Position numbers and translations under genes: made by a program
Shown here: one piece after another, positions 1-64,000 of the stretch
Numbering within the stretch: the stretch's first letter is position 1
How the letters are laid out: the number at the start of each line of letters is the position of its first letter
From: Mobula hypostoma
Lineage: Eukaryota
Assembly (NCBI RefSeq): GCF_963921235.1
Contig: NC_086097.1
Coordinates: 39,744,001-39,808,000, forward strand
Reading direction: 5' to 3'
DNA: 64,000 bases
Notes under the pieces: generated by a model
Databases searched by the model: none
Told to the model about the DNA's origin: nothing
Seen by the model: the letters and a program-made list of their open reading frames with translations, nothing else

Positions 1-539
1 GGGAAAATGGTTCTGGTGATTAGTCGGTCAGCCCTGCTCCAGGACTTCACAGGAGCTCGCAAGGCAGTGTCTGAGGATTAATCATCTTCAGCTGATTCAT
101 CAGTAATGTTCAAAGGTTTCAAAGGTACATTTAATGTCAGAGAAATATTTACAATATACATCCTGAAATTCTTTTTCTTCACAACCATCCACAAGAATGA
201 CAGTTAAAGGTTAGAACCCCAAAGCCACCCCCCAGCTTCCCCTTCCCACGCATAAGCAGCAGCAAAGTGACGATCCCCCCCACCAGCAAAATTAGCATCA
301 GTGCCCCCCCCCCACCGAGCACTCAAGCGTGCAGCAAAGCATCAATAAAGACACAGACTTGCAGTACACCAAAGACTACTCGTTCACCCGGTAATTCGAC
401 ATATCACAGGCTCTCTCTCTCTCCCTAATAAGGGAAAAAGAGGTGTCTCCGTTTCACGTTTGGTTAGAAATGGGAATTGTTTTTTGATGATTGCACAATG
501 TTTAATTCTACTTACAACTCCTCAGTAAGTGAAGCAGCC

Positions 540-1190
540 CATACCTGCTTGCAGCAAGACCTAGACAACATTTAGTCATGAATTGTTAAGAGATAAATAA
601 CATTGATAATAAAAGAAATGCTTGACAACAACCATTACAAACAAGAAAGTGTACTTACCAAACATTGATATTCAATGGCATTTTCATTGCAAAGTTCTCC
701 ACCATCAATCTTCTAAAGTCACCATTAATCAGAAGCTGAATGGGATCAGTTACATAAGTACCACAGCTATAAGAACTGATCAGATGATGAATATCCTACA
801 GTGGGTGACCACATCCTGACACCCCAAAGCCTCACTACCATTTACAGCACAGGCCATGAGGTATGATATAATACACTCCGGTAACTCTTGAACTTTAACA
901 TCTTTCAGGACAAAGTAGCACTCCTGAATGGTACTTCGGCCATTATTCTGAACATTCATCCCTTACAAAGTGCCGCACTAGTGACTACAGTGACAAAATG
1001 CACCTCCAGCCCTTTTCTCTACCACAAGGACAGCAGGCAGATGGGAATGCCATCACCTTTGAGTCCTTCTCCATTCTAACTTGACTTGGGACACATATCA
1101 TGAATCTTTCTTCATTGTTGGGTCCAAGTCCTGAAAATTGCTACCCAACATACTGTAACAGTACCTTTACTAGAACCATGTTTAAGAAGG
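540..1190 (+). mobile_element. Old, decayed CR1/L2-group LINE fragment (RT C-terminal part)
   Basis: cagcaagacctagacaacatt (QQDLDNI-like) and later segments resemble the CR1-group ORF2 end; many stops. Confidence 0.5.
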
Positions 1191-1371
1191 CTTTCAGGAA
1201 CATTTCTGAAGGAACTGTTAGATCCGGGCACAGCGGCAGCCTCTCCCCTCTCCAGTACAGAGCAACCAATCAAAAGGCAGGCAGCTGGTGCCTGCCCTCT
1301 GCGCACGCTTCAATGCTTCAATCTCCTTCGATGAGCATGGTGAAAGCTTTCACCAGAACATCTACTGCCTG

Positions 1372-1532
1372 AGTCAGTGGTGGAGGCAGATACACTCGTG
1401 AAGCTTAGGAGACTACTAGACAGGTATGTGGAGGAATTTAAGATGGGGGTTATATGGGAGGCAGGGTTTGAGGGTCGGCACAATATTGTGGGCCGTAGGG
1501 CCTGTAATGTGCTGTACTATTCTATGTTCTAT
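1372..1532 (+). mobile_element. CR1 LINE 3' end
   Basis: VVEADTL..LDRY ORF2 end followed by a tctatgttctatg tail. Confidence 0.8.
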
Positions 1533-2271
1533 GACATTGCGGTCATGGAAACCATTTCCAGGGCAACTGGAATCCATCAATGCTGGCTGATTATTGTTGG
1601 ACACTTAAGCGAGAAGCCTCAGACACTGAGTACAAATGAAATTCATCAACAAAACATTTTTAGCTTTGTTAAACTATTGCAAAGTGTTAGCACCGTTGTG
1701 CAATTAAACACATTATATTCAATGAAAGTTGATTTCTTGTTTCTCCAAATTCCCTATGTGATACAAGTAGTCTGAAATTATATTTGTATTCTGCTTCAAA
1801 TGGTCTATCACATACATAAAAAATTTCAGAGGAAGCAAGACTTTCGAAAAATTTGTTGTCCAGTGTTATTGAAGCAATTGGTGTTCCTCTAATTAAACAG
1901 ATTAGATTTAGATGACAATATATTACTGTATGGGGTAGAATTTCTGACTCACAGCTCCAGTGATGCAGGGTCAATCCAACGTTCAAAGTTCAAAGTAAGT
2001 TTTATTATCGAAGGACATGTACTGTAGGTTACATTATATAAACCTGAGATTCATTTTCCTGTGGGCATACTCTATGGAATGGCAGCTATACCAGGATCAA
2101 TAAAAGATCAACTAGAGTGCTGAAGACAACAATCTGTACAAATGCAGATATATATAACCTGACCTGAGATGCCTTCTGTGTGGAGTTTGTCCGCTTTGCT
2201 TGTGGTTACATGGATTTCTCAGGGTGCTCTTATATTCTTCCATGTCCCAAAGACATGCATGTTGGAAAGTT

Positions 2272-2307
2272 AGTCCTGACGAAGGGTCTCGGCCTGAAAC
2301 GTCGACT
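2272..2307 (+). ncRNA. Minimal type I hammerhead ribozyme motif (Penelope-associated)
   Basis: AGTC-CTGACGA-a-gggtctcggcct-GAAA-C-GTC-GACT: core boxes intact, stem I AGTC/GACT, a stem II, helix III reduced to palindromic ACGT; predicted cleavage after C2303. Confidence 0.75.
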
Positions 2308-2367
2308 GCGCCTCTTCCTATAGATGCTGCCTGGCCTGCTGCGTTCACCAGCAACTTTGATGTGTGT
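2273..2367 (+). mobile_element. Penelope-like element terminal mini-insertion (about 95 bp)
   Basis: 17-bp TSD tgcatgttggaa(a/g)gtta at 2256-2272 and 2368-2384; gatgctgcctggcctgctg end shared with the GIY-YIG-linked copies at 46140 and 62980. Confidence 0.8.
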
Positions 2368-2788
2368 TGCATGTTGGAAGGTTAATTGGTGACTGTAAAT
2401 TTTTCCTAAAGTTTAGGTGTGTGGTAGAACCTGGGGTGAGTTGATGAGAACACAAAGAGATTAGTGCAGGGTTAGTGTAAATGGTGTTTGTTGGTTATTT
2501 CTGACTTGGTGCTGAAAGGCTTGTTTCTATGCTGACCTATGGCTTTTCGGGTAAGTGGAAGGTGAGTAGTGGAAAGACGAGACATGACATAGGAACACGC
2601 TCTTATATGCTGTCTCACTCATAGATCCAGGGCTGTATGGAGACCACTGTGAGCCTTTGCACTGCTGAGTACTGCAAGGCTCTGCAGTGGTGCTTTATTC
2701 CAGTCAGTGGCAACATGACTTCAACTCAGTTCCTCCTGCCCATGTGATCTCTTGTGTATTGAAATCTAGCAGCAGTCGATCACCAGCT

Positions 2789-3378
2789 GTGTACATACAT
2801 CTACTGATGCTTCTGGACACATCTTCAGTGATGTTCCTGGAATCATCGGGTGTTTCAGGTCTTTCAACATCATACATCCTCCTCCAGGTGACCCAGCCGG
2901 GGCTGATCAGACCCCAGCTTGTGTCTAGATGGCTAGCTACTTATGACTCCATGGCTCCCCTCTTTTGAGCCACGGCCATCTTGAGGTCTTCTCTGCCGCA
3001 TCGATGGCTCTCCTCTTCCTCTCTCCCTCGATGCCCAAAATGCTGAAGGCTCTAACTAAAGAACGGGCTACGAATCCCCTACAACCAACCTCCACTGGGA
3101 GACACCTCGCTCTCCATCCAGCCTGCTGACAGTTGCTGACCAGTCCTGCGTTCTTGGAGAGCTTCCTTTCAAAGGCCTCCTCCAAGCTATCTTCCCATGG
3201 GACTGTCAGCTCCAGCAGCACCACTTGCTTAGTAGAGTCAGACGCTAGGACAATGTCTGGTCGCAGGGTGGTGGCTGCGATATGATTGGGGAACTTCAGC
3301 TGCCCTTCGAGGTCCACCAACAGCTGCCAGTCTCTTGCAGAGGTCGGAATGCCTGCAGATGTTCTTTTTCTTGCGACG
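2789..3378 (-). mobile_element. 5'-truncated Hero/R2-superfamily non-LTR retrotransposon (restriction-like endonuclease C-terminus plus 3' UTR)
   Basis: ORF 2937..3416: RDWQLLVDL..LRPDIVL..VVLLELTVPWE..AFERK..PVEVGCRGF, the PD-(D/E)xK-type RLE domain. Confidence 0.85.
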
Positions 3379-3644
3379 GAGTGTGGTTTGTGGCGAAGCT
3401 CATGTGGAACTGGCAATTCTGGCAGACTATGAAGGAATTGTGACTGGGGCCAGGAAACTGCCGCAGTTCCGAACTAACCTTCCAACTTGCACAGTTTAGG
3501 AATGTGAGAGGGAACCACAGCACCTCGGGAAACCCATGTAATCACAGGGAAAACCTGCAAACTCCACACAGGTAGCCTCTGAGATCTGAGAACATTGTGA
3601 CCATCAGCTAAACTATGCCCCTTCTTAGCTGTTGTCGTGCTAAC

Positions 3645-3980
3645 ATCAAAGTCAAATTTATTACCAGACTACGTACATTTCACCACATACAACCCTGAGA
3701 TCATTTTGCTGTGGGCAAACTTAGCAAAGTTATAGAACAGCAACTAAACTGTAAACATCGGGAACTGTTAACCATAAACAAACTGTGCAAATGCAAATAT
3801 AAATAAATAACATGAAATAACAATATAACAGAGTTCTTAAATGAGTGTAGTTATTCCCTTTTGTTCAAAAGCCTGATGGTTGAGGCTGTTCCTGAACCTG
3901 GTGGTGCAGATCCTGAGACTCTTGTACCTTCTACCTGATGGCAGCAGTAAGAAAAGAGCATGGCCTGGGTGGTGGAGTCC
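3645..3980 (-). mobile_element. Rex1/Babar-type LINE 3' end
   Basis: Reverse strand matches the other Rex1 3' ends here (ccatcaggtagaaggtac...caggttcaggaacag; ctttga tail). Confidence 0.75.
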
Positions 3981-6790
3981 CCGCAGAATACCATGACCTG
4001 GGACAGGTATTCAGCAAACAATGAGCTCTTTCCCTGCCTCCGCACCACCCGTACGATTGCGCTATCGACCTTCTCCCCGGGGCCTCGTTACCCACCGTTG
4101 TCTTTATAACTTATCCCGACCGGAGAGAGAGGCCATGGAGAAATACATCAGTGAGTCCCTTGCGGCGGGCATTATTCGACCTTCATCCTCCCTGGTGGGC
4201 ACCGGTTTCTTCTTTGTAGAGAAGGATGGGTCGCTTCATCCCTGTATTGATTACCGAGGCCTAAACAATATAACAGTTAAAAATAAGTACCCACTACCCC
4301 TCATTAACTCGGCATTTAAACCACTTACCGGAGCCACCATCTTCTCGAAGTTAGACCTTCATAGTGCCTACCATCTAGTCAGGATGAGGGATGGAGACGA
4401 GTGGAAGTCAGCCTTTAATACACCTTTGGGCCACCTCGAATACTTGGTCATGCCGTTTGGCCTCACCAATGCCCCCGCCGTTTTTCAAGCCCTCATCAAT
4501 GATGTACTGAGGGACATTATAAATCACTTCCTGTTTGCCTACCTAGATGATATCTTAATATTTTCTAGCAGCCCCCAGAAACACATTCACCATGTCCATC
4601 TAGTCCTCCAGAGACTGTGGGAGAACAAGGTATTTGTGAAGGTGGAGAAATGTGAGTTCCACATCCCTTTGGCCAGCTTCCTGGGCTACATCATCGAGAG
4701 CGGGCAGGTGAGGGCAGATCCTGAGAAGATCCGGACGGTGGAAGAATGGCCCAGACCCACAACCCGCAAGCAACTTCAGCGTTTTTTGGGGTTTGCAAAC
4801 TTTTATCTCCAATTTATCAGGGATTACAGTTGGGTGGTGGCGCCCTTTACCCGACTTACCTCGCCTACCACACCTTTTTGTTGGGACTCCGAGGCTGATT
4901 TGGCATTCACTGCCCTGAAGAGGCGGTTCACAACCTCTCCCAACCTGGTCCAACCGAACCCCTCCCGTCAATTCATTGTTGAGGTTGACGCCTCCGACTC
5001 CGAGGTAGGAGCAGTCCTGTCCCAATGTTCAAGTCCGGATGAAAAGCTTCATCCCTGTGCCTGCTTTTCTTGTTGACTGTCCCCCGCTGAGTGGAATTAC
5101 GACGTGGGGAATTGGGAACTACTGGCGCGGCAGTCAAGCTAGCATTGGAGGAGTGGAGGCACTGGCTGGAGGGGGCGGAATACCCATTTATTGTTTGGAC
5201 TGATCATAAGAACCTGGGATATATTCAGACCGCCAAACGTTTGAGCTCCCACCAGGCCCATTGGGCATTATTTTTTGGATGGCTCAAGTTTTCCCTCATG
5301 TACCATCCAGGGTCCCGGAATGGGAAGCCGGATGCGCTCTCCCGCCAATACGACTCCAAGGAGGACACTTCCAGCCCAGAGACTATCCTCCCACTGTCCT
5401 GTGTGGTGGCAACCCTCACTTGGGAGATTGTCCACAATAAAGGAAGCCCAACGGGATGACCCCAACCCTGGCAATGGACCCGCCGATCGCCTGTTTGTGC
5501 CTGATTCCGTCAGATCTCAGGTTTTCCAGTGGGGGCACACATCTCGGTTTGCCTGCCACCCCGGGAGTGATCGGACCCTGGCTCTCCCGAAAAGACACTT
5601 TTAGTGGCCTTCCATGGAGGTGGATACCCGTTCCTATGTCTCTGCATATTCCATCTGTGCCCGTGGAAAAGCCTCCCATCGGCCACATGTGGGTTTACTT
5701 CGTCCCCTACCTGTCCCTGGTCGTCCTTGGTCTCACATTGCCCTAGATTTCGTCACCAGTCTACCCCCTTTACACAGAAGCACCACCGTACTCACTGTGG
5801 TAGACCAGTTCTCCAAGATGGCACACTTTGTAGCCCTCCCTAAACTCCCTTCTGCTCAGGAAATTACAGACCTTCTCATCCACCACGTCTTCCGCCTCTA
5901 CGGAATCCCCGTGGACATCATCTCCGATCGAAGTCCCCAATTCATCTCGCAGGTATGGAAGGCCTTCTGTCAAGCCTTGGGTGCCTCGGTCAGCCTGTCA
6001 TCTGGCTTCCACTCACAGACGAACGGGCAAACGGAACAGGTCAACCAGGATTTGGAGGTGGTGCTACGTTGCATAACAACCAACAACCCATCTACCTGGA
6101 GTGACCACCTTGCATGGGTTGAGAATGCCCACAACTCTCCGGTTAGTACTGCCATTGGAAGGTCTCCCTTCTAGTGCTCCCTTGGGTATCCATCCCCGCT
6201 ATTCCCCGCGCAAGAAGAGGAGATTGTGGTGCCGTCCATTCAGGCCCATATCGATCGGTGCCGCAAGATTTGGGAGGACCACACACGGACCTGCTGAGAT
6301 CAGCCGATTGCAATAGGAGGATTGCCGATCAACACCGGACTCCTGCGTCTGAGTATCATCTTGGGCAGATGGTGTGGCTTTCATCCAAAGACATCCCTCT
6401 CAAAAACAAGCCTAAGAAACTTGCCCCTCGCTTCCTGGGACCTTTCAAGGTCGAAAGTATCATCAACCCCACAGCAGTCCGACTTAAGCTACCAAGATCT
6501 ATGCACATCCACCCTACTTTTCATGTTTCCCAATTAAAACCACTTTCCATCAGTCCCTTGTGTCCTCCGACCGAAACCCCTCCACCCGCCCGGATCATCG
6601 ACAACCATCCGGCCTACACCGTCTAGCGGCTACTAGATGCGCGCCGTCAGGCAGGAGCCTCCAATACCTGGTCGACTGGGAAGGGTACGGCCCAGAGGAG
6701 CATTCCTGGGTTCCCTGCTCCTTCATCCTGGACCCTTCCCTCATCCAAGACTTCCACCGGGACCATCCGGACAAGCCTGGAGGATTGCCT
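3979..6790 (+). pseudogene. pol: Disrupted gypsy pol: RT (4021-5076), RNase H (about 4970-5460), integrase (5614-6174), GPF/SH3-like region (6174-6626), chromodomain (about 6640-6780)
   Basis: [90 protein letters not shown]; several stops and frameshifts. Confidence 0.93.
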
Positions 6791-6819
6791 GGACACTCCC
6801 ATTGGGGGGGGGCGGGTAT

Positions 6820-7210
6820 TGTCATGGTCCCATCTGGCCATTCCCCATATTTCTATTACCTCCTTAATTGGGCCTTAATCCTCTCATCTGATTTCCAGTC
6901 ATTCCCAGTTTCACTAATTACAGCATACCTGGTTCCCATTAGTGAACATAGGATAAAACTCCGGTGACACAGCCATACTTTGCCAGTTTGTTGGTCGACT
7001 CTAGTGTGAGTAAACCTCGTTTCCTGATTCCTTGGGACTGTCAGTTCTAAGCTCCGCATCATTTCCTGGATACTCTACATAAACCTTGTCTCCGTGTAAA
7101 GATTCCCCTGGATACTGGTTCCCCGTTCGCAGCGGTGCTAACGCCTCAGGACTCTGCCTCCGCGCCTGTGTCCTGCACTTGGGTTCGTCCTCAGCTTTGT
7201 CCTTGCAACA
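6820..7210 (+). repeat. 3' LTR of the gypsy element (about 391 bp)
   Basis: Starts tgtcatgg just after the G-rich PPT (6804-6816) and ends ttgcaaca. Confidence 0.75.
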
Positions 7211-7610
7211 GTGTTCTTTTCTGCAAGTGAGAATGTTTTAACTGATGGCCCTCACTTCCACTATTACAGGTTATTGACAGTCAGTGTTTGTCTGGTGTTG
7301 TAGTCCAAAGGGTATATCAGGATCTCTACACAGAGTAGCAGTGAGATAAATAATCATCTAATTTATTTCAGTCCTTTGGTTCAGGAGTAGATAGTCACCC
7401 AGAAAATTTGCTTGCTCCTTTTTAACTTGTGCCATTAACTTCTCCTGTTAGAAGATTTAACATAGAATGTCGTACAGAACAACACTTTGCTGCTCCCCCC
7501 TCCCTCCCCCTGGTGCCCCATTGAACTCAATGTGGGTGAATGGGGCACCACGTTCAGCATGGACAAATTGGGCTGAAGTTTCTCTACTGTATTACTCTAT
7601 GACTCTAAGT

Positions 7611-7676
7611 CAGGGGTTCCCAACTTTTTTATGCCATGAACCGATAGCATTAAACAAGGGGTTCGTGGGACCCCTG
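7611..7676. mobile_element. 66-bp hAT (Charlie-like) MITE
   Basis: Ends caggggttccca / tgggacccctg; perfect 8-bp TSD ctctaagt at 7603-7610 and 7677-7684. Confidence 0.85.
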
Positions 7677-8710
7677 CTCTAAGTGGTAAATGGTATCTCA
7701 GAGTTTCTCGTACTTCAACTCTTAAAAGGATCTTATCAATTTTATCTCTTCATAGATGTGGCCAAGGCAAGGTTATTTTTTGAAAAACACATAAATGAAT
7801 GGGCGGAAAGTTAACAATCTTGAATTTTAATCTGGGTGAATTGAGACTAGCTCATTATACTGAAAGCTCAGCATGCCTGAGTGCTCATCATGAAACTACT
7901 TTTCAATCAAACAGCCTAATTATGGTTCTTCAGTATTAATGGATGGAAATTATTCTGCAAAACTGTATTCAGGATTTTAAATATTCACAGCAATTAAATG
8001 TATGATAAATGTTAAGACTGATTACTACTTTTGACCTATATTTCTCAAAGTCTATAGTATTCTTGAACAGTTAAATTATATTTTTAAGCCTCAGCATGGA
8101 TGTCAGATCTCATCTGTGCATGACTGACTCACTATATTTTAACAAATCAGTCCCCAGCCTAGGAATCACTGTCATGAGTGGTTTACCTTGGAAGAGTTGC
8201 TTGCCCTCCACATGTACTGTGAAAGGAAGCATTTGATATCCAACTGCTGTGACAGCCAGGAGAATCAACCATCTTGTGATGGAAAGGACAACCCATCATT
8301 CATGAAGTGTCCAATTACTGAATGGTTGTCTCTACTGAATCCAGTCTACATTAAGGTCTTCTAGGAAGCAATCGCTCCAGTAGATATAATTCAAGTAGAG
8401 AAACCATTGGTCCCGCATTTGCAGATTAGTCAGGACAATGATTTTTACTGAGTCTGGCAAATTCATGTAAAATCATGAAAGCAGAAAAAAATGATGACAT
8501 CTGCTCTGCAAATGTGATAATTGCTCTCTGATATTGATTTCCTTTGCTCCAATTTATTCCACTATGGAATAATTTTGTTTTGCACATTCTGATTTTTGAA
8601 ATGAATACACATTGTGACATTAGTGTGGCAGGTAAGGATGCCGTGCTCTTTCCTAATTGACTCTGAGAAAATAGTAGAAAGTTACTTTGAGTATGCATCA
8701 AAAAAGTAAA

Positions 8711-8956
8711 TCTATCATCAGTGTATGTCTATGTCACCATATACTATCTACTATCAGTGTGTATACGTCACCATATACTATCTATTATCAGTGTGTGTAT
8801 ATGTCACCATATACTATCTACTATCAGTGTGTATATGTCACCATATACTATCTATTATCAGTGTGTGTATATGTCACCATATACTATCTACTATCAGTGT
8901 GTATATGTCACCATATACTATCTATTATTAGTGTGTGTATATGTCACCATATACTA
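8711..8956. repeat. Minisatellite: 7 units alternating 36 and 34 bp
   Basis: Unit tcta(t/c)tatcagtgtg(tg)tatatgtcaccatatacta; runs directly into a Rex1-type 3' UTR (8957-9040, minus). Confidence 0.92.
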
Positions 8957-9526
8957 TCCTGAGATTCATTTTCTTGCAGACATTCACAGTAGAACAAAGA
9001 AATACAATAGAATCAATGAAAAGCTACACTCAGACAATGACTGTAGTATTTACAGTAGTTGTATATGGTTCACATGGCTGAAGGTTTTCAGCATTCAGGC
9101 TCAGTAATCATGAAGAAATTGTAGTATACAGTATTTGAGACTGCTGCTTGACCAGGCAAAGAGAAACTCAGGAACTGGTAGCATCCCCACAGGCCAGTGC
9201 TCTTGTCCTTGTAGATGGTAATTTGGAATGTAGGAGAGTAATTGCAGTGTGTTGTGGTGCAGTTACCCACTGGAGCCACGCTGCACTGGCAGGGGCAGGG
9301 GTGGGGGTGGAGTGGATGACTTTAAGGAGATAGGGAGGTTGCCAATTAGTTGTCCTACATTGGATGCTGTGAGTGTCGCTGGTGTTGCACTCATCAAAGG
9401 AATTGGAGAGTATTTCATCACATTCCCAAATTGTACATTTTAGATGGTGGAAAAGCAATGAGATGTCAGACAGTGAACCATTCGCTGAAGAATATTCTGC
9501 TTGGATTCATGTGGGTGATTTGTTCA

Positions 9527-10530
9527 ATATAGATAGATACTTTATTGATCTCAAAGGAAATTATAGTGTCACAGTAGCATTACATTGCACAGATATACAC
9601 ATATTAGAAGAGAAGTAAGAAAGAATAAAAAATAAGTTACCGCAAACAGTCTAACGGGGGGGGGGGGGGGGGCATCACTTCCCTGGCTATAGTTTGACTC
9701 ATTATAGAGCCTAGTGGCTGAGGGCAAGAATGACCTCATAATAGTACACTTTAGAGCAACACAGTTGTCTTACTCTATTACTAAAAGTGCTCTTCTGTTC
9801 AGTCAAAGTGGCATGCAGAGGATAAGAAACATTGTCCAGAATTGCCAGGATTTTACGTAGGGTCCTTTATTCTACCACAGCCTCCAGTGTGTCCAGTTTG
9901 ACTCCTGTAACAGAGCCAGCCTTTCTAATCAGTTTATTGAGCCTGTTGGCATCACACATGTTGATGCCATTTTCCCAGCACGCTACCACATAGAAGTTTG
10001 CACTGGCAACAACGGCTTGGTAGAACATGTGAGGGAGAGGCCTGCATACTCTAAAAGGCCTCTGTCTCCTCAGGAAGTAGAGGTGATTCTGGCCCTTCTT
10101 GTACACAACCTCTGAGTGGTGCTCCACTCAAGTCTGTCATCCAGGTATGTGTAGGTCCTCACTACATCCACATCCTCACCATCAATAGTAACAGGGAGCA
10201 GTGCAGGCTTAGTCTTCCTAAAGTCCATCACCATCTCCTTTGTCTTACTGATGTTGAGCTGCAGATGATGCAGCTTGCACCATTTGACAAAGTCCTCCAC
10301 CAGGGCCCTGTATTCATCGTCACGTCCTCTCTTTATACATGCAACTGTTATTGAGTTACCAGAGAATTTCTGTAGATGACATGACTCAGTGTTGTATCTA
10401 AAGTTTGAGGTATACAGGGTAAACAGGAAGGGAGCCAATACAGTCCCCTGTGGGGCCCCAGCGCTGCTTATAGCCATGTCTGACACACACAGCTCTGAAG
10501 CCACACAAACCGTGGTCTGCCAGTCAGGTC
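9527..10530 (-). mobile_element. 5'-truncated Rex1/Babar LINE inside an older CR1-group fragment (about 9280-10760)
   Basis: ORFs 10070..10504 (GAPQGTVLAPFLFTLYT, LQLNISKTKEMVMDFR) and 9867..10127; (atct)n tail near 9530. Confidence 0.88.
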
Positions 10531-11605
10531 ATATCTTGTCATTACCTACTCTCTGTATGTGATAGTGGGGCAAACAGCAAAGTTAATACCTTCTGCTTAG
10601 AAAAGATAGTTAGACTCGCTCTTGTTTGAGATGGTCATTGCCTCACATTTGAAAGTTTCACGCCCAAATCTGAAAGATGTGTATGTCGTGCTGCACATGA
10701 GAATAGACAGCTTCATCTAAGATGCAACTTTGAATTGAGCAAGCATCAGTGAAATGAAGTTATATAATACAGAAACTGCTCAGCTTGTAAGGACTAAAAA
10801 ACCAGCTTACACCAATTCTATACCATTTTTATTTTGCCCATATAGTTATCAATGAATCCCCCCCCCCCCAAAGTCTCCATCTCACCTACACACACCAGGG
10901 GCACTTTTCAGTGACCAGTTAATCCACCTATTCGCATATCCTTGGAAAGGGGACAGAAACCGGAACACCTGCTAGAAACCTAGGCAGTAACAAAGAGAAG
11001 ATGCAAATTCCAGACAGACAGTATTGGGGATCAGGATCGAATACAGACCAGTCAGTGTAGCCGTGCAGCAGCAGTTCAACAATGTCTCTCACCCCTTTTC
11101 AGTGAGGGAGTGCCAGTGATGATAGATGAGCCTTGGATTATGTTCTGTGGAACTCGCACAGTGAATCACTGTTGCAGAAGTTGTAAGTGTTCAACAACTG
11201 TAGCTGATATTTTTAAGCCTACTGTCCTTTAATATTTTAATTAGCTTGCATCTTGTAAGAATATAATTGCCCAAAGCCAAAATCCTTCTGTTACTCACTA
11301 TTTATTTCTGTCTTCTCACTAAGGGTTCTGGGTCTCCTGCTATGACTTTGGAAGATAATCAGATTTGCTCCTGTGTCCTAATTCATACCAACTTTCCACC
11401 CAATTTGCTGTTGCCAGCAGATAGAATCTAACTGCATTCTCCTGACTTTCCAGCTCAGAACTTCAGATCTTTCATTGCAGCTTTCTTTCAATCATTAAAT
11501 GTGAAGTATAAAAACATGTTTATTCGGAACACGTCTTGAGTTCCTTATCGAAAATTATCATAGTTATTTGACTATCTGCATGATATAGTTGGACATAAAT
11601 ATCCG

Positions 11606-12150
11606 GTTTATTATCACCGGCATGTGTCACAAATTTAAATGTAAATTTAACTTAGCAGCAGCTGTTCAATGCAGTACATAATATAGAAGAAAAAAATAAA
11701 ATAGTAATAAATAAGTAAATGAATTACCTTATATGTATATTAAATAGATTAAAAATCGTGCAAAAAGCAGAGATAACATATATTTGAAAAGTGAGGTAGT
11801 GTTCACGGGTACAATGTCCATTTAGGAATCGGATGGCAGAGGGGAAGAAGCTGTTCCTGAATCACTGAGTGTGTGCCTTCAGGCTTCTGTACCTCCTACC
11901 TGATGGTAACAGTGAGAAAAGGGCATGCCCTGGGTGCTGGAGGGCCTTAATGATGGACGCTGCTTTTCTGAGACACTGCTCCTTGAAGACGTCCTGGGTA
12001 CTTTGTAGACTAGTGCCCAAGATGGAGCCAACTAAACTTACAACCCTCTGCAGCTTCTTTCAGTCCTGTGCAGTAGCCCCCCACCCCCCACCTTTCCCAC
12101 ATGAGACAGTGGTGCAGCCTGTCAGAATGCTGTCCATGGTACTTCTACAG
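11606..12150 (-). mobile_element. Rex1/Babar LINE 3' portion
   Basis: Closely similar to the copy at 39410-40640 (aaatttcgtgacacatgccc...gataataaacc 3' end). Confidence 0.8.
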
Positions 12151-12944
12151 TATAAAAGTTTTTGAGTTAAAACAAGTGCTCCCATATTTTACACACAGTA
12201 CACCATTACTCATAACGGATGGAGCTTAGCAATTCTTGCAGCTTTTATAGCTTGGCTAAAAAAATGTAGGATTCATTTTATTATAAATTACTTCAATGAC
12301 ATCTCTTGTGGTTTAAATGCACATTGATGAGTGCTCTAATTTTAGTTGACTTCATTAGCATCATACAAATGCTTTTGATGAAGTGCTTGGAGAAAGGGAT
12401 GCATTGTTAAAATTTCCTCACTTATTACGTTAATGGCTCAGTGGTGAAATGTCAAAGATGCTGTTCACAGGATGTGATACTCAGCTTTGATGATAATACA
12501 ACCATATTGGAACCCACTCTGTGCTGGCTTAGGTCCAGGCACATGAACCATTACAGCACAATGGCTGTTGTCAACCCTTCTGAACGTTTGTGAGAATTTA
12601 GTAAAACCGGCTCAGTCAGGTGTAAAAACACCACAGTGCAGCTCCTCCTGGAGCTTGCTTATCTCCTGATTAGACAGCCTTCATTGCTGCCTGAAGAAAT
12701 ACTTGCCTATGTTATTAAGATCACATTTTGTCTCAGCTGAAGTGACAGAAATACTTCTCTTATCATGAGCCTGTCAATGAAAACTACAAGAGAAGTTATG
12801 TCGATGTGTCACTGTGTTTTGAGGACAGCAAAGCACAACTCTCAGTGTTTGATGATAGACATGGATTTGAGTCACAGTATCCACCCCATGGTCCATTGAA
12901 AACCTTCGCACGCGGACGCATCACTCAGTAAGGATGATATTTTT

Positions 12945-13195
12945 AGCACGGTAACATAGTGGTTAGTGTAATGCTATTACAGTGTCATTGACCTGGGGTT
13001 CAATCCCATCCCATCTCTAAGGAATTTTTATGTTTTTCCTGTGACCCCCCTGGGTTTCCTATCAGCGCCCTGGTTTCCTCAAACATTCAAAAGACCTACC
13101 GGTTAGTAGGCTAATTGATCAGATGAGTGTAATTGGGCAGAGCGGGCTTGATGAGATGGTAGGGCCTGTTACCTTGCTGTATCTCTGAATAAAAT
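12945..13195 (+). mobile_element. V-domain tRNA-derived SINE
   Basis: Box A taacatagtgg, box B ggttcaatccc, degenerate V-domain gggtttcct...ggtttcctc. Confidence 0.8.
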
Positions 13196-13332
13196 GAAGT
13201 TTAATCTCTATATATGTTAAAATATCAGGATAAATATACATAGAGTAATAGTTACTATGTTGTTTAAAAAAACAAAGTTTAATATCATATTGTGTGTCCA
13301 TTCTAGCTTTGTTCGATTATATCTTTTACAGT

Positions 13333-13700
13333 GAACATAGACCATAGAAACCTACAGCACATTACCGGCCCTTCAGCCCACAATGTTGTGCTGGCCATGT
13401 AACTTACTCTAGAAACTACCTAAAGTTACCCTACCGCATATCCCTCTATTTTTCTAAGCTCCATGTACCTATCTAAGAGTCTCATAAAAGACCCTATTGT
13501 ATCAGCTTCTACCACCGCCGCCAGCAGTGCATTCCACACACCCACCACTCTGTGTGAAGAACTTACTCCTGACGTCCCCTCTATACCTATTTCCAAGCAC
13601 CTTAAAACTATGCCCCCTTGTGCTAGCCAATTCGACCCTGGGAAAAAGCCTCTGGCTATCCACATGATCAATGTCTCTCATCGTATACACCTCTCTCCTC
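13333..13700 (-). mobile_element. CR1 LINE 3' end
   Basis: RVVGVWNALLAAVVEADTIGSFMRLLDRYM; (tctatgg)-type tail. Confidence 0.85.
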
Positions 13701-14202
13701 TGTTCTATGTTCTCTTCACTCACAGCGGGCTCTGTTTCTGGCGTACCTCCCTCACTGCTGCTGAGCAATGCCCACAGAAACAGGAGTGTCTCTGTGTCAC
13801 ACTTGTGGCGAGCTGCTGCTGAGAATTTCACCATGAACTCTGAGCTCCATTGACTGTGCCTTTGAGGACAGTTCGACTGCAGGCTGCGCAGGGTTTCTCA
13901 CTGTGTCAGTGTTAGTGGCAGAACAAAGTGTGAATTTCAATCCGGCTATTTCAAACGCTTATAATAGCATTCAGAACATCTGCGTCATTTATCGATTTTC
14001 AGCTTTGACATTATATGGTTAAATCAATATAATGTGACAAGAGTCATCCTTCTAATATTTGACACAGACAAAAAAATCAGAGCTGTGAGTGGAATTGTTA
14101 TGTTGCAGAATATCTCTTTTGTTTGATTATACACTGCTGTTTCTTTCAAGCTAATCTGATGGTCATGATAGTACTAGAAGCTGCTAAATTGTCAGTACAA
14201 TA

Positions 14203-14216
14203 GTTGTCATAGTAAC
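14203..14216. promoter_or_regulatory. Candidate RFX X-box
   Basis: GTTGTCATAGTAAC fits the near-palindromic GTTRYCATRGYAAC; motif match only. Confidence 0.3.
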
Positions 14217-15807
14217 GATCCAACAGCTTGGCAACCACTAAATCCAGCTGTTCTCAGTTATGTTACTTTTTAAATAAAGCATGTTATTTAATTATCAGCA
14301 ATGCTCATGTGTAGGAAATGCATAATGATCAAGGCGGGGGGGGGTGTGGTGGTGTCGTGAACTTGGAACTGGCGGCACTTAGTTTTTGGAGACTACATAT
14401 GTCATTTGGGGACCTAAGTGGAGTTTGATGTTTAGGTTCTCAGTTCTGAAACAGCCGTGTAGAAGAAAGACATGGATGAGATATAACCTATAGCTCCACT
14501 GGCAATGAAGTAAGATTACCTTTAATGGCTCCTCTTGGCGTGGACACAATAGGACCAAGGCTGCCTTTTGTGCTCTGAGTTTCCCAGATTTCTGGAGATT
14601 GTTTGTAATGAAGTAGTGAGATTGTGATGAGTAGAGCAGCGGCTGGGAGTAGTGGTGTAGATGGTAGGATGTGTCATTTCAATTTGCATTTACTGACCTT
14701 CCTGTGAGTTTAGCTAACCTTTTGCTGCGTTGTTTCAGTGTCCAGGAGGTGTGATGACAGACATTTGTTTTTGAGGCTGTTTGTTCCTGCTACCTTTAGA
14801 ATGGGTGTCAGGAAGTTTTCCTGTTCAGCTGGCGCTCCCCTACTCTCCACCCCCTCGATGAGGGGCAGAGTAGCTTCATGAGCTCAGTGCCTTTTGTGCT
14901 TGCTTTGACCAACAGAACATGGACTCCCAGAGGACCAGACGGTCCTGTGAGTTCAGTCTCTGAGGCCAACGTGAGGGCATCCTTCGGTGGGGTGAGGTGT
15001 GAACTCATGGAAAGCACTTGGCCCAGAAGGTGTACTTGGCTGAGTACTGAAGACCTGAAGAGAGCTGGAATTTGCACATCCATGCTCCCATCATTCTACA
15101 GAGGCATAGTAGAGAGCATCCTAACAAGTTGCATCACTGCTTGGTACGGGAAGTGCACTGTGGTGGGCAGAAATGCTCTACAATGAGTAACAATTATTTA
15201 GTTCTCCTTCCACTTGTCTACAGGAAATGACATTAAACAATCTTGAAACTTGAACTGGCTGGAGTGTTCTCTGATACCTAAAACCTCTTGCTTCAGCAGT
15301 GTGAGGTACCTACCTGTTTCAAGCAGGCTTCAGTTATCCTGGCGCCCAAGAGGAACATGGTAACCTGTCTCAATGACTATCGTCCAATTGCATTTACTTC
15401 CACTGTGATGGAGTGCTTTGAGAGGTTGATCACAAAGCATATCAACTCCCGCCTGAGGAGCGACTTGGAATTGCTCCAATTTGCCTCCCCTCACAATAGG
15501 TCAACAGCAGATGATCAATACTGTCATCTGCTCAAAACTAATCGATAAGACCAAGGCCTCAATACCTCTAGGTGCAACTGGATCTTTGATTCCCTCGCTT
15601 GCAGACACCAATCAGCTCATATTGGCAACAAAATGTCCTCCCCAGTCACCATCAGCACAGGTACACAACAAGACTGTGTGCTTAGCCCCCTGCTTATGAC
15701 TGGTACTTTTTACTTACGACTGTGAGGCTAAGCACAGCTGCAATACCATGTTTAAGTTTGTTAACAATGCCACCTTTGTTGGCCAATTTGAAAGTGGTGA
15801 CAAATCC

Positions 15808-16496
15808 ACCCAGGAGGGGAGAGAAGATGGCGGTACAACGGCAGCACGCGCGGCCACTCCGGTGAATGATATCTGTAATCTGTCAAGTAGGGGACCATGC
15901 ACAATTCTGATTTGACGGAGACAGATGTGAGAGCACAGCGGAACATCTGGAAAATTTCTGAAATGCCTGTTTCGCTGCCGCTGCTACTGTGTGGTAACCG
16001 GAATCTCCAGAGCTGAAGGCCTCGAAATCCTCGGCTTTGCGTGTTTCAGCGGCCGGGGAGAAGTCGAAGGCGCTCGGCAGAGGATGGCGCTCGGGAGGTT
16101 GTATCGGAGAGGCTGGTCGGAAGCTCGAAGTTTTCGGACGGATGGACTCAGTGTCGGCTGTGGTCGGCTGCTTCCAAGATATCGGCAAGTTGACAGTGCC
16201 TGGAGGTTTTTGGCAGGGAGTTTCTCCCTTTTGCCGCCTACTATCGAGGACTTGGGAGTCAATTGACTCGGGACTTTGAGACTTTTTTTTTACTGTGCCC
16301 ATGGTCTGTTCTTCATCAGATTATGGTATTGTTTTGCAGTGTTGTAACTATGTTATAATTGTGTGGTTCTGACAGTGTTAGGCTTTGGTCGGTCCTGTTT
16401 TCTGTGATATCGCTCTGGAGAAACATTGTATCATTTCTTAATGCATGTATGCATTTCTAAATGACAATAAAAGAGGACTGAGTGTTCTCATAAACT
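15808..16496 (+). mobile_element. Non-autonomous, non-coding retroelement, family A
   Basis: Homologous end to end with 56790-57425; 5' aagatggcg; 3' tgacaataaaagaggactg; interrupts Rex1 RT at gacaaatc|agcatatagg. Confidence 0.7.
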
Positions 16497-17021
16497 AATC
16501 AGCATATAGGAGGAAGATTGAAGATCTGACTGAATAGCGCTATGGCAGCAGCCTCTCACTCAAGGTTAGCAAAACCAAAGAGCTACAGGAAGAAGAAAGC
16601 AGAAGTCCATGAGCCAGTCCTCATCAGGGGGTCAGAAGTGGAGAAAGCCAGCAACTTTAAATTCTTTGGCGTTATCATTTCAGAGGAACTGCCCAGGGTC
16701 CAGCATGTAAGTGCCATTGCAAAGAAGGCACGGCAGCGCTTCTGGTTGCTTGGAAGATTTGGGATGTCATCTAAAACTTTGACAAATTTCTGTATGGCCT
16801 GGTATGGAAACAGCAGGCCCTTGAAAGGAAAAGCCTAGAAAAAGCAATGAATACAGCCCAGCCCGTCACAGGTAAAGCCATTGAGCACTTCTACATGGAG
16901 CACTGTCACAGGAAAACAGCATCCATCATAAAGGACACCCACCACCCAGTCCATGCTCTCTTCTTGCTGCTGCCATCAGGAAGGAGGTTCAGGAGCCTTA
17001 GTTCCCACACCACCAGCTTCA

Positions 17022-17953
17022 TTTGAAAGATTTGAAGTACATTTATAATCAAAGAATGTATAAATTATACAACCTTGAGATTTGTTTACTTACAAAGCAA
17101 GAAACCCACAGGAACCCAATTAAAGAGGGAAAAAAATGAAAGACCAACACCCTATGCCCAAGAGAAAGGAAAAAAAAGATAAATTATACAAACAATTGAA
17201 GCGAACAGCAACATTCTGAACCAAATTGAGTCCTCAGGTCGAAAGCCCAGAGCAGCCCAGAGTAGGCCCAAAGGCTCGCTTATCAGTTCATCATATTAAT
17301 GAGCACGGAGCACAAAGCAGTCTGAACAGCAGATTGTACCTCGCACTAGGACACAGCTACTGTGAAGGGCTCAGGGCCTAGACCACACTGCCCAGCGACT
17401 CGCTGTGGGCCCAAATTTCACCGTCCAGTGAGAAGCAGCTCTCAAGCTCTTCAGATCAGCCTGGTGCCCAGAGCAGTCCAACCTTGCACTCGGGACAGTT
17501 GTATGGGCATCGAGAATCCACTGCCCCGACCTCTCTCGGCACCCAGCGCGATCTGAACCCGCACCCGGGCCAGTTGGGCGGGCATCGAGAGTCCACTGCC
17601 CCGACCTCTCTCGGCACCCAGCGCAATCTGAACCCGCACCCGGGCCATTTGGGCGGGCATCGAGAGTCCACTGCCCCGACCTCTCTTGGCACCCAGCGCG
17701 ATCTGAACCCGCACCCGGGCCAGTTGGGCGGGCGTCGAGAATCCACTGCCCCGACCTCTCCTCTCCGACTGGCTCATTCTATCTGCATCGATTCTGCAAG
17801 GCACCATCCCAGCTCATCCCCTGAACCTGTTTCACCTCACTGTTTGCAGCGATTATTCAACACAATTTACCTCAGAAAAGGCATTTTTAGTGATTTGTTT
17901 TTTTTTGCTTTTACCAGTGACCTGTTGCACGCAGTGCTACCTTAACCGGAAGT
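17022..17953 (-). mobile_element. Non-autonomous element, family B, containing a 75-bp tandem array
   Basis: Minus-strand 5' end acttccggttaagg; Rex1-like 3' tail; interrupts Rex1 at ccagcttca|ggaacagtt. Confidence 0.6.
17505..17760. repeat. GC/CpG-rich 75-bp tandem repeat, about 3.4 copies plus a degenerate upstream copy
   Basis: gggc(a/g)tcgaga recurs at 17505, 17580, 17655 and 17730. Confidence 0.92.
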
Positions 17954-18759
17954 TATAATGTTAGTCGGGAACAGTTATAACCCCTCAACCATCAGGCTCC
18001 TGAACCAGAGTGGATAACCATTGAAATGAGACCAACCGATGCACTCACTTTCAAGTACTTCACAACCCATGTTCTCAATATTATTTCTTACTATTTTCAC
18101 AGTATTATTATGGATTTTTCTTTTCGTATTTGCACAATTTGTTGTGGATTGGACATTGGTTGGTTGTCTGTTTGTGTGTTGTTTTTCATTGATTCTATTG
18201 TGTTTCTTTGAATTTACTGTGAATGCCCACAAGAAAATGAATGTCAGGGTGGTATATGGTGACATATTTATTTATCTAAAGAGACAGCATGGAAAAGGCC
18301 CTTCCGGCCCGAGGAGCCACACCACCCAGCAACCCATCTATTTAACATTAGCCTAATCACAGGTTAACTTATAATCACCAATTAATCTACTAACCATTAC
18401 ATCTTTGGATTTTGGGAGGAAACCGCAGTACTGGGAGGAAACCGGAGCACCTGGAGAAAACTCATGCAATCACGGGGAGAACAGATCAATTATGTACATT
18501 GATAATAAATTTACTTTGAACTTTGGGCTTTGAAGTAATGCTGTCAAATTTAATTGATGGTAGCCACTCGTAAGCTGGATTCTACTGATACATAAAGTTG
18601 ATTACCAATGGTTAGTACTGGCTGCCTCCAAGGACCGTTGTAATGAATGGACATTACAGAACTGGTACTCAGCATGCATTGAGATCAGATCACACATGAA
18701 TCACACGTCTTTTAACCCACTCGTTTCTGGTGGCTGTCCAGTTTAACCCCTGTGATATT

Positions 18760-19440
18760 TTATCTCTTGCTTGTTACTACATGCTGTTTACAATCTTTTC
18801 GAGACTCAAGATGCAAGATTGTTCACGGTCATTCGTCAGTACACAAGTGTAAAGGAGGACAGAAGAATTGTTGCTCTGGATCTGATGAAACATATAAAAA
18901 CAATAAGCATAAAGAGCACAATAAAAATAAATCATAATATTAGCTTATGTACAGAGAATGGTTCATGTAGATAAAGTGACGCTGGGTACAGGAGTGCCTA
19001 TACATATGGTGACTCTGACTGGAAATGATAAAATAGTGGTGGTGTGGTGGGTTAATGAGTGGAGGTGTTGATGGCTCGAGGGAAGTAGCTGTTTTTGAGT
19101 CTGGTTGTTGTGTTGTGGACGCCGTACAGCCCCTTCTCTGTTGGGAGTGGCACAAACAGTCCATGAGCAAGGTGGGTGATATTGCTGACCTTTTCCACGG
19201 CACCTTTCTGTATACAGGTATATGTCCCTGATGGTGGGTAGGCTGGTGTCAGTGATGCATGTGTTCCCATCTTTGAGCCCACCTGCCCACTGCAGTGCAG
19301 TTTCCATTAGCACAGTGATGCAGCATGTTAGGATGCTCTCAACTGAGCACTCGTAGAAGGTTGTGCGTATTTATGTCCATTGTCCAGCTGCCTTCTGTTT
19401 CCTCAGAAATATATTGGTCAGCTATCTTGACTGGTGAGCT
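18760..19440 (-). mobile_element. Rex1/Babar LINE 3' portion
   Basis: LFVPLP..TTRLKNSYFPRAI C-terminal motif. Confidence 0.75.
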
Positions 19441-20231
19441 TTCTCTTGCTGTGGTTTTACACTTTTATCTCAGCATTTTGTCTTTATTTTCCATTTTGAA
19501 AATATAGTTCTCACAAGTGATACGTTTTGATTAATCACAATAATCATTGATTTATCCAGTTCTGAATTAAAGATTATTGGGCTGAATCATTAACTCTGAC
19601 CATTAGAAGCTACCTGACCAGCTAATATTTTGCAGCACTGTTTTTATACGAAGTTTTACTCGTGTTTAATTGGTTTCTCTGACATATGGTAACGTTCTTC
19701 AGTAGACAGCAAGAGGACAGATCATTCAGCAGAGGCAAAAGAAACTCCAATTCCCAATCAAGAGAGAGCGGTTTGCATTTTATGGTCTGCTGGGACCTTT
19801 TAAGAGACACTATGATTGGTGTCCTTGCATGAGCTCAAAGAATAAAATGCAATGTTAAAGAGCAACTTCAGCCTAAAGCAGAGTTCCCACAGAGCTTGGA
19901 AAAAAATAGACAAGCTGGAAATATGAAGGGGAAGCGGAAAATCTGAATGCACTCAACAAGTCAGGCACCTGTGGAAAGAGAAACAGGGTAAATGTTTTGG
20001 GTTTGCACTGAGGTGCAGGGGTTAAATCTACACAGCTCCAGCATCTGGATTCAATCCTGATCTTCAGTGCTGAGTGGCTGGTGATTGTGCTTTCTCCCTG
20101 TCACCATACGACTTTCCTCCAGTTTACTCCCACACCTGAGTTTTATAGGTTGATAGGTTAATTGGTGAGAAATAACATCTGGGGAGAATTGATGGGAATG
20201 TGGGAAGAATAGAGTATAGAGAAAGTTAGGT

Positions 20232-23010
20232 CATAAGACCACAAGACATAATATGCTCCACCATTCCATCATGGCTGATTTATTTTCCCTCTCAACCCCA
20301 TTATGCTATCTTCTCTCTATAATCCTTGGTGCTCTTACTAATCAAGAATTTATCAACCTCTGCTTTAAATATACCCAAAGACTTGGCCTCTGTAGCAGTC
20401 TGTGGTAATGAATTCCACAGATTCACCACCCCTTGTCTCTGTCCTAAAAAGGATATTCTTGTACCTAGATCCTGGTCACTGGTCCTTGACTCCCCCTCTA
20501 CATCAAACATCCTTTCTCTGTCCCTTCTATGCAACCCTTTCAATATTTGGTAGGTTTCAATTAGATCTCTCGTCATCCTTCTGAACTCCACCAAGCGCTC
20601 CTCGTACGTTAATTTTCATAATCCTCATCCTTGTCCTTTCATTCCCGGGATCTTCCTTCTGAACCTCCTCTGTACTCTCTCCTCATCTTTCCTTAGATAT
20701 TTCTATTTATTTATTTCGAGATACAGCGCAGGACAGGCCCTGCTGGCCCAACGAGCCACACTGACCGACAACCAGGCCATTACAAAGAAGGCACTAGCCT
20801 AGAACAATTTACATTGACTGATTAACCTACTGACCTGTAGATCTTTGGACTGTGGGAGGAAACCCATGCGGTCATGGGGAGAACATACAAACTCCTTACA
20901 GTCAGCACCAGAACTGAATTTCCCTGAGCCCTGAGCTGTGATAGCACTGCACTAATTGCTACATGACCGTGGCACCCTAACTGCTCACAATTCTCCAAAT
21001 GCAGTCTGACCAATGCCTTATGAAGCCTCAGTATTACGTTCTTGCTCAGCATTATATATTTTGTCCTCTCAAAATGAATGCTAACATTGCATTTTCCTTC
21101 CCTACCGCTGAATCAACTGGTAAGTTAACATTTAAGGAGTCTTGCGTTTGGACTCCTATATCCTCTTGCACCTTTGATTTCTGAATTCGCTGCCCAGTTA
21201 GAAAATGTTCCTTCCTTTATTCCTTCTAACAAAGTGCATGACCATATACTTCCCAACACCGTATTCCATCTGCCACTTCTTTGTCCGTTCTCCTCATCTG
21301 TCCAAACCTTTCTGCCGGCTCTCTGCTTCCTCAACTCCACCTCACCCCCCTACCTATTTTTTGCATTGTCTGCAAATTTTCCCGCAAAGCCATCAATTCT
21401 GACATCCAGATCGTTAAGATATAAGGTGAAAAGTAATGAGCCCAACACTAAGCCCTGTGAAACACTGCTTGACACCGGCAGCCAACTGGTATTCCCACTC
21501 TTTACCTTCTGATAGTCAGCCAATCTTCTATCCATGCCAGTACCTTCCTAACTTTCCTGTCCTTTGCCTTCTTTCCTTCTTAAAGAGTGGAGTGACATTT
21601 GTGATTTTCCATTCTGCGACCATTGAAGTGGCAAGGAAGTGAAGCAGTTAGTATAGTACTTTCCAGCACCAGCGATCACAAATGGGGTTCAATTGCTGCC
21701 TGTTCATGTGACCATGTGAATATCCCCCAGGCGCTCTGATTTACTCCCACATTCCAAAAACGTATGGGTCCGGGTTAGTAAGTTGTGGACGTGCTATGTT
21801 GGTGCTGGAAGCACAGCGACACTTGCAGGCTTCCTCCAGTATGCATTCAGAGTGTGTCGATCGCTGATGGAAATGACACAATTCACTGTATGTTTCGATG
21901 GTTTGATATACATGGGACAAATAAAGCTCATTTTATCTTAAAAATCTGGAAATCTTAAAGATCACTACTAACGCTTCCAGAATCTCTTCAGCGACCTCTT
22001 TCAGAACCCTGGGGTGTAGTTGCTTTCTATTGGTTTTTAATATTCAATAGGTTTCAATGGAATCCCTCCTCATTCTTCTAAACTCTAGTGACTATAGGCC
22101 CAGAGCCATCATACATTAACCCTTTCAGTCCCACAATCATTCTTACAATCCTCTTCTGGACCCTCTCCAATGCTGGCACATCTTTTTTTAAATAAGGGGC
22201 CCAAAATTGCTCACAATACCACAAGTGCATTCTGACCAAAGCCTTATAAAGCCTCAGCATTACAACCTTGCTTTTATATTCTAGTCCTCTCGAAATGAAT
22301 ACTAACATTGCATTTGCCTTCCTCACCACCGACTCAACCTGCAAGTTAACCTTTAGGGAATCCTGCAGAAGGACTCTCAAGTCCTTTTGCACCCCTAATT
22401 TCAGAATAAAACCATAAGACAAGTCAGCAGAATTAGGCCATTCAGCCCATCAAGTCTGCTCTGCCATTCCATCATGGCTGATCCCTGATCCACTCAACTT
22501 CATGTTCTCCCTATTTTGAAATAGTCTACACCTTTATTCCTTCTAGCAAAGTGAATAACCACACACTTCCCTTCACTATATTCCATCTGACCACTTCTTT
22601 GCCCTTTCTCCTAATCTGTCTAATTCCTTCTGCAAGCTCCCTGCTTCCTCAGTACTGCAGACCTCGCCACCTATCTTTGCATCATCTGCAAACTTGGCCA
22701 CAAACCATCAATTCCATAATCCAAATTATTGACTTATAATATGAAAAGAAGCAGTCCCAAAACTGACCTCCGCAAACTGCCATTAATCAGTGGCAGCCAA
22801 CCAGAAAAAGCCCCCTTTATTCCAACTCTTTGCCTGCTGTCAGTCAGCTGATCTTCTATCGATGCTAGTATCTTTCCTGTAATACCATGGGCCCCTATCT
22901 TGCTTAGCAGCCTCATGTGGGGCACCTTGTCAAATGCCTTCTGATTGATGCTGATTGATGTTCCTTTGTCTATCTGCCTGTTATTTCCTCAAAGAAATTC
23001 CACCAGATTA
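20232..23010 (-). mobile_element. Mosaic of CR1 LINE fragments, with SINEs inserted at about 20705-20978 (minus) and 21640-21930 (plus)
   Basis: GFAGKFADN, LRLYKALVR..CEQFWAPYLKKD, VVNLWNSLPQ; two (tcttatgg)-type tails near 20232 and 22410. Confidence 0.85.
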
Positions 23011-24995
23011 AAAAATGAAAGAAAAGTTGAAATATAGCTATTAAATGAAGGTCACTGTCTCCATTCAAACAAATAGGTCACACTGGCTATACATGGTGAA
23101 ATCTGAGGGGCCAGGTATAAAGCACGTTTAGCTCCTTGGCTGAGTTACTTATGGAACCTTCCCTGCACTTACCAGTGGGTCCAAGGGCAGAACAATAGCT
23201 CAGGTATGCAGGTCCGGGTCCTCAGTGCCTTCCCAAGCTGTGTTTTACAGTGCACACACACAGGTTCTGGAATACGCCTCTGCATATGCCTTTTCACTGT
23301 TATCTAAGGACTTGCTGTTGTCGCTGGACATGCCAACCAGCTAACAACACACTGCATTTATTTGAAGTGTTACACGCTTCAGGAATACTTCCTCTACATG
23401 GTCTGCAGAGGGTCAATCACTTCCACCTTGCAAATGCAGGAAAGGCATTGGCATGAGTGATAAAGTGTTCTGAGAGGTTGGTGATGGCCAGAATTAACTC
23501 CTGCCTGAGCGAGAACCTGGATCTGCTGCAATTTACCTCTCACCACAATAGGCCGACAGTGGACTCAATTTCACTGACTCTGCACTCAGCCTTGGACTAT
23601 CCGGACAAAAGCAGAGGATCGCCAGGCTGCTGTTTAACAATTACAACTTAGCCTTTGACACCATTATCCCCTCACTACTAGTCAACAAGCTTAAAACCTT
23701 GGCCTCTGCACCTCCCTCTGCAAATGGGTTCTTGGTTTCCTCACCAGGAGACCACAACCTGTGCAGATCATAATAACATTTCTGTGCTGTCTATGTTTTA
23801 CCACAGAACTGTAGCCATTTAAAGGGCACACTGATGATTCAGCCCATCGTATCTATGATGTCTCCATGTGCTAACAATCCTAAATTATTCCTGTGTCTCT
23901 GTTCTCTTGCTACACACTTCAACTCCATCAAATTTCATACACAGTTATCTGCCTCATTCGAGTCCCAGCAACTCCCCCTCGCATTGCTCTGCTTCCTGTG
24001 ACATTTTCATCACTAACACTCCAAACAGAGAAAAATCACCATTATTAAAACCTTTCATAATCTTTTATTTCATGTGTTTTAAAATCAAATTATTACGGTT
24101 TTGTTAGTTTAAATCTGTTTTGGATTAGCTACTTCATTGGAAAAATGTTTAATTATTTCACATATCTAAATGCCTTTTTTAACTTTATGGTGTTTTCTTT
24201 AATGCAGTGCTTGCAGCTCTATTAGTTAAAACTTATTCACTGTTGCCTAGATATTTATCACTGATTCTTACTAGGTATTTATAAAATACAGGTTTACTTT
24301 TGTAAAACACAGGTACTCAGAAATTCATAATTCTCTGGTGGTGTACTGATCACTTAACAAATAGTCAAGGTCTGACTATTGAATACTATTGATGCATACA
24401 TTAGGCTACTCTTCATTGAGCACAGCTTGGCATTCAATACTATTATTCCCTTTAAACCAATCAATAAATTTCAAGTCCTAGGCCTCAGTACCTCCTTGTG
24501 CAACTGGATCCTTGACTTCTTCACTTGCAGACCCCAGTCAATTCAGATTGGCAACAGCATCTCCTCCACAACGTCCCTCAGCACAAGTACACCGCAAGGC
24601 TGTGTGCTTAGCCCCCTGCTCTGCTCACTTCTACTTCTGACTTTGAGGCTAAGCACAGCTCCAATGCCTTATTTAAGTTGGCTGATGATACCACTGCTGT
24701 TGGCCAAATCAAAAGTTGTGAGAAATCAGCATATAGGAAGAAGGCTGAAAATCTGCCTGAGTGGTGTCATAACAACAACCTCTCACTCACTGTCAGCAGA
24801 CCAAGAGGATGATTATTGACCTCAGGAGGAGGAAACCGAAGGTCCATGAATCAGTCCTCATCGGGGGATCAGCAGTGCGAGTGGAGAGAGTCAGCAACTT
24901 TAAATTTCATGGTGTTATCTTTTCAGAGCACCACAATAAACGCACAGCAGCACCTCTACTTTCGCAGAAGTATGCGACAATTTGGATGTCATCTA

Positions 24996-26304
24996 TGAAG
25001 CCCCCTTACTGGGATCATATGGAAACTTGGCTTGTTGCTGGCCCTGCTAACAGTCACGGGAGTCAGTGGTGAGAAGGCCATCTTGCCATAAACAATACGA
25101 GTCTAGGGTCAGTATGGTTTGGGGTTTCATACAAGTAAGAATATTGCGATGCTCTGATTAAAGAAACCTTGATTTGAGTGAATGCTGTGTAAATATTGCC
25201 CATACACAATTATCTGCCAGCAAGAAATAACACATTGTACATCACATAAAGTTATAAAGAAAATATATTTACCAATTTCAACCTTATGAAACAGTTAGTA
25301 GGTAAAAGAAAAGGGAAAAAAATTAAAAGAGCCCATTACAGTTAAACCAGTCTAAGTGTGCACATTGTTGGAGTTCATCTTGAAGTTGTCTTTTTCTCAT
25401 GTTCTGGACCCATGGTCCGTGTAAAAGCACACAGCACAAGCTGAACTTTGCTCAAAATCCATCTCCAACAAACGAACACTTTCTCTAGTGTATTGTCCCT
25501 TTCTCCTTGGAGCTATTCAGCTACACAAAGTACCTTGTGCAATGGGAATGATCCTTTCCCCGAATTCCTCAGCCATCTTCCCTCCTGTCCTCTCTACAGC
25601 TCCTGTCAAAAAAGCTATGAACCCCACCAGTGTCTGTCACAAATCTCTCTCTGCCCAGCTTTCTTTAGAGCCTTCTCCAAATTCCACCATCCTGATTGGC
25701 TGACACAGCACTCCTAAAGCAGGCTGAGGGTAGCAGACACCAACAGAATCAACAAACCCATTCATAAGGCCAGTGATGTTGTGGGGATGGAACTGGACTC
25801 TCTGATGGTGGTGTCTGAAAAGAGGATGCTGTCCAAGTTGCATGCCATCTTGGACAATGTCTCCCATCCACTACATAATGTACTGGTTGGGTACAGGAGT
25901 ACATTCAGCCAGAGACTCATTCCACCGAGATGTAACACAGAGCATCATAGGAAGTCATTCCTGCCTGTGGCCATCAAACTTTACTACTCCTCCCTTGGAG
26001 GGTCAGACACCCTGAGCCAATAGGCTGGTCCTGGACTTATTTCCTGGCATAATCTACATATTACTATTTAACTATTTATGGTTTTATTACTATTTATTAT
26101 TTATGGTGCAAGTATAACGAAAACCAATTTCCCCCGGGATAAATAAAGTATGACTATGACTACTATGGACTATAGAACATCACAGCCCCTTATCTTTACC
26201 TGGAAGTGAAACATGCTATCAGCAAGACACACTGCTTCTACAGAAAGCTACTAAAGGAAATATCCCACAACACTAACTGTAAAAATCTTAACCAGGGCAT
26301 TACA
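24996..26304 (-). mobile_element. Probable solo LTR (about 850 bp net) containing a Rex1 3' insertion at about 25715-26174
   Basis: TG...CA ends with an imperfect terminal inverted repeat (tgaagccc / gggcattaca); 4-bp TSD tcta at 24992-24995 and 26305-26308; orientation tentative. Confidence 0.7.
25715..26174 (+). mobile_element. Rex1/Babar LINE 3' end with (gactat)n tail
   Basis: ILDNVSHPLH..FSQRLIPPRCNTEHHRKSFLPVAIKLY. Confidence 0.85.
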
Positions 26305-27246
26305 TCTAAAACTTTGGCAAACTTCTGTAGATGTGCGGTGGAGAGGATATTGACTGGTTGTATCACGGCGTGGTCTGGAAACACCAATCCCCTAGTATGG
26401 AAAAGCCTAAAAACAGTAGGGAATACAGCCCAGAAAATCACGGGTAAAGCCCTCCCCACTATTGAGCACATCCTCAAGGAGTGCTGTTGTGAGAAAGTAG
26501 CATCCATCATCAAGACCCCCACCACCCAGGCCATGCTCTCTTCTTGCTGTTGCCATCAGGAAGGAGGTGCAGGAGCCTGACGACCCGCACCACCAGGTTC
26601 AGGAACAGTTATTACCCCTCAACCAGCAGGCTCCTGAACCAGAGGGGATAACTTCACTCAGCCCACCACTGAACTATTCCCATCGAAATGGATTCACTTT
26701 CAAGGACTCTTCATCTCGCTTGCTCTATTTATTTATTTATTTATTTAATTATTGCTTGCTTATTTATTTATTTATTTATTCATTCATCCATTCATTCTTT
26801 CTTTCTTTTTGTATTTGCACAGTTGCTTTCTTTTGCACTTTGGTTGTTGTTTGCCCGATTGGGTGCGGTCTTTCATTATTAATTCTATCGTGCTTCTTGT
26901 ATTTACTGTGATTGCCTGAAAGAAAATGAGTCTCAGGATTGTATATGGTGAAAATATGTACTTTGCTAATAAATTTACTTTGAACTTTGAATTTGGTAGA
27001 ACCCAAAAGAACCAAAAGGCAATAATCTGAGTAATTAAACAGGCTCACAGTAAAACTCCAATAATCTTGCAACTTCAGCTCTTCAGTAGTGTCTGGCCAG
27101 CAGGTTTCCCAGATTATTGGATATTACTCCTATTAATACCACAAAACAATTTCAATTCCCATTTAATAGATGTCACAGGGTAACACTACATTTTCCAGTG
27201 AAACCTGTGAGTTTCGAGGTCAGTGGGAAAGAGTGCTCCAGTGAGT

Positions 27247-27466
27247 AAACACAAAATAATCTGCAGATGCTGGGGTCAAAGCAACACTCACAACACGCTG
27301 GAGGAACTCAGCATGTCGGGCAGCATCCGTGGAAATGATCAGTCGACGTTTCAGGCCGGAACCCTTTATTAGGCAGTCCTGACGGAGGGTTCTGGCCCGA
27401 AACGTTGACTGATTGTTTCCACGGATGCTGCCCGACATGCTGAGTTCCTCCAGCGTGTTGTGAGTG
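27247..27466. mobile_element. Palindromic (fold-back) Penelope-terminus mini-element with two opposed, degenerate hammerhead motifs
   Basis: Perfect 51-bp inverted arms 27285-27335 and 27416-27466; perfect 14-bp TSD gtgctccagtgagt at 27233-27246 and 27467-27480. Confidence 0.88.
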
Positions 27467-27875
27467 GTGCTCCAGTGAGTTTCAAATGAGGCTCGGGACA
27501 GGGCTCTGGTGAATTTACAGAGAATGTGGGAAACAAGGCCTTGGTCATTTGAAGGAAAGCACCTGGCAAATGCCAAGCACTATGATTTCTGAATATGTGG
27601 GATTGCAGATTACCTGAGTTGTATAGCAGTTTCAATTTTTCTTACCTCTCCTAATCCCATATTTCCTCATGATTTTGCTTGTTATGCATGACCTTTCATG
27701 AGAGTAAATATTTTAAGTTGTTTCTGTGTTGGGCTCTGCAGATCTCAGTGAGGATTCCTCCACCTCACTGAGTGAAGAGCCTTGCTCCGGCTTCAGTTGC
27801 TCCCATGCACCTGCAGAACACGGTGCTCTGAAAAAATTCTGAATAACTGCAGATTTCTGTGTAAAAACCCTTGTG

Positions 27876-29673
27876 TATATCAATGGAAAAAAAGAAAAAA
27901 AAAAAACCCCCAAAAAAAACCCCACCGTGCAACTAACTAAAAGCAAAGCAAAGCAATGGGCTAACTTGAAACCAAACAGAGTTAAACTTAAAATCACGTC
28001 CTCAATCCCGATCTCCATTAAAACAGTGAGAAAAGAACAAGAAGGGTAAATATTACATTAAATGAAAATATCGAATAAAAGGTCCCCAAATCTGTTCAAA
28101 TTTAAATGAAGAATCATAAAGGTTACTTCTAATTTTCTCCAGATTCAAACATAAAATCGTCTGAGAAAACCAAAAAAAGGTAGTTGGAGCATTAAGCTCT
28201 TTCCAATGTTGTAAAATACATCTTTTCGCCATCAAAGTAAGAAATGCAATCATTCTACGGGCTGAAGGGGAAAGATTACTAGAAATTTTAGGTAGTCCAA
28301 AGATAGCAGTAATAGGGTGAGGAGAGATATCTATATTTAATACCTTAGAAATAATATTGAAAATATCTCTCCAAAAAGTTTCCAAAGTAGGGCAAGACCA
28401 AAACATATGAGTTAAAGAGGCTATCTGCCCCGAACATCTATCACAGAAAGGATTAATATGCGAGTAAAAACGCGCTAACTTATCTTTGGACATATGTGCT
28501 CTATGAACCACTTTAAATTGAATTAGGGAATGTTTAGCGCAAATAGAGGAAGTATTAACTAATTGTAAAATCTGCCCCCAATCATCCACAGAAATGGTAA
28601 GTCCCAATTCCTGTTCCCAATCTACCCTAATCTTATCAAATGGAGCTTTCCTAAGTTTCATAATAATATTATAAATCATAGCCGATGCACCTTTCTGACA
28701 TGGATTAAGGTTAATTATCGAATCTAAAATATATATAGGAGGAAGCATTGGAAAGGAAGAAAGTATAGTACTTAGGAAATTTCTAACTTGTAAATATCTA
28801 AAAAAATGTATTCTTGATAAGTTATATTTATTAGATAATTGTTCAAAAGACATAAGGGAACCATCTAAAAATAAATCCAAAAACCGTAAAATACCCTTAG
28901 TCTTCCAAGTTTGAAAAGCGCGATCCGTAAAAGAGGGAGGAAAAAATATGTTACCTAAAATAGGAATCGCTAACCCGAATTGATTAAGATCAAAAAATTT
29001 TCTGAATTGAAACCAAATACGCAAAGCATATTTAACGATCGGGTTAGAGACCTGCTTAAGGCGTTTCGAATCAAAGGGAAGAGATGAACCTAAAATAGAA
29101 CCAAGTGTATAACCCTGAACAGATTGTAATTCCAATGCTACCCATTTAGGAATAGATAGTATGTCCCGGTCAAGTAGCCAAAATTTCATATGTCGAATAT
29201 TAATAGCCCAATAATAAAATCTAAAGTTAGGTAATGCTAAACCTCCATCTCTCTTAGCTTTCTGTAAATGTATTTTACCCAGTCTCGGATTCTTATTCTG
29301 CCAAATAAATGAAGAAATTTTAGAGTCGACTTTATCAAAAAAAGATTTAGGAACGAAAATTGGTAATGCCTGAAACACATATAAAAATTTTGGCAAAAAA
29401 AACATCTTAACTGCATAAATACGACCGCTTTTAGTTAGTTGCACGGTGGGTTTTTTTTTGGGGTTTTTTTTTTCTTTTTTTTCCATTGATATATATAAAA
29501 TCTAGTATACTATTATGTTATCTTGGTTTCTTATGCTTAAATTACATTGTTTGTAGTATTTTCTTTTTGGTATTGTTATCTTTTGGAATTTTATTATACT
29601 TTAACATTGTATTAATGTTTATATGGCTTACCTTTTTTGTATACTTACTCAATAAAAAGATTTAAAAAGAAAA
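27876..29673. mobile_element. L1-clade LINE, 5'-truncated and inverted (twin-priming structure)
   Basis: 15-bp TSD gtaaaaacccttgtg at 27861-27875 and 29674-29688; 3' UTR, AATAAA (29651) and A-rich tail on plus; ORF2 segment on minus. Confidence 0.9.
28053..29486 (-). CDS. Uninterrupted 477-codon ORF: L1 ORF2 C-terminal region with CCHC zinc knuckle; the first 20 or so codons come from the inverted 3' UTR
   Basis: GRI.AVKM..LPKFLY, GGLALPNFRFYYWA, FRYLQVR, CDRC..SLTHMFWSCP; expression unknown. Confidence 0.75.
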   Translation of the reverse strand: MEKKEKKNPKKKPTVQLTKSGRIYAVKMFFLPKFLYVFQALPIFVPKSFFDKVDSKISSFIWQNKNPRLGKIHLQKAKRDGGLALPNFRFYYWAINIRHMKFWLLDRDILSIPKWVALELQSVQGYTLGSILGSSLPFDSKRLKQVSNPIVKYALRIWFQFRKFFDLNQFGLAIPILGNIFFPPSFTDRAFQTWKTKGILRFLDLFLDGSLMSFEQLSNKYNLSRIHFFRYLQVRNFLSTILSSFPMLPPIYILDSIINLNPCQKGASAMIYNIIMKLRKAPFDKIRVDWEQELGLTISVDDWGQILQLVNTSSICAKHSLIQFKVVHRAHMSKDKLARFYSHINPFCDRCSGQIASLTHMFWSCPTLETFWRDIFNIISKVLNIDISPHPITAIFGLPKISSNLSPSARRMIAFLTLMAKRCILQHWKELNAPTTFFWFSQTILCLNLEKIRSNLYDSSFKFEQIWGPFIRYFHLM

Positions 29674-29885
29674 GTAAAAACCCTTGTGAAGACTGTTGGC
29701 ATCTGCTCATATGATAAAAGATAATTGCCATTTCCACTGTGCTCACCACAAAATTATTACCTCTGCGTACAGCAAAGAGCCTTGCAGCCCATAGAGGGAG
29801 CCCCTACATCAAATATTAAATTCCATTTGTTGGTTTGTTGAGGTAAATCCACTTCTGCTTGTTCAGATGAAACAATTTACAGCTC

Positions 29886-30707
29886 CAGTGGAGTCTGGTT
29901 AATTGGGAGACATCTTGACAAGTATACTTTGGCCCAATTAATGCTGCCCCAATTACCCAAAGTTTCGTGGATTGTTAAAAAGGTATTAAAAAAAAGACAA
30001 ACTACCGTTTAATTGTAACAAATTATGTATTTAAATGAAATACTGAACAAAATAGAACATTATCAACACTACTACAGTACTATAAAACTGTGTACTTGTT
30101 CTTTATTGTTACCAATGGAGGTTCATCCAGTGTACATGCATGCTGCCACATTCTTATGATTGACTGTAAATGAACAAAATAAACACAGACACCTAGTGTA
30201 GATAATGGACTGCATTCATACAATGCTATCGATGATTGCATCCTCCAAGTATTCATTTTCATTGTAATATTCAAGATAATTGTCAATACCTTCAAATTCT
30301 TCATAGTTCCTAGCTTGTTGAACTAGTGAAATAATTTCTTTTTCACTCCCAGACATTTCTGGCATCTCCAAACCTGATTGCTTGAAAACGCAGTAAGCAA
30401 AACAGTTCTGAATTATCTTACTGCTTATTTCTTGCCAACTACCAGTGACAAAAATCACTGCTTTTTGAGCATAAGCGCACACAACTAATGCCATTTAAAA
30501 ACTGTTCACTCTAATGGTAGTGTCGAACGGCCATACAAGTACACGCGTCTGACGCTAGTTAGAGACTGTTCAGAAACAGACACCTAACCCAATTAAGTGG
30601 CATGGTGTACCAAATAAAGAACGGAATCCCAGCCATTTTCTCGATTAGTCTTTGTTCTTTTACATTTGTCCCAAATAAATGGCAGTCTTGATTAACTGAT
30701 GGCACTG
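29886..30707 (-). mobile_element. Non-autonomous Tc1/mariner pogo/Tigger-like DNA transposon
   Basis: Ends cagtggagtctggttaattggg and ...attaactgatggcactg|ta; transposase remnant GSWQEISSKIIQNCFAYCVF. Confidence 0.78.
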
Positions 30708-31145
30708 TATTATGTGCTGCTTCTTTGAAATGAATTCTGTGCAGAACCAGTTAAAAAAAAACTGTAACGTGTTATTTTGCTAAACTGCAAACTTCTAGGC
30801 ATCTAGTGAGCAGCAAATCCAATTAAATTGTTGAAAATAATTTGAGAATACCTGAGCTCTCATGCAGGAACCCAAAAATAATCAAAATATTAAACAATAT
30901 TTCATGTTACTTATTAAGACTGTGAAGGAAATTGCAAAGGATGAACACGTAAATGCAATTCCATTCTTTGAAGCTTAGTTGAGGCTTCAGAATCAAACAG
31001 TTCTCCAATATCATTCAACACTGGTCATTTGATTTTGATATTTAAGGCAGTAACTCTGAATCTCTGCATAATTACAGCCAACGTTAACATGAAGCAGCCT
31101 TATATCAAAAGGTAATTGAAATGAATTCTTATTTCATTAAAATCC

Positions 31146-31400
31146 AGGCTTGTGGCATAGTGGCATCAGCGTTGGACTTAGGGACGAAAGATCCCGAGTT
31201 TGAATCCTGCCGGCACCCCTGCATGCTTTCCATCCGTGCTGGGTTACGAGCTGGCGATCTCTTTGGAAATTCACCCAGCAGAAGGCAATGGTAAATCACT
31301 GCTGTAACTTGCCTCGTACGCTGTTTCCCACTACCTCAGAGAGGCGTGGAGGGAAATCGTCTGTTAACTGGAGAAACTCCTGATGTGACGTACCTTTCTT
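31146..31400 (+). mobile_element. tRNA-derived SINE with an RTE-type body (distinct from the V-SINEs)
   Basis: Box A tggcatagtgg, box B gtttgaatcc; gaaggcaatggtaaatcac resembles the RTE-partner SINE motif. Confidence 0.65.
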
Positions 31401-32454
31401 ATCCATTCAAACTGTACGTATATTTTTTTAAAAATTAAAAGTAGATCTTTTTGCACAAACATAGGAGCAGAATTTTGCTGTGCTTTTGCAGAAATTTTGT
31501 GTTTTGAATATAATTTTATTGGTGATGCATCTGGTTAATCAATGAAGTCACATTAATAGTTTAATTTGAGCTATGATAGGTATTTTCTACATTTATGGAT
31601 CTTAAAAATGTTTTGCTCTGAAGTAGTATCCATGATAAAGCAACTTATCCCATTTTTATCTATATCTTCAGGCATGTGGAAAGGTATTGAAAACAATCTG
31701 CTGGAACTATTCAGCAAGTCAGGCAGCTTCTGAAGGGAAAGAGACAGGATTAATATTGCAGTTCGATGACCTTTCATCAGAATGAGAAATTGTTAGAGGA
31801 GTTCCAATTTTCGTTAGCATTGGGCAATGGCTGCTAATTGCACTTCCCTCTCTATTTAGTTCCACTGAAGACATGTACCAGAATGCGCAATGTTGACATC
31901 ATTGCCAGTTGATGTTTGCACATGTCTAAAACTGGTATCAAACTTCTCACTCCTTTTCCCCAATAAAGTAAATGAAGAGAAGAAAGCTTTGTGAGAGAAT
32001 GGAAAGCAGGAGAAAGTCCAAGATAAAAGGCTGGATGGACAGGCAAGAGAAGATAGCCTTAGAATAAGTTAAGAAACAAGGAATGGCCCTTGGGGTGCAA
32101 AATGAGCATTGATGAAACATTATCGGAGATTATTGAACGCTGTGTTGAGTTAGAAAATTGTAAAGCAACACACTGTTCCAGGAGTCCAATACTGAGCCTT
32201 AGCTCAGTGCAGAGTCCAAGGGGGTCTGGGTGTGAATTAAATGCATCAGATTTGCCTGCTTGGGGTGATGATTCTAGGAAAAGTTGAATGGGGAGAGAAC
32301 ATGATTGTAGGAAATGGAATGGAGGAAAAAGAAAGATACATTGGAAGAGATGCAGGTGAAATGGAAAAACCTGGAAAAACTAAAAGGCAGTATATATAAG
32401 ATGAAAGGTCTTTGACTTGAAATGCTAACCCTACTTATATCTCTAAAAGACCAG

Positions 32455-33750
32455 CAGACCATAAGATATAGGAGCAGAATTAGGCCATTTGCCCCATAAA
32501 ATCTTCTCTACCATTTCATCATGGCTGATCCATTTTTCCTCTCAGCCTCAATCTCCTGCCTTCTCCTCATATCCCTTCATGCCTTGACCAATCAAGAATC
32601 TATCAACCTCTGCCTTAAATATACATGAAAATTTGACCTCCACAGCTGCCCATGGCAACAAATTCCACAGATTCATTACTCTTTGGCTAAAGAAATTCCC
32701 CCTCACCTCCTTTCTAAAAGGACACCCGTCTATTCTGAGGCTGTGTCGCCCCCATCTTAGACACTCCCATCATAGGAAACATCGTCTCTACATCCACTCT
32801 ATCAAGGCCTTTCACCATTTGATAGGTTTCAGTTAGGTCATTCTGCATTCTTCTCAATTCCAGTGAATAAAGGCACAGAGCCATCAAATGCTCTTCATAT
32901 GACAAGCCATTTAATTCTAGAATCATTTTTGTGAACCTCCTTTGAACTCTCTCCATTTTCAGCACATCCCTTCTAAGATAATGGGCCCAAAATGCTCACA
33001 ATACTCCAAGTGAGGCCTTACCAGTACTTTATAATGTCAGAACATTACATCCTTGCTTTTATATTCTAGTCCTCTTGGAAATGAATGCTAACATTGCATT
33101 TGCCTTCCTCACCATAGACTCAACCTCCAAATTGACCTTTAGGGAATCCTGCACCAAGGACTCCTAAATCCGTTTGTGCCTCAATTTTTCATATATTCTT
33201 TCCATTTAGAAAATAGTCAACTCTTTCATTCCTTCTACCAAAGTGCATGACCATACATTTCCTGACACTGTATTCCATCTGCCATTTCTTTGCCCATTTT
33301 CCTAATCAGTCAAGTCCTTCAGTAGCCTCTCTATTTCCTCAAAACTATCTTTGTATCATCTGCGAACTTTGCCTCAAAGCTATCAATTTCATCATCCGAA
33401 TCATTGACATATAACATTAAAAGAATTGGTCCCAACACAAATCCCGGTGGAACATCACTAGTCACTGGCGGTCAACCAGAAATGGCTCTCCTTATTCCCA
33501 GTCTTTGCCTCCTGCCAATCAGCCACTACTTTATCCGTGCTAGAATCTTTCCCTAAATACTAAGGGCTCTTATCTTGTTGAGCGGCCTCATGTGCAGCAA
33601 CTTGTCAAAGGCCTTCTGAAAATCTAAGTACGAAACATCAACCAATTTCCCTTTGTCTATCCTGCTTGTTATTTCTTTAAAGAATTCCAACAGATTTGTC
33701 AGGTAAGATTTTCCCTTGAGGAAACCATACTGACTACGGCCTATTTTATC
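32455..33750 (-). mobile_element. 5'-truncated CR1 LINE
   Basis: ERVQRRFTKMI..LYSLE; RT segment; (tcttatgg) tail near 32460. Confidence 0.88.
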
Positions 33751-33754
33751 ATTT

Positions 33755-35700
33755 ACAAATCAAGATGATTAGGCAAATTCAGCATGGTTTTGTGAGAGGG
33801 AAATCATGATTGAAGAATTTCTGTGAGTTCTTTGAAAAAGTAACACTGGTGTGGATAAAAGAGAATTGGTAATGTACTATACCTGGATTTCCAGAAGACA
33901 TTTGAAAAGCTTAATGAAGTAAATAAAAGCTCTTGGTGTAGGCGATAACATATTGGTACAGATAAAATGCTGGCCAGCAGGATAGAGGGAGTCAACCTAT
34001 ATAAGTTTATAATCTGATTGGTAAAACATAATGAGTAGATTACCATACAAATCAATGTTGGAAATTTAACTTTGTACTATTTACAGATGAGAGAATGAAA
34101 GATACTATTGATAAATGTATTCCCACATAAAGATAAGGAGGAAAGCAAGTTGTGAATAAGAACAAGGGAAAAAGTTATCTAAATCTAAATGGTGGGCGAT
34201 TTGTAAATTACAAGAGGCAATGGGATGTGGGTGTTTTCATGAATGATTCAGAAGAAGTGTACATGTACAACAGGTAATTAGGAAAGCCAATAGAACAGTA
34301 TTGAACATCACAAACAGAAACTAAGTTGCTGGAAATACTCAGCAGTCAGCCCGCATCTGTGGGAAGAGGAATAAAGTCAATGCTTCTGGTCAAAGGCTCA
34401 TTGTCAGATCGGGGAAGCAATCAAAAGAAGATTGTTAAATTGTAGTGGTGGTGGTGGGGGGGGGAAGGGGTTTTTGTTATATTGGCTTGACTTGGTTCTT
34501 CTCTTTTTCAACCGTTTTCTGCTCTTTGTATTCCTCTGGGAATGGAGGGCATGCTCAGCTTGACCTGTGGGGGCATGTCTTCCTGCTCTGCTTTTTGCCA
34601 TCTCCACATTATTTTGTCAAGGTTTCCACTCTCTAACTTCTCCCATTCCCTCATTAATCAGATAGTCTTGATTACATGTCATCCCATGCTCACTCCAGTT
34701 TTAACCAATCAGAGCCACACCCTCACTGCAGTTTAACAAGTTTCTTTTGTCTCTTTTCCAGTTCTTCAGCCTAAAATGTTGACTCTATTTCCTTTCCCAT
34801 AGATACAGCCTGATCTGCTGATTATTTCTTGTATTTTCTTTTTATAATAGACCAGAAGGTGTAGGAGTAAAATTAGGCCACTTGGCCCTTTGAGTCTGCT
34901 CTGGAATTCAGTCATTCTCCATACAACCTTTAACCCCTTTACCAATGAAGAACACTATAGAATAATATTGTTTGAAATGAGGAGAATTGAGGAGGTTATA
35001 CTTCGTTTGGAACCTTTCGTTTGTCTCCTTATTTAAGAACCGATGTCAAAAATTTGCATGTATTTCAGAGAAGGCTGGTACTGGGGATGGATATGTTGTC
35101 TTATGAGAAAAGACTAGAAAAACTAGGCTTAAGTCTGTTGGAGTTTAGAAGAGTGAGAGGGACTTGATTGAAAACTGCAAAGTCCTGACAAACTTTTTTT
35201 TCAATTTCACAGTTCCAATGAAGAGTCATTGTTTTAGAGATTAGCTGTGTTTCTCCCTCCAAAGATGTTGCTTAACCTACTGAATATTCCCTGAACTTTT
35301 TGTTTCTGTAGCAGTTTCCTGTAACTGCATTTTTTTTGTTTTGCTTTTCATGTCTTGCTGGGGGTGTGGTGGTGGGTTTGACAAGATGGACGAGGAGAAA
35401 ACGTTTTCATTTGGTGGACAGCCTATTGGTTGGGGTTAATGTTCAAACATAAGTAGTTTAAGAAAGAGATAAAGTGAGATTTTTTTCTCTCAGAGGTTAG
35501 GTTCTTTGGAACTCTTTTCCTCAAAGTATGGTAAAGACAAACTGATTTTTTTTACATTAGGAAACTTAATAAGGAAAGGGTTACTGTGGATAGATAAGAA
35601 CATAGAATTGAAGTTAGAGTCCAATCAATTATGACCTTCTGGAAAGTGAAGCAGGTTCAAGGAAATGAATGACCTGCTTCTTCTAATTTGCATGTTTGTA
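33755..35700 (+). mobile_element. Old CR1 LINE with Penelope-terminus insertions (about 34305-34850 and 35205-35345)
   Basis: cagcatggtttt...gggaaatcatg, ctggatttccagaagacatttga, gagtttagaagagtgagagg; collinear with the other CR1 copies. Confidence 0.7.
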
Positions 35701-35943
35701 AGTACGTAGTTAAGCAAATCTGGATTAAGAAGCTAGTATTGCCGCGAAGCCACTTTATAGTTGTAAGAACCATTTGCTTCATTATTATCCTATAGAGAAG
35801 AAAATCTGCCTTTCTTACCCCGTCAGCTTGTACCTTAACGGCTTACTGAAATCTGCTGGTATTCCCTTCAGTTCCTAACAATTATAGGTCAGCAATAACC
35901 TGGCACTTCTCAGCTGCATCCACATGCCTGGCAGAAATAATTT

Positions 35944-36230
35944 GGGCAGTGAGGTAGCATAGTAGTTAGCACACTTTACAGTACAGGTGACCCGGGTTCA
36001 ATTCCCGCTGCTGCCTGTAAGGAGTTTGTATGTTCTCCCGGTGACCACATGGGTTTCCTCCGGGTGCTCCGGTTTCCCCCCACAGTCCAAAGATGTACTG
36101 GTTGTTGGGTTAATTGGTCATTGTAACTTGTCCCGTGATTAGGCTACGGTTAAACTGGGGGCATACTGGGCAGTGTGGCTCGAAGGGTCAGAAGGCCTAC
36201 TCCACGCTGTACGTCAATAAATTAATAAAT
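35944..36230 (+). mobile_element. Well-preserved V-domain tRNA-derived SINE (HE1-like)
   Basis: Box A tagcatagtag, box B ggttcaattcc, V-domain gggtttcctccgggtgctccggtttccccccacagtccaaaga, (aata)n tail. Confidence 0.88.
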
Positions 36231-36231
36231 A

Positions 36232-37190
36232 AGGTTCTGAGGTTCTAAGGTTCATTTTAGTGTCATAGTATGCATGTATAATACAACTCTGATATTTATC
36301 TACACCAGATAGCCATTAAATACAGAAAGACCATGGGTGTTGATGAAAGGAAAGACATCAACTCCCCCCCCAACCAATATGAAAAGAAAAGAGACCCCAA
36401 GATTCCCCTGTCTCCCACAGCAAAATAACAGACACAATAGCAATCAGCGAATCCCTACACATAGCAAACCCTGACCCCCTCACTTGCAGAAGAGAGCAGC
36501 GACAGTAGCACGGAATCCCCAATCATCACCCCCCCCCAAACAAAAACTTGCCAATCGTCCACAAGAAAGTACAGAAAAACTGAAGGAAACTGATTTTAAA
36601 GTACAGTCCAATAAGCATATGAATCTCAGAACATGGGAAACATCTTTTCACTGCATACGAGGAGAACAGCCGCATGAAATCAACCCTTCCGTGAAGAGTG
36701 ACCACTGTCCTGAGTCTGAATGCCGACGACCCGGTCCAAACACACCAATCTGGGGCCAAATGTGCCGATCCGGGGCTGAACATGCCAGTCGGGCTGCTGA
36801 CCACCGCACAGCGAGCCATCTGTGACCCCCCTCCGCATTCACTGTGATGCTTCGATCTTCCTCACAGCGTTGAGATGGAGTCATTCATGACCCTGCGCCT
36901 CATCTCCGGTCTTTCCCACGAGGCCGCTTGTGTTCTCAGACCTTTGCAGCCTCCCCCCCCCCACCCCGCCACTGTCTCTGATCTCCACGAGGCAGCTCTC
37001 CGGACACAGCACAGCGCTGGGTCCTTCGATCGAGAAGAAACTCTACGTCACAGGGTCCAACAGTTTCTGTAACACAAACAAGACAAAATAACAAGCAGAA
37101 AGCGGCGAAAGAGTGAAATATCTAGAAAGATTTGCTATGGAAGATGTTGCCTGAGGAGTCGTTGTTCACTGGCACCATCTTGACCGAAAT
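36232..37190 (-). mobile_element. Non-autonomous element of family B type
   Basis: Minus-strand 5' end tttcggtcaagatggtgcc; Rex1-like 3' end with a (agaacct)n tail; no coding homology seen. Confidence 0.6.
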
Positions 37191-37479
37191 AAGTTAAGGC
37201 TCCTCCCCACCAAACCTCACACTTCCAACAGTCTCGCTCAACATCCGCTCAGAACATACCTTCGGTGATTTCTGTGACTAGATGTGATCCACATAGAAAA
37301 CAGAGAATTACAAAACAAGCTGTATGTGTTTGAAGCTTGTAATGGATCCAGTCTGGTATTAGAAGGGAAAGGCTGTAATTTCACGCCTCATCTGTTGAAA
37401 TTTGTAAAATAATTTGAGCACAATAGAGTAGAATGGGAATAAAAATGCAGCAATAAAATATAATATTTTAATCCTAAAT

Positions 37480-38280
37480 CAGTGAATTCTGGTTAACTGG
37501 GAGACATCAGAACCAGTGCATTTTGGCCCAATTAAGTAGTTGTCCCAATTAGCCGAAGTTTCATGGAAATAGTTAAAAAGATATAAAAAAAAGACAAACT
37601 ACTGCTAAACTAAGTAATAAATTTTGCAGTTAAATGAAATGCAGAACAAATTAGAATACTACAAATGCTACTATGGTACTATAAAACTATATGTTAGTTT
37701 CTAATAGTTTTCAATGTTATGCTGCCTTGTTCTTTTGATTAACTGTAAATGAACAAAATCAGTGCAGACACCTGGTGCAGATAATGGACTGCCTTCATAC
37801 AGCGCTTTCTATGATTGCATCTTCCAAATCTTCATTTTCATTGTAATATTCAAGATGATTGTTGATGCCTAACTTGTTAAAGTAGTGAAATCATTTCATT
37901 TTCACTCCCTGCTGTTTCTGATATCTCCAATCCTGAATGCTTGAAATGGCAGCGAGCAAAACAGTTCCGAATTGTCTTATTGTTTATTTCACACCAAATA
38001 TCAGTATTTCACAACAAAAATCACTGCTTTTTGACCACGAGCGCACGCAACTGACGCTATTTAAAAACTGTTTGCTCTGAGCACGGAGTAGAGTTTAAGA
38101 GTCACAGTAAGTACACACGATTGACGCTATTTAGAAACTGTCCCAATTAAGTGGCATAGTGTCCTAAATAAGAAAAGAGAATCCTAGCTATTTTCTCGAT
38201 TAATTTTTGTTCTTTGAGAGCTGTCCCAAATAAACAACTGCCCAGTTTAACCGTTGGCCCAATTAACTGGGAATCCGTTG
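37480..38280 (-). mobile_element. Second Tigger-like non-autonomous DNA transposon
   Basis: Collinear with 29886-30707; ends cagtgaattctggttaactggg and cccaattaactgggaatccgttg|ta. Confidence 0.8.
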
Positions 38281-38939
38281 TACTGGTAACATCAGTTTCA
38301 CTTTGTATTGCCGTGGAGATGGTAAACTGCAAGTGTGTTTGATAAAATAAGAAAACGATCTCAGCTTTCTTGAGCTTATGCAGCTGATTGTATATGATGG
38401 AAACCAAGGAAAACAGGGGCTTTGCTCGCGGGTTGGGTGAATTTGCAGATGGGTCTCCTCAGCGGTTTACCATTAGTTTCACATATTATAGTTAATGGCC
38501 GGCCTATGTCACTGCAAGAATGAAACAATTCTAGAATGAAACAATTCAAGGCACAGTATTAGAACCTAAAATTCAAGTTACGTGCCATGTAAACACAGCT
38601 TTTCACTTTGATTGGTTTGACTGGAGGGTGGCTGTGTTCAAAGACAGTTCCGTTGTAGTATGAGAAGTCTGTGGCTCCTAACTATATTATTCATGAGGCT
38701 GCAGCCAGAGGTGGTGGGATTTGCAAAGCGGACACATTGTGGTGTTGTTCCTCAACGAATAACTTCCTAAGAGTTTCTTCCATTCCACCCTTGAAAATTG
38801 GCAGTAAAGGGATCTTTACTAAATGTTAAATGAAGTCACAGTGATAGAGAGAGATCTATGTTAGGAAATTTATACTTTGGTCTTCCCTCTTGCAAGTATT
38901 TCTGTCTGCATTTCCCCCACTGTATAAATTTACCATGTT

Positions 38940-40720
38940 CCTCACTATGGAAAATAACTTTATCCCTTCCTCATCATTGCAAGCTACCAACCCTCGGTCA
39001 CAGACTCCACACTCCAACACTCTCCCTTATCTGCTTCCCTTCCCCTAGCTAGCTCTGGAGCACTTCTTCACATACTCTCCGTTCTGACCCTCACCCGAGA
39101 GCCCCCACAGGATTAAGACCACCCTCATATGCCCCATTCAAAGACCTTGCTGAATTCACCCCGCCTCCTTCCCTTTATTCCATTGTCCACAGTCCTCTCC
39201 TATCAAAGCTCCTCTTCCATCTATCATCTCCCAGCCTCTCATATTTACCTCACTCCCTATCTTCCCCCTCTCACCTGGACTCATCTATCACCCATCAGCT
39301 CGTGCTGCTCTCCTTCCCCCATGCTCTTATTTTGGCTTCTGTCCTATTTCCTTCCAGTCCGGACGAAGGGTCTTGGCCCAAAATGTCAACTGTTCATTTC
39401 CCTCCATAGATCAGAATCAGAATCAGGTTTAATATCATTGGCCCATGTCATGAAATTTGTTGTCTTTGCAGCAGCGGTACATTACAATACATAATAATAG
39501 AGAAAATAAATGATGAATTACTGTAACCGATGTTGTCCAAGGGAAGGGCAAGGGCCGATACAGCTTGGCACCAGTGTCGTCGCAGGAGTTGCCAGAACGA
39601 GGTTGAAGGCAACGTCGGACTGCCTTAGGGACTCCAGCTCCAGATTTGTCCTCAGGGTTTACTCCCAAAGCCTTTTCCATGAGTGGGTATGGCCGCAAGG
39701 CAGCGGAGGTTTGAAATCAGAGTTTTCCCTGCCTTAGAAGGACTGCCTTCCCAGACTGATGAGCTCCATCTACTATTTAATATATATATTAAATTGTTAA
39801 CTAAGTAGTGCAAAAATTGAATTAAAAAGTAGTGAGGTAGTGTTCATGAGTTCAATGTCCATTTAGAAATTGGATGGCAGAGGGGAAGAAGCTGTTCCTA
39901 AGTCATTGAGTATGTGTCTTCAGGCTTCTGTACCTCCTTCCTGATGGTAGCAATGAGAGACAAGGCATGACATAGGTGATGGGGTGGTCCTTAAGATGAT
40001 CGGCACCTTTTTGAGGCATCGCTCCTTGAAGATGTCCTGGATACTACGGAGGCTAGTGCTCGCGAGAGAGCTGACTAATTCTACAACTCTCTGCAGCTTA
40101 CTTCAATCTCGTGCAGCTCCTCCCATACCAGATGGTGAATCACCCAGTTAGAATGTTCTCCACAGTACATCTATAGAAATTTTCAAGTGTTTTTGGTGAC
40201 ATAAAAAATCTTCTCAAACTCCTAATGAAATATAGCCCCTGTTGTGTCGCCTTTGTAGTTGCATCAATTTGTTGAGCCCAGGTCTGATCTTCAGAGATAT
40301 TGATAACCAGGAACTGAAATTGCTCATTCATTCCACTTCTGATCCCTCGATGAGGACTGGTGCATGTTCCCTGTCTTACCCTTTCTGAAGTCCACAATCA
40401 ATTCTTTGGTCTTACTGATGTTGAGTGCCAGGTTGTTGCTGCGACATCACTTAACTAGCTAGTGTATCTCGCTCCTGTACACCCTGTTGTCATCACTTGA
40501 GGTTCTGCCGACAATGGTTGTATCGTCAGCAAATTTATAGATGGCATTTAAGCTGTGCCTTGCCACACAGTCATGGGTGTAGAGACAGCAGTGGGCTAAG
40601 CACACAACCCTGAGGTGTGCTAGCATTGATTGCCAGTGAGATGCCTGTCCTGCTGAATTTCTCCAGCATCTTGTGTGAGATGACCCAGACTTCCAGCAGC
40701 TGCTGTCTCTCTTGTGTCTG
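38940..40720 (+). mobile_element. Penelope pLTR remnant interrupted by Rex1 (39410-40637, minus), which itself contains an RTE-type fragment (39525-39773)
   Basis: Penelope end broken at ccataga|tcagaatcag and resuming at gatgcctgtcctgctgaatttctccagc; Rex1 [10 protein letters not shown]. Confidence 0.72.
39525..39773 (-). mobile_element. Fragment resembling an RTE-clade 5' UTR or non-autonomous derivative
   Basis: Minus strand gggaaggcagtcc..gggaaaactctgatttcaaacc resembles RTE 5' regions; absent from the paralogous Rex1 copy at 11700. Confidence 0.5.
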
Positions 40721-40972
40721 AATATAGGCCAAGATCTGAGATGACTCCATCACACTCCCGCTGTAAGGTGTCCTTGCTGTCTGGTGAGCCTTACTTTAAA
40801 CAATGTTTGAGCTGTTGTAACTTCCTCTCACATTCCTTGCCCAGTTGATTTTTTTTTCTGCACGTTTGGGCAGGGGCTGTCTAGTGGCTGTAAAATACTC
40901 CTGGATGGAGGTTGGTTTATCCTTGTGGGCTCTTTGTACTCACTCTGCCATCATACTCTGGGTTAAGTTTTG

Positions 40973-42074
40973 AATGGCATTACAGGAAAGATATTGGCAT
41001 GGATAACAGAATGGCTGACAGGCTGGAGCAGCGAGTGGGAATAAAAGGGACCTTTTTTGGTTGGCTGCTGGTGACTAGTGGTGATCCTCAGGGTTCAGTA
41101 TTGCGACCGCTGCTTTTCATATTGTTTGTCAGTGATTTAGATAATGGAATTGATGGCTTTGTGGCAATGTTTGCTGTTGATATGAAGATAGGTGGAGGGG
41201 TAGGTATGCTGAGGAAGCAATGTGTTTGCAGCAGCACTTGGACAATTGGAAGAACGGGCAAAAAAGTGGCAGATGGAATGGAGCGCTGGGAAATGTATGA
41301 TAATGCATTTTGGTAAAAGGAACAAACAATAGTGCAGACTATTATCTAAATGGGGAGAAGGTTCAAACATCAGAGGTGCAGAGTGGCCTAGGTGTCCTTG
41401 TGCAAGACTCCCAGTAGGTTAATTTACAGGTTGAGTCTGTGGTAAAGAAGACAAATGCAATGTTGGCATTTATTTCACGGGGAATAGAATATAAAAGCAA
41501 GGAGAGAATGTGGAGCCTTTATAAGAATCTAGTATTGTCAACAGTTTTGGGCCCCATATCTCAGAAAGAATGTGTTATCATTGGAGAGAGTCCGGAGGAG
41601 GTTCACAAGGTTGACTCTGGGAATGAAGGGGTTAACACATGAGGAGCATTTGGCAGCTTTGGGCCTGTACTCACTGGAATTTAGAAGAGTGCAGGGGGAT
41701 CTCATTGAAATCCACCGAATGTTGAAAGGAATAGATAAGGTGGATGTGGAGAGGATGTTTCTATGGTGAGGGTATCCAGAACCAGAGGGCACAGCCTCAA
41801 ACTTGAGGGGTGACCCTTTAGAACAGAGGTGAGGAGGAATTTTTTTAGCTGAAATAGTAAATCTGTGGAATGCTCTGCCACAGACTGTGGCGGAGGCCAA
41901 GTTTGTGGGTATATTTAAGGCAGAAGTTGGTCGTTACCTGATTGGTCAGGGCATCGAAGGATATGGCGAGATCGCAGGTGTCTGGGGTTGAGCGGGATCA
42001 GGGATCAGCCTGATGGAATGGCAGAGCAGACTCGATGGGCTGAATGGCCTAATTCTGCTCCTATGTCTTATGGT
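40973..42074 (+). mobile_element. 5'-truncated CR1 LINE
   Basis: VTSGDPQGSVL, ERVRRRFTRL..GLYSLEFRR; tatgtcttatgg tail. Confidence 0.9.
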
Positions 42075-43516
42075 CTAACATTGTTCATGGTGCTTTACAT
42101 ATGCAGGTAAGGAAGCTAACCCCCATCCATGGCCCCTTTCCTGAAGCGCTACAGATTCACGATTGCTACAGATTCTTCCACCTGGTATCTTCATGATGAG
42201 CATGCCTGAGAGTGACCCAGCAATGAGAATAAACTTGTCTGTCCTCTCTGGAGCAGGCTTGAAGAGCATTGCTGGATCATACTCAATCCTTTCGCAAATG
42301 TCTTCTTTCTCCCTATAACCTTGATTATTCCCTGGAACCTGCGGGCTGCTGTAGGTAAGTGTTATCTGGTCAGAACTAGAGTCTTGACACTTGATCTGTG
42401 GTTACAGCCAGGTAGCGTGAACTCAAGGTCTAAATGGAGACATGGCTCAGGACTCCGGCTTCACCTGCTTCAGATCCAAAAAGTATTGAAAGGGATTTCA
42501 AACCCATTGCTTTAAAATAAAATCTAAAATGCCAATGTTAAAACCACCTTTTAGTGATAGCTCTAATATCACACTTCTCCCTTTTGCTGTGCCCTTTTCC
42601 TTTTTCTTGAGATCAGTCAGCTTAATTTGACACAGTTTAAGTAAATACTTACTTAAGTCAAATCAGCTCAAATTGGTTCACCTAATGAATACTTCTGAGC
42701 AACACTGATCTGTAGAACTTTAATTTCATTGATTTTTTTTTCTAAAGTCATCATGGAATCATATAATCGTTATGGTTTTAGTGTTATCCCATTTACCTTC
42801 CTAATTAGGACTGAATTTGATCTTCGGAAGTGACCGACAGCTTTGTTGAACCCCATAAAGGAAATCCATTCTGGATGTTATCCAGGGCCTATATGGTGCC
42901 AGAAATAAACTGTCTCGAGTTCCATCATGGAAACCAAAACAGTCACAAGAGCCCAAGGAAAAAAAAAGTAGCTATAAATGTTGATCAAAGCTCCAGCAAT
43001 TGTGTTGGTTTGAAAGAGAATGATAAATTAGAAGAAAGGAGAAATGGTAAGGCTGGAAGTGTGTGGGGGTGACATTCCGGAGTGAGATCCTATTAATGTG
43101 ATGATACTGTTAGTGTGTGGGGTATGTTCCTAATGAGGCCAAAATAGCAGAGAGGTTATTAAGATACATGTCTGCCTATGTCTACAAAGAAATCTAAATT
43201 CATCTCATGTAAATTAAACAGTTTGAATACAAATTTCATCTAATTATGGTATTAGGAAGAGTTAAAATTAATCCTGACATTTTTTGTCATGGCCTTATAT
43301 CAGCCCCCATTGTATTTTAACATCTTTTGAGAAGCAGTCAACAGAAATTAAATGAAAAAGCTATTAGAAGATTACATTCTTAGCAGCTTGAACTCACCAA
43401 CGTTATCATTTCCCTAGCAATAAGAATGAGTTCTACAGGGTATAGAAAGAGCAGCAATGGATAATGTGGCATCACAGTCCCAACGTAGTGTGTATTCCAC
43501 TGGTGTACTTCCTATT

Positions 43517-44860
43517 ATAAGACCATAAGACCATACGACATAGGAGCAAAATTAGGCCATTCAGCCCATGGAGTCTACTCCACCAATCGATCATAACTGT
43601 TTTATTTTCACTCTCAACCACATTCTCCTGCCTTCTCTCCATAACTTTTCCCTCCATACCCTTACTAATCAAAGACCTATCAACCTCTGCTTTAAATATT
43701 CCCAATGGCTTAGCCTCCATGGCTAAATGTGGCAATGAATTCCACAGATATGCCACCCACTGGCTGAAGAAATTCCTCCTCATCTCTGTTCTAAAGGGAA
43801 GAATCTTCTAGATTCTCCCACTAGTGGAAACTCCCTCTCCACATCTACTCTACCGAGGCCTTTCAATCTTTTATAGGTTTCAATGAGATCCCCTCCTCAT
43901 TCTTCTGAACTCCAGGGAGTACAGGCCCAGAGTCATCAAATGCCACTTATACATTAACCCTTTTATTCCTGGGATCATTCTTGTAAACCTCCTCTGGACC
44001 CTTTCCAATACTGACACATCCATTCTTAGATATGGGGCGCAAAACTACTCACAATACTCTGAATGCACTCTGACCAATGCCTTATAAAACCTCAGCATCA
44101 CACCCTTGCTTTTTTATTCTTGTCCTCTTGCAATCAATACTAACATTAACCTTTAGGGAATCCTGCGCTAAGGCTCCCAAACTCCTTTGCATCTCTGATT
44201 TCTGAATTCACTTTTCATTTAGAAAATAGCCTATGCCTTTATTTCTTCTATCAAAATACTGACATACACTTTAGTAGATCTAATTCCAAATGCTACTTCT
44301 TTGCCCATTCTCCTAATCTGTACAAGTCCTTCTGCAGACTCCTTGCTTCCTCAGAACAACCTGCCCCTTCACCTACCTTTGTATCATCCACAGACTTGGC
44401 CACAAAGCCATCAATTCCATCATCCAGATCATTAACATATAATGTGAAAAGTAGAAGAGCCCATATCAACCCCTGTGGAACACCATTAGGCACTTGCAGC
44501 CAACCAGTAGAGGCCCCCTTCATTCCCACACTTTGCTTCCTGCCAGTCAGCCAATGTTCTGTATTTGCTAATATATTTCCTGTAATACTATGGACTCCTA
44601 TCTTGTTTAGCAGCCTTATGTGTGGCACTTTGTCAAAGGCCTTCTGAAAATCTAAGTAAACAATATCCACTGACCCTTTGTCTATCTTCCTTCCTATTTC
44701 CTCAAAGAATTCCAACATTGCCAGGTAACCATATTTTATTATGTGCCTCCAAGTACCCTGAAAGTTCATCTGTTATAATGGACTCTAACATGATGTCAGA
44801 GTAACCGGCCCATAATTCCCTGCATTTTGCCTGCCTCCCTTCTTAAAGAGTGGAGTATAA
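43517..44860 (-). mobile_element. 5'-truncated CR1 LINE
   Basis: VYLDFQKAFDKVPH, GVPQG, VAKSVDDTK; (ataagacc)n tail. Confidence 0.9.
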
Positions 44861-46138
44861 AGGGATCACTTTCTCCAACAATCAGATTTCTGACTATCAA
44901 CCAAAACCCATGAGGTGAGAGCTTAGTTTATGCTGCAGGGAATATGATGCCTAATGTTAGACTTTCACTCAGATTAGAATGCTGAGTTTTACTTAAAAAT
45001 TCTAGGCCAATTCATAAATATTGCAAGAATTTTGTCTCATGGGAAACCTTCTTGATGTGTGCAGTTCTACTCAGTTTACATTTGCAATTTTTATGACATG
45101 CAAGAAATGTCTTCAGGTTTCAATAAAGGAAAATGGTTTAATGCAAAGTTTTGTTACAATATTTTTAAAACCTTGGAGTTCTTCTGTTTTAATGTGTCAT
45201 AAAGCAGAAGGAGAGATGAATTTGCTGTGTTAGATGCTGATACTTTTATTTCATATTATGTTTCCTAGGTACAAGTGTACAACTTGAAAATAATAGAAGC
45301 AATATTGGAATAAAAGCTATTAGAAAGTTGTAGATAATGTAAACAGACGTATGTAGGTCAATGAATAACATTTCTATGTAGATATCATGCTGCGCATCTG
45401 TCTCTATAGGAACGATATATAACAGCGTAGAATCATTTAAAGGTTTAAGATGTTAGCAGCAATTTTTCTTCTTCATATCCTCTAAATAAGTACTTAGAAA
45501 CTTCTGTGAAAGGGCCCTGTTTAGCAATACATCTGTAGGATCTTCAAATAGACTGCCAAATGTGCATGTACTCTCTGCAAATGATTAGACATAGCGTTAC
45601 TCTGCAATTTGTACTAGAGGATAAATGCTTGTCTAAGGTTTGTAATCGCAATAGTCTTTTCTGACACGATTTCACTAGTTTACAAGAATTTGAAAGCTGA
45701 CGAAATTTATTCCATTACTAACGAAAACTTTTTTTTATCTATTATTGAACTTTCAAGTAATGTTTTGAAGCAAATAAAAGTTCTATGCAGGATAAAGGAA
45801 TCTATTTACAAAATGGCCACAAATAAAATTTTTCACCCCATGTTCTTGAGAATTCTTTGTGAAGTGCCTTGCTCTGCTCAGAGTACATCATCTATTGTCT
45901 CCATAGAGTTGTACAGCACAGAATTAAACCCTTCGGTGGTTCCTTAAAAGTGGAGCCACAGGTAGCCAAGGTGCTGAAGAAGACTTTTACAATGCTGACC
46001 TTCATTGAGTATAAAAAGTGGGAGGTTGCCTGGTGATTGGTGAGGCTTTTCTTGGAGTACTGCATTCAGTTTTAAAGATTCGATTATGATTTGTTTGTCA
46101 TGTGTACATCAAAATATTGAAATATACAGTGAAATGAA

Positions 46139-48290
46139 ACATACACAAAATGCTGGAAGAACTCATCAGGTCAGACAGCATCTGTGGAAATGAACTGTCG
46201 TCATTGCGGGCTGAGACCCTTCTTCAGGACTGGAAAGGAAGAGGGAAGATGCCAGAATAAAAAGGGCGGGGGAGGGAAAGAAGGCTAGCTAGAAGGTGAT
46301 ATGTGAAGCCAGGTGGTAGGAAAAGTAAAGAGCAGGAGATGAAGGAATCTTATGGGAGTGGGGAGTGGATTATCGGAGAAAGGGAAGGGGGGGGCCACTA
46401 GGCAGAGGTGATAGGCACATGAGGAGAAGCCAGAGTAGGGAAGAGGGAAGTTTCTTTTACCAAAAGAGAACGATATTCATGCAATCAGGTTGGAGGCTAC
46501 CCAGACAGAATTTAAGGTGTTGCTCTTCCATCCTGAGGCTGGCCTCACAGCAGCACATGCGGAGGCTATGGACTGACTGATGGGAATTAGAATTAAAATG
46601 TTGGGCCATCGGGAAGTTCCACTTTTGGAGGATGGAACAATGGTGCTTGATGAAGCGGATCCCCATTTTACGATGAGTCTCACCAATGTAGGCCGCATCG
46701 GGAGCACTGGATACAATAGACAACCCAAATGATTTGCAGGTGAACTGTTGTCTCACCTGGAAGGACTGTTTGGGGCCCTAAATGGAGGTGAGGGAAGAGT
46801 TGAATGGACTTCAGTAAGGCCTTTGAAAAGGTCCCGCATGGGAGGTTAGTTAGGAAAATTCAGTCGCTGGGTATACATGGAGAGGTGGTAAATTGGATTA
46901 GACATTGGCTCAATGGAAGAAGCCAAAGAGTGGTAGTAGAGAATTGCTTCTCCGAGTGGAGGCCTGTGACTAGTGATGTGCCACAGGGATCAGTGCTGGG
47001 TTCATTGTTATTTGTCATCTATATCAATGATCTGGATGATAATGTGGTAAATTGGATCAGCAAATTTGCTGATGATACAAAGATTGGAGGTGTAGTAGAC
47101 AGTGAGGAAGGTTTTCAGAGCCTGCAGAGGGACTTGGACCAGCTGGAAAAATGGGCTGAAAAATGGCAGATGGAGTTTAATACAGACAAGTGTGAGGTAT
47201 TGCACGTTGGAAGGACAAACCAACGTAGAACATACAGGGTTAATGGTAAGGCACTGAGGAGTGCAGTGGAACAGAGGGATCTGGGAATACAGATACAAAA
47301 TTCCCTAAAAGTGGTGTCACAGGTAGATAGGGTCATAAAGAGAGCTTTTGGTACATTGGCCTTTATTAATCAAAGTATTGAGTATAAGAGCTGGAATGTT
47401 ATGATGAGGTTGTATAAGGCATTGGTGAGGCCGAATCTGGAGTATTGTGTTCAGTTTTGGTCACCAAATTACGGGAAGGATATAAATAAGGTTGAAAGAG
47501 TGCAGAGAAGGTTTACAAGGATGTTGCTGGGACTTCAGAAACTGAGTTACAGAGAAAGGTTGAATAGGTTAGGACTTTATTCCCTGGAGCGTAGAAGAAT
47601 GAGGGGAGATTTGACAGAGGTATATAAAATTATGATGGGTATAGATAGAGTGAATGCAAGCAGGCTTTTTCCACTGAGGCAAGGGGAGAAAAAAACCAGA
47701 GGACATGGGTTAAGGGTGAGGGGGGAAAAGTTTAAAGGGAACATTAGGGGGGGCTTCTTCTCACAGAGAGTGGTGGGAGTATGGAATGAGCTGCCAGACG
47801 AGGTGGTAAATGCGGGTTCTTTTTTAACATTTAAGAATAAGTTGGACAGATACATGGACGGGAGGTGTATGGAGGGATATGGTCCGTGTGCAGGTCAGTG
47901 GGACTAGGCAGAAAATGATTCGGCACAGCCAAGAAGGGCCTAAAGGCCTGTTTCTGTGCTGTAGTTTCTATGGTTTCTATGGACAGTTGTAGCCCTTTGG
48001 CCACTAACAGGGATAAATGCCAGGAGGGAGACTAGTGGGGAGGGATGAATGGACAAGGGAATCACGGAGGGGTCGACCCCTGCGGGAAGAGGAGAGCGGG
48101 TGGGGGAGGTAACATTGTGTTTGGTGGTAGGATCCTTTTGCAGATGCTGGAGGCTGCAGAGGATGATGTGTTGAATGCAGAGTTTCATGCGGTGGTAGGT
48201 AAGGACATGAGGAACTCTATCATTGTTCAGGCAGAGGGGAGATCGGGTGAGTGCAAGTGCCCGGGAAATGGAGTGGATACGGACGAGGGC
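46139..48290 (-). mobile_element. Penelope-like element 3' part (GIY-YIG remnant plus pLTR), split by a CR1 insertion
   Basis: AYIGETHRKMGIRFIKH..MAQHFNS..EEQHLKFCLGSLQPDCMNI; degenerate hammerhead motif at 46197-46231. Confidence 0.85.
46804..47984 (+). mobile_element. Young 5'-truncated CR1 LINE with an uninterrupted 367-codon ORF2/RT fragment (46804..47907)
   Basis: DFSKAFEKVPH, VPQGSVLG, KFADDTK; (tttctatgg)n tail; atggac repeated at 46804-46809 and 47979-47984. Confidence 0.95.
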
Positions 48291-48558
48291 AGGATTGTTT
48301 TGCATCAACGACAAGCACAGTCCAAGAATTGTGCTGGGGGCAGCCTGCAATTGTCGCCATCATCGCATGCCCGCATTGACTAACCTGAGCCCGTAAGTCT
48401 TTGGAATATGGGAGGAAACTGGAGCACCTGGAGGAAACCCATGCCAGCTACGGAAGAGCATGCACACTCCTTACAGACAGTGGTAGGATTCGAACCCCAA
48501 TCAGTGATCACTGGCCCTGTAAAGCTATCGCACTAACCGCTACACCATCATGCCGCCC
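48290..48558 (-). mobile_element. V-domain tRNA-derived SINE
   Basis: gggaggaaactggagcacctggaggaaaccca (reverse V-domain); box B gttcgaatcc on the minus strand. Confidence 0.82.
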
Positions 48559-49248
48559 TGCTCATCCTCCCATAAGAAAGATGCTTATTAAACTGTTAAG
48601 AGTGTAGACAATATTTACAAGGAGTGTGTCAAGACCTGAAGGACCTATTTTTCGTCAGGCTAAGACTTTGCTCCTTGGAATGTCGGATTCAAATATGATC
48701 TTAATAAAATCATGAAGAAGTGTAGATAGGGTGAATGCATGCAGCCTTCCAGGGTTACTGAGTCAAGAACTAGAAGACATACGTTGAAGGTGAGAGGGGA
48801 AAGATTTTGAAGCCCTTTAATCTATATTAATCCCATCTATCTGAGTTAGGTCTGTAGCCTTCAGTGCCTTGGTGATGCAAATATTTTCTAGATGCTTCAC
48901 AGATGTTAGGCACATTCATCTTAGATCTGCAGGCAAGTTGTCTGCCTTCATCTGGTTCCCTAGACAGATCTATCTTCTCCAGTGTTATGGTCAATTCTGT
49001 ATACATTCATATCTCCTTTGCAAACCTTCAATCTGGGTAGCGATCTACTAGTTTGGACCTTGCCATATGAGTGCTCTCCTACTTGATGTTCTTGGGGAAG
49101 ATCCATTGCCTTTCACTGCAATGTATAGAGTGATCACAGAAGCTGCGCATTCACCAAGTATGTAACTTAGATTCCGAAGCCAAATGTCATTAAAACAAAG
49201 AAAATTTCAGAGATCCCAGAGTTGAGTATTACATTCTCACAGAAGACT

Positions 49249-49267
49249 TGCCCACTAGAGGGCAGAG
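49249..49267 (+). promoter_or_regulatory. Candidate CTCF binding site
   Basis: TGCCCACTAGAGGGCAGAG closely matches the vertebrate CTCF core, in apparently non-repeat sequence; motif match only. Confidence 0.5.
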
Positions 49268-49705
49268 AAAGTATGGATTACAGACCTGTAAGCAGAGTTC
49301 CGAGATTCTGAAGTAAATTTCTAGGTAGACAATACAACCCCGAACTACAGGAGAAAAGAGCTTAGCAACAACAATAACATACACCCTCACAACTTCAAAC
49401 AAGGCAGGCAAGGTCATAATACAAAGTCTGATGTGAAAAATTGAAACTGGTTGCTAAATATTATTAGAGCACAAGAATAATTAACAAAACAAAGGCAATT
49501 GTTTACCTGGTGAATGCAATGAACCAAAATGAGGCTGAACGAAATAGATCCAATAATTACTTTCAAAAGGGACTTAGATATATAATGGTCTTTGCAGGGC
49601 TATGGGGTAGAGCAGGGAATATGGGAGTAATTGTGCGATGATTTTAAAGAATCAGCTCAGGCCAGCTCATTGAAGTTCCCTCTGTGATACCTTACTTACT
49701 GATAC

Positions 49706-49985
49706 ACAATAGACAATAGGTGCAGGAGTAGGCCATTCGGCCCTTCGAGCCAGCACCGCCATTCACTGTGATCATGGCTGATCATCCACAATCAGTATCC
49801 AGTTCCTGCCTTATCCCCATAACCTTTGATTCCAATCTTTAAGAGCGCTATCCATCTCTTTCTTGAAAGCATCCAGAGACTTGGCCTCCATTGCCTTCTG
49901 GGGCAGAGCATTCCACATATCCACCACTCTCTGGGTGAAAACGTTTTTCCTCAACTCCGTTCTAAATGGCCTATCCCTTATCCTT
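49706..49985 (-). mobile_element. CR1 LINE 3' end
   Basis: FTQRVVDMWNALPQKAMEAKSLDAFKKE; (caataga)n tail. Confidence 0.85.
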
Positions 49986-52064
49986 AATATACACATTAAA
50001 CTACGTTCAGCAGACCTGCATATGGTGCTGCTCAACTTTTTTTGCCAGGCCAACCAGCAGCAATTTTTTTTTCCTGTGTGGACCAAGGAGTTATTAGCAC
50101 ACATTCAATTTCTGCAATTTTCAATCTTTACGGATAGTGGAGTTGGTGGAGGAAAAGAACAAAGAGAGGAAGAGAGGATGGCAAAGTGGAGGGAGGATTA
50201 TTCAGGAATGAGAGGGAATCTGGGGAAAGGTTGGTGAACAGTTGTGAGCAATGAACTGACTAGTAGGATATCAGTTGGGGTGATTATTGGTGCGTAGCAA
50301 ATCCAGAGATGGAACAATCTTTGGATTAGTGGGTAGATGTAAAGCAAGGTAGTTGAGATGTGATGGTTTTTGTTGAGGAAGGTGATCAGTTGAGAGCAGA
50401 CAGAAGAACTGATCATCAAGGAAGATTAGAATCATGGTGTTTATATGATGTTTATCCTTTAAATACTTCTGATTTATAGTCTACGTTATTAATCAAATGA
50501 AGGGACCAAACATTGTTATGGAACTTGTTGACAATCCAAAGATATTTGAGAAAGCAAGTTTCCTTGGAGCAGAGAAAGTCAAGCGTAAACCTTATAGTAG
50601 TGTCCAAAATTATAAGGGGCATAGATAGTGTAACAAAGGTGTCTAAGACCAGAGGGCATAGATTTATTGCAAGCTGAAGAGTAAGAAGTTTATGTGGGAT
50701 CTGATGAAGTAATTTTTCACCTGGAGGGAGGTTGCAGTCTGGAACATATTAGCCGAGAAAGTAGTACTTTTCTGGACAAGTGTTTGAATCTCCAAGGTAT
50801 AGTAGGCTATGGACCAACGGTTGGAAAATGGGATTAGTATGGGCAGATACATGATGGACTGAAAGGCCTGTTTCAAGCAAGATGGTGCTGGTGATCCACA
50901 GTGACGTGTTGTGAGCAGCTTACAAGACTACTAAATATACTTTTTCTGAACTACTCTGACTGCGATCTGCAGAATATAATTTCCCTTTAAGTAATGTACT
51001 CTTGAACCATTTTAACAAACTGGTGATTTTACAATCTTCTGCAAGACTTGGTGGACTTAGCTCACAAGAATGCAGGTACGGCATCATTAAGCAGATGAAG
51101 GTGTATCACCATGGCTGAAAGAAATGGAGGAGGGAGGAGTTCAAGCCAGTCTAAAACACTGGGGTATGAAACTTGCTTTAAGTCATGTTAGCAAACGTAC
51201 AGCCACTGAAAAACAAGATTGAGGACCTCAGTGCAAGATTGCTGTAGCAGAGGTATGGCTCATTCCTGACATGCTGGATACGTTGGTAAGATCCGTGGGC
51301 TTCTCAATACACAGGATGGACCGGACTGCTGATTTGGAGAAGGCAAAATGTGGGGTCTATGCTTCATGATAAACTCTTTGTGGTGTTCAGGCGCAATGGC
51401 CTTGTTGCACTTTTGTTCCTCCAGACTGGAGCATCTAATAAATAAATACAAATTGTTCTACTTAAACAAGAGATTTTTCCTCCATGATCCTGATTGCAGC
51501 ATACCTGCCACCAAAGGCTAATGTTTAAGGAGGCAGTTGGGGTAACCAGTGCTGCCATCAGCAAACAGGAGACAGCCTACCCTAACACTTTTCAGATAAT
51601 TGTTGGGGACTTCATTCTTGTTGGCTAGTTTGAAGAAATCGCTGCCAAATATTCATCAACATATCATCTGCAGGACCAGGTGATCCCAACACACTCAACC
51701 ACTGCTATACCACAATTAGAAATGCCCACTATTCCATGTCTAGAGCGCATTTCAGGAAATCTGATCATCTGGCTGTCCTCCTCTTACCCGTATACAGGCA
51801 GAAGCAAAAGAGTAAGGCTCCAGAGATAAGGACAACAAAGATATGGTGATGGGAGATAGAGGAGTGGCTAAGAATTGCTTCCAATTGGTGGATTGGGTTG
51901 TGTTCAAAGATTCATTAGAGGATCAAATACACCACGGATGTCATGGACATTATAAAAATAGTAGTAGACAGGTGTATCCCCACAAGATCATTCAGAATGT
52001 TCCCCAACATTTGCCCTGGATGAACAATGAGATCCACAATCTGATGAGGGCCAGATCAGTGGCA

Positions 52065-53401
52065 AGGTGACATGCCTGAACGACTAGTGTCCTGTCACAC
52101 TCACCTCAGTAACAAGCAAATGCTTTGAGAGGCTGGTCAAGGACTACATCTGCAGCTTGTTACCACCCACACTGGACCCCCTACAATTCGCCTACCAACA
52201 CAACCGATCGACAGATGATGCAATAGCCACTGCTCTACATGCCGTCCCGTCCTTTCACATCTGGAGAAGGAAGATACTTATGTGAGAATGCTGTTCTTGG
52301 ACTACAGTTCAGCATTCAACACTATAGTTCCATCCAGGCTCGACCAGAAGCTCAGAGACCTCGGCCTTGAGCCTGCCTTGTTCAGCTGGATCCTGGACTT
52401 CCTGTCAGATTGCCAGCAGGTGATAAGAGTGGGCTCCCTCACCTCCACTCCTCTGACTCTCAACACAGGAGCCCCTCAGGGCTGTGTCCTAAGACCCCTC
52501 CTTTACTCTTTGTATACCCATGACTGTGTCACCACCCACAGCTCCAATCTGCTAATTAAATTTGCCGACGACATTACATTGATTGGCCTTATCTCAAACA
52601 ATACCAAGATGGCCTACAGGGAAGAAGTAATCTCTCTGACACAGTGGTGTCAAGAAAACAACCTCTCCTCAATGTCGCAAATACAAAGGATCTGGTTGTG
52701 GATTATAGGAGAGATGGAGACGGGCTAACCATATTCAAATCAATAGATCTGGGGTTGAAAGGGTAAACAGCTTCAAGTTCCTCGACATCCACGTCACCGA
52801 GGACCTCACGTGGTCTGTACACACCAGCTGTGTGGTGAAGAAGGCATAACAGCACCTCTTTCACCTCAGACAGTTGAGGAAATTTGGTATGGGCCCCCAG
52901 TTCCTAAGAACTTTCTACAGGGGCACAATTGAGAGCATCCTGACTGGCTGTATCCCTGCCTGATATGGGAACTGTACTCCCCTCAGCCGCAGGACTCTGC
53001 AGAGAGTGATGCGGACAGCTCAGCACATCTGTTGTTGTGAACTTCCCATGATTCAGGACATTTACAAAGACAAGTGTGTAAAAAGGGCCCATAGGATCAT
53101 TGGGGACCCAAGTCACCCCAACCATAATCTATTCCAGCTGCTACCATCCGGGAAACGGTACCGCAGCATAAAAGCCAGGACCAACAGGCTCCAGGACAGT
53201 TTCTTCCACCGGGCCATCAGCCTGATGAACTCACGCTGATTTGAGTGTACTCTATATTACATTGACTGTTCTATTTATTATAAATTACTATAAATTATTA
53301 TGATTGCACATGGCACATTTAGATGGAGACATAACGTAAAGATTTCTACTCCTCATGTATGTAAAAGATGTAAGAAATAAAGTTATTGAGCAATTCAATT
53401 C
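52065..53401 (+). mobile_element. Younger 5'-truncated Rex1/Babar LINE with (caatt)n tail
   Basis: RMLFLDYSSAFNTIVP, GAPQGCVL, KFADD, LLPSGKRYRS. Confidence 0.9.
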
Positions 53402-55160
53402 CATGAACATGGCAGACCAATTGAATAATTACTTTGGTTCTGTCTTCACTAAGGAGGACATAAATAATCTTCCAGAAATAGTAGGGGACAGAGGGTCTAG
53501 TGAGATGGAGGAACTGAGCGAAATACATGTTAGTAGGGAAGTGGTGTTAGGTAAATTGAAGGGATTGAAGGCAGATAAATCCCCAGGGCCAGATGGTCTG
53601 CATCCCACAGTGCTTAAGGAAGTAGCCCAAGAAATAGTGGATGCATTAGTGATAATTTTTCAAAACTCGTTAGATTCTGGACTAGTTCCTGAGGATTGGA
53701 GGGTGGCTAATGTAACCCCACTTTTTAAAAAAGGAGGGAGAGAGAAACCGGGGAATTATAGACCGGTTAGCCTAACGTCGGTGGTGGGGAAACTGCTGGA
53801 GTCAGTTATCAAAGATGTGATAACAGCACATTTGGAAAGCGGTGAAATCATCGGATAAAGTCAGCATGGATTTGTGAAAGGAAAATCATGTCTGACGAAT
53901 CTCATAGAATTTTTTGAGGATGTAACTAGTAGAGTGGATAGGGGAGAACCAGTGGATGTGGTATATTTGGATTTTCAAAAGGCTTTTGACAAGGTCCCAC
54001 ACAGGAGATTAGTGTGCAAACTTAAAGCACACGGTATTGGGGGTAAGGTATTGATGTGGATAGAGAATTGGTTAGCAGACAGGAAGCAAAGAGTGGGAAT
54101 AAATGGGACCTTTTCAGAATGGCAGGCGGTGACTAGTGGGGTACCGCAAGGCTCAGTGCTGGGACCCCAGTTGTTTACAATATATATTAATGACTTAGAT
54201 GAGGGAATTAAATGCAGCATCTCCAAGTTTGCGAATGACACGAAGCTGGGTGGCAGTGTTAGCGGTGAGGAGGATGCTAAGAGGATGCAGAGTGACTTGG
54301 ATAGGTTGGGTGAGTGGGCAAATTCATGGCAGATGCAATTTAATATGGATAAATGTGAAGTTATCCACTTTGGTGGCAAAAATAGGAAAACAGATTATTA
54401 TCTGAATGGTGGCCGATTAGGAAAAGGGGAGGTGCAACGAGACCTGGGTGTCATTATACACCAGTCATTGAAAGTGGGCATGCAGGTACAGCAGGCGGTG
54501 AAAAAGGTGAATGGTATGCTGGCATTTAAGCAAGAGGATTCGAGTACAGGAGCAGGGAGGTACTACTGCAGTTGTACAAGGCCTTGGTGAGACCACACCT
54601 GGAGTATTGTGTGCAGTTTTGGTCCCCTAATCTGAGGAAAGACATCCTTGCCATAGAGGGAGTACAAAGAAGGTTCACCAGATTGATTCCTGGGATGGCA
54701 GGACTTTGATATGAAGAAAGACTGGATGAACTGGGCTTGTACTCGTTGGAATTTAGAAGATTGAGGGGGTATCTGATTGAAACGTATAAAATCCTAAAGG
54801 GATTGGACAGGATAGATGCAGGAAGATTGTTCCCGATGTTGGGGAAGTCCAGAACGAGGGGTCACAGTTTGAGGATAAAGGGGAAGCCTTTTAGGACCGA
54901 GATTAGGAAAAACTTCACACAGAGAGTGGTGAATCTGTGGAATTCTCTGCCACAGGAAGCTGTTGAGGCCAGTTCATTGGCCATATTTAAGAGGGAGTTA
55001 GATATGGCCCTTGTGGCTACGGGGGTCAGGGGGTATGGAGGGAAGGCTGGGGCGGGGTTCTGAGTTGGATGATCAGCCATGATCATAATAAATGGCGGTG
55101 CAGGCTCGAAGGGCCATATGGCCTACTCCTGCACCAATTTTCTATGTTTCTATGTTTCTA
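53402..55160 (+). mobile_element. 5'-truncated CR1 LINE inserted in the Rex1 tail
   Basis: KSPGPDG, NYRPVSLTS, LDFQKAFDKVPH, GVPQGSVLGP; (tttctatg)n tail; TSD attcaattc at 53393-53401 and 55160-55168. Confidence 0.93.
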
Positions 55161-56789
55161 TTCAATTCAGGTCTGGCAACCCGGTAAAGTACAAGGGGTC
55201 TAGGTACTATCTCTGGAAAGTTATCTCACATGTGTAGTGACAATTCTGGATCAAATTTGAATCACTGAAGGATACTTGGCAGCTGTGGCAGGGTTTAAAT
55301 GCTATCACCTCCTACAAAGTGAAACCAAATGACATAGGTAAAAACAAGGCTTCGCTTCCGGATGAGCTCAATGCCTTTTGTGAACCCACGGGAAGCATTC
55401 AGTGAGCTTGGATCCATAGCTGAGTACTGAAGAACTGCACTGATCAATTGGCTGGAGTGTTCACTGATATCCTTAACTTCTCACTCCAGCAGTCTGAGAT
55501 ACCCACCTGCTTCGAGCAGGCTTCAGTTATACTAGGGCCCAAGAAAAACATGGTAACCTACCTCAATGACTATCATCAGTAGCACTTACATCTACTGTGA
55601 TGAAGTGCTTTGAGTAGTTGGTGATGATACATACCAACTCCTGTCTGAGAAGCGATTTGGATCCACTCCAATTTGTCTACCATCACAACAAGTCAACAGT
55701 AGATGCCATTTCATTGGCTCTTCACTCAACCCTGGGACATCTGGTCAGTGAAGATGCATATATCAGGATGCTCTTCATTGACTACAGTTCAGCATTCAAT
55801 AGTGTCATCCCCTCAAAACTAACCAATAAGCTTCATGACCTTGGCTTCAATAACTCCTTGTGCAATTGGATGCTCGATTTCCTCACTTGCAGACTCCAGT
55901 TAGTTCAGATTTGCAACAACATCTCCTCCACAATCTCCATCAGCACAGGTGCACCATAAAGTTGTGTGCTTAGTCCCTGCTCTGCACGCTTTATACTTAT
56001 GGCTGTGTGGCTAAGCACAGCTCCAATGCCATATTTAAGTTAGCTGACGACACCACTGTCGTAAGCCGAATCAAAGGTGGTGATGAATCAGCATACAGGA
56101 GGGAGATTGAAAATCTGGCTGATGGTGCCACAGCTACAACCTCTCATTTAATGTCAGCATTATCAAAGAGCTGATCATTAGTTGACTTCAGGAGGAGGAA
56201 ACCATAAGTCTATGAGCCATTCCTCATCAGGGGATCAGAGATGGAGAGGGTAAGCAACTTCAAATTCCTCAGTGTTACCATTTCAGAAGATTTATCGTGT
56301 GCCAGCACATAAGTGTCATTACAAAGAAAGCACAGCAGAACTTTTAATTTCTTAGAAGTTTGCCAAGATTTGGTGTGTCATCGAAACTTTGACAAATTTC
56401 TATAGATGTGTGGTAGGGAGTATATTGACTGGTTGAGTCACAGCCTGGTATGGAAACACCAATGACCTTGAATAGAAAATCCTACAAAAAGTAGTGAATA
56501 TAGCCCAGTCTATCATGGTAAAGCCCTCCTAACCATTGAGCACATCTACAAGGAGTGTTGTCACAGGAAAGCAGCATCTACCATCAGGGAGCCCCCACCA
56601 CCCAGGTCATGCTCTCTTCTCACTGCAGCCACCAGGAAGGAGGTACAAGAACCGGGTGCAAGAACAGTTATTACCCCTCAACCATCAGGCTCTTGAACCA
56701 GAGGGGATGACTTCACTTACCCAACACTGAACTCTTCCCACAACCCATGGACTCACTTTGAAGGACTCCACAACTCACGTTCTTGATAC

Positions 56790-57425
56790 TATACGGCGGG
56801 AGGAGAGGGAGCAGCGCGCCGTGCATGCGCAGCCCTCCGGTGAAAAATGATATTGTATCCGTTAAATAGAGGCCATGGACAATTCTGATTTGATGGAGAT
56901 GGACGTGAAAGCACAGAAGAACATTTGGAAAAATTTCTGAAACGCCAATTTGCTGCTGTTGTTACTGCGTGATCGGGAATCTTTCAGAAGGAAGGCCTCA
57001 AAATCCCTGGCTTTGCCTGCTGTTGGCGACCGAGATGGAGGTTGAATCGTTCGGATCGAGATGGCGCTCAGTACTCGGTGTCGGAGAGCTGATCAGAGCT
57101 CGAAGTTTTCGGATGACTCAGAGTCGGGCCGTGGTCGGGTATGGCAGGGAGAGTTTTTCTTCCTTCTCCTGTCTGCATGAGGTGTGGGACATTTGAGAGA
57201 CTTTGAACTTTTTACTGTGCTCATGGACTTCTTCATCAAGTTATGGTATTGTTGCACTGTTGTAACTATATGTTATAATTATGTGGGTCTGTTAGCTTTT
57301 TTCAGTCTTGGTCTGTCCTGTGTTTTGTGATATCACACCGGAGGAAATATTGTATCATTTCTTAATATATGCATTACTAAATGACAATAAAAGAGGACTG
57401 TGTGTCTTCATAATCTAATATCTAA
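56790..57425 (+). mobile_element. Non-autonomous, non-coding retroelement, family A (second copy)
   Basis: Homologous to 15808-16496; inserted in the Rex1 3' UTR. Confidence 0.7.
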
Positions 57426-58039
57426 ATATTGCTTATTTATTTATTGTTATTACTTTTTTTCATTTTGTATTTGCAGTTTATTGCCTTTTGCACATTGGCT
57501 GTTTGTCTATCCTGTTGGATGTGGGATTTTATTGATTCTATTGTGCTTTTTGCACTTACTGTGAATGCCCACAAGAAAATGAATTTCAGAGTAGTACATG
57601 GTGCATAGTTGTACTTTGATAATAAATTTACTTTGAACATTAAATTTTGTTTCTGTGCTATGTGCCTCTATAACCATGTGTCTCTTACCAAATGGTAGAG
57701 CAGGCACTAGGTGCTGAAAGACCTTCTGTTTTTGATTTTTCATATGTTGTTATCTGAACCACAATGACTTCACATTAGAAAAAATGTCCCTCTGTGGGGT
57801 CGTTATCATTTCAATTATGTCTCTAGAGTGTGAAGAGGGTGTTCCGATCTCGTTACTGAATCTTTGAACACAAACTTATAGGATGATTTCATAATTTATT
57901 TCTAAGCTAGGCAATCTGTCAGGCTGGAGTGGACATTTTTCACAGGACATGCTCAACCCTCTTTGCTTTAAATTTTCTTTTGTAAGTATGCTTTGAACAA
58001 TCAGCAAAGGAAGATGTAATTGTGGTACAGATTGGCCAC

Positions 58040-58870
58040 AAATTGAGACAGAGGCTGGTAGGTGATAGGTGGAACCAGATGAGGGCAGAGGATGGGGAAG
58101 GTGAACAAAGAGAAGAGAATTAGGTTTAGGATGAGAGTGTATGGAAGGAGAATACCTAAGGGTGTAGGTTACCTGGAACTGGAAAATTCAAGGCTCATAC
58201 CTTTGGGTTGTAAGCTACCGCGGAATATGAGATGTCATTCTTCCAGTCTGCATCTGGTCTCTTTGTAGTATTGGAGAAGGCGTAGGACAGACAGGTTGGG
58301 TAAGAGTGGAAAGGAGAGTTGAAATGGCAAGGAATAGGAAGCCTGAAGTGTCCACTGAGGACAGAACATAGGTGTTCAGCAAAATAATCCTCACCTTTCA
58401 CCCTACCAATCTCCTCATACAACTTTTCTGCCAGCTCCACTGTGACCACTCAATTACCAATTGCAATCTTCCACTATCCCCACCCCACTCCTTACTGCTT
58501 TCCACAAAGACCACTCCCTTTGTGACTCCCTGGTCTCTTCATCCCTTCCCACCCTTCCCTTCCAATCCCCCAGCACTTTCTTCTGAATCCATAGGAGAAA
58601 AAATACTTGGCCTTTCAGCTCCTTTCTCACCACCATGCAGGGACATAGACTGACTTTCCAAGTGAGGCAGAGGTTTACTGCATGACTTCCACCCTGGTCT
58701 ACTGCAATTGGTGCTTGCAATGTGGCCTCCTCTACACTGGTGAAAACAAACAAAGACATGGCAACTATCTTGTAGGGTTAATGTACTGTGTCCACAATGG
58801 CTGTGTTGAGCTTCCAGTTGTATATCAGTTCCTTCCCACTCCCACAGCCATTTATTCAATTCCCAATTGT
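58040..58870. mobile_element. Old Penelope-like remnant with an inverted segment (minus about 58040-58375, plus about 58375-58870)
   Basis: Plus strand: LVYCNWCLQCGLLYTGENKQR (GIY-YIG N-terminal motif). Minus strand: PCHFNSPFHS and the GIY-YIG C-terminus. Confidence 0.7.
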
Positions 58871-59689
58871 TACAGAGAGCTCCCAATAGTCATCAGGGAA
58901 TTGAAGAGCAGATATGAAGGCAAATTGCAGTAGGTTGTAAAAACAATGGGATAATGATAATGAGTGATTTTGTATGTCTAATATTGATCGGCATTACCTT
59001 AGCTTAAGGAATGTAGATGAACTGGAATTTGTAAAATGCATCCAAGGAGGTTTTTACAGTTATCAGGACCAGGGAAGGGACTATGCTCGGGAAGAATGAA
59101 GATGGGCACATGGTAGATGTGTCTGTTCAGGAAACCTTTGGTAATAGTGACTATAATTTAGTAAATTTCAGGGTAATCATAGATAAAGGTAAGATTGGTC
59201 CTAGAGTTAGGATCTTAATCTGGGGGGAGGACTATTTACAGTAGCACAAGACAGAATCTGGTGAAAGTCAATGGGACACAGTCGCAAGAAGGAAAAACAG
59301 CATCTGATAGCGTGGGAAGCTTTTAAATGTGAGATAATAAGAGTTTAGAGGCAGCATGTCCCTGTGAAGATATGTGGTAACTGCTACCATTAGTGATAGG
59401 CTCATAAAGCAAAAGGAGACAGAGTGAAGACAATTAGCAAAATTGTCTTCTCCACACAAGTTCAGAGGTATACTGCCACTAGGGAGGTGGTGGGGTGTAG
59501 GCAGATCAAATTGCATCTCATGATTTCAGAACTAATGACTGCTTGCTTATCAATACAGGCAGAAGTTTGATGGCTGGTTATGCTTATATTAATGATTCTC
59601 TCTGCTCACTGACACTATGATGTACATCTCTGTGATTCTACTGTAAGTTTTTCCTAGGCTGGAAAGTACAAGTGAAAAAGTGAGCTATG

Positions 59690-60360
59690 TTAAAGCATAG
59701 AACGTTACAGAACAGGAACAGGCCCTTTGGCCCACAATGTTGCCTCACATTCATCTGCCTATCTAAACGTCTCTTAAAAGTTCCAGCTGTTTCTGTCTCC
59801 ACCACCACACCAGGCTGCACATTCCAGGCACTCACCACTATCTGTGCAATAAATGTGTCGATCACATCTCCTTTAAACTTACTCCCTCTCACCTTAAATT
59901 AAGCCCTCTGGTATTAGACATTCCAATGCTGGGAAAAAGATACTGTCTGTCTACTCTATCTCTGCCTCTCATCATCCTCTATCAGATCTGTCCTTAGCCT
60001 CTGCTGCTCCAGAGAAAACAAGCCAAGTTTGTCCAGTATCCTGTTATAGAACATGTCTCTAATCCAGGCTGCATCCTGGTAAACCTCTTCTGCTCCCTCT
60101 CCAGAGCCTCAACATCATTCCTATAATGAAGCCACTAGAACTGTATGCAATACCCCAGCTGCAGCCTAACTAGTGTTTTATAAAGTTGCAACTTCCTGAC
60201 TTTTGAACTCAATTCCTTGTCTAATAAAAACAAGCATGCTATATGCCTTCTTAATCGTCCTAACAATCAGCGTCACCACTTTCAGGAAGATATGAACTTG
60301 GACCCCAAGATCCCGCTGCTCATCAACACTGTTAAGTGTCCTTCTTTCTAACTGGAATAT
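59690..60360 (-). mobile_element. CR1 LINE 3' portion
   Basis: QRDLGVQVH; VVSAWNVQPGVVVETETAGTFKRRLDR. Confidence 0.82.
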
Positions 60361-61676
60361 ACTGTACCCGTCCTGTACTCTGTGCAGTTGGTCCTTAAAC
60401 ACTTTTCACATGTCAGATGTGGACTTGATTAAAAACACCTGTTCCCAATTAACTCTCCCTAATTCCTGCCTAGTGTTTTCATAATTTACCCTTCTCTAAT
60501 TTGACACTCTCCCTCAAAGTACATACAGTACCTATCCTTATCTATAATTACCTTGAAACTATATTATCATCTGGATAAAAATAAATCTAATAAAAATAAC
60601 CATGCAGTTTACTTAATACAATAATCATCAAAAATTCAAGTGTCAGGGCTTAACGTATTTCTTTGCATCCACCTTCTCTGTAGTCAATAACAGTCATTGG
60701 GCCATGTGTGAACATAAAATGGCTGTCACTGCACACTGTAATATCAAGCTTAAGAATTTTTAGTTTTCACACGTATCTCATCCTGTTCCTGCTTATTGTG
60801 CTTTGAAAATCTAAGTGACTGATGCAGCTGTCATTTACTTGGGGGAGTTGTGTAGTAGATTTGCTGTTTATTCGCTAGAGTACTTTTCAGCCTTCTGGGT
60901 AGCATTAATTCAGTTTGCATTTAGAAGTGCAGCCAGAGCAGGTGATGGAATTTCTGTTTATCAAAGACATCCAACTATTTTTCAACTTTATCTGAATGTG
61001 CCAACTCAAGAGCTAGTGAAGAGGGTAGTGTAGGTGATTCACAAGAGAGCAGCTAATTCCATTTCAGATAGCTTAGACAGTATATTTCTGAACCATTCAC
61101 CTGTCAAGGCCTAAATGCAGTGTAAAACCAAGGTAAATTGTTTTAATTGTTAGTATTAAATAGTTATATTGTGAACTGGCGGCAGAGCACACATACAATG
61201 TCTTGTTAAATAAATCTATCGAGTATGAGGAAATTGAATGATTTTGACAGGCACAGAGAAAGCCAAGCTGGACAGCTGCTAATTCAATGTCAAGAGGGTT
61301 GAAACCTCTGTGTAAACCACATGTACCACTGATGGAACTGAACTTCTATGTTGTCATTTAACACAATTTGGCTATCATTATATTTCTATGTACATCTTAC
61401 CACATGTCTTTTCCACATTGTAAGTTGATAGCACTAACTTCAGGTGCAATCATATTTTGTATGTATTTCAAATCATATTTAAACCATTAATTGTCCCAGT
61501 CAAAGGTTATTTCTCCCTACTTATGTTTAATACACTTATTGATTTATGTATTGACTGACATAAATATATAATTTAGTGCAAAGCACTTTGCTTCCTGAAT
61601 AAGTTATGCTGGCAATGCATTAAAAGTTGAAATGGCTGGATGCTGTTACCCGACCTAAGTAATCACAATCCAATCA

Positions 61677-61882
61677 CAGACAAGAGAAAATCTGCAGATG
61701 CTGGAAATCTGAGCAACACACACAAAATGCTGGGGGAACTCAGCAGGCCAGGCAGCATCTATGGAAAAGAGTCCATTTGATCTTTTGTCAGGACTGCTGA
61801 AGGGTCTCGGCCCGAAATGTTGACCGTACTTTTTCCCATAGATGCTGCCTTGCCTGTTGAGTTCTTCCAACCATCTCGTGTG
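61677..61882. mobile_element. Second fold-back Penelope-terminus mini-element
   Basis: aactcagcaggccaggcagcatctatgg is inverted relative to ccatagatgctgccttgcctgttgagtt; central CTGCTGA-gggtctcggccc-GAAA. Confidence 0.8.
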
Positions 61883-62444
61883 AATCCTAAACCAAATTAT
61901 TTTTGCTGATATCAATACCATTGTCATATGCTGCAATGGGGAAAGATTTCTGGTTGTGTACTTTTCTTTTACCGATGCTCCCAAGCCACTATGTTATTCT
62001 GTGATTTTTACCCTGTTGATGTTAACTGCTTGTTCTTCTCATTGCTACTGGGTCATTTTTAGTAAGATAGAAAATACTGGAAGCACTTGACAAGGAAGGT
62101 GATATCTGTGACGAGGGAAGAAGGATTAAAGCTTCAGGTCGTTGATCTTCAATAAAGTGCCTTGGAATACTGTAACACAGAGAATGCAACAACGTAGAGC
62201 AATGTATACTAAGAGTGAAATACACCATTCGAATCATATACAGTCTTGACAAGCTGATAAATCTGCATGTTCCACTCTGTAACTCACAGAAAAAAATTAA
62301 TGCAGCTACAGCAAATAATCCAGAAAGCAAACAGAACATCATTATTTACGGTTTGGGTAGCTGAACACACAGTGAGGAGGTTAACCTTCAGTTACTTAGG
62401 GCATTGGTGAACTTCTTCTGGGGTATTATGTCCAATATTGGTCT

Positions 62445-62860
62445 CCTTAGAAGGATGAGGGGGGATCTTGCTGAAACCTTTTGAATGTTGAAAGGCCTAG
62501 ACAGAGTAGATATGGAAATGATGTTTCCCATGGTGGGGGAGTCCAGGGCAAAAGGGCACAGCCTCAGGATAGAGGGATGCCCTTTTAAAAGAGAGATGCA
62601 GAGAAACTTCTTTAGCCAAAGGGTGGTGAATTTGTGGAATTTGTTGCTACATGCAGCTGTGGAGGCCAGGTTGTTGGGTGTATTTAAGGCAGAGATTGAT
62701 AGGTTCTTGATTGAATATGGCAACGAGGGTTATGGGGAGAAGGCCGAGAACTAGGGTTGAGGAGGAGAAAAAAAAGTATTAGCCATGATTGAATGGCGAA
62801 GCAGACTTGATGGGCCGGATGGCCTAATTCTACTCCTATGTCTTATGGCCTTATGGTCTT
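62445..62860 (+). mobile_element. CR1 LINE 3' end
   Basis: LKGLDRVD..RNFFSQRVVNLWN; (tcttatgg)n tail. Confidence 0.88.
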
Positions 62861-62979
62861 ATTTAAAAAAGAACGTAAATATATTGGAAACAGTTCAGAA
62901 AAGATATATTTGATTAATACATGAAATGAGCATGTTGTCTCATGAGGAAAGGTGGTCCAGGCTAGGCTTGGATCCAGAA

Positions 62980-63432
62980 CAATGCACAGAAACTGCTGGA
63001 GGAACTCAGCAGGCCAGGCAGTGTCTATGGAAAAGAGTACAGTTGATGTTTCAGGCCAAGACTCTTCAGCAAGACTGGAGAAAAAAAGATGAGGAGTAGA
63101 GTTAAAAGGTGGGGGGGGGGGAAGGGAGGAGAGAAACACAATATAATAGGTGAAAGTGGGAGGGGAGGGGTGAAGTGAAGAGCTGAAAAATTGATTGGTG
63201 AAATAGATACAGGGCTGGCGAAGAGCGAGTCTGAAAGGAGAGGGCAGAAAGCCATGGAAGAAAGAAAAGTGGGGAAGCGCACCAGAGAGAGGCAGTAGGC
63301 AGGCATGGAGATAAGATGAGAGAGTGAAAAGAGGATGGGGAATGTTGAAGGAGAAGGTAGGCATTACTAGAAGTTCGAGAAATTGATTTTCATGCCATCA
63401 GGTTGGAGGCTACCCAGACGAATATGAGGTGT
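62980..63432 (-). mobile_element. Penelope-like element 3' end (pLTR plus end of GIY-YIG)
   Basis: Homologous to 46139-46530; degenerate hammerhead motif at about 63040-63077. Confidence 0.8.
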
Positions 63433-64000
63433 ACTTTATAGTTTATACTTTATTGTCGCCAAACAATTGATACTAGAACGTACAATCATCACAGCGATAT
63501 TTGATTCTACGTTTCCCGCTCCCTGGATTACAAATCGATAGTAAACATTAAAAATTTAAATTATATATCATAAATAGAAAATAGAAAAATGGAAAGTAAG
63601 GTAGTGCAAAAAAACCGAGAGGCAGGTCCAGATATTTGGAGGGTACGGCCCAGATCCGGGTCAGGATCCGTTCAGCAGTCTTATCACAGTTGGAAAGAAG
63701 CTGTTCCCAAATCTGGCCATACGAGTCTTCAAGCTCCTAAGACTCCTCCTGGAGGGAAGAGGGACAAAAAATGTGTTGGCTGGGTGGGTCATGTCCTTGA
63801 TTATCCTGGCAGCACTGCTCCGACAGCGTGCGGTGTAAAGCGAGTCCAAGGACGGAAGATTGGTTTGTGTGATGTGCTGCGCCGTGTTCACGATCTTCTG
63901 CAGCTTCTTTCGGTCTTGGACAGGACAACTTCCATACCAGGTTGTGATGCACCCTAGAAGAATGCTTTCTACGGTGCATCTATAAAAATTAATGAGGGTT
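63433..64000 (-). mobile_element. Rex1/Babar LINE 3' portion, running off the window end
   Basis: TAQHITQTNLPSL..HPANTFFVPLPS..RFGNSFFPTVIRLLN; gacaataaagtataaa tail. Confidence 0.88.

What the first reader, a model, noticed from the sequence alone, without database searches (positions are those of the whole stretch)
2256..2384. A 95-bp TSD-flanked insertion consisting of an intact minimal hammerhead ribozyme plus a Penelope tail
Seen: the insert lies between 17-bp direct repeats (1 mismatch), begins at stem I of the motif, and has CUGACGA, a stem II, GAAA and ACGUC with no real helix III. Known: Penelope-like elements carry minimal type I hammerheads with a palindromic helix III that are thought to cleave as dimers. 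Inferred: this is the only copy here with an intact core, so it could cleave a host transcript crossing the plus strand. It may represent a very small ribozyme-bearing non-autonomous retroelement.
Basis: partly seen in the sequence, partly recalled or inferred. Interest (0 to 1): 0.75.

Follow-up and report, generated by a model that had tools for sequence, protein, structure and literature searches.

The report
Truncated Penelope stub carrying a hammerhead
This roughly 100-base insert is a recent, cut-short copy of the end of a very abundant Penelope-type jumping gene and not a tiny element of its own; it carries an already described minimal hammerhead ribozyme motif that is likely inactive alone, and it starts at a spot where about a quarter of the sampled sister copies also start.

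Summary
A 17-bp direct repeat flanks an intact minimal hammerhead, and a related organism has the empty site. The insert is not its own family. Window 2268-2370 is 103/103 identical to the terminal repeat of a full-length GIY-YIG Penelope-like element, and 1,285 exact copies of the 98-mer exist, many within long copies. Short copies come from all subfamilies in proportion (p=0.66). The repeat 'mismatch' is an element base, and the insert lacks the 30-40-bp Penelope tail. A likely cause is reverse transcriptase running off an RNA that starts there; release by RNA structure is a close rival. Cleavage of a host transcript is unsupported: published monomers do not cleave, stem II opens with G·U, and no host gene was found. 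The scan noted this hotspot before, in this genome and others. Verdict: an ordinary copy with a modest family-level clue.

The parts
2256..2267 (+). Left target-site duplication copy (12 bp that fit either side of the empty site)
2268..2272 (+). 5' junction: five bases that match the element's pLTR (-5..-1) and, at 4 of 5, the target (microhomology); explains the single 'TSD mismatch'
2271..2308 (+). Minimal type I hammerhead: stem I 2271-2275/2304-2308, CUGACGA 2276-2282, extra A 2283, stem II 2284-2295 opening with G10.1·U11.1, GAAA 2296-2299, palindromic ACGU, predicted cut after 2303
   Evidence: sequence, fold, features from PMC4209133
2309..2370 (+). Rest of the pLTR up to the family's short 3' end (+97); last three bases shared with the target
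2368..2384 (+). Right target copy, equal to the pre-insertion sequence
2172..2470 (+). Older diverged host repeat interrupted by the insert (SINE-like; the V-SINE label is recalled, not tested; ends approximate)
   Evidence: paralogue at window 3475-3571 on the - strand

Best explanation
The insert is a recent, 5'-truncated copy of the terminal repeat of an abundant endonuclease-bearing Penelope-like retroelement, likely made in one abortive round of target-primed reverse transcription and likely a dead end. Shown: its identity to the full-length element, the empty site in organism B, the target duplication, microhomology at both junctions, the short 3' end, and a 5' end inside a family-wide hotspot at the front of the hammerhead, about 30 nt upstream of the cut site. 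Inferred steps: the element's GIY-YIG domain nicked the target with a stagger of about 12-17 nt. The RT primed inside the RNA at the short start site near +95, as shown for the Anolis element (PMC11167929). It copied through an uncut hammerhead, stopped after about 100 nt, and the cDNA end was joined by a 4-base microhomology. For why it stopped there I commit, at about 0.45, to run-off at an RNA 5' end near -5..0, with longer copies needing a jump to the 3' repeat or a tandem template. The hammerhead is inherited cargo and would need a partner copy and probably the element's protein to cut.
For: 103/103 identity to the 5' repeat of full-length L307. That copy has a 1016-aa frame with weak RVT_1 and GIY-YIG hits, below Pfam cut-offs, and a CX4CxxC linker. 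Exact counts: 35,322 of the 36-nt core, 85,845 of a 26-nt 3' anchor, 1,285 of the 98-mer. Most of the 29 identical sisters read run on upstream into pLTR or ORF. 5' ends range from +59 to beyond -1400. Haplotypes of 54 stubs match those of 102 long copies (p=0.66). Hotspot: 57 of 249, seen in three samples (21/98, 22/86, 14/65); 2.6% per nt versus 0.4-0.5% downstream and 0.09-0.16% beyond -33; 0 of 20,000 simulations reach it. Only 3 of 249 start at +31, the cut site. For the RNA-start step: ends lie on the far side of the hairpin, the cDNA hairpin is weak (-2 to -5 kcal/mol), an initiator-like TCAGTT has its A at -5 (motif recalled), and only 2 of 23 copies whose RT came from the ORF stop there versus 57 of 197 (p=0.045).
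Against: Against the RNA-start step, not against truncation. 21 of those 23 ORF-start copies run further upstream (to -1359), so a simple linear RNA starting near 0 cannot be their only template. The contrast weakens to p=0.14 if the window is -8..+6, and those copies are selected for processive runs. Ends spread over 12 nt (mode 0, 7 of 24 simple insertions) and 0 of 24 carry a single untemplated G, although 8 of 24 start on a G that could hide one. In D. virilis Penelope the start site lies 46 bp before a 75-bp intron (PMC2377424) whose 3' end maps to helix I (PMC4209133), so it is not at the hammerhead edge. 32 of the 57 hotspot ends are inverted junctions, where internal microhomologies can shift the apparent end.
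Confidence: 0.88

Rival explanations
1. Same origin, but the 5' hotspot comes from the hammerhead fold, or the protein-bound fold, releasing the RT once it has passed stem I, on an RNA that continues upstream.
For: Peaks at -2..0 and +5 coincide with the 5' arms of the two helices in the predicted -11 kcal/mol rod. Most copies read through (71% of 197; 21 of 23 ORF-start copies), as a partial barrier predicts. The Anolis hammerhead folds actively only with protein (PMC11167929).
Against: An RT usually pauses on entering a stem (recalled), which here would be +31..+35, and few ends lie there. The RNA fold is no more stable than shuffles (z=0.08) and the cDNA hairpin is weak. Stopping is rarer for RT arriving from the ORF (2/23 vs 57/197, borderline).
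Confidence: 0.35
2. A self-propagating non-autonomous mini-element (SINE- or retrozyme-like) that begins at stem I and is mobilised in trans by the Penelope protein.
For: About 8 of 98 unselected copies are simple TSD-flanked stubs starting at -6..+6, which extrapolates to several thousand in the genome. A 2026 preprint derives non-LTR retrozymes from pLTRs (10.64898/2026.07.22.740005), and pLTRs can act in trans (PMC3846280).
Against: No fixed 5' end, no private sequence, the same haplotype mix as long copies, no tandem units, no sequence past +97, which in the Anolis element holds the protein-binding region (PMC11167929), and none of the upstream pLTR.
Confidence: 0.07
3. The motif acts on the host: it cleaves a plus-strand transcript crossing the locus, alone or paired with the identical core 3.8 kb upstream.
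For: Core nucleotides are intact, and an identical same-strand core lies at L033:8503, so a cis dimer is geometrically possible.
Against: Monomeric min-HHR gave no detectable cleavage and dimers only low cleavage (PMC4209133). Stem II opens with G·U, not the conserved G10.1-C11.1. The predicted best monomer and dimer folds pair the core (-11.0 and -30.3 kcal/mol versus -7.0 and -9.8 for hammerhead-like arrangements). The insertion is recent, absent in a relative about 2% divergent, with no sign of conservation.
Confidence: 0.05
4. The hotspot reflects splicing: a CAG/TAG acceptor behind a pyrimidine tract ends at -4 or 0, like the D. virilis intron that ends at helix I.
For: Acceptor-like AG at -5/-4 and -1/0 with a branch-like motif upstream; precedent in PMC4209133.
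Against: 0 of 57 hotspot copies have upstream element sequence joined in direct orientation (>=12 nt within 80 nt), so no spliced exon was seen, and the whole pLTR is pyrimidine-rich.
Confidence: 0.08

Closest known systems
5'-truncated insertions of EN+ Penelope-like elements, Neptune/Nematis type (PMC8557442, PMC3846280; passages read)
   Same: C-terminal GIY-YIG domain, CX2-5CxxC linker, pLTR with hammerhead, heavy 5' truncation, inverted 5' partners, optional 30-40-bp tail, TSDs and microhomology junctions.
   Different: Here the 5' ends pile up at the hammerhead's front edge. I did not find this described in the passages read or in searches; supplements were not read.
Minimal hammerheads (min-HHR) of metazoan PLEs (Cervera and de la Peña 2014, PMC4209133; parts 1-2 of 4 read)
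   Same: Type I core, extra nucleotide between 9 and 10.1, palindromic 15.2-16.2 without a loop, 4-5-bp stem I, most copies single and attributed to truncated PLEs.
   Different: Stem II is 4 bp and opens with G·U in this family (239 of 279 motif hits in the fetched DNA have U at 11.1, 39 have C).
Poseidon element of Anolis carolinensis, PAc (Frangieh et al. 2024, PMC11167929; parts 1-2 of 4 read)
   Same: Two 3' ends about 35-40 nt apart matching two internal RT start sites; hammerhead cleavage not needed for insertion.
   Different: In PAc the ORF starts in stem II; here the ATG is at +169, and the protein has the Neptune/Nematis linker.
Non-LTR retrozymes (10.64898/2026.07.22.740005; part 1 of 5 and passages read)
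   Same: Short non-coding, hammerhead-bearing, pLTR-related sequence.
   Different: Retrozymes are defined by tandem units each with a hammerhead; this is a single unit identical to the autonomous element's end.

Membership tests
Copy of an EN+ Penelope-like element (Neptune/Nematis type) | Sequence continuous with an ORF encoding RT plus C-terminal GIY-YIG endonuclease | tested here: met
   103/103 to L307; GIY-YIG E=3e-4 to 2e-3 and RVT_1 E=0.0045, all below Pfam cut-offs; YIDD motif seen in L018 and L088 but out of frame in L307
Copy of an EN+ Penelope-like element (Neptune/Nematis type) | CX2-5CxxC linker before the GIY-YIG domain | tested here: met
   C-x4-C-x2-C motif in the translation; criterion from PMC8557442
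Copy of an EN+ Penelope-like element (Neptune/Nematis type) | pLTRs, inverted partners, optional 30-40-bp tail, TSD | tested here: met
   L307 has a repeat at both ends; 95 of 250 copies have inverted 5' junctions; 3' ends bimodal; TSDs 9-19 bp in 51 copies
Copy of an EN+ Penelope-like element (Neptune/Nematis type) | Placement in the Neptune versus Nematis clade by RT tree | not tested
PLE minimal hammerhead | CUGANGA and GAAA core, extra base after A9, palindromic 15.2-16.2, stem I of 4-5 bp | tested here: met
PLE minimal hammerhead | G10.1-C11.1 pair opening stem II | tested here: not met
   G2284·U2295 wobble, shared by the young family including L307; a conserved trait in PMC4209133, not part of the core
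PLE minimal hammerhead | Self-cleavage after C17 as a dimer | not testable with these tools
   Needs in vitro assay
Non-autonomous (SINE-like) family | Fixed 5' end shared by members | tested here: not met
   Simple stubs start at ten different positions from -5 to +6
Non-autonomous (SINE-like) family | Own lineage with diagnostic changes | tested here: not met
   Haplotype mix equal to long copies, p=0.66; 16 simple stubs alone p=0.40
Non-LTR retrozyme | Tandem units each holding a hammerhead | tested here: not met
   Single unit; nearest same-strand core 3.8 kb away in a separate insertion
Non-LTR retrozyme | Circular RNA from the locus | not testable with these tools
   Only assembled contigs of guessed RNA runs were available

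The most novel reading that the evidence does not exclude
These stubs are integrated 'strong-stop' cDNAs. The element's RNA begins at the front of the hammerhead, the hammerhead-plus-tail segment is a terminal redundancy like a retroviral R region, and the RT primed about 100 nt in must jump to the 3' repeat to make long copies and pseudo-LTRs; failed jumps leave thousands of 100-bp stubs such as this one. This would explain how Penelope elements rebuild their pseudo-LTRs without hammerhead cleavage.
Probability: 0.3. Interest if true: 0.6.

Novelty: new member of a known kind. Interest (0 to 1): 0.24.

Why it matters
The single insert matters little: it is one of tens of thousands of like copies. 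The family-level pattern bears on an open question, how Penelope-like elements that prime inside their RNA make full-length copies with pseudo-LTRs and what the hammerhead does. Copy ends avoid the cut site and crowd at the motif's front edge, which favours uncut templates and gives a precise position to test by 5'-end mapping and in vitro RT. The insertion is also a clean presence/absence marker between organisms A and B.

Tried and rejected
Rfam: no hammerhead model reached threshold. DNA search of the own genome with the 95-bp insert returned nothing, since that search skips very common words. Cleavage-defined 5' end: rejected, 3 of 249 ends at +31. Cap-derived extra G (lead from e1-8622314): not seen as a single added G in 24 simple stubs, but not resolvable for the 8 that start on G. 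cDNA fold-back as the cause: predicted hairpin too weak. Spliced template: no exon junction seen. Repeated hits at the same host-repeat spot (lead from e1-8641633 and e1-8153981): a BLAST of the two flanks against all fetched loci found no second insertion there, a weak test because the host copy is diverged. Host gene: 146 of 246 unmasked frames of 45 aa or more were scanned with Pfam; at or above Pfam's cut-off only Gypsy-type domains rang, and three weak hits (E 5e-4 to 9e-3) were not followed up. No RNA holder was listed, and contigs of four guessed RNA runs showed only repeat pieces and no convincing spliced joint among the rows shown for 1-20000; this is no evidence on expression. PDB sequence search with the RT-EN part found nothing. 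No separate sample of long-3'-end copies was obtained, so that class rests on 43 copies of set A (6 in the hotspot, versus 15 of 55 short-end copies). Rows dropped: the window's own copy; 2 of the first 100 anchors not fetched; 10 of 100 listed places and 34 of 100 not fetched; duplicates between sets removed. 25 copies run off their locus and count as long. One search stopped with a statistics error after printing its table; one search finished it.

Full report
Numbering: position 0 is window 2273, the first base after the left 17-bp repeat. The window is G000:C1:39744001-39808000 in a 3.48-Gb genome. The repeat content suggests a cartilaginous fish; that is recalled, not tested.

Observation. 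The 17-bp repeats (2256-2272, 2368-2384, one mismatch) and the 95 bp between them are there. A contig from organism B spans the locus and skips exactly 112 bases, with 12 letters fitting on either side, so this is a real and recent insertion; the flanks differ by roughly 2%. A paralogous host repeat in the window holds the target once. Rfam finds no hammerhead.

What it belongs to. A 36-nt stretch of the motif occurs 35,322 times exactly in the genome, a 26-nt 3' anchor 85,845 times and the whole 98-mer 1,285 times; the reversed controls occur 0 times. Longer copies run upstream through a 300-nt pyrimidine-rich region into an ORF ending in a GIY-YIG domain. L307 is a full-length copy with a repeat at both ends, an ATG at +169 and a 1016-aa frame whose catalytic RT motif is out of frame. 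Pfam gives weak GIY-YIG and RVT_1 hits below cut-off (none at E<=0.001 for L307). The linker has the CX2-5CxxC motif of Neptune/Nematis elements (PMC8557442, passages). Window 2268-2370 matches L307's 5' repeat at 103 of 103 bases.

Junctions. The element reads on upstream with the same five bases as 2268-2272, and its next three bases match 2368-2370. The mismatch in the left repeat is therefore best read as an element base at a microhomology junction, and the clean duplication is 9-12 bp. 3' ends of 98 unselected copies are bimodal, 55 short and 43 long, and head-to-head pairs usually have one of each. This fits the known optional 30-40-bp tail and the two internal RT start sites of the Anolis element (PMC11167929). 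The window copy has the short end, so it lacks the tail.

I mapped 5' ends of 249 copies chosen by their 3' part only: set A, 98 of the first 100 anchors; sets B and C, 86 and 65 short-end copies spread along C1; own copy excluded. Ends run from +59 to beyond -1400. 57 lie in -6..+6, against 14 and 15 in the neighbouring 13-nt bins, in all three sets (21/98, 22/86, 14/65). The stop rate is 2.6% per nt there, 0.4-0.5% downstream, 0.6-0.8% at -7..-32 and 0.09-0.16% beyond -33; 0 of 20,000 uniform simulations reach the peak. Among 50 simple TSD-flanked copies 17 lie in the peak. Only 3 of 249 start at +31, the cut site. So ends are neither random nor fixed.

Own family or by-product? Simple stubs start at ten positions from -5 to +6. 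The five-site haplotypes of 54 stubs match those of 102 long copies (p=0.66). Of 29 sisters identical over 98 nt, most are long copies. The stubs are thus made again and again by the autonomous element and show no lineage of their own.

Why ends crowd there (inferred). For an RNA start near -5..0: the sharp fall upstream, ends on the far side of the hairpin, a weak cDNA hairpin, an initiator-like hexamer with A at -5 (recalled motif), and fewer stops among copies whose RT arrived from the ORF (2 of 23 versus 57 of 197, p=0.045). Against: that contrast is p=0.14 with a window to -8, and those copies are selected for processivity; 21 of the 23 continue upstream, so jumps or tandem templates are needed; no single untemplated G in 24 simple stubs; the one mapped Penelope start site lies about 120 nt before its hammerhead (PMC2377424 passages, PMC4209133); and 32 of 57 peak ends are inverted junctions. 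I put RNA start at about 0.45, structural release at 0.35 and the rest on splicing or junction microhomology.

Is the ribozyme active here? The core is intact, but stem II opens with G·U where G10.1-C11.1 is conserved (PMC4209133); this is a trait of the young family (239 of 279 hits). The best predicted monomer fold pairs G5-G8 with 15.2-17 into a rod no more stable than shuffles (z=0.08), and the best dimer fold is also not the hammerhead; such folding models ignore tertiary contacts. Published single min-HHRs did not cleave and dimers cleaved weakly (PMC4209133); the Anolis one needed protein (PMC11167929). An identical same-strand core sits 3.8 kb upstream, so a cis dimer is possible if a transcript spans both, but none was identified.

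What is known. Dispersed single min-HHRs 'probably related to truncated PLEs' were described in 2014 (PMC4209133). Truncation, inversion, tails and TSDs are standard PLE anatomy (PMC8557442, PMC3846280, passages). I found no printed account of a 5'-end hotspot at the hammerhead edge in searches; supplements, such as the coverage plots of PMC11167929, were not read and may bear on this. The scan itself has noted the hotspot before, twice in this genome and in several others. My reading was written down before I saw those notes, and they are not independent support.

Verdict. An ordinary truncated copy of a known kind of element, correctly spotted. The claims of a separate mini-element and of host-RNA cleavage are not supported. 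The family-level hotspot is real and testable. Interest 0.24.

Noticed in passing
L033:8503 (3.8 kb before window 2276), + strand: An identical intact hammerhead core on the same strand, at the end of a 1.3-kb copy with an inverted partner.
   Followed up: partly
L316, L320, L330: Three of 30 ORF-start copies begin at exactly -39 with unrelated flanks; possibly a second start or stop site.
   Followed up: no
L307:2535-5582 (-): Full-length copy with an open 1016-aa frame, but compensating frameshifts put the YIDD region out of frame.
   Followed up: partly
L122 and L098, 3' flanks: By eye these copies sit in the same region of a similar host SINE-like repeat as the window insert; the flank BLAST did not pick them up.
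   Followed up: partly
L001/L002, L057/L058, L074/L075, L085, L088, L090, L121, L143/L144 and others: Head-to-head pairs nearly always combine one short and one long 3' end, as twin priming at two RT start sites would give.
   Followed up: partly
window 27304-27447, 61713-61864, 46134-46231, 62994-63076, 39356-39392, 34323-34369: Older, 75-85% similar Penelope pLTR fragments with damaged or cut hammerhead cores, two as inverted pairs.
   Followed up: no
window 3997-6967 (+): Decayed Gypsy-type LTR retrotransposon pol region with RT, RNase H, integrase, SH3 and chromodomain pieces.
   Followed up: no
window 45691-45740 (+): An A/T-rich match to the loose hammerhead pattern, unrelated to the family; probably chance.
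   Followed up: no
L125 and L126: Two identical stub insertions 4 kb apart with the same flanks: a local duplication made after insertion.
   Followed up: no
window 2631 and 2684: Organism B's contig has 7 and 15 extra bases here relative to the window.
   Followed up: no

Follow-up and report, generated by a model that had tools for sequence, protein, structure and literature searches.

The window, the whole 64-kb stretch of DNA that we analysed, contains at 27233-27480 a short fold-back insert of 220 bp (27247-27466), which lies between the two copies of a 14-bp target-site duplication (TSD). The insert consists of two 5′-truncated termini of one Penelope-like element (PLE) family, placed head to head, of which one ends with a 38-bp tail and the other is tail-less; they meet at 27373/27374. 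Its parts are the following.

27233-27246, + strand: left TSD, GTGCTCCAGTGAGT, 14 bp, found by direct-repeat comparison and absent together with the insert from a contig of organism C (below), in which one copy is kept
27247-27284, − strand: one-sided Penelope-like tail of 38 bp, on the left arm only, from the arm alignment (tail type as in the available parts of PMC8557442 and PMC11167929)
27285-27335, − strand: outer 51 bp of the left arm, the perfect complement of 27416-27466, with a family-rare base at 27314
27336-27373, − strand: inner 38 bp of the left arm, a minimal hammerhead judged to be dead
27374-27377, + strand: 4-nt turn, CAGT, formed by the opening bases of right-arm stem I
27374-27411, + strand: minimal type I hammerhead of the right arm, from motif scan and fold
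27416-27466, + strand: outer 51 bp of the right arm, finishing at the tail-less terminus, with a family-rare base at 27437
27467-27480, + strand: right TSD, 14 bp, GTGCTCCAGTGAGT, found by direct-repeat comparison

A sequence-only reading of this DNA had described a 220-bp fold-back with a 14-bp TSD and a perfect 51-bp stem, and re-measurement gave the same figures: the TSD copies agree at 14 of 14 positions (27233-27246 vs 27467-27480), and 27285-27335 pairs without a mismatch with 27416-27466. The roughly 9 transitions that it had counted in an inner segment of about 40 bp are exactly 9 differences, all transitions, in 38 paired columns (27336-27373 with 27378-27415). The unit is asymmetric: the left arm is 38 bases longer than the right (27247-27284), a tail that had been overlooked. 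The arm alignment and the reading of the cores do support the proposed Penelope termini, facing outward and carrying damaged hammerheads. Furthermore, each strand is predicted to fold as a hairpin of 89 bp, with energies of -177 and -165 kcal/mol (none of 200 shuffles equally stable; z about -22 to -24), so that the double-stranded RNA of about 90 bp envisaged for transcripts of either strand would indeed be expected.

Core positions of the hammerhead are numbered here partly according to general convention. The numbering also follows the available part of PMC4209133. In the right arm, the core CTGACGG (+ strand, 27379-27385) lies within a stem I made of 27374-27378 and 27407-27411, and after it come one additional A, stem II (4 bp), GAAA and the triplet (27404-27406), which reads GTT instead of GTC; within the core, G replaces A9. 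The left-arm core, CTAATAA (− strand, 27372-27366), has G5 and G8 changed to A and C11.1 to U, and 4 of the 5 bases of the stem I 5′ strand are missing. A motif scan found the architecture of the minimal hammerhead ribozyme (min-HHR), that is, the core, an extra base after position 9 and stems I and II, in the right arm and in a solo copy at 2.3 kb. Neither arm keeps an intact catalytic core, as had been claimed from the same two core sequences: the right one has G in place of A9, and in the left one both G5 and G8 have become A. Rfam at its gathering score gave no matches in the 64-kb window. Loss of G8 abolishes cleavage by a PLE ribozyme, according to the available text of PMC11167929, and both ribozymes of the insert are, judging from their sequence, dead. 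Any transcript of the insert would carry a single motif in sense, buried inside the hairpin of the predicted fold, and the dimer needed by the hammerhead motifs could therefore probably not form. The ribozyme cut site was considered as the position of the turn and rejected, as the cut would come after 27406 and the turn is at 27373/27374.

The terminus of the insert matches six other places in the window.

2256-2384: solo copy without a tail, about 98 bp long, flanked by direct repeats of 17 bp (1 mismatch)
About 39 kb: terminus fragment
About 40.7 kb: tailed stub
46138-46777, − strand: the same terminus ending a longer decayed copy, a separate insertion, given for context
61679-61884: second head-to-head fold-back, with a tail, another junction and no homogenised stem, a separate insertion
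About 63 kb: second long copy

The tail is present in the 27-kb insert and the 61-kb and 40-kb copies, and absent from the 2.3-kb, 46-kb and 63-kb copies. In the 2.3-kb solo copy the hammerhead core is intact, with C11.1 changed. The decayed PLE at 46138-48359 (− strand) has GIY-YIG-like and RT-end-like frames and is interrupted at 46804-47907 by a well-preserved RT fragment, which we take to be of CR1 type. For a 106-aa frame upstream of the 46-kb terminus the nearest Atlas clusters are GIY-YIG (score 0.94, with the family on 51-63% of members), Pfam returned no families for either of the two ORF pieces of the 46-kb copy, and no intact ORF was found in the window. At the sequence level, the tie between the terminus and an element with an RT-endonuclease ORF is suggestive.

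Several details of the short copies concern how their ends were made. The three short copies that reach the hammerhead (2270-2276, 27374 and 61793) stop within about 2-4 bases of the 5′ edge of stem I (CAGTC), and not at the cut site, and one arm begins exactly at CAGTCCTGA in both fold-backs (27 kb and 61.7 kb). The shared stop near CAGTC may mark a preferred reverse-transcriptase stop or a joining point. At its turn, the 61679-61884 fold-back has a CTG/CAG overlap, which is compatible with snap-back or with joining at a microhomology; the cores of its two arms are not the same (CTGAC vs CTGCT, the latter common to the 63-kb copy), a hint that two different templates were used. A TSD was looked for around this fold-back and not found. 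Elsewhere in the window lie a 482-aa stop-free frame at 28053-29501, 570 bp from the insert, which presumably resembles the C-terminal part of an L1/Tx1-type ORF2; decayed pol frames at 3997-6967, which we take to be those of a Gypsy-type LTR retrotransposon (RT, RNase H, integrase and a chromodomain-like part); and two tandem arrays, at 8710-8958 and 17467-17760, with units of about 70 bp and 75 bp.

We compared the window with contigs from 4 of 24 listed public runs: X1 (the window's own species), X5 (organism B), X9 (organism C) and X17. Summed contig depth over the insert, which is not a copy number, reaches 10^5 to 3x10^6 in X1, against about 15-60 on the unique flanks; as the depth over the insert exceeds that of the unique flanks by orders of magnitude in the four public runs, the family must be very abundant. 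Motif scans for the family in viral contigs, metagenome contigs and prokaryote genomes gave no matches. Repeats of this kind suggest a cartilaginous fish as the probable host. A variant of the family that skips 41 internal bases, at 27287-27329, has in X9 a depth of 82, vs about 5 on the unique flank, and is a small amplified deletion derivative in organism C.

These contigs also date the insert. One contig of organism C (X9, contig 25, depth 5.4) covers 26964-27207 and 27470-27860 with 25 letters between the flanks, where an empty orthologous site predicts 28; its flanks differ from the window at 47 of 635 positions (7.4%). The site is filled in organism B: contigs of X5 enter the insert from both flanks by 27 and 25 letters, overlaps that are shorter than the 31-letter bridging rule, and the sequence differs from the window at 11 of 725 positions (1.5%). 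Contigs of the window's own species (X1) enter the insert by 23 and 24 letters. With an empty ortholog in organism C and a filled one in organism B, this is a true insertion with a TSD, younger than the divergence from organism C and older than that from organism B.

The insert thus combines an inverted, 5′-truncated head-to-head copy, a tail of the 30-40-bp kind at one end, and a TSD whose empty counterpart is seen in a relative; these are three of the four features tested, and on them it is a minimal inverted PLE insertion. PLE insertions typically include inverted 5′-truncated copies and a tail of 30-40 bp on one side (PMC8557442, in the part available). The accessible text of PMC3846280 gives head to head as the commonest PLE arrangement, rotifer TSDs as 8-10 bp, and self-priming as a proposed cause. 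In vitro, the protein of a lizard PLE cleaves the two target strands and extends both; its reverse transcription begins at two internal sites, one at either border of the tail, with no need for the ribozyme (PMC11167929, likewise in part). The anatomy of the insert would fit such two-start, both-strand priming directly.

We consider it probable that the insert is a single dead-on-arrival insertion of an endonuclease-positive PLE. The PLE enzyme would have cut the two target strands 14 nt apart, and the 3′ ends of both strands would have served as primers for reverse transcription, each with a different one of the two internal start sites, such that on the top strand the TSD continues into the tailed start and on the bottom strand into the tail-less start. 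Both cDNAs may then have ended at the hammerhead's 5′ edge before being joined, or the joining could have been by snap-back self-priming. The 27373/27374 junction is without microhomology, unlike that of the 61.7-kb fold-back. GTGAGT is common to the target and the tail-less end of the element, with TGCT just past it (27233-27246 and 27460-27471), which may be priming microhomology on the bottom strand, or chance. After its integration the insert would have decayed neutrally, mainly at CpG, with the loss of both cores. A later replication template switch, or an equivalent hairpin repair, is on balance the step by which the outer part of one arm would have been recopied from the other; the inner stem would act as the primer in such an intramolecular switch and would stay diverged as the outer part became perfect. 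Clean two-armed inserts with a TSD and an empty ortholog record the end of the PLE integration step, be it two primed strands or snap-back.

The sequence-only reading had offered, as one of two possibilities, an independent non-autonomous family in which the entire hairpin spreads as a unit, its ribozymes having been inactivated beforehand. Such a unit would have, at both ends, the termini that PLE enzymes require, and non-autonomous PLE derivatives are known (PMC8557442 and bioRxiv 10.64898/2026.07.22.740005, each in part). However, the exact junction has a single match in the 64-kb window, to which this count is confined; the only near match is the different junction of the 61.7-kb fold-back, the second one in the window. 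Of the 12 rows of joints listed (84 in all), 11 are from run X1, and 8 of these 11 connect the left arm with the right, no two of them at the same place; their depth of 18-31, compared with about 14 on the unique flank, is near the single-copy level. The best-supported fold-back joint (among 15 rows listed out of 300) has a depth of 42 from two contigs, and the listed fold-back joints as a whole, all different, thus span depths of 18-42. A copy with the exact 27373/27374 junction would not appear as a joint in the contig listing; none of 32 listed pieces (of 76,942) crosses that position, which is a weak test because the locus's own centre is absent from those pieces too. Furthermore, the two arms have lost different halves of their shared CpG sites, as decay in place predicts, and predicted folds suggest that in an RNA closed into an 89-bp hairpin the tail-less start site would be hidden. 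We regard a hairpin family of this kind as improbable. Fold-backs look common in the PLE family, each apparently made separately.

A single PLE insertion leaves the perfect outer stem to be explained. Of the 9 inner differences, 7 fall in CpG columns. CpG columns, which were called from the arms themselves, make up 12 of 38 inner and 6 of 51 outer columns. The outer 51 bp show no differences, against 5.75 expected at the inner rates. With uniform placement, a perfect run of at least 51 anywhere has p 0.0026; permutation stratified by CpG column gives p 0.0038, and permutation by CpG site p 0.0063, all of these values being post hoc for a single locus that was picked for looking perfect. An earlier remark that perfect arms and a perfect TSD beside a diverged centre are unexpected accordingly applies to the outer stem (p 0.0026-0.0063, post hoc) and not to the TSD: at the age of the insert, a perfect 14-bp TSD has P 0.34-0.81, and we rejected it as an anomaly. 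An intrinsically slow outer segment was also rejected, as four independent copies in the window diverge alike in both segments (67 of 228 and 83 of 306).

Both arms share a transversion at 27314/27437 that is missing from 96% and 90% of the depth summed over the family in X1, and from all 6 other rows in the window. Of the other five differences common to both arms, four are common subfamily states and one is not among the rows listed. Template switching can even out the arms of an inverted repeat when the growing strand turns back on itself and takes the first arm as its template (PMC8604942, in the part available). Because the outer stem has 0 differences in 51 bp where 5.75 are expected, and because the arms share a rare transversion, we lean towards later arm-to-arm copying by template switching as the best explanation of the perfect stem. 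The homogenisation by conversion that had been suggested for the arms is moderately supported, by these p-values and the shared rare base, for the outer 51 bp only; the inner 38 bp are still diverged. Against recopying, the 61.7-kb fold-back has 12 differences in its outer 51 and shows no homogenisation, the rare base could have come from the source element, and the case is one locus, chosen for its perfection, with CpG columns taken from its own arms.

The main rival is the same PLE insertion with no recopying: the arms were identical at birth, the CpG-rich hammerhead decayed fast, and the outer stem stayed perfect by luck and case selection. The source element would then already carry the rare base, and the distribution of CpG columns (12 of 38 inside, 6 of 51 outside) would leave the centre more exposed. 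At the young end of the age range (1.5%), a perfect 51 bp has P 0.46; moreover, the case was picked from a reading of very many stretches of DNA, and the family has very many fold-backs. However, the extent of the inner decay requires an age towards the old end of the range, where the 5.75 outer differences would be expected; p stays at 0.004-0.006 when CpG is taken into account; and the outer segment is not intrinsically slow. Chance with case selection is a possible but doubtful account.

The stem might also be an artefact of assembly or polishing, with the reads of one arm overwriting the other. Identical arms collapse in contig graphs, and unique X1 contigs confirm only 27443-27466 of the right arm, together with the tail, leaving the left outer arm without base-by-base contig confirmation. 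Yet X1 agrees with the window, at 0 differences, over the two flanks and the two stretches that enter the insert, a fraction of 0.89 of the window's sampled words is present in X1, and the differences of the inner arms are kept, though a collapse should have erased them too. We consider an artefact highly improbable.

Another reading is that selection kept the outer stem as a dsRNA hairpin, a substrate for Dicer or ADAR. In the 89-bp stem predicted for the + strand, 7 of the 9 mismatches are G-U pairs and only two are A-C. This 7:2 split is not significant (p 0.18), and the G-U excess was rejected as a sign of selection. Moreover, the insert is lineage-limited, selection for pairing would allow G-U in the outer stem, where there is none, and no host gene was identified around the insert. 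In X17, presumed to be an RNA run, contigs contain sequences of the family and leave the unique flanks without cover, which is no evidence either way on transcription. We consider selection on the hairpin highly improbable.

If the outer arms were indeed recopied, this could be a general second life of minimal PLE fold-backs, in which the arms are identical at birth and template switching resets the outer stem while the hammerhead centre decays; we offer this only tentatively and think it rather unlikely. Were it true, the genomes of cartilaginous fish would contain thousands of natural, dated reporters of quasi-palindrome conversion in the vertebrate germline, each fold-back carrying its TSD clock and often a datable empty ortholog, and also a self-renewing pool of long near-perfect dsRNA hairpins.

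Several known systems produce inserts of similar shape. MITEs have a hairpin shape with a TSD and transposase-type symmetric ends; the insert is like them in its hairpin and TSD, and unlike them in its unequal ends, one of which bears the tail. In L1 twin priming, inverted junctions arise from two primed target strands, and the two parts copy different segments of one RNA, whereas both arms of the insert copy the same segment.

With the inverted insertion units of EN+ PLEs (PMC3846280, PMC8557442 and PMC11167929, in the parts available), the insert shares head-to-head 5′-truncated termini, a one-sided 30-40-bp tail, a TSD and a hammerhead in the terminus. It differs from them in being the shortest form, with no ORF and no direct pLTR between the arms, and hence one whole hairpin, and in its identical outer arms beside decayed inner arms, a combination not found described in those parts or in the literature searched. 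Neither arm homogenisation in PLE fold-backs nor such elements in cartilaginous fish were found in the literature searched, with subscription papers mostly outside it, and the supplements of PMC4209133, PMC11167929 and bioRxiv 10.64898/2026.07.22.740005 may list them; PMC6155905, in part, was a background source. The min-HHRs of metazoan PLEs, in the available text of PMC4209133, resemble the insert's motifs in the 5-bp stem I, the extra base between 9 and 10.1, G10.1-C11.1, the palindromic 15.2-16.2 and the lack of stem III. They have a stem II of 6-8 bp, compared with 4 bp here, and in the insert both cores are mutated and the motifs lie on opposite strands, which leaves one per transcript and no dimer. 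Non-LTR retrozymes (bioRxiv 10.64898/2026.07.22.740005, in part) are likewise short, non-coding, PLE-derived and hammerhead-bearing, but they are head-to-tail tandems with intact ribozymes, and the insert is head to head with dead cores; we rejected a retrozyme identity, as the arrangement is inverted rather than tandem and the cores are mutated.

The template-switch homogenisation in the available part of PMC8604942 is similar in that one arm templates the other and differences are erased over a tract. Those cases concern yeast arms of about 10-16 bp, whereas here the tract is up to 51 bp, in a vertebrate retroelement relic, and would be deduced from one locus without a pre-event allele. The insert is ordinary in kind, a new example of the described Penelope insertion pattern and a dead two-armed remnant; as an element it matters little, being the shortest form of that pattern. 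If its outer-perfect, inner-decayed profile recurs across the family, it would allow template switching between the arms of long vertebrate inverted repeats to be measured directly.
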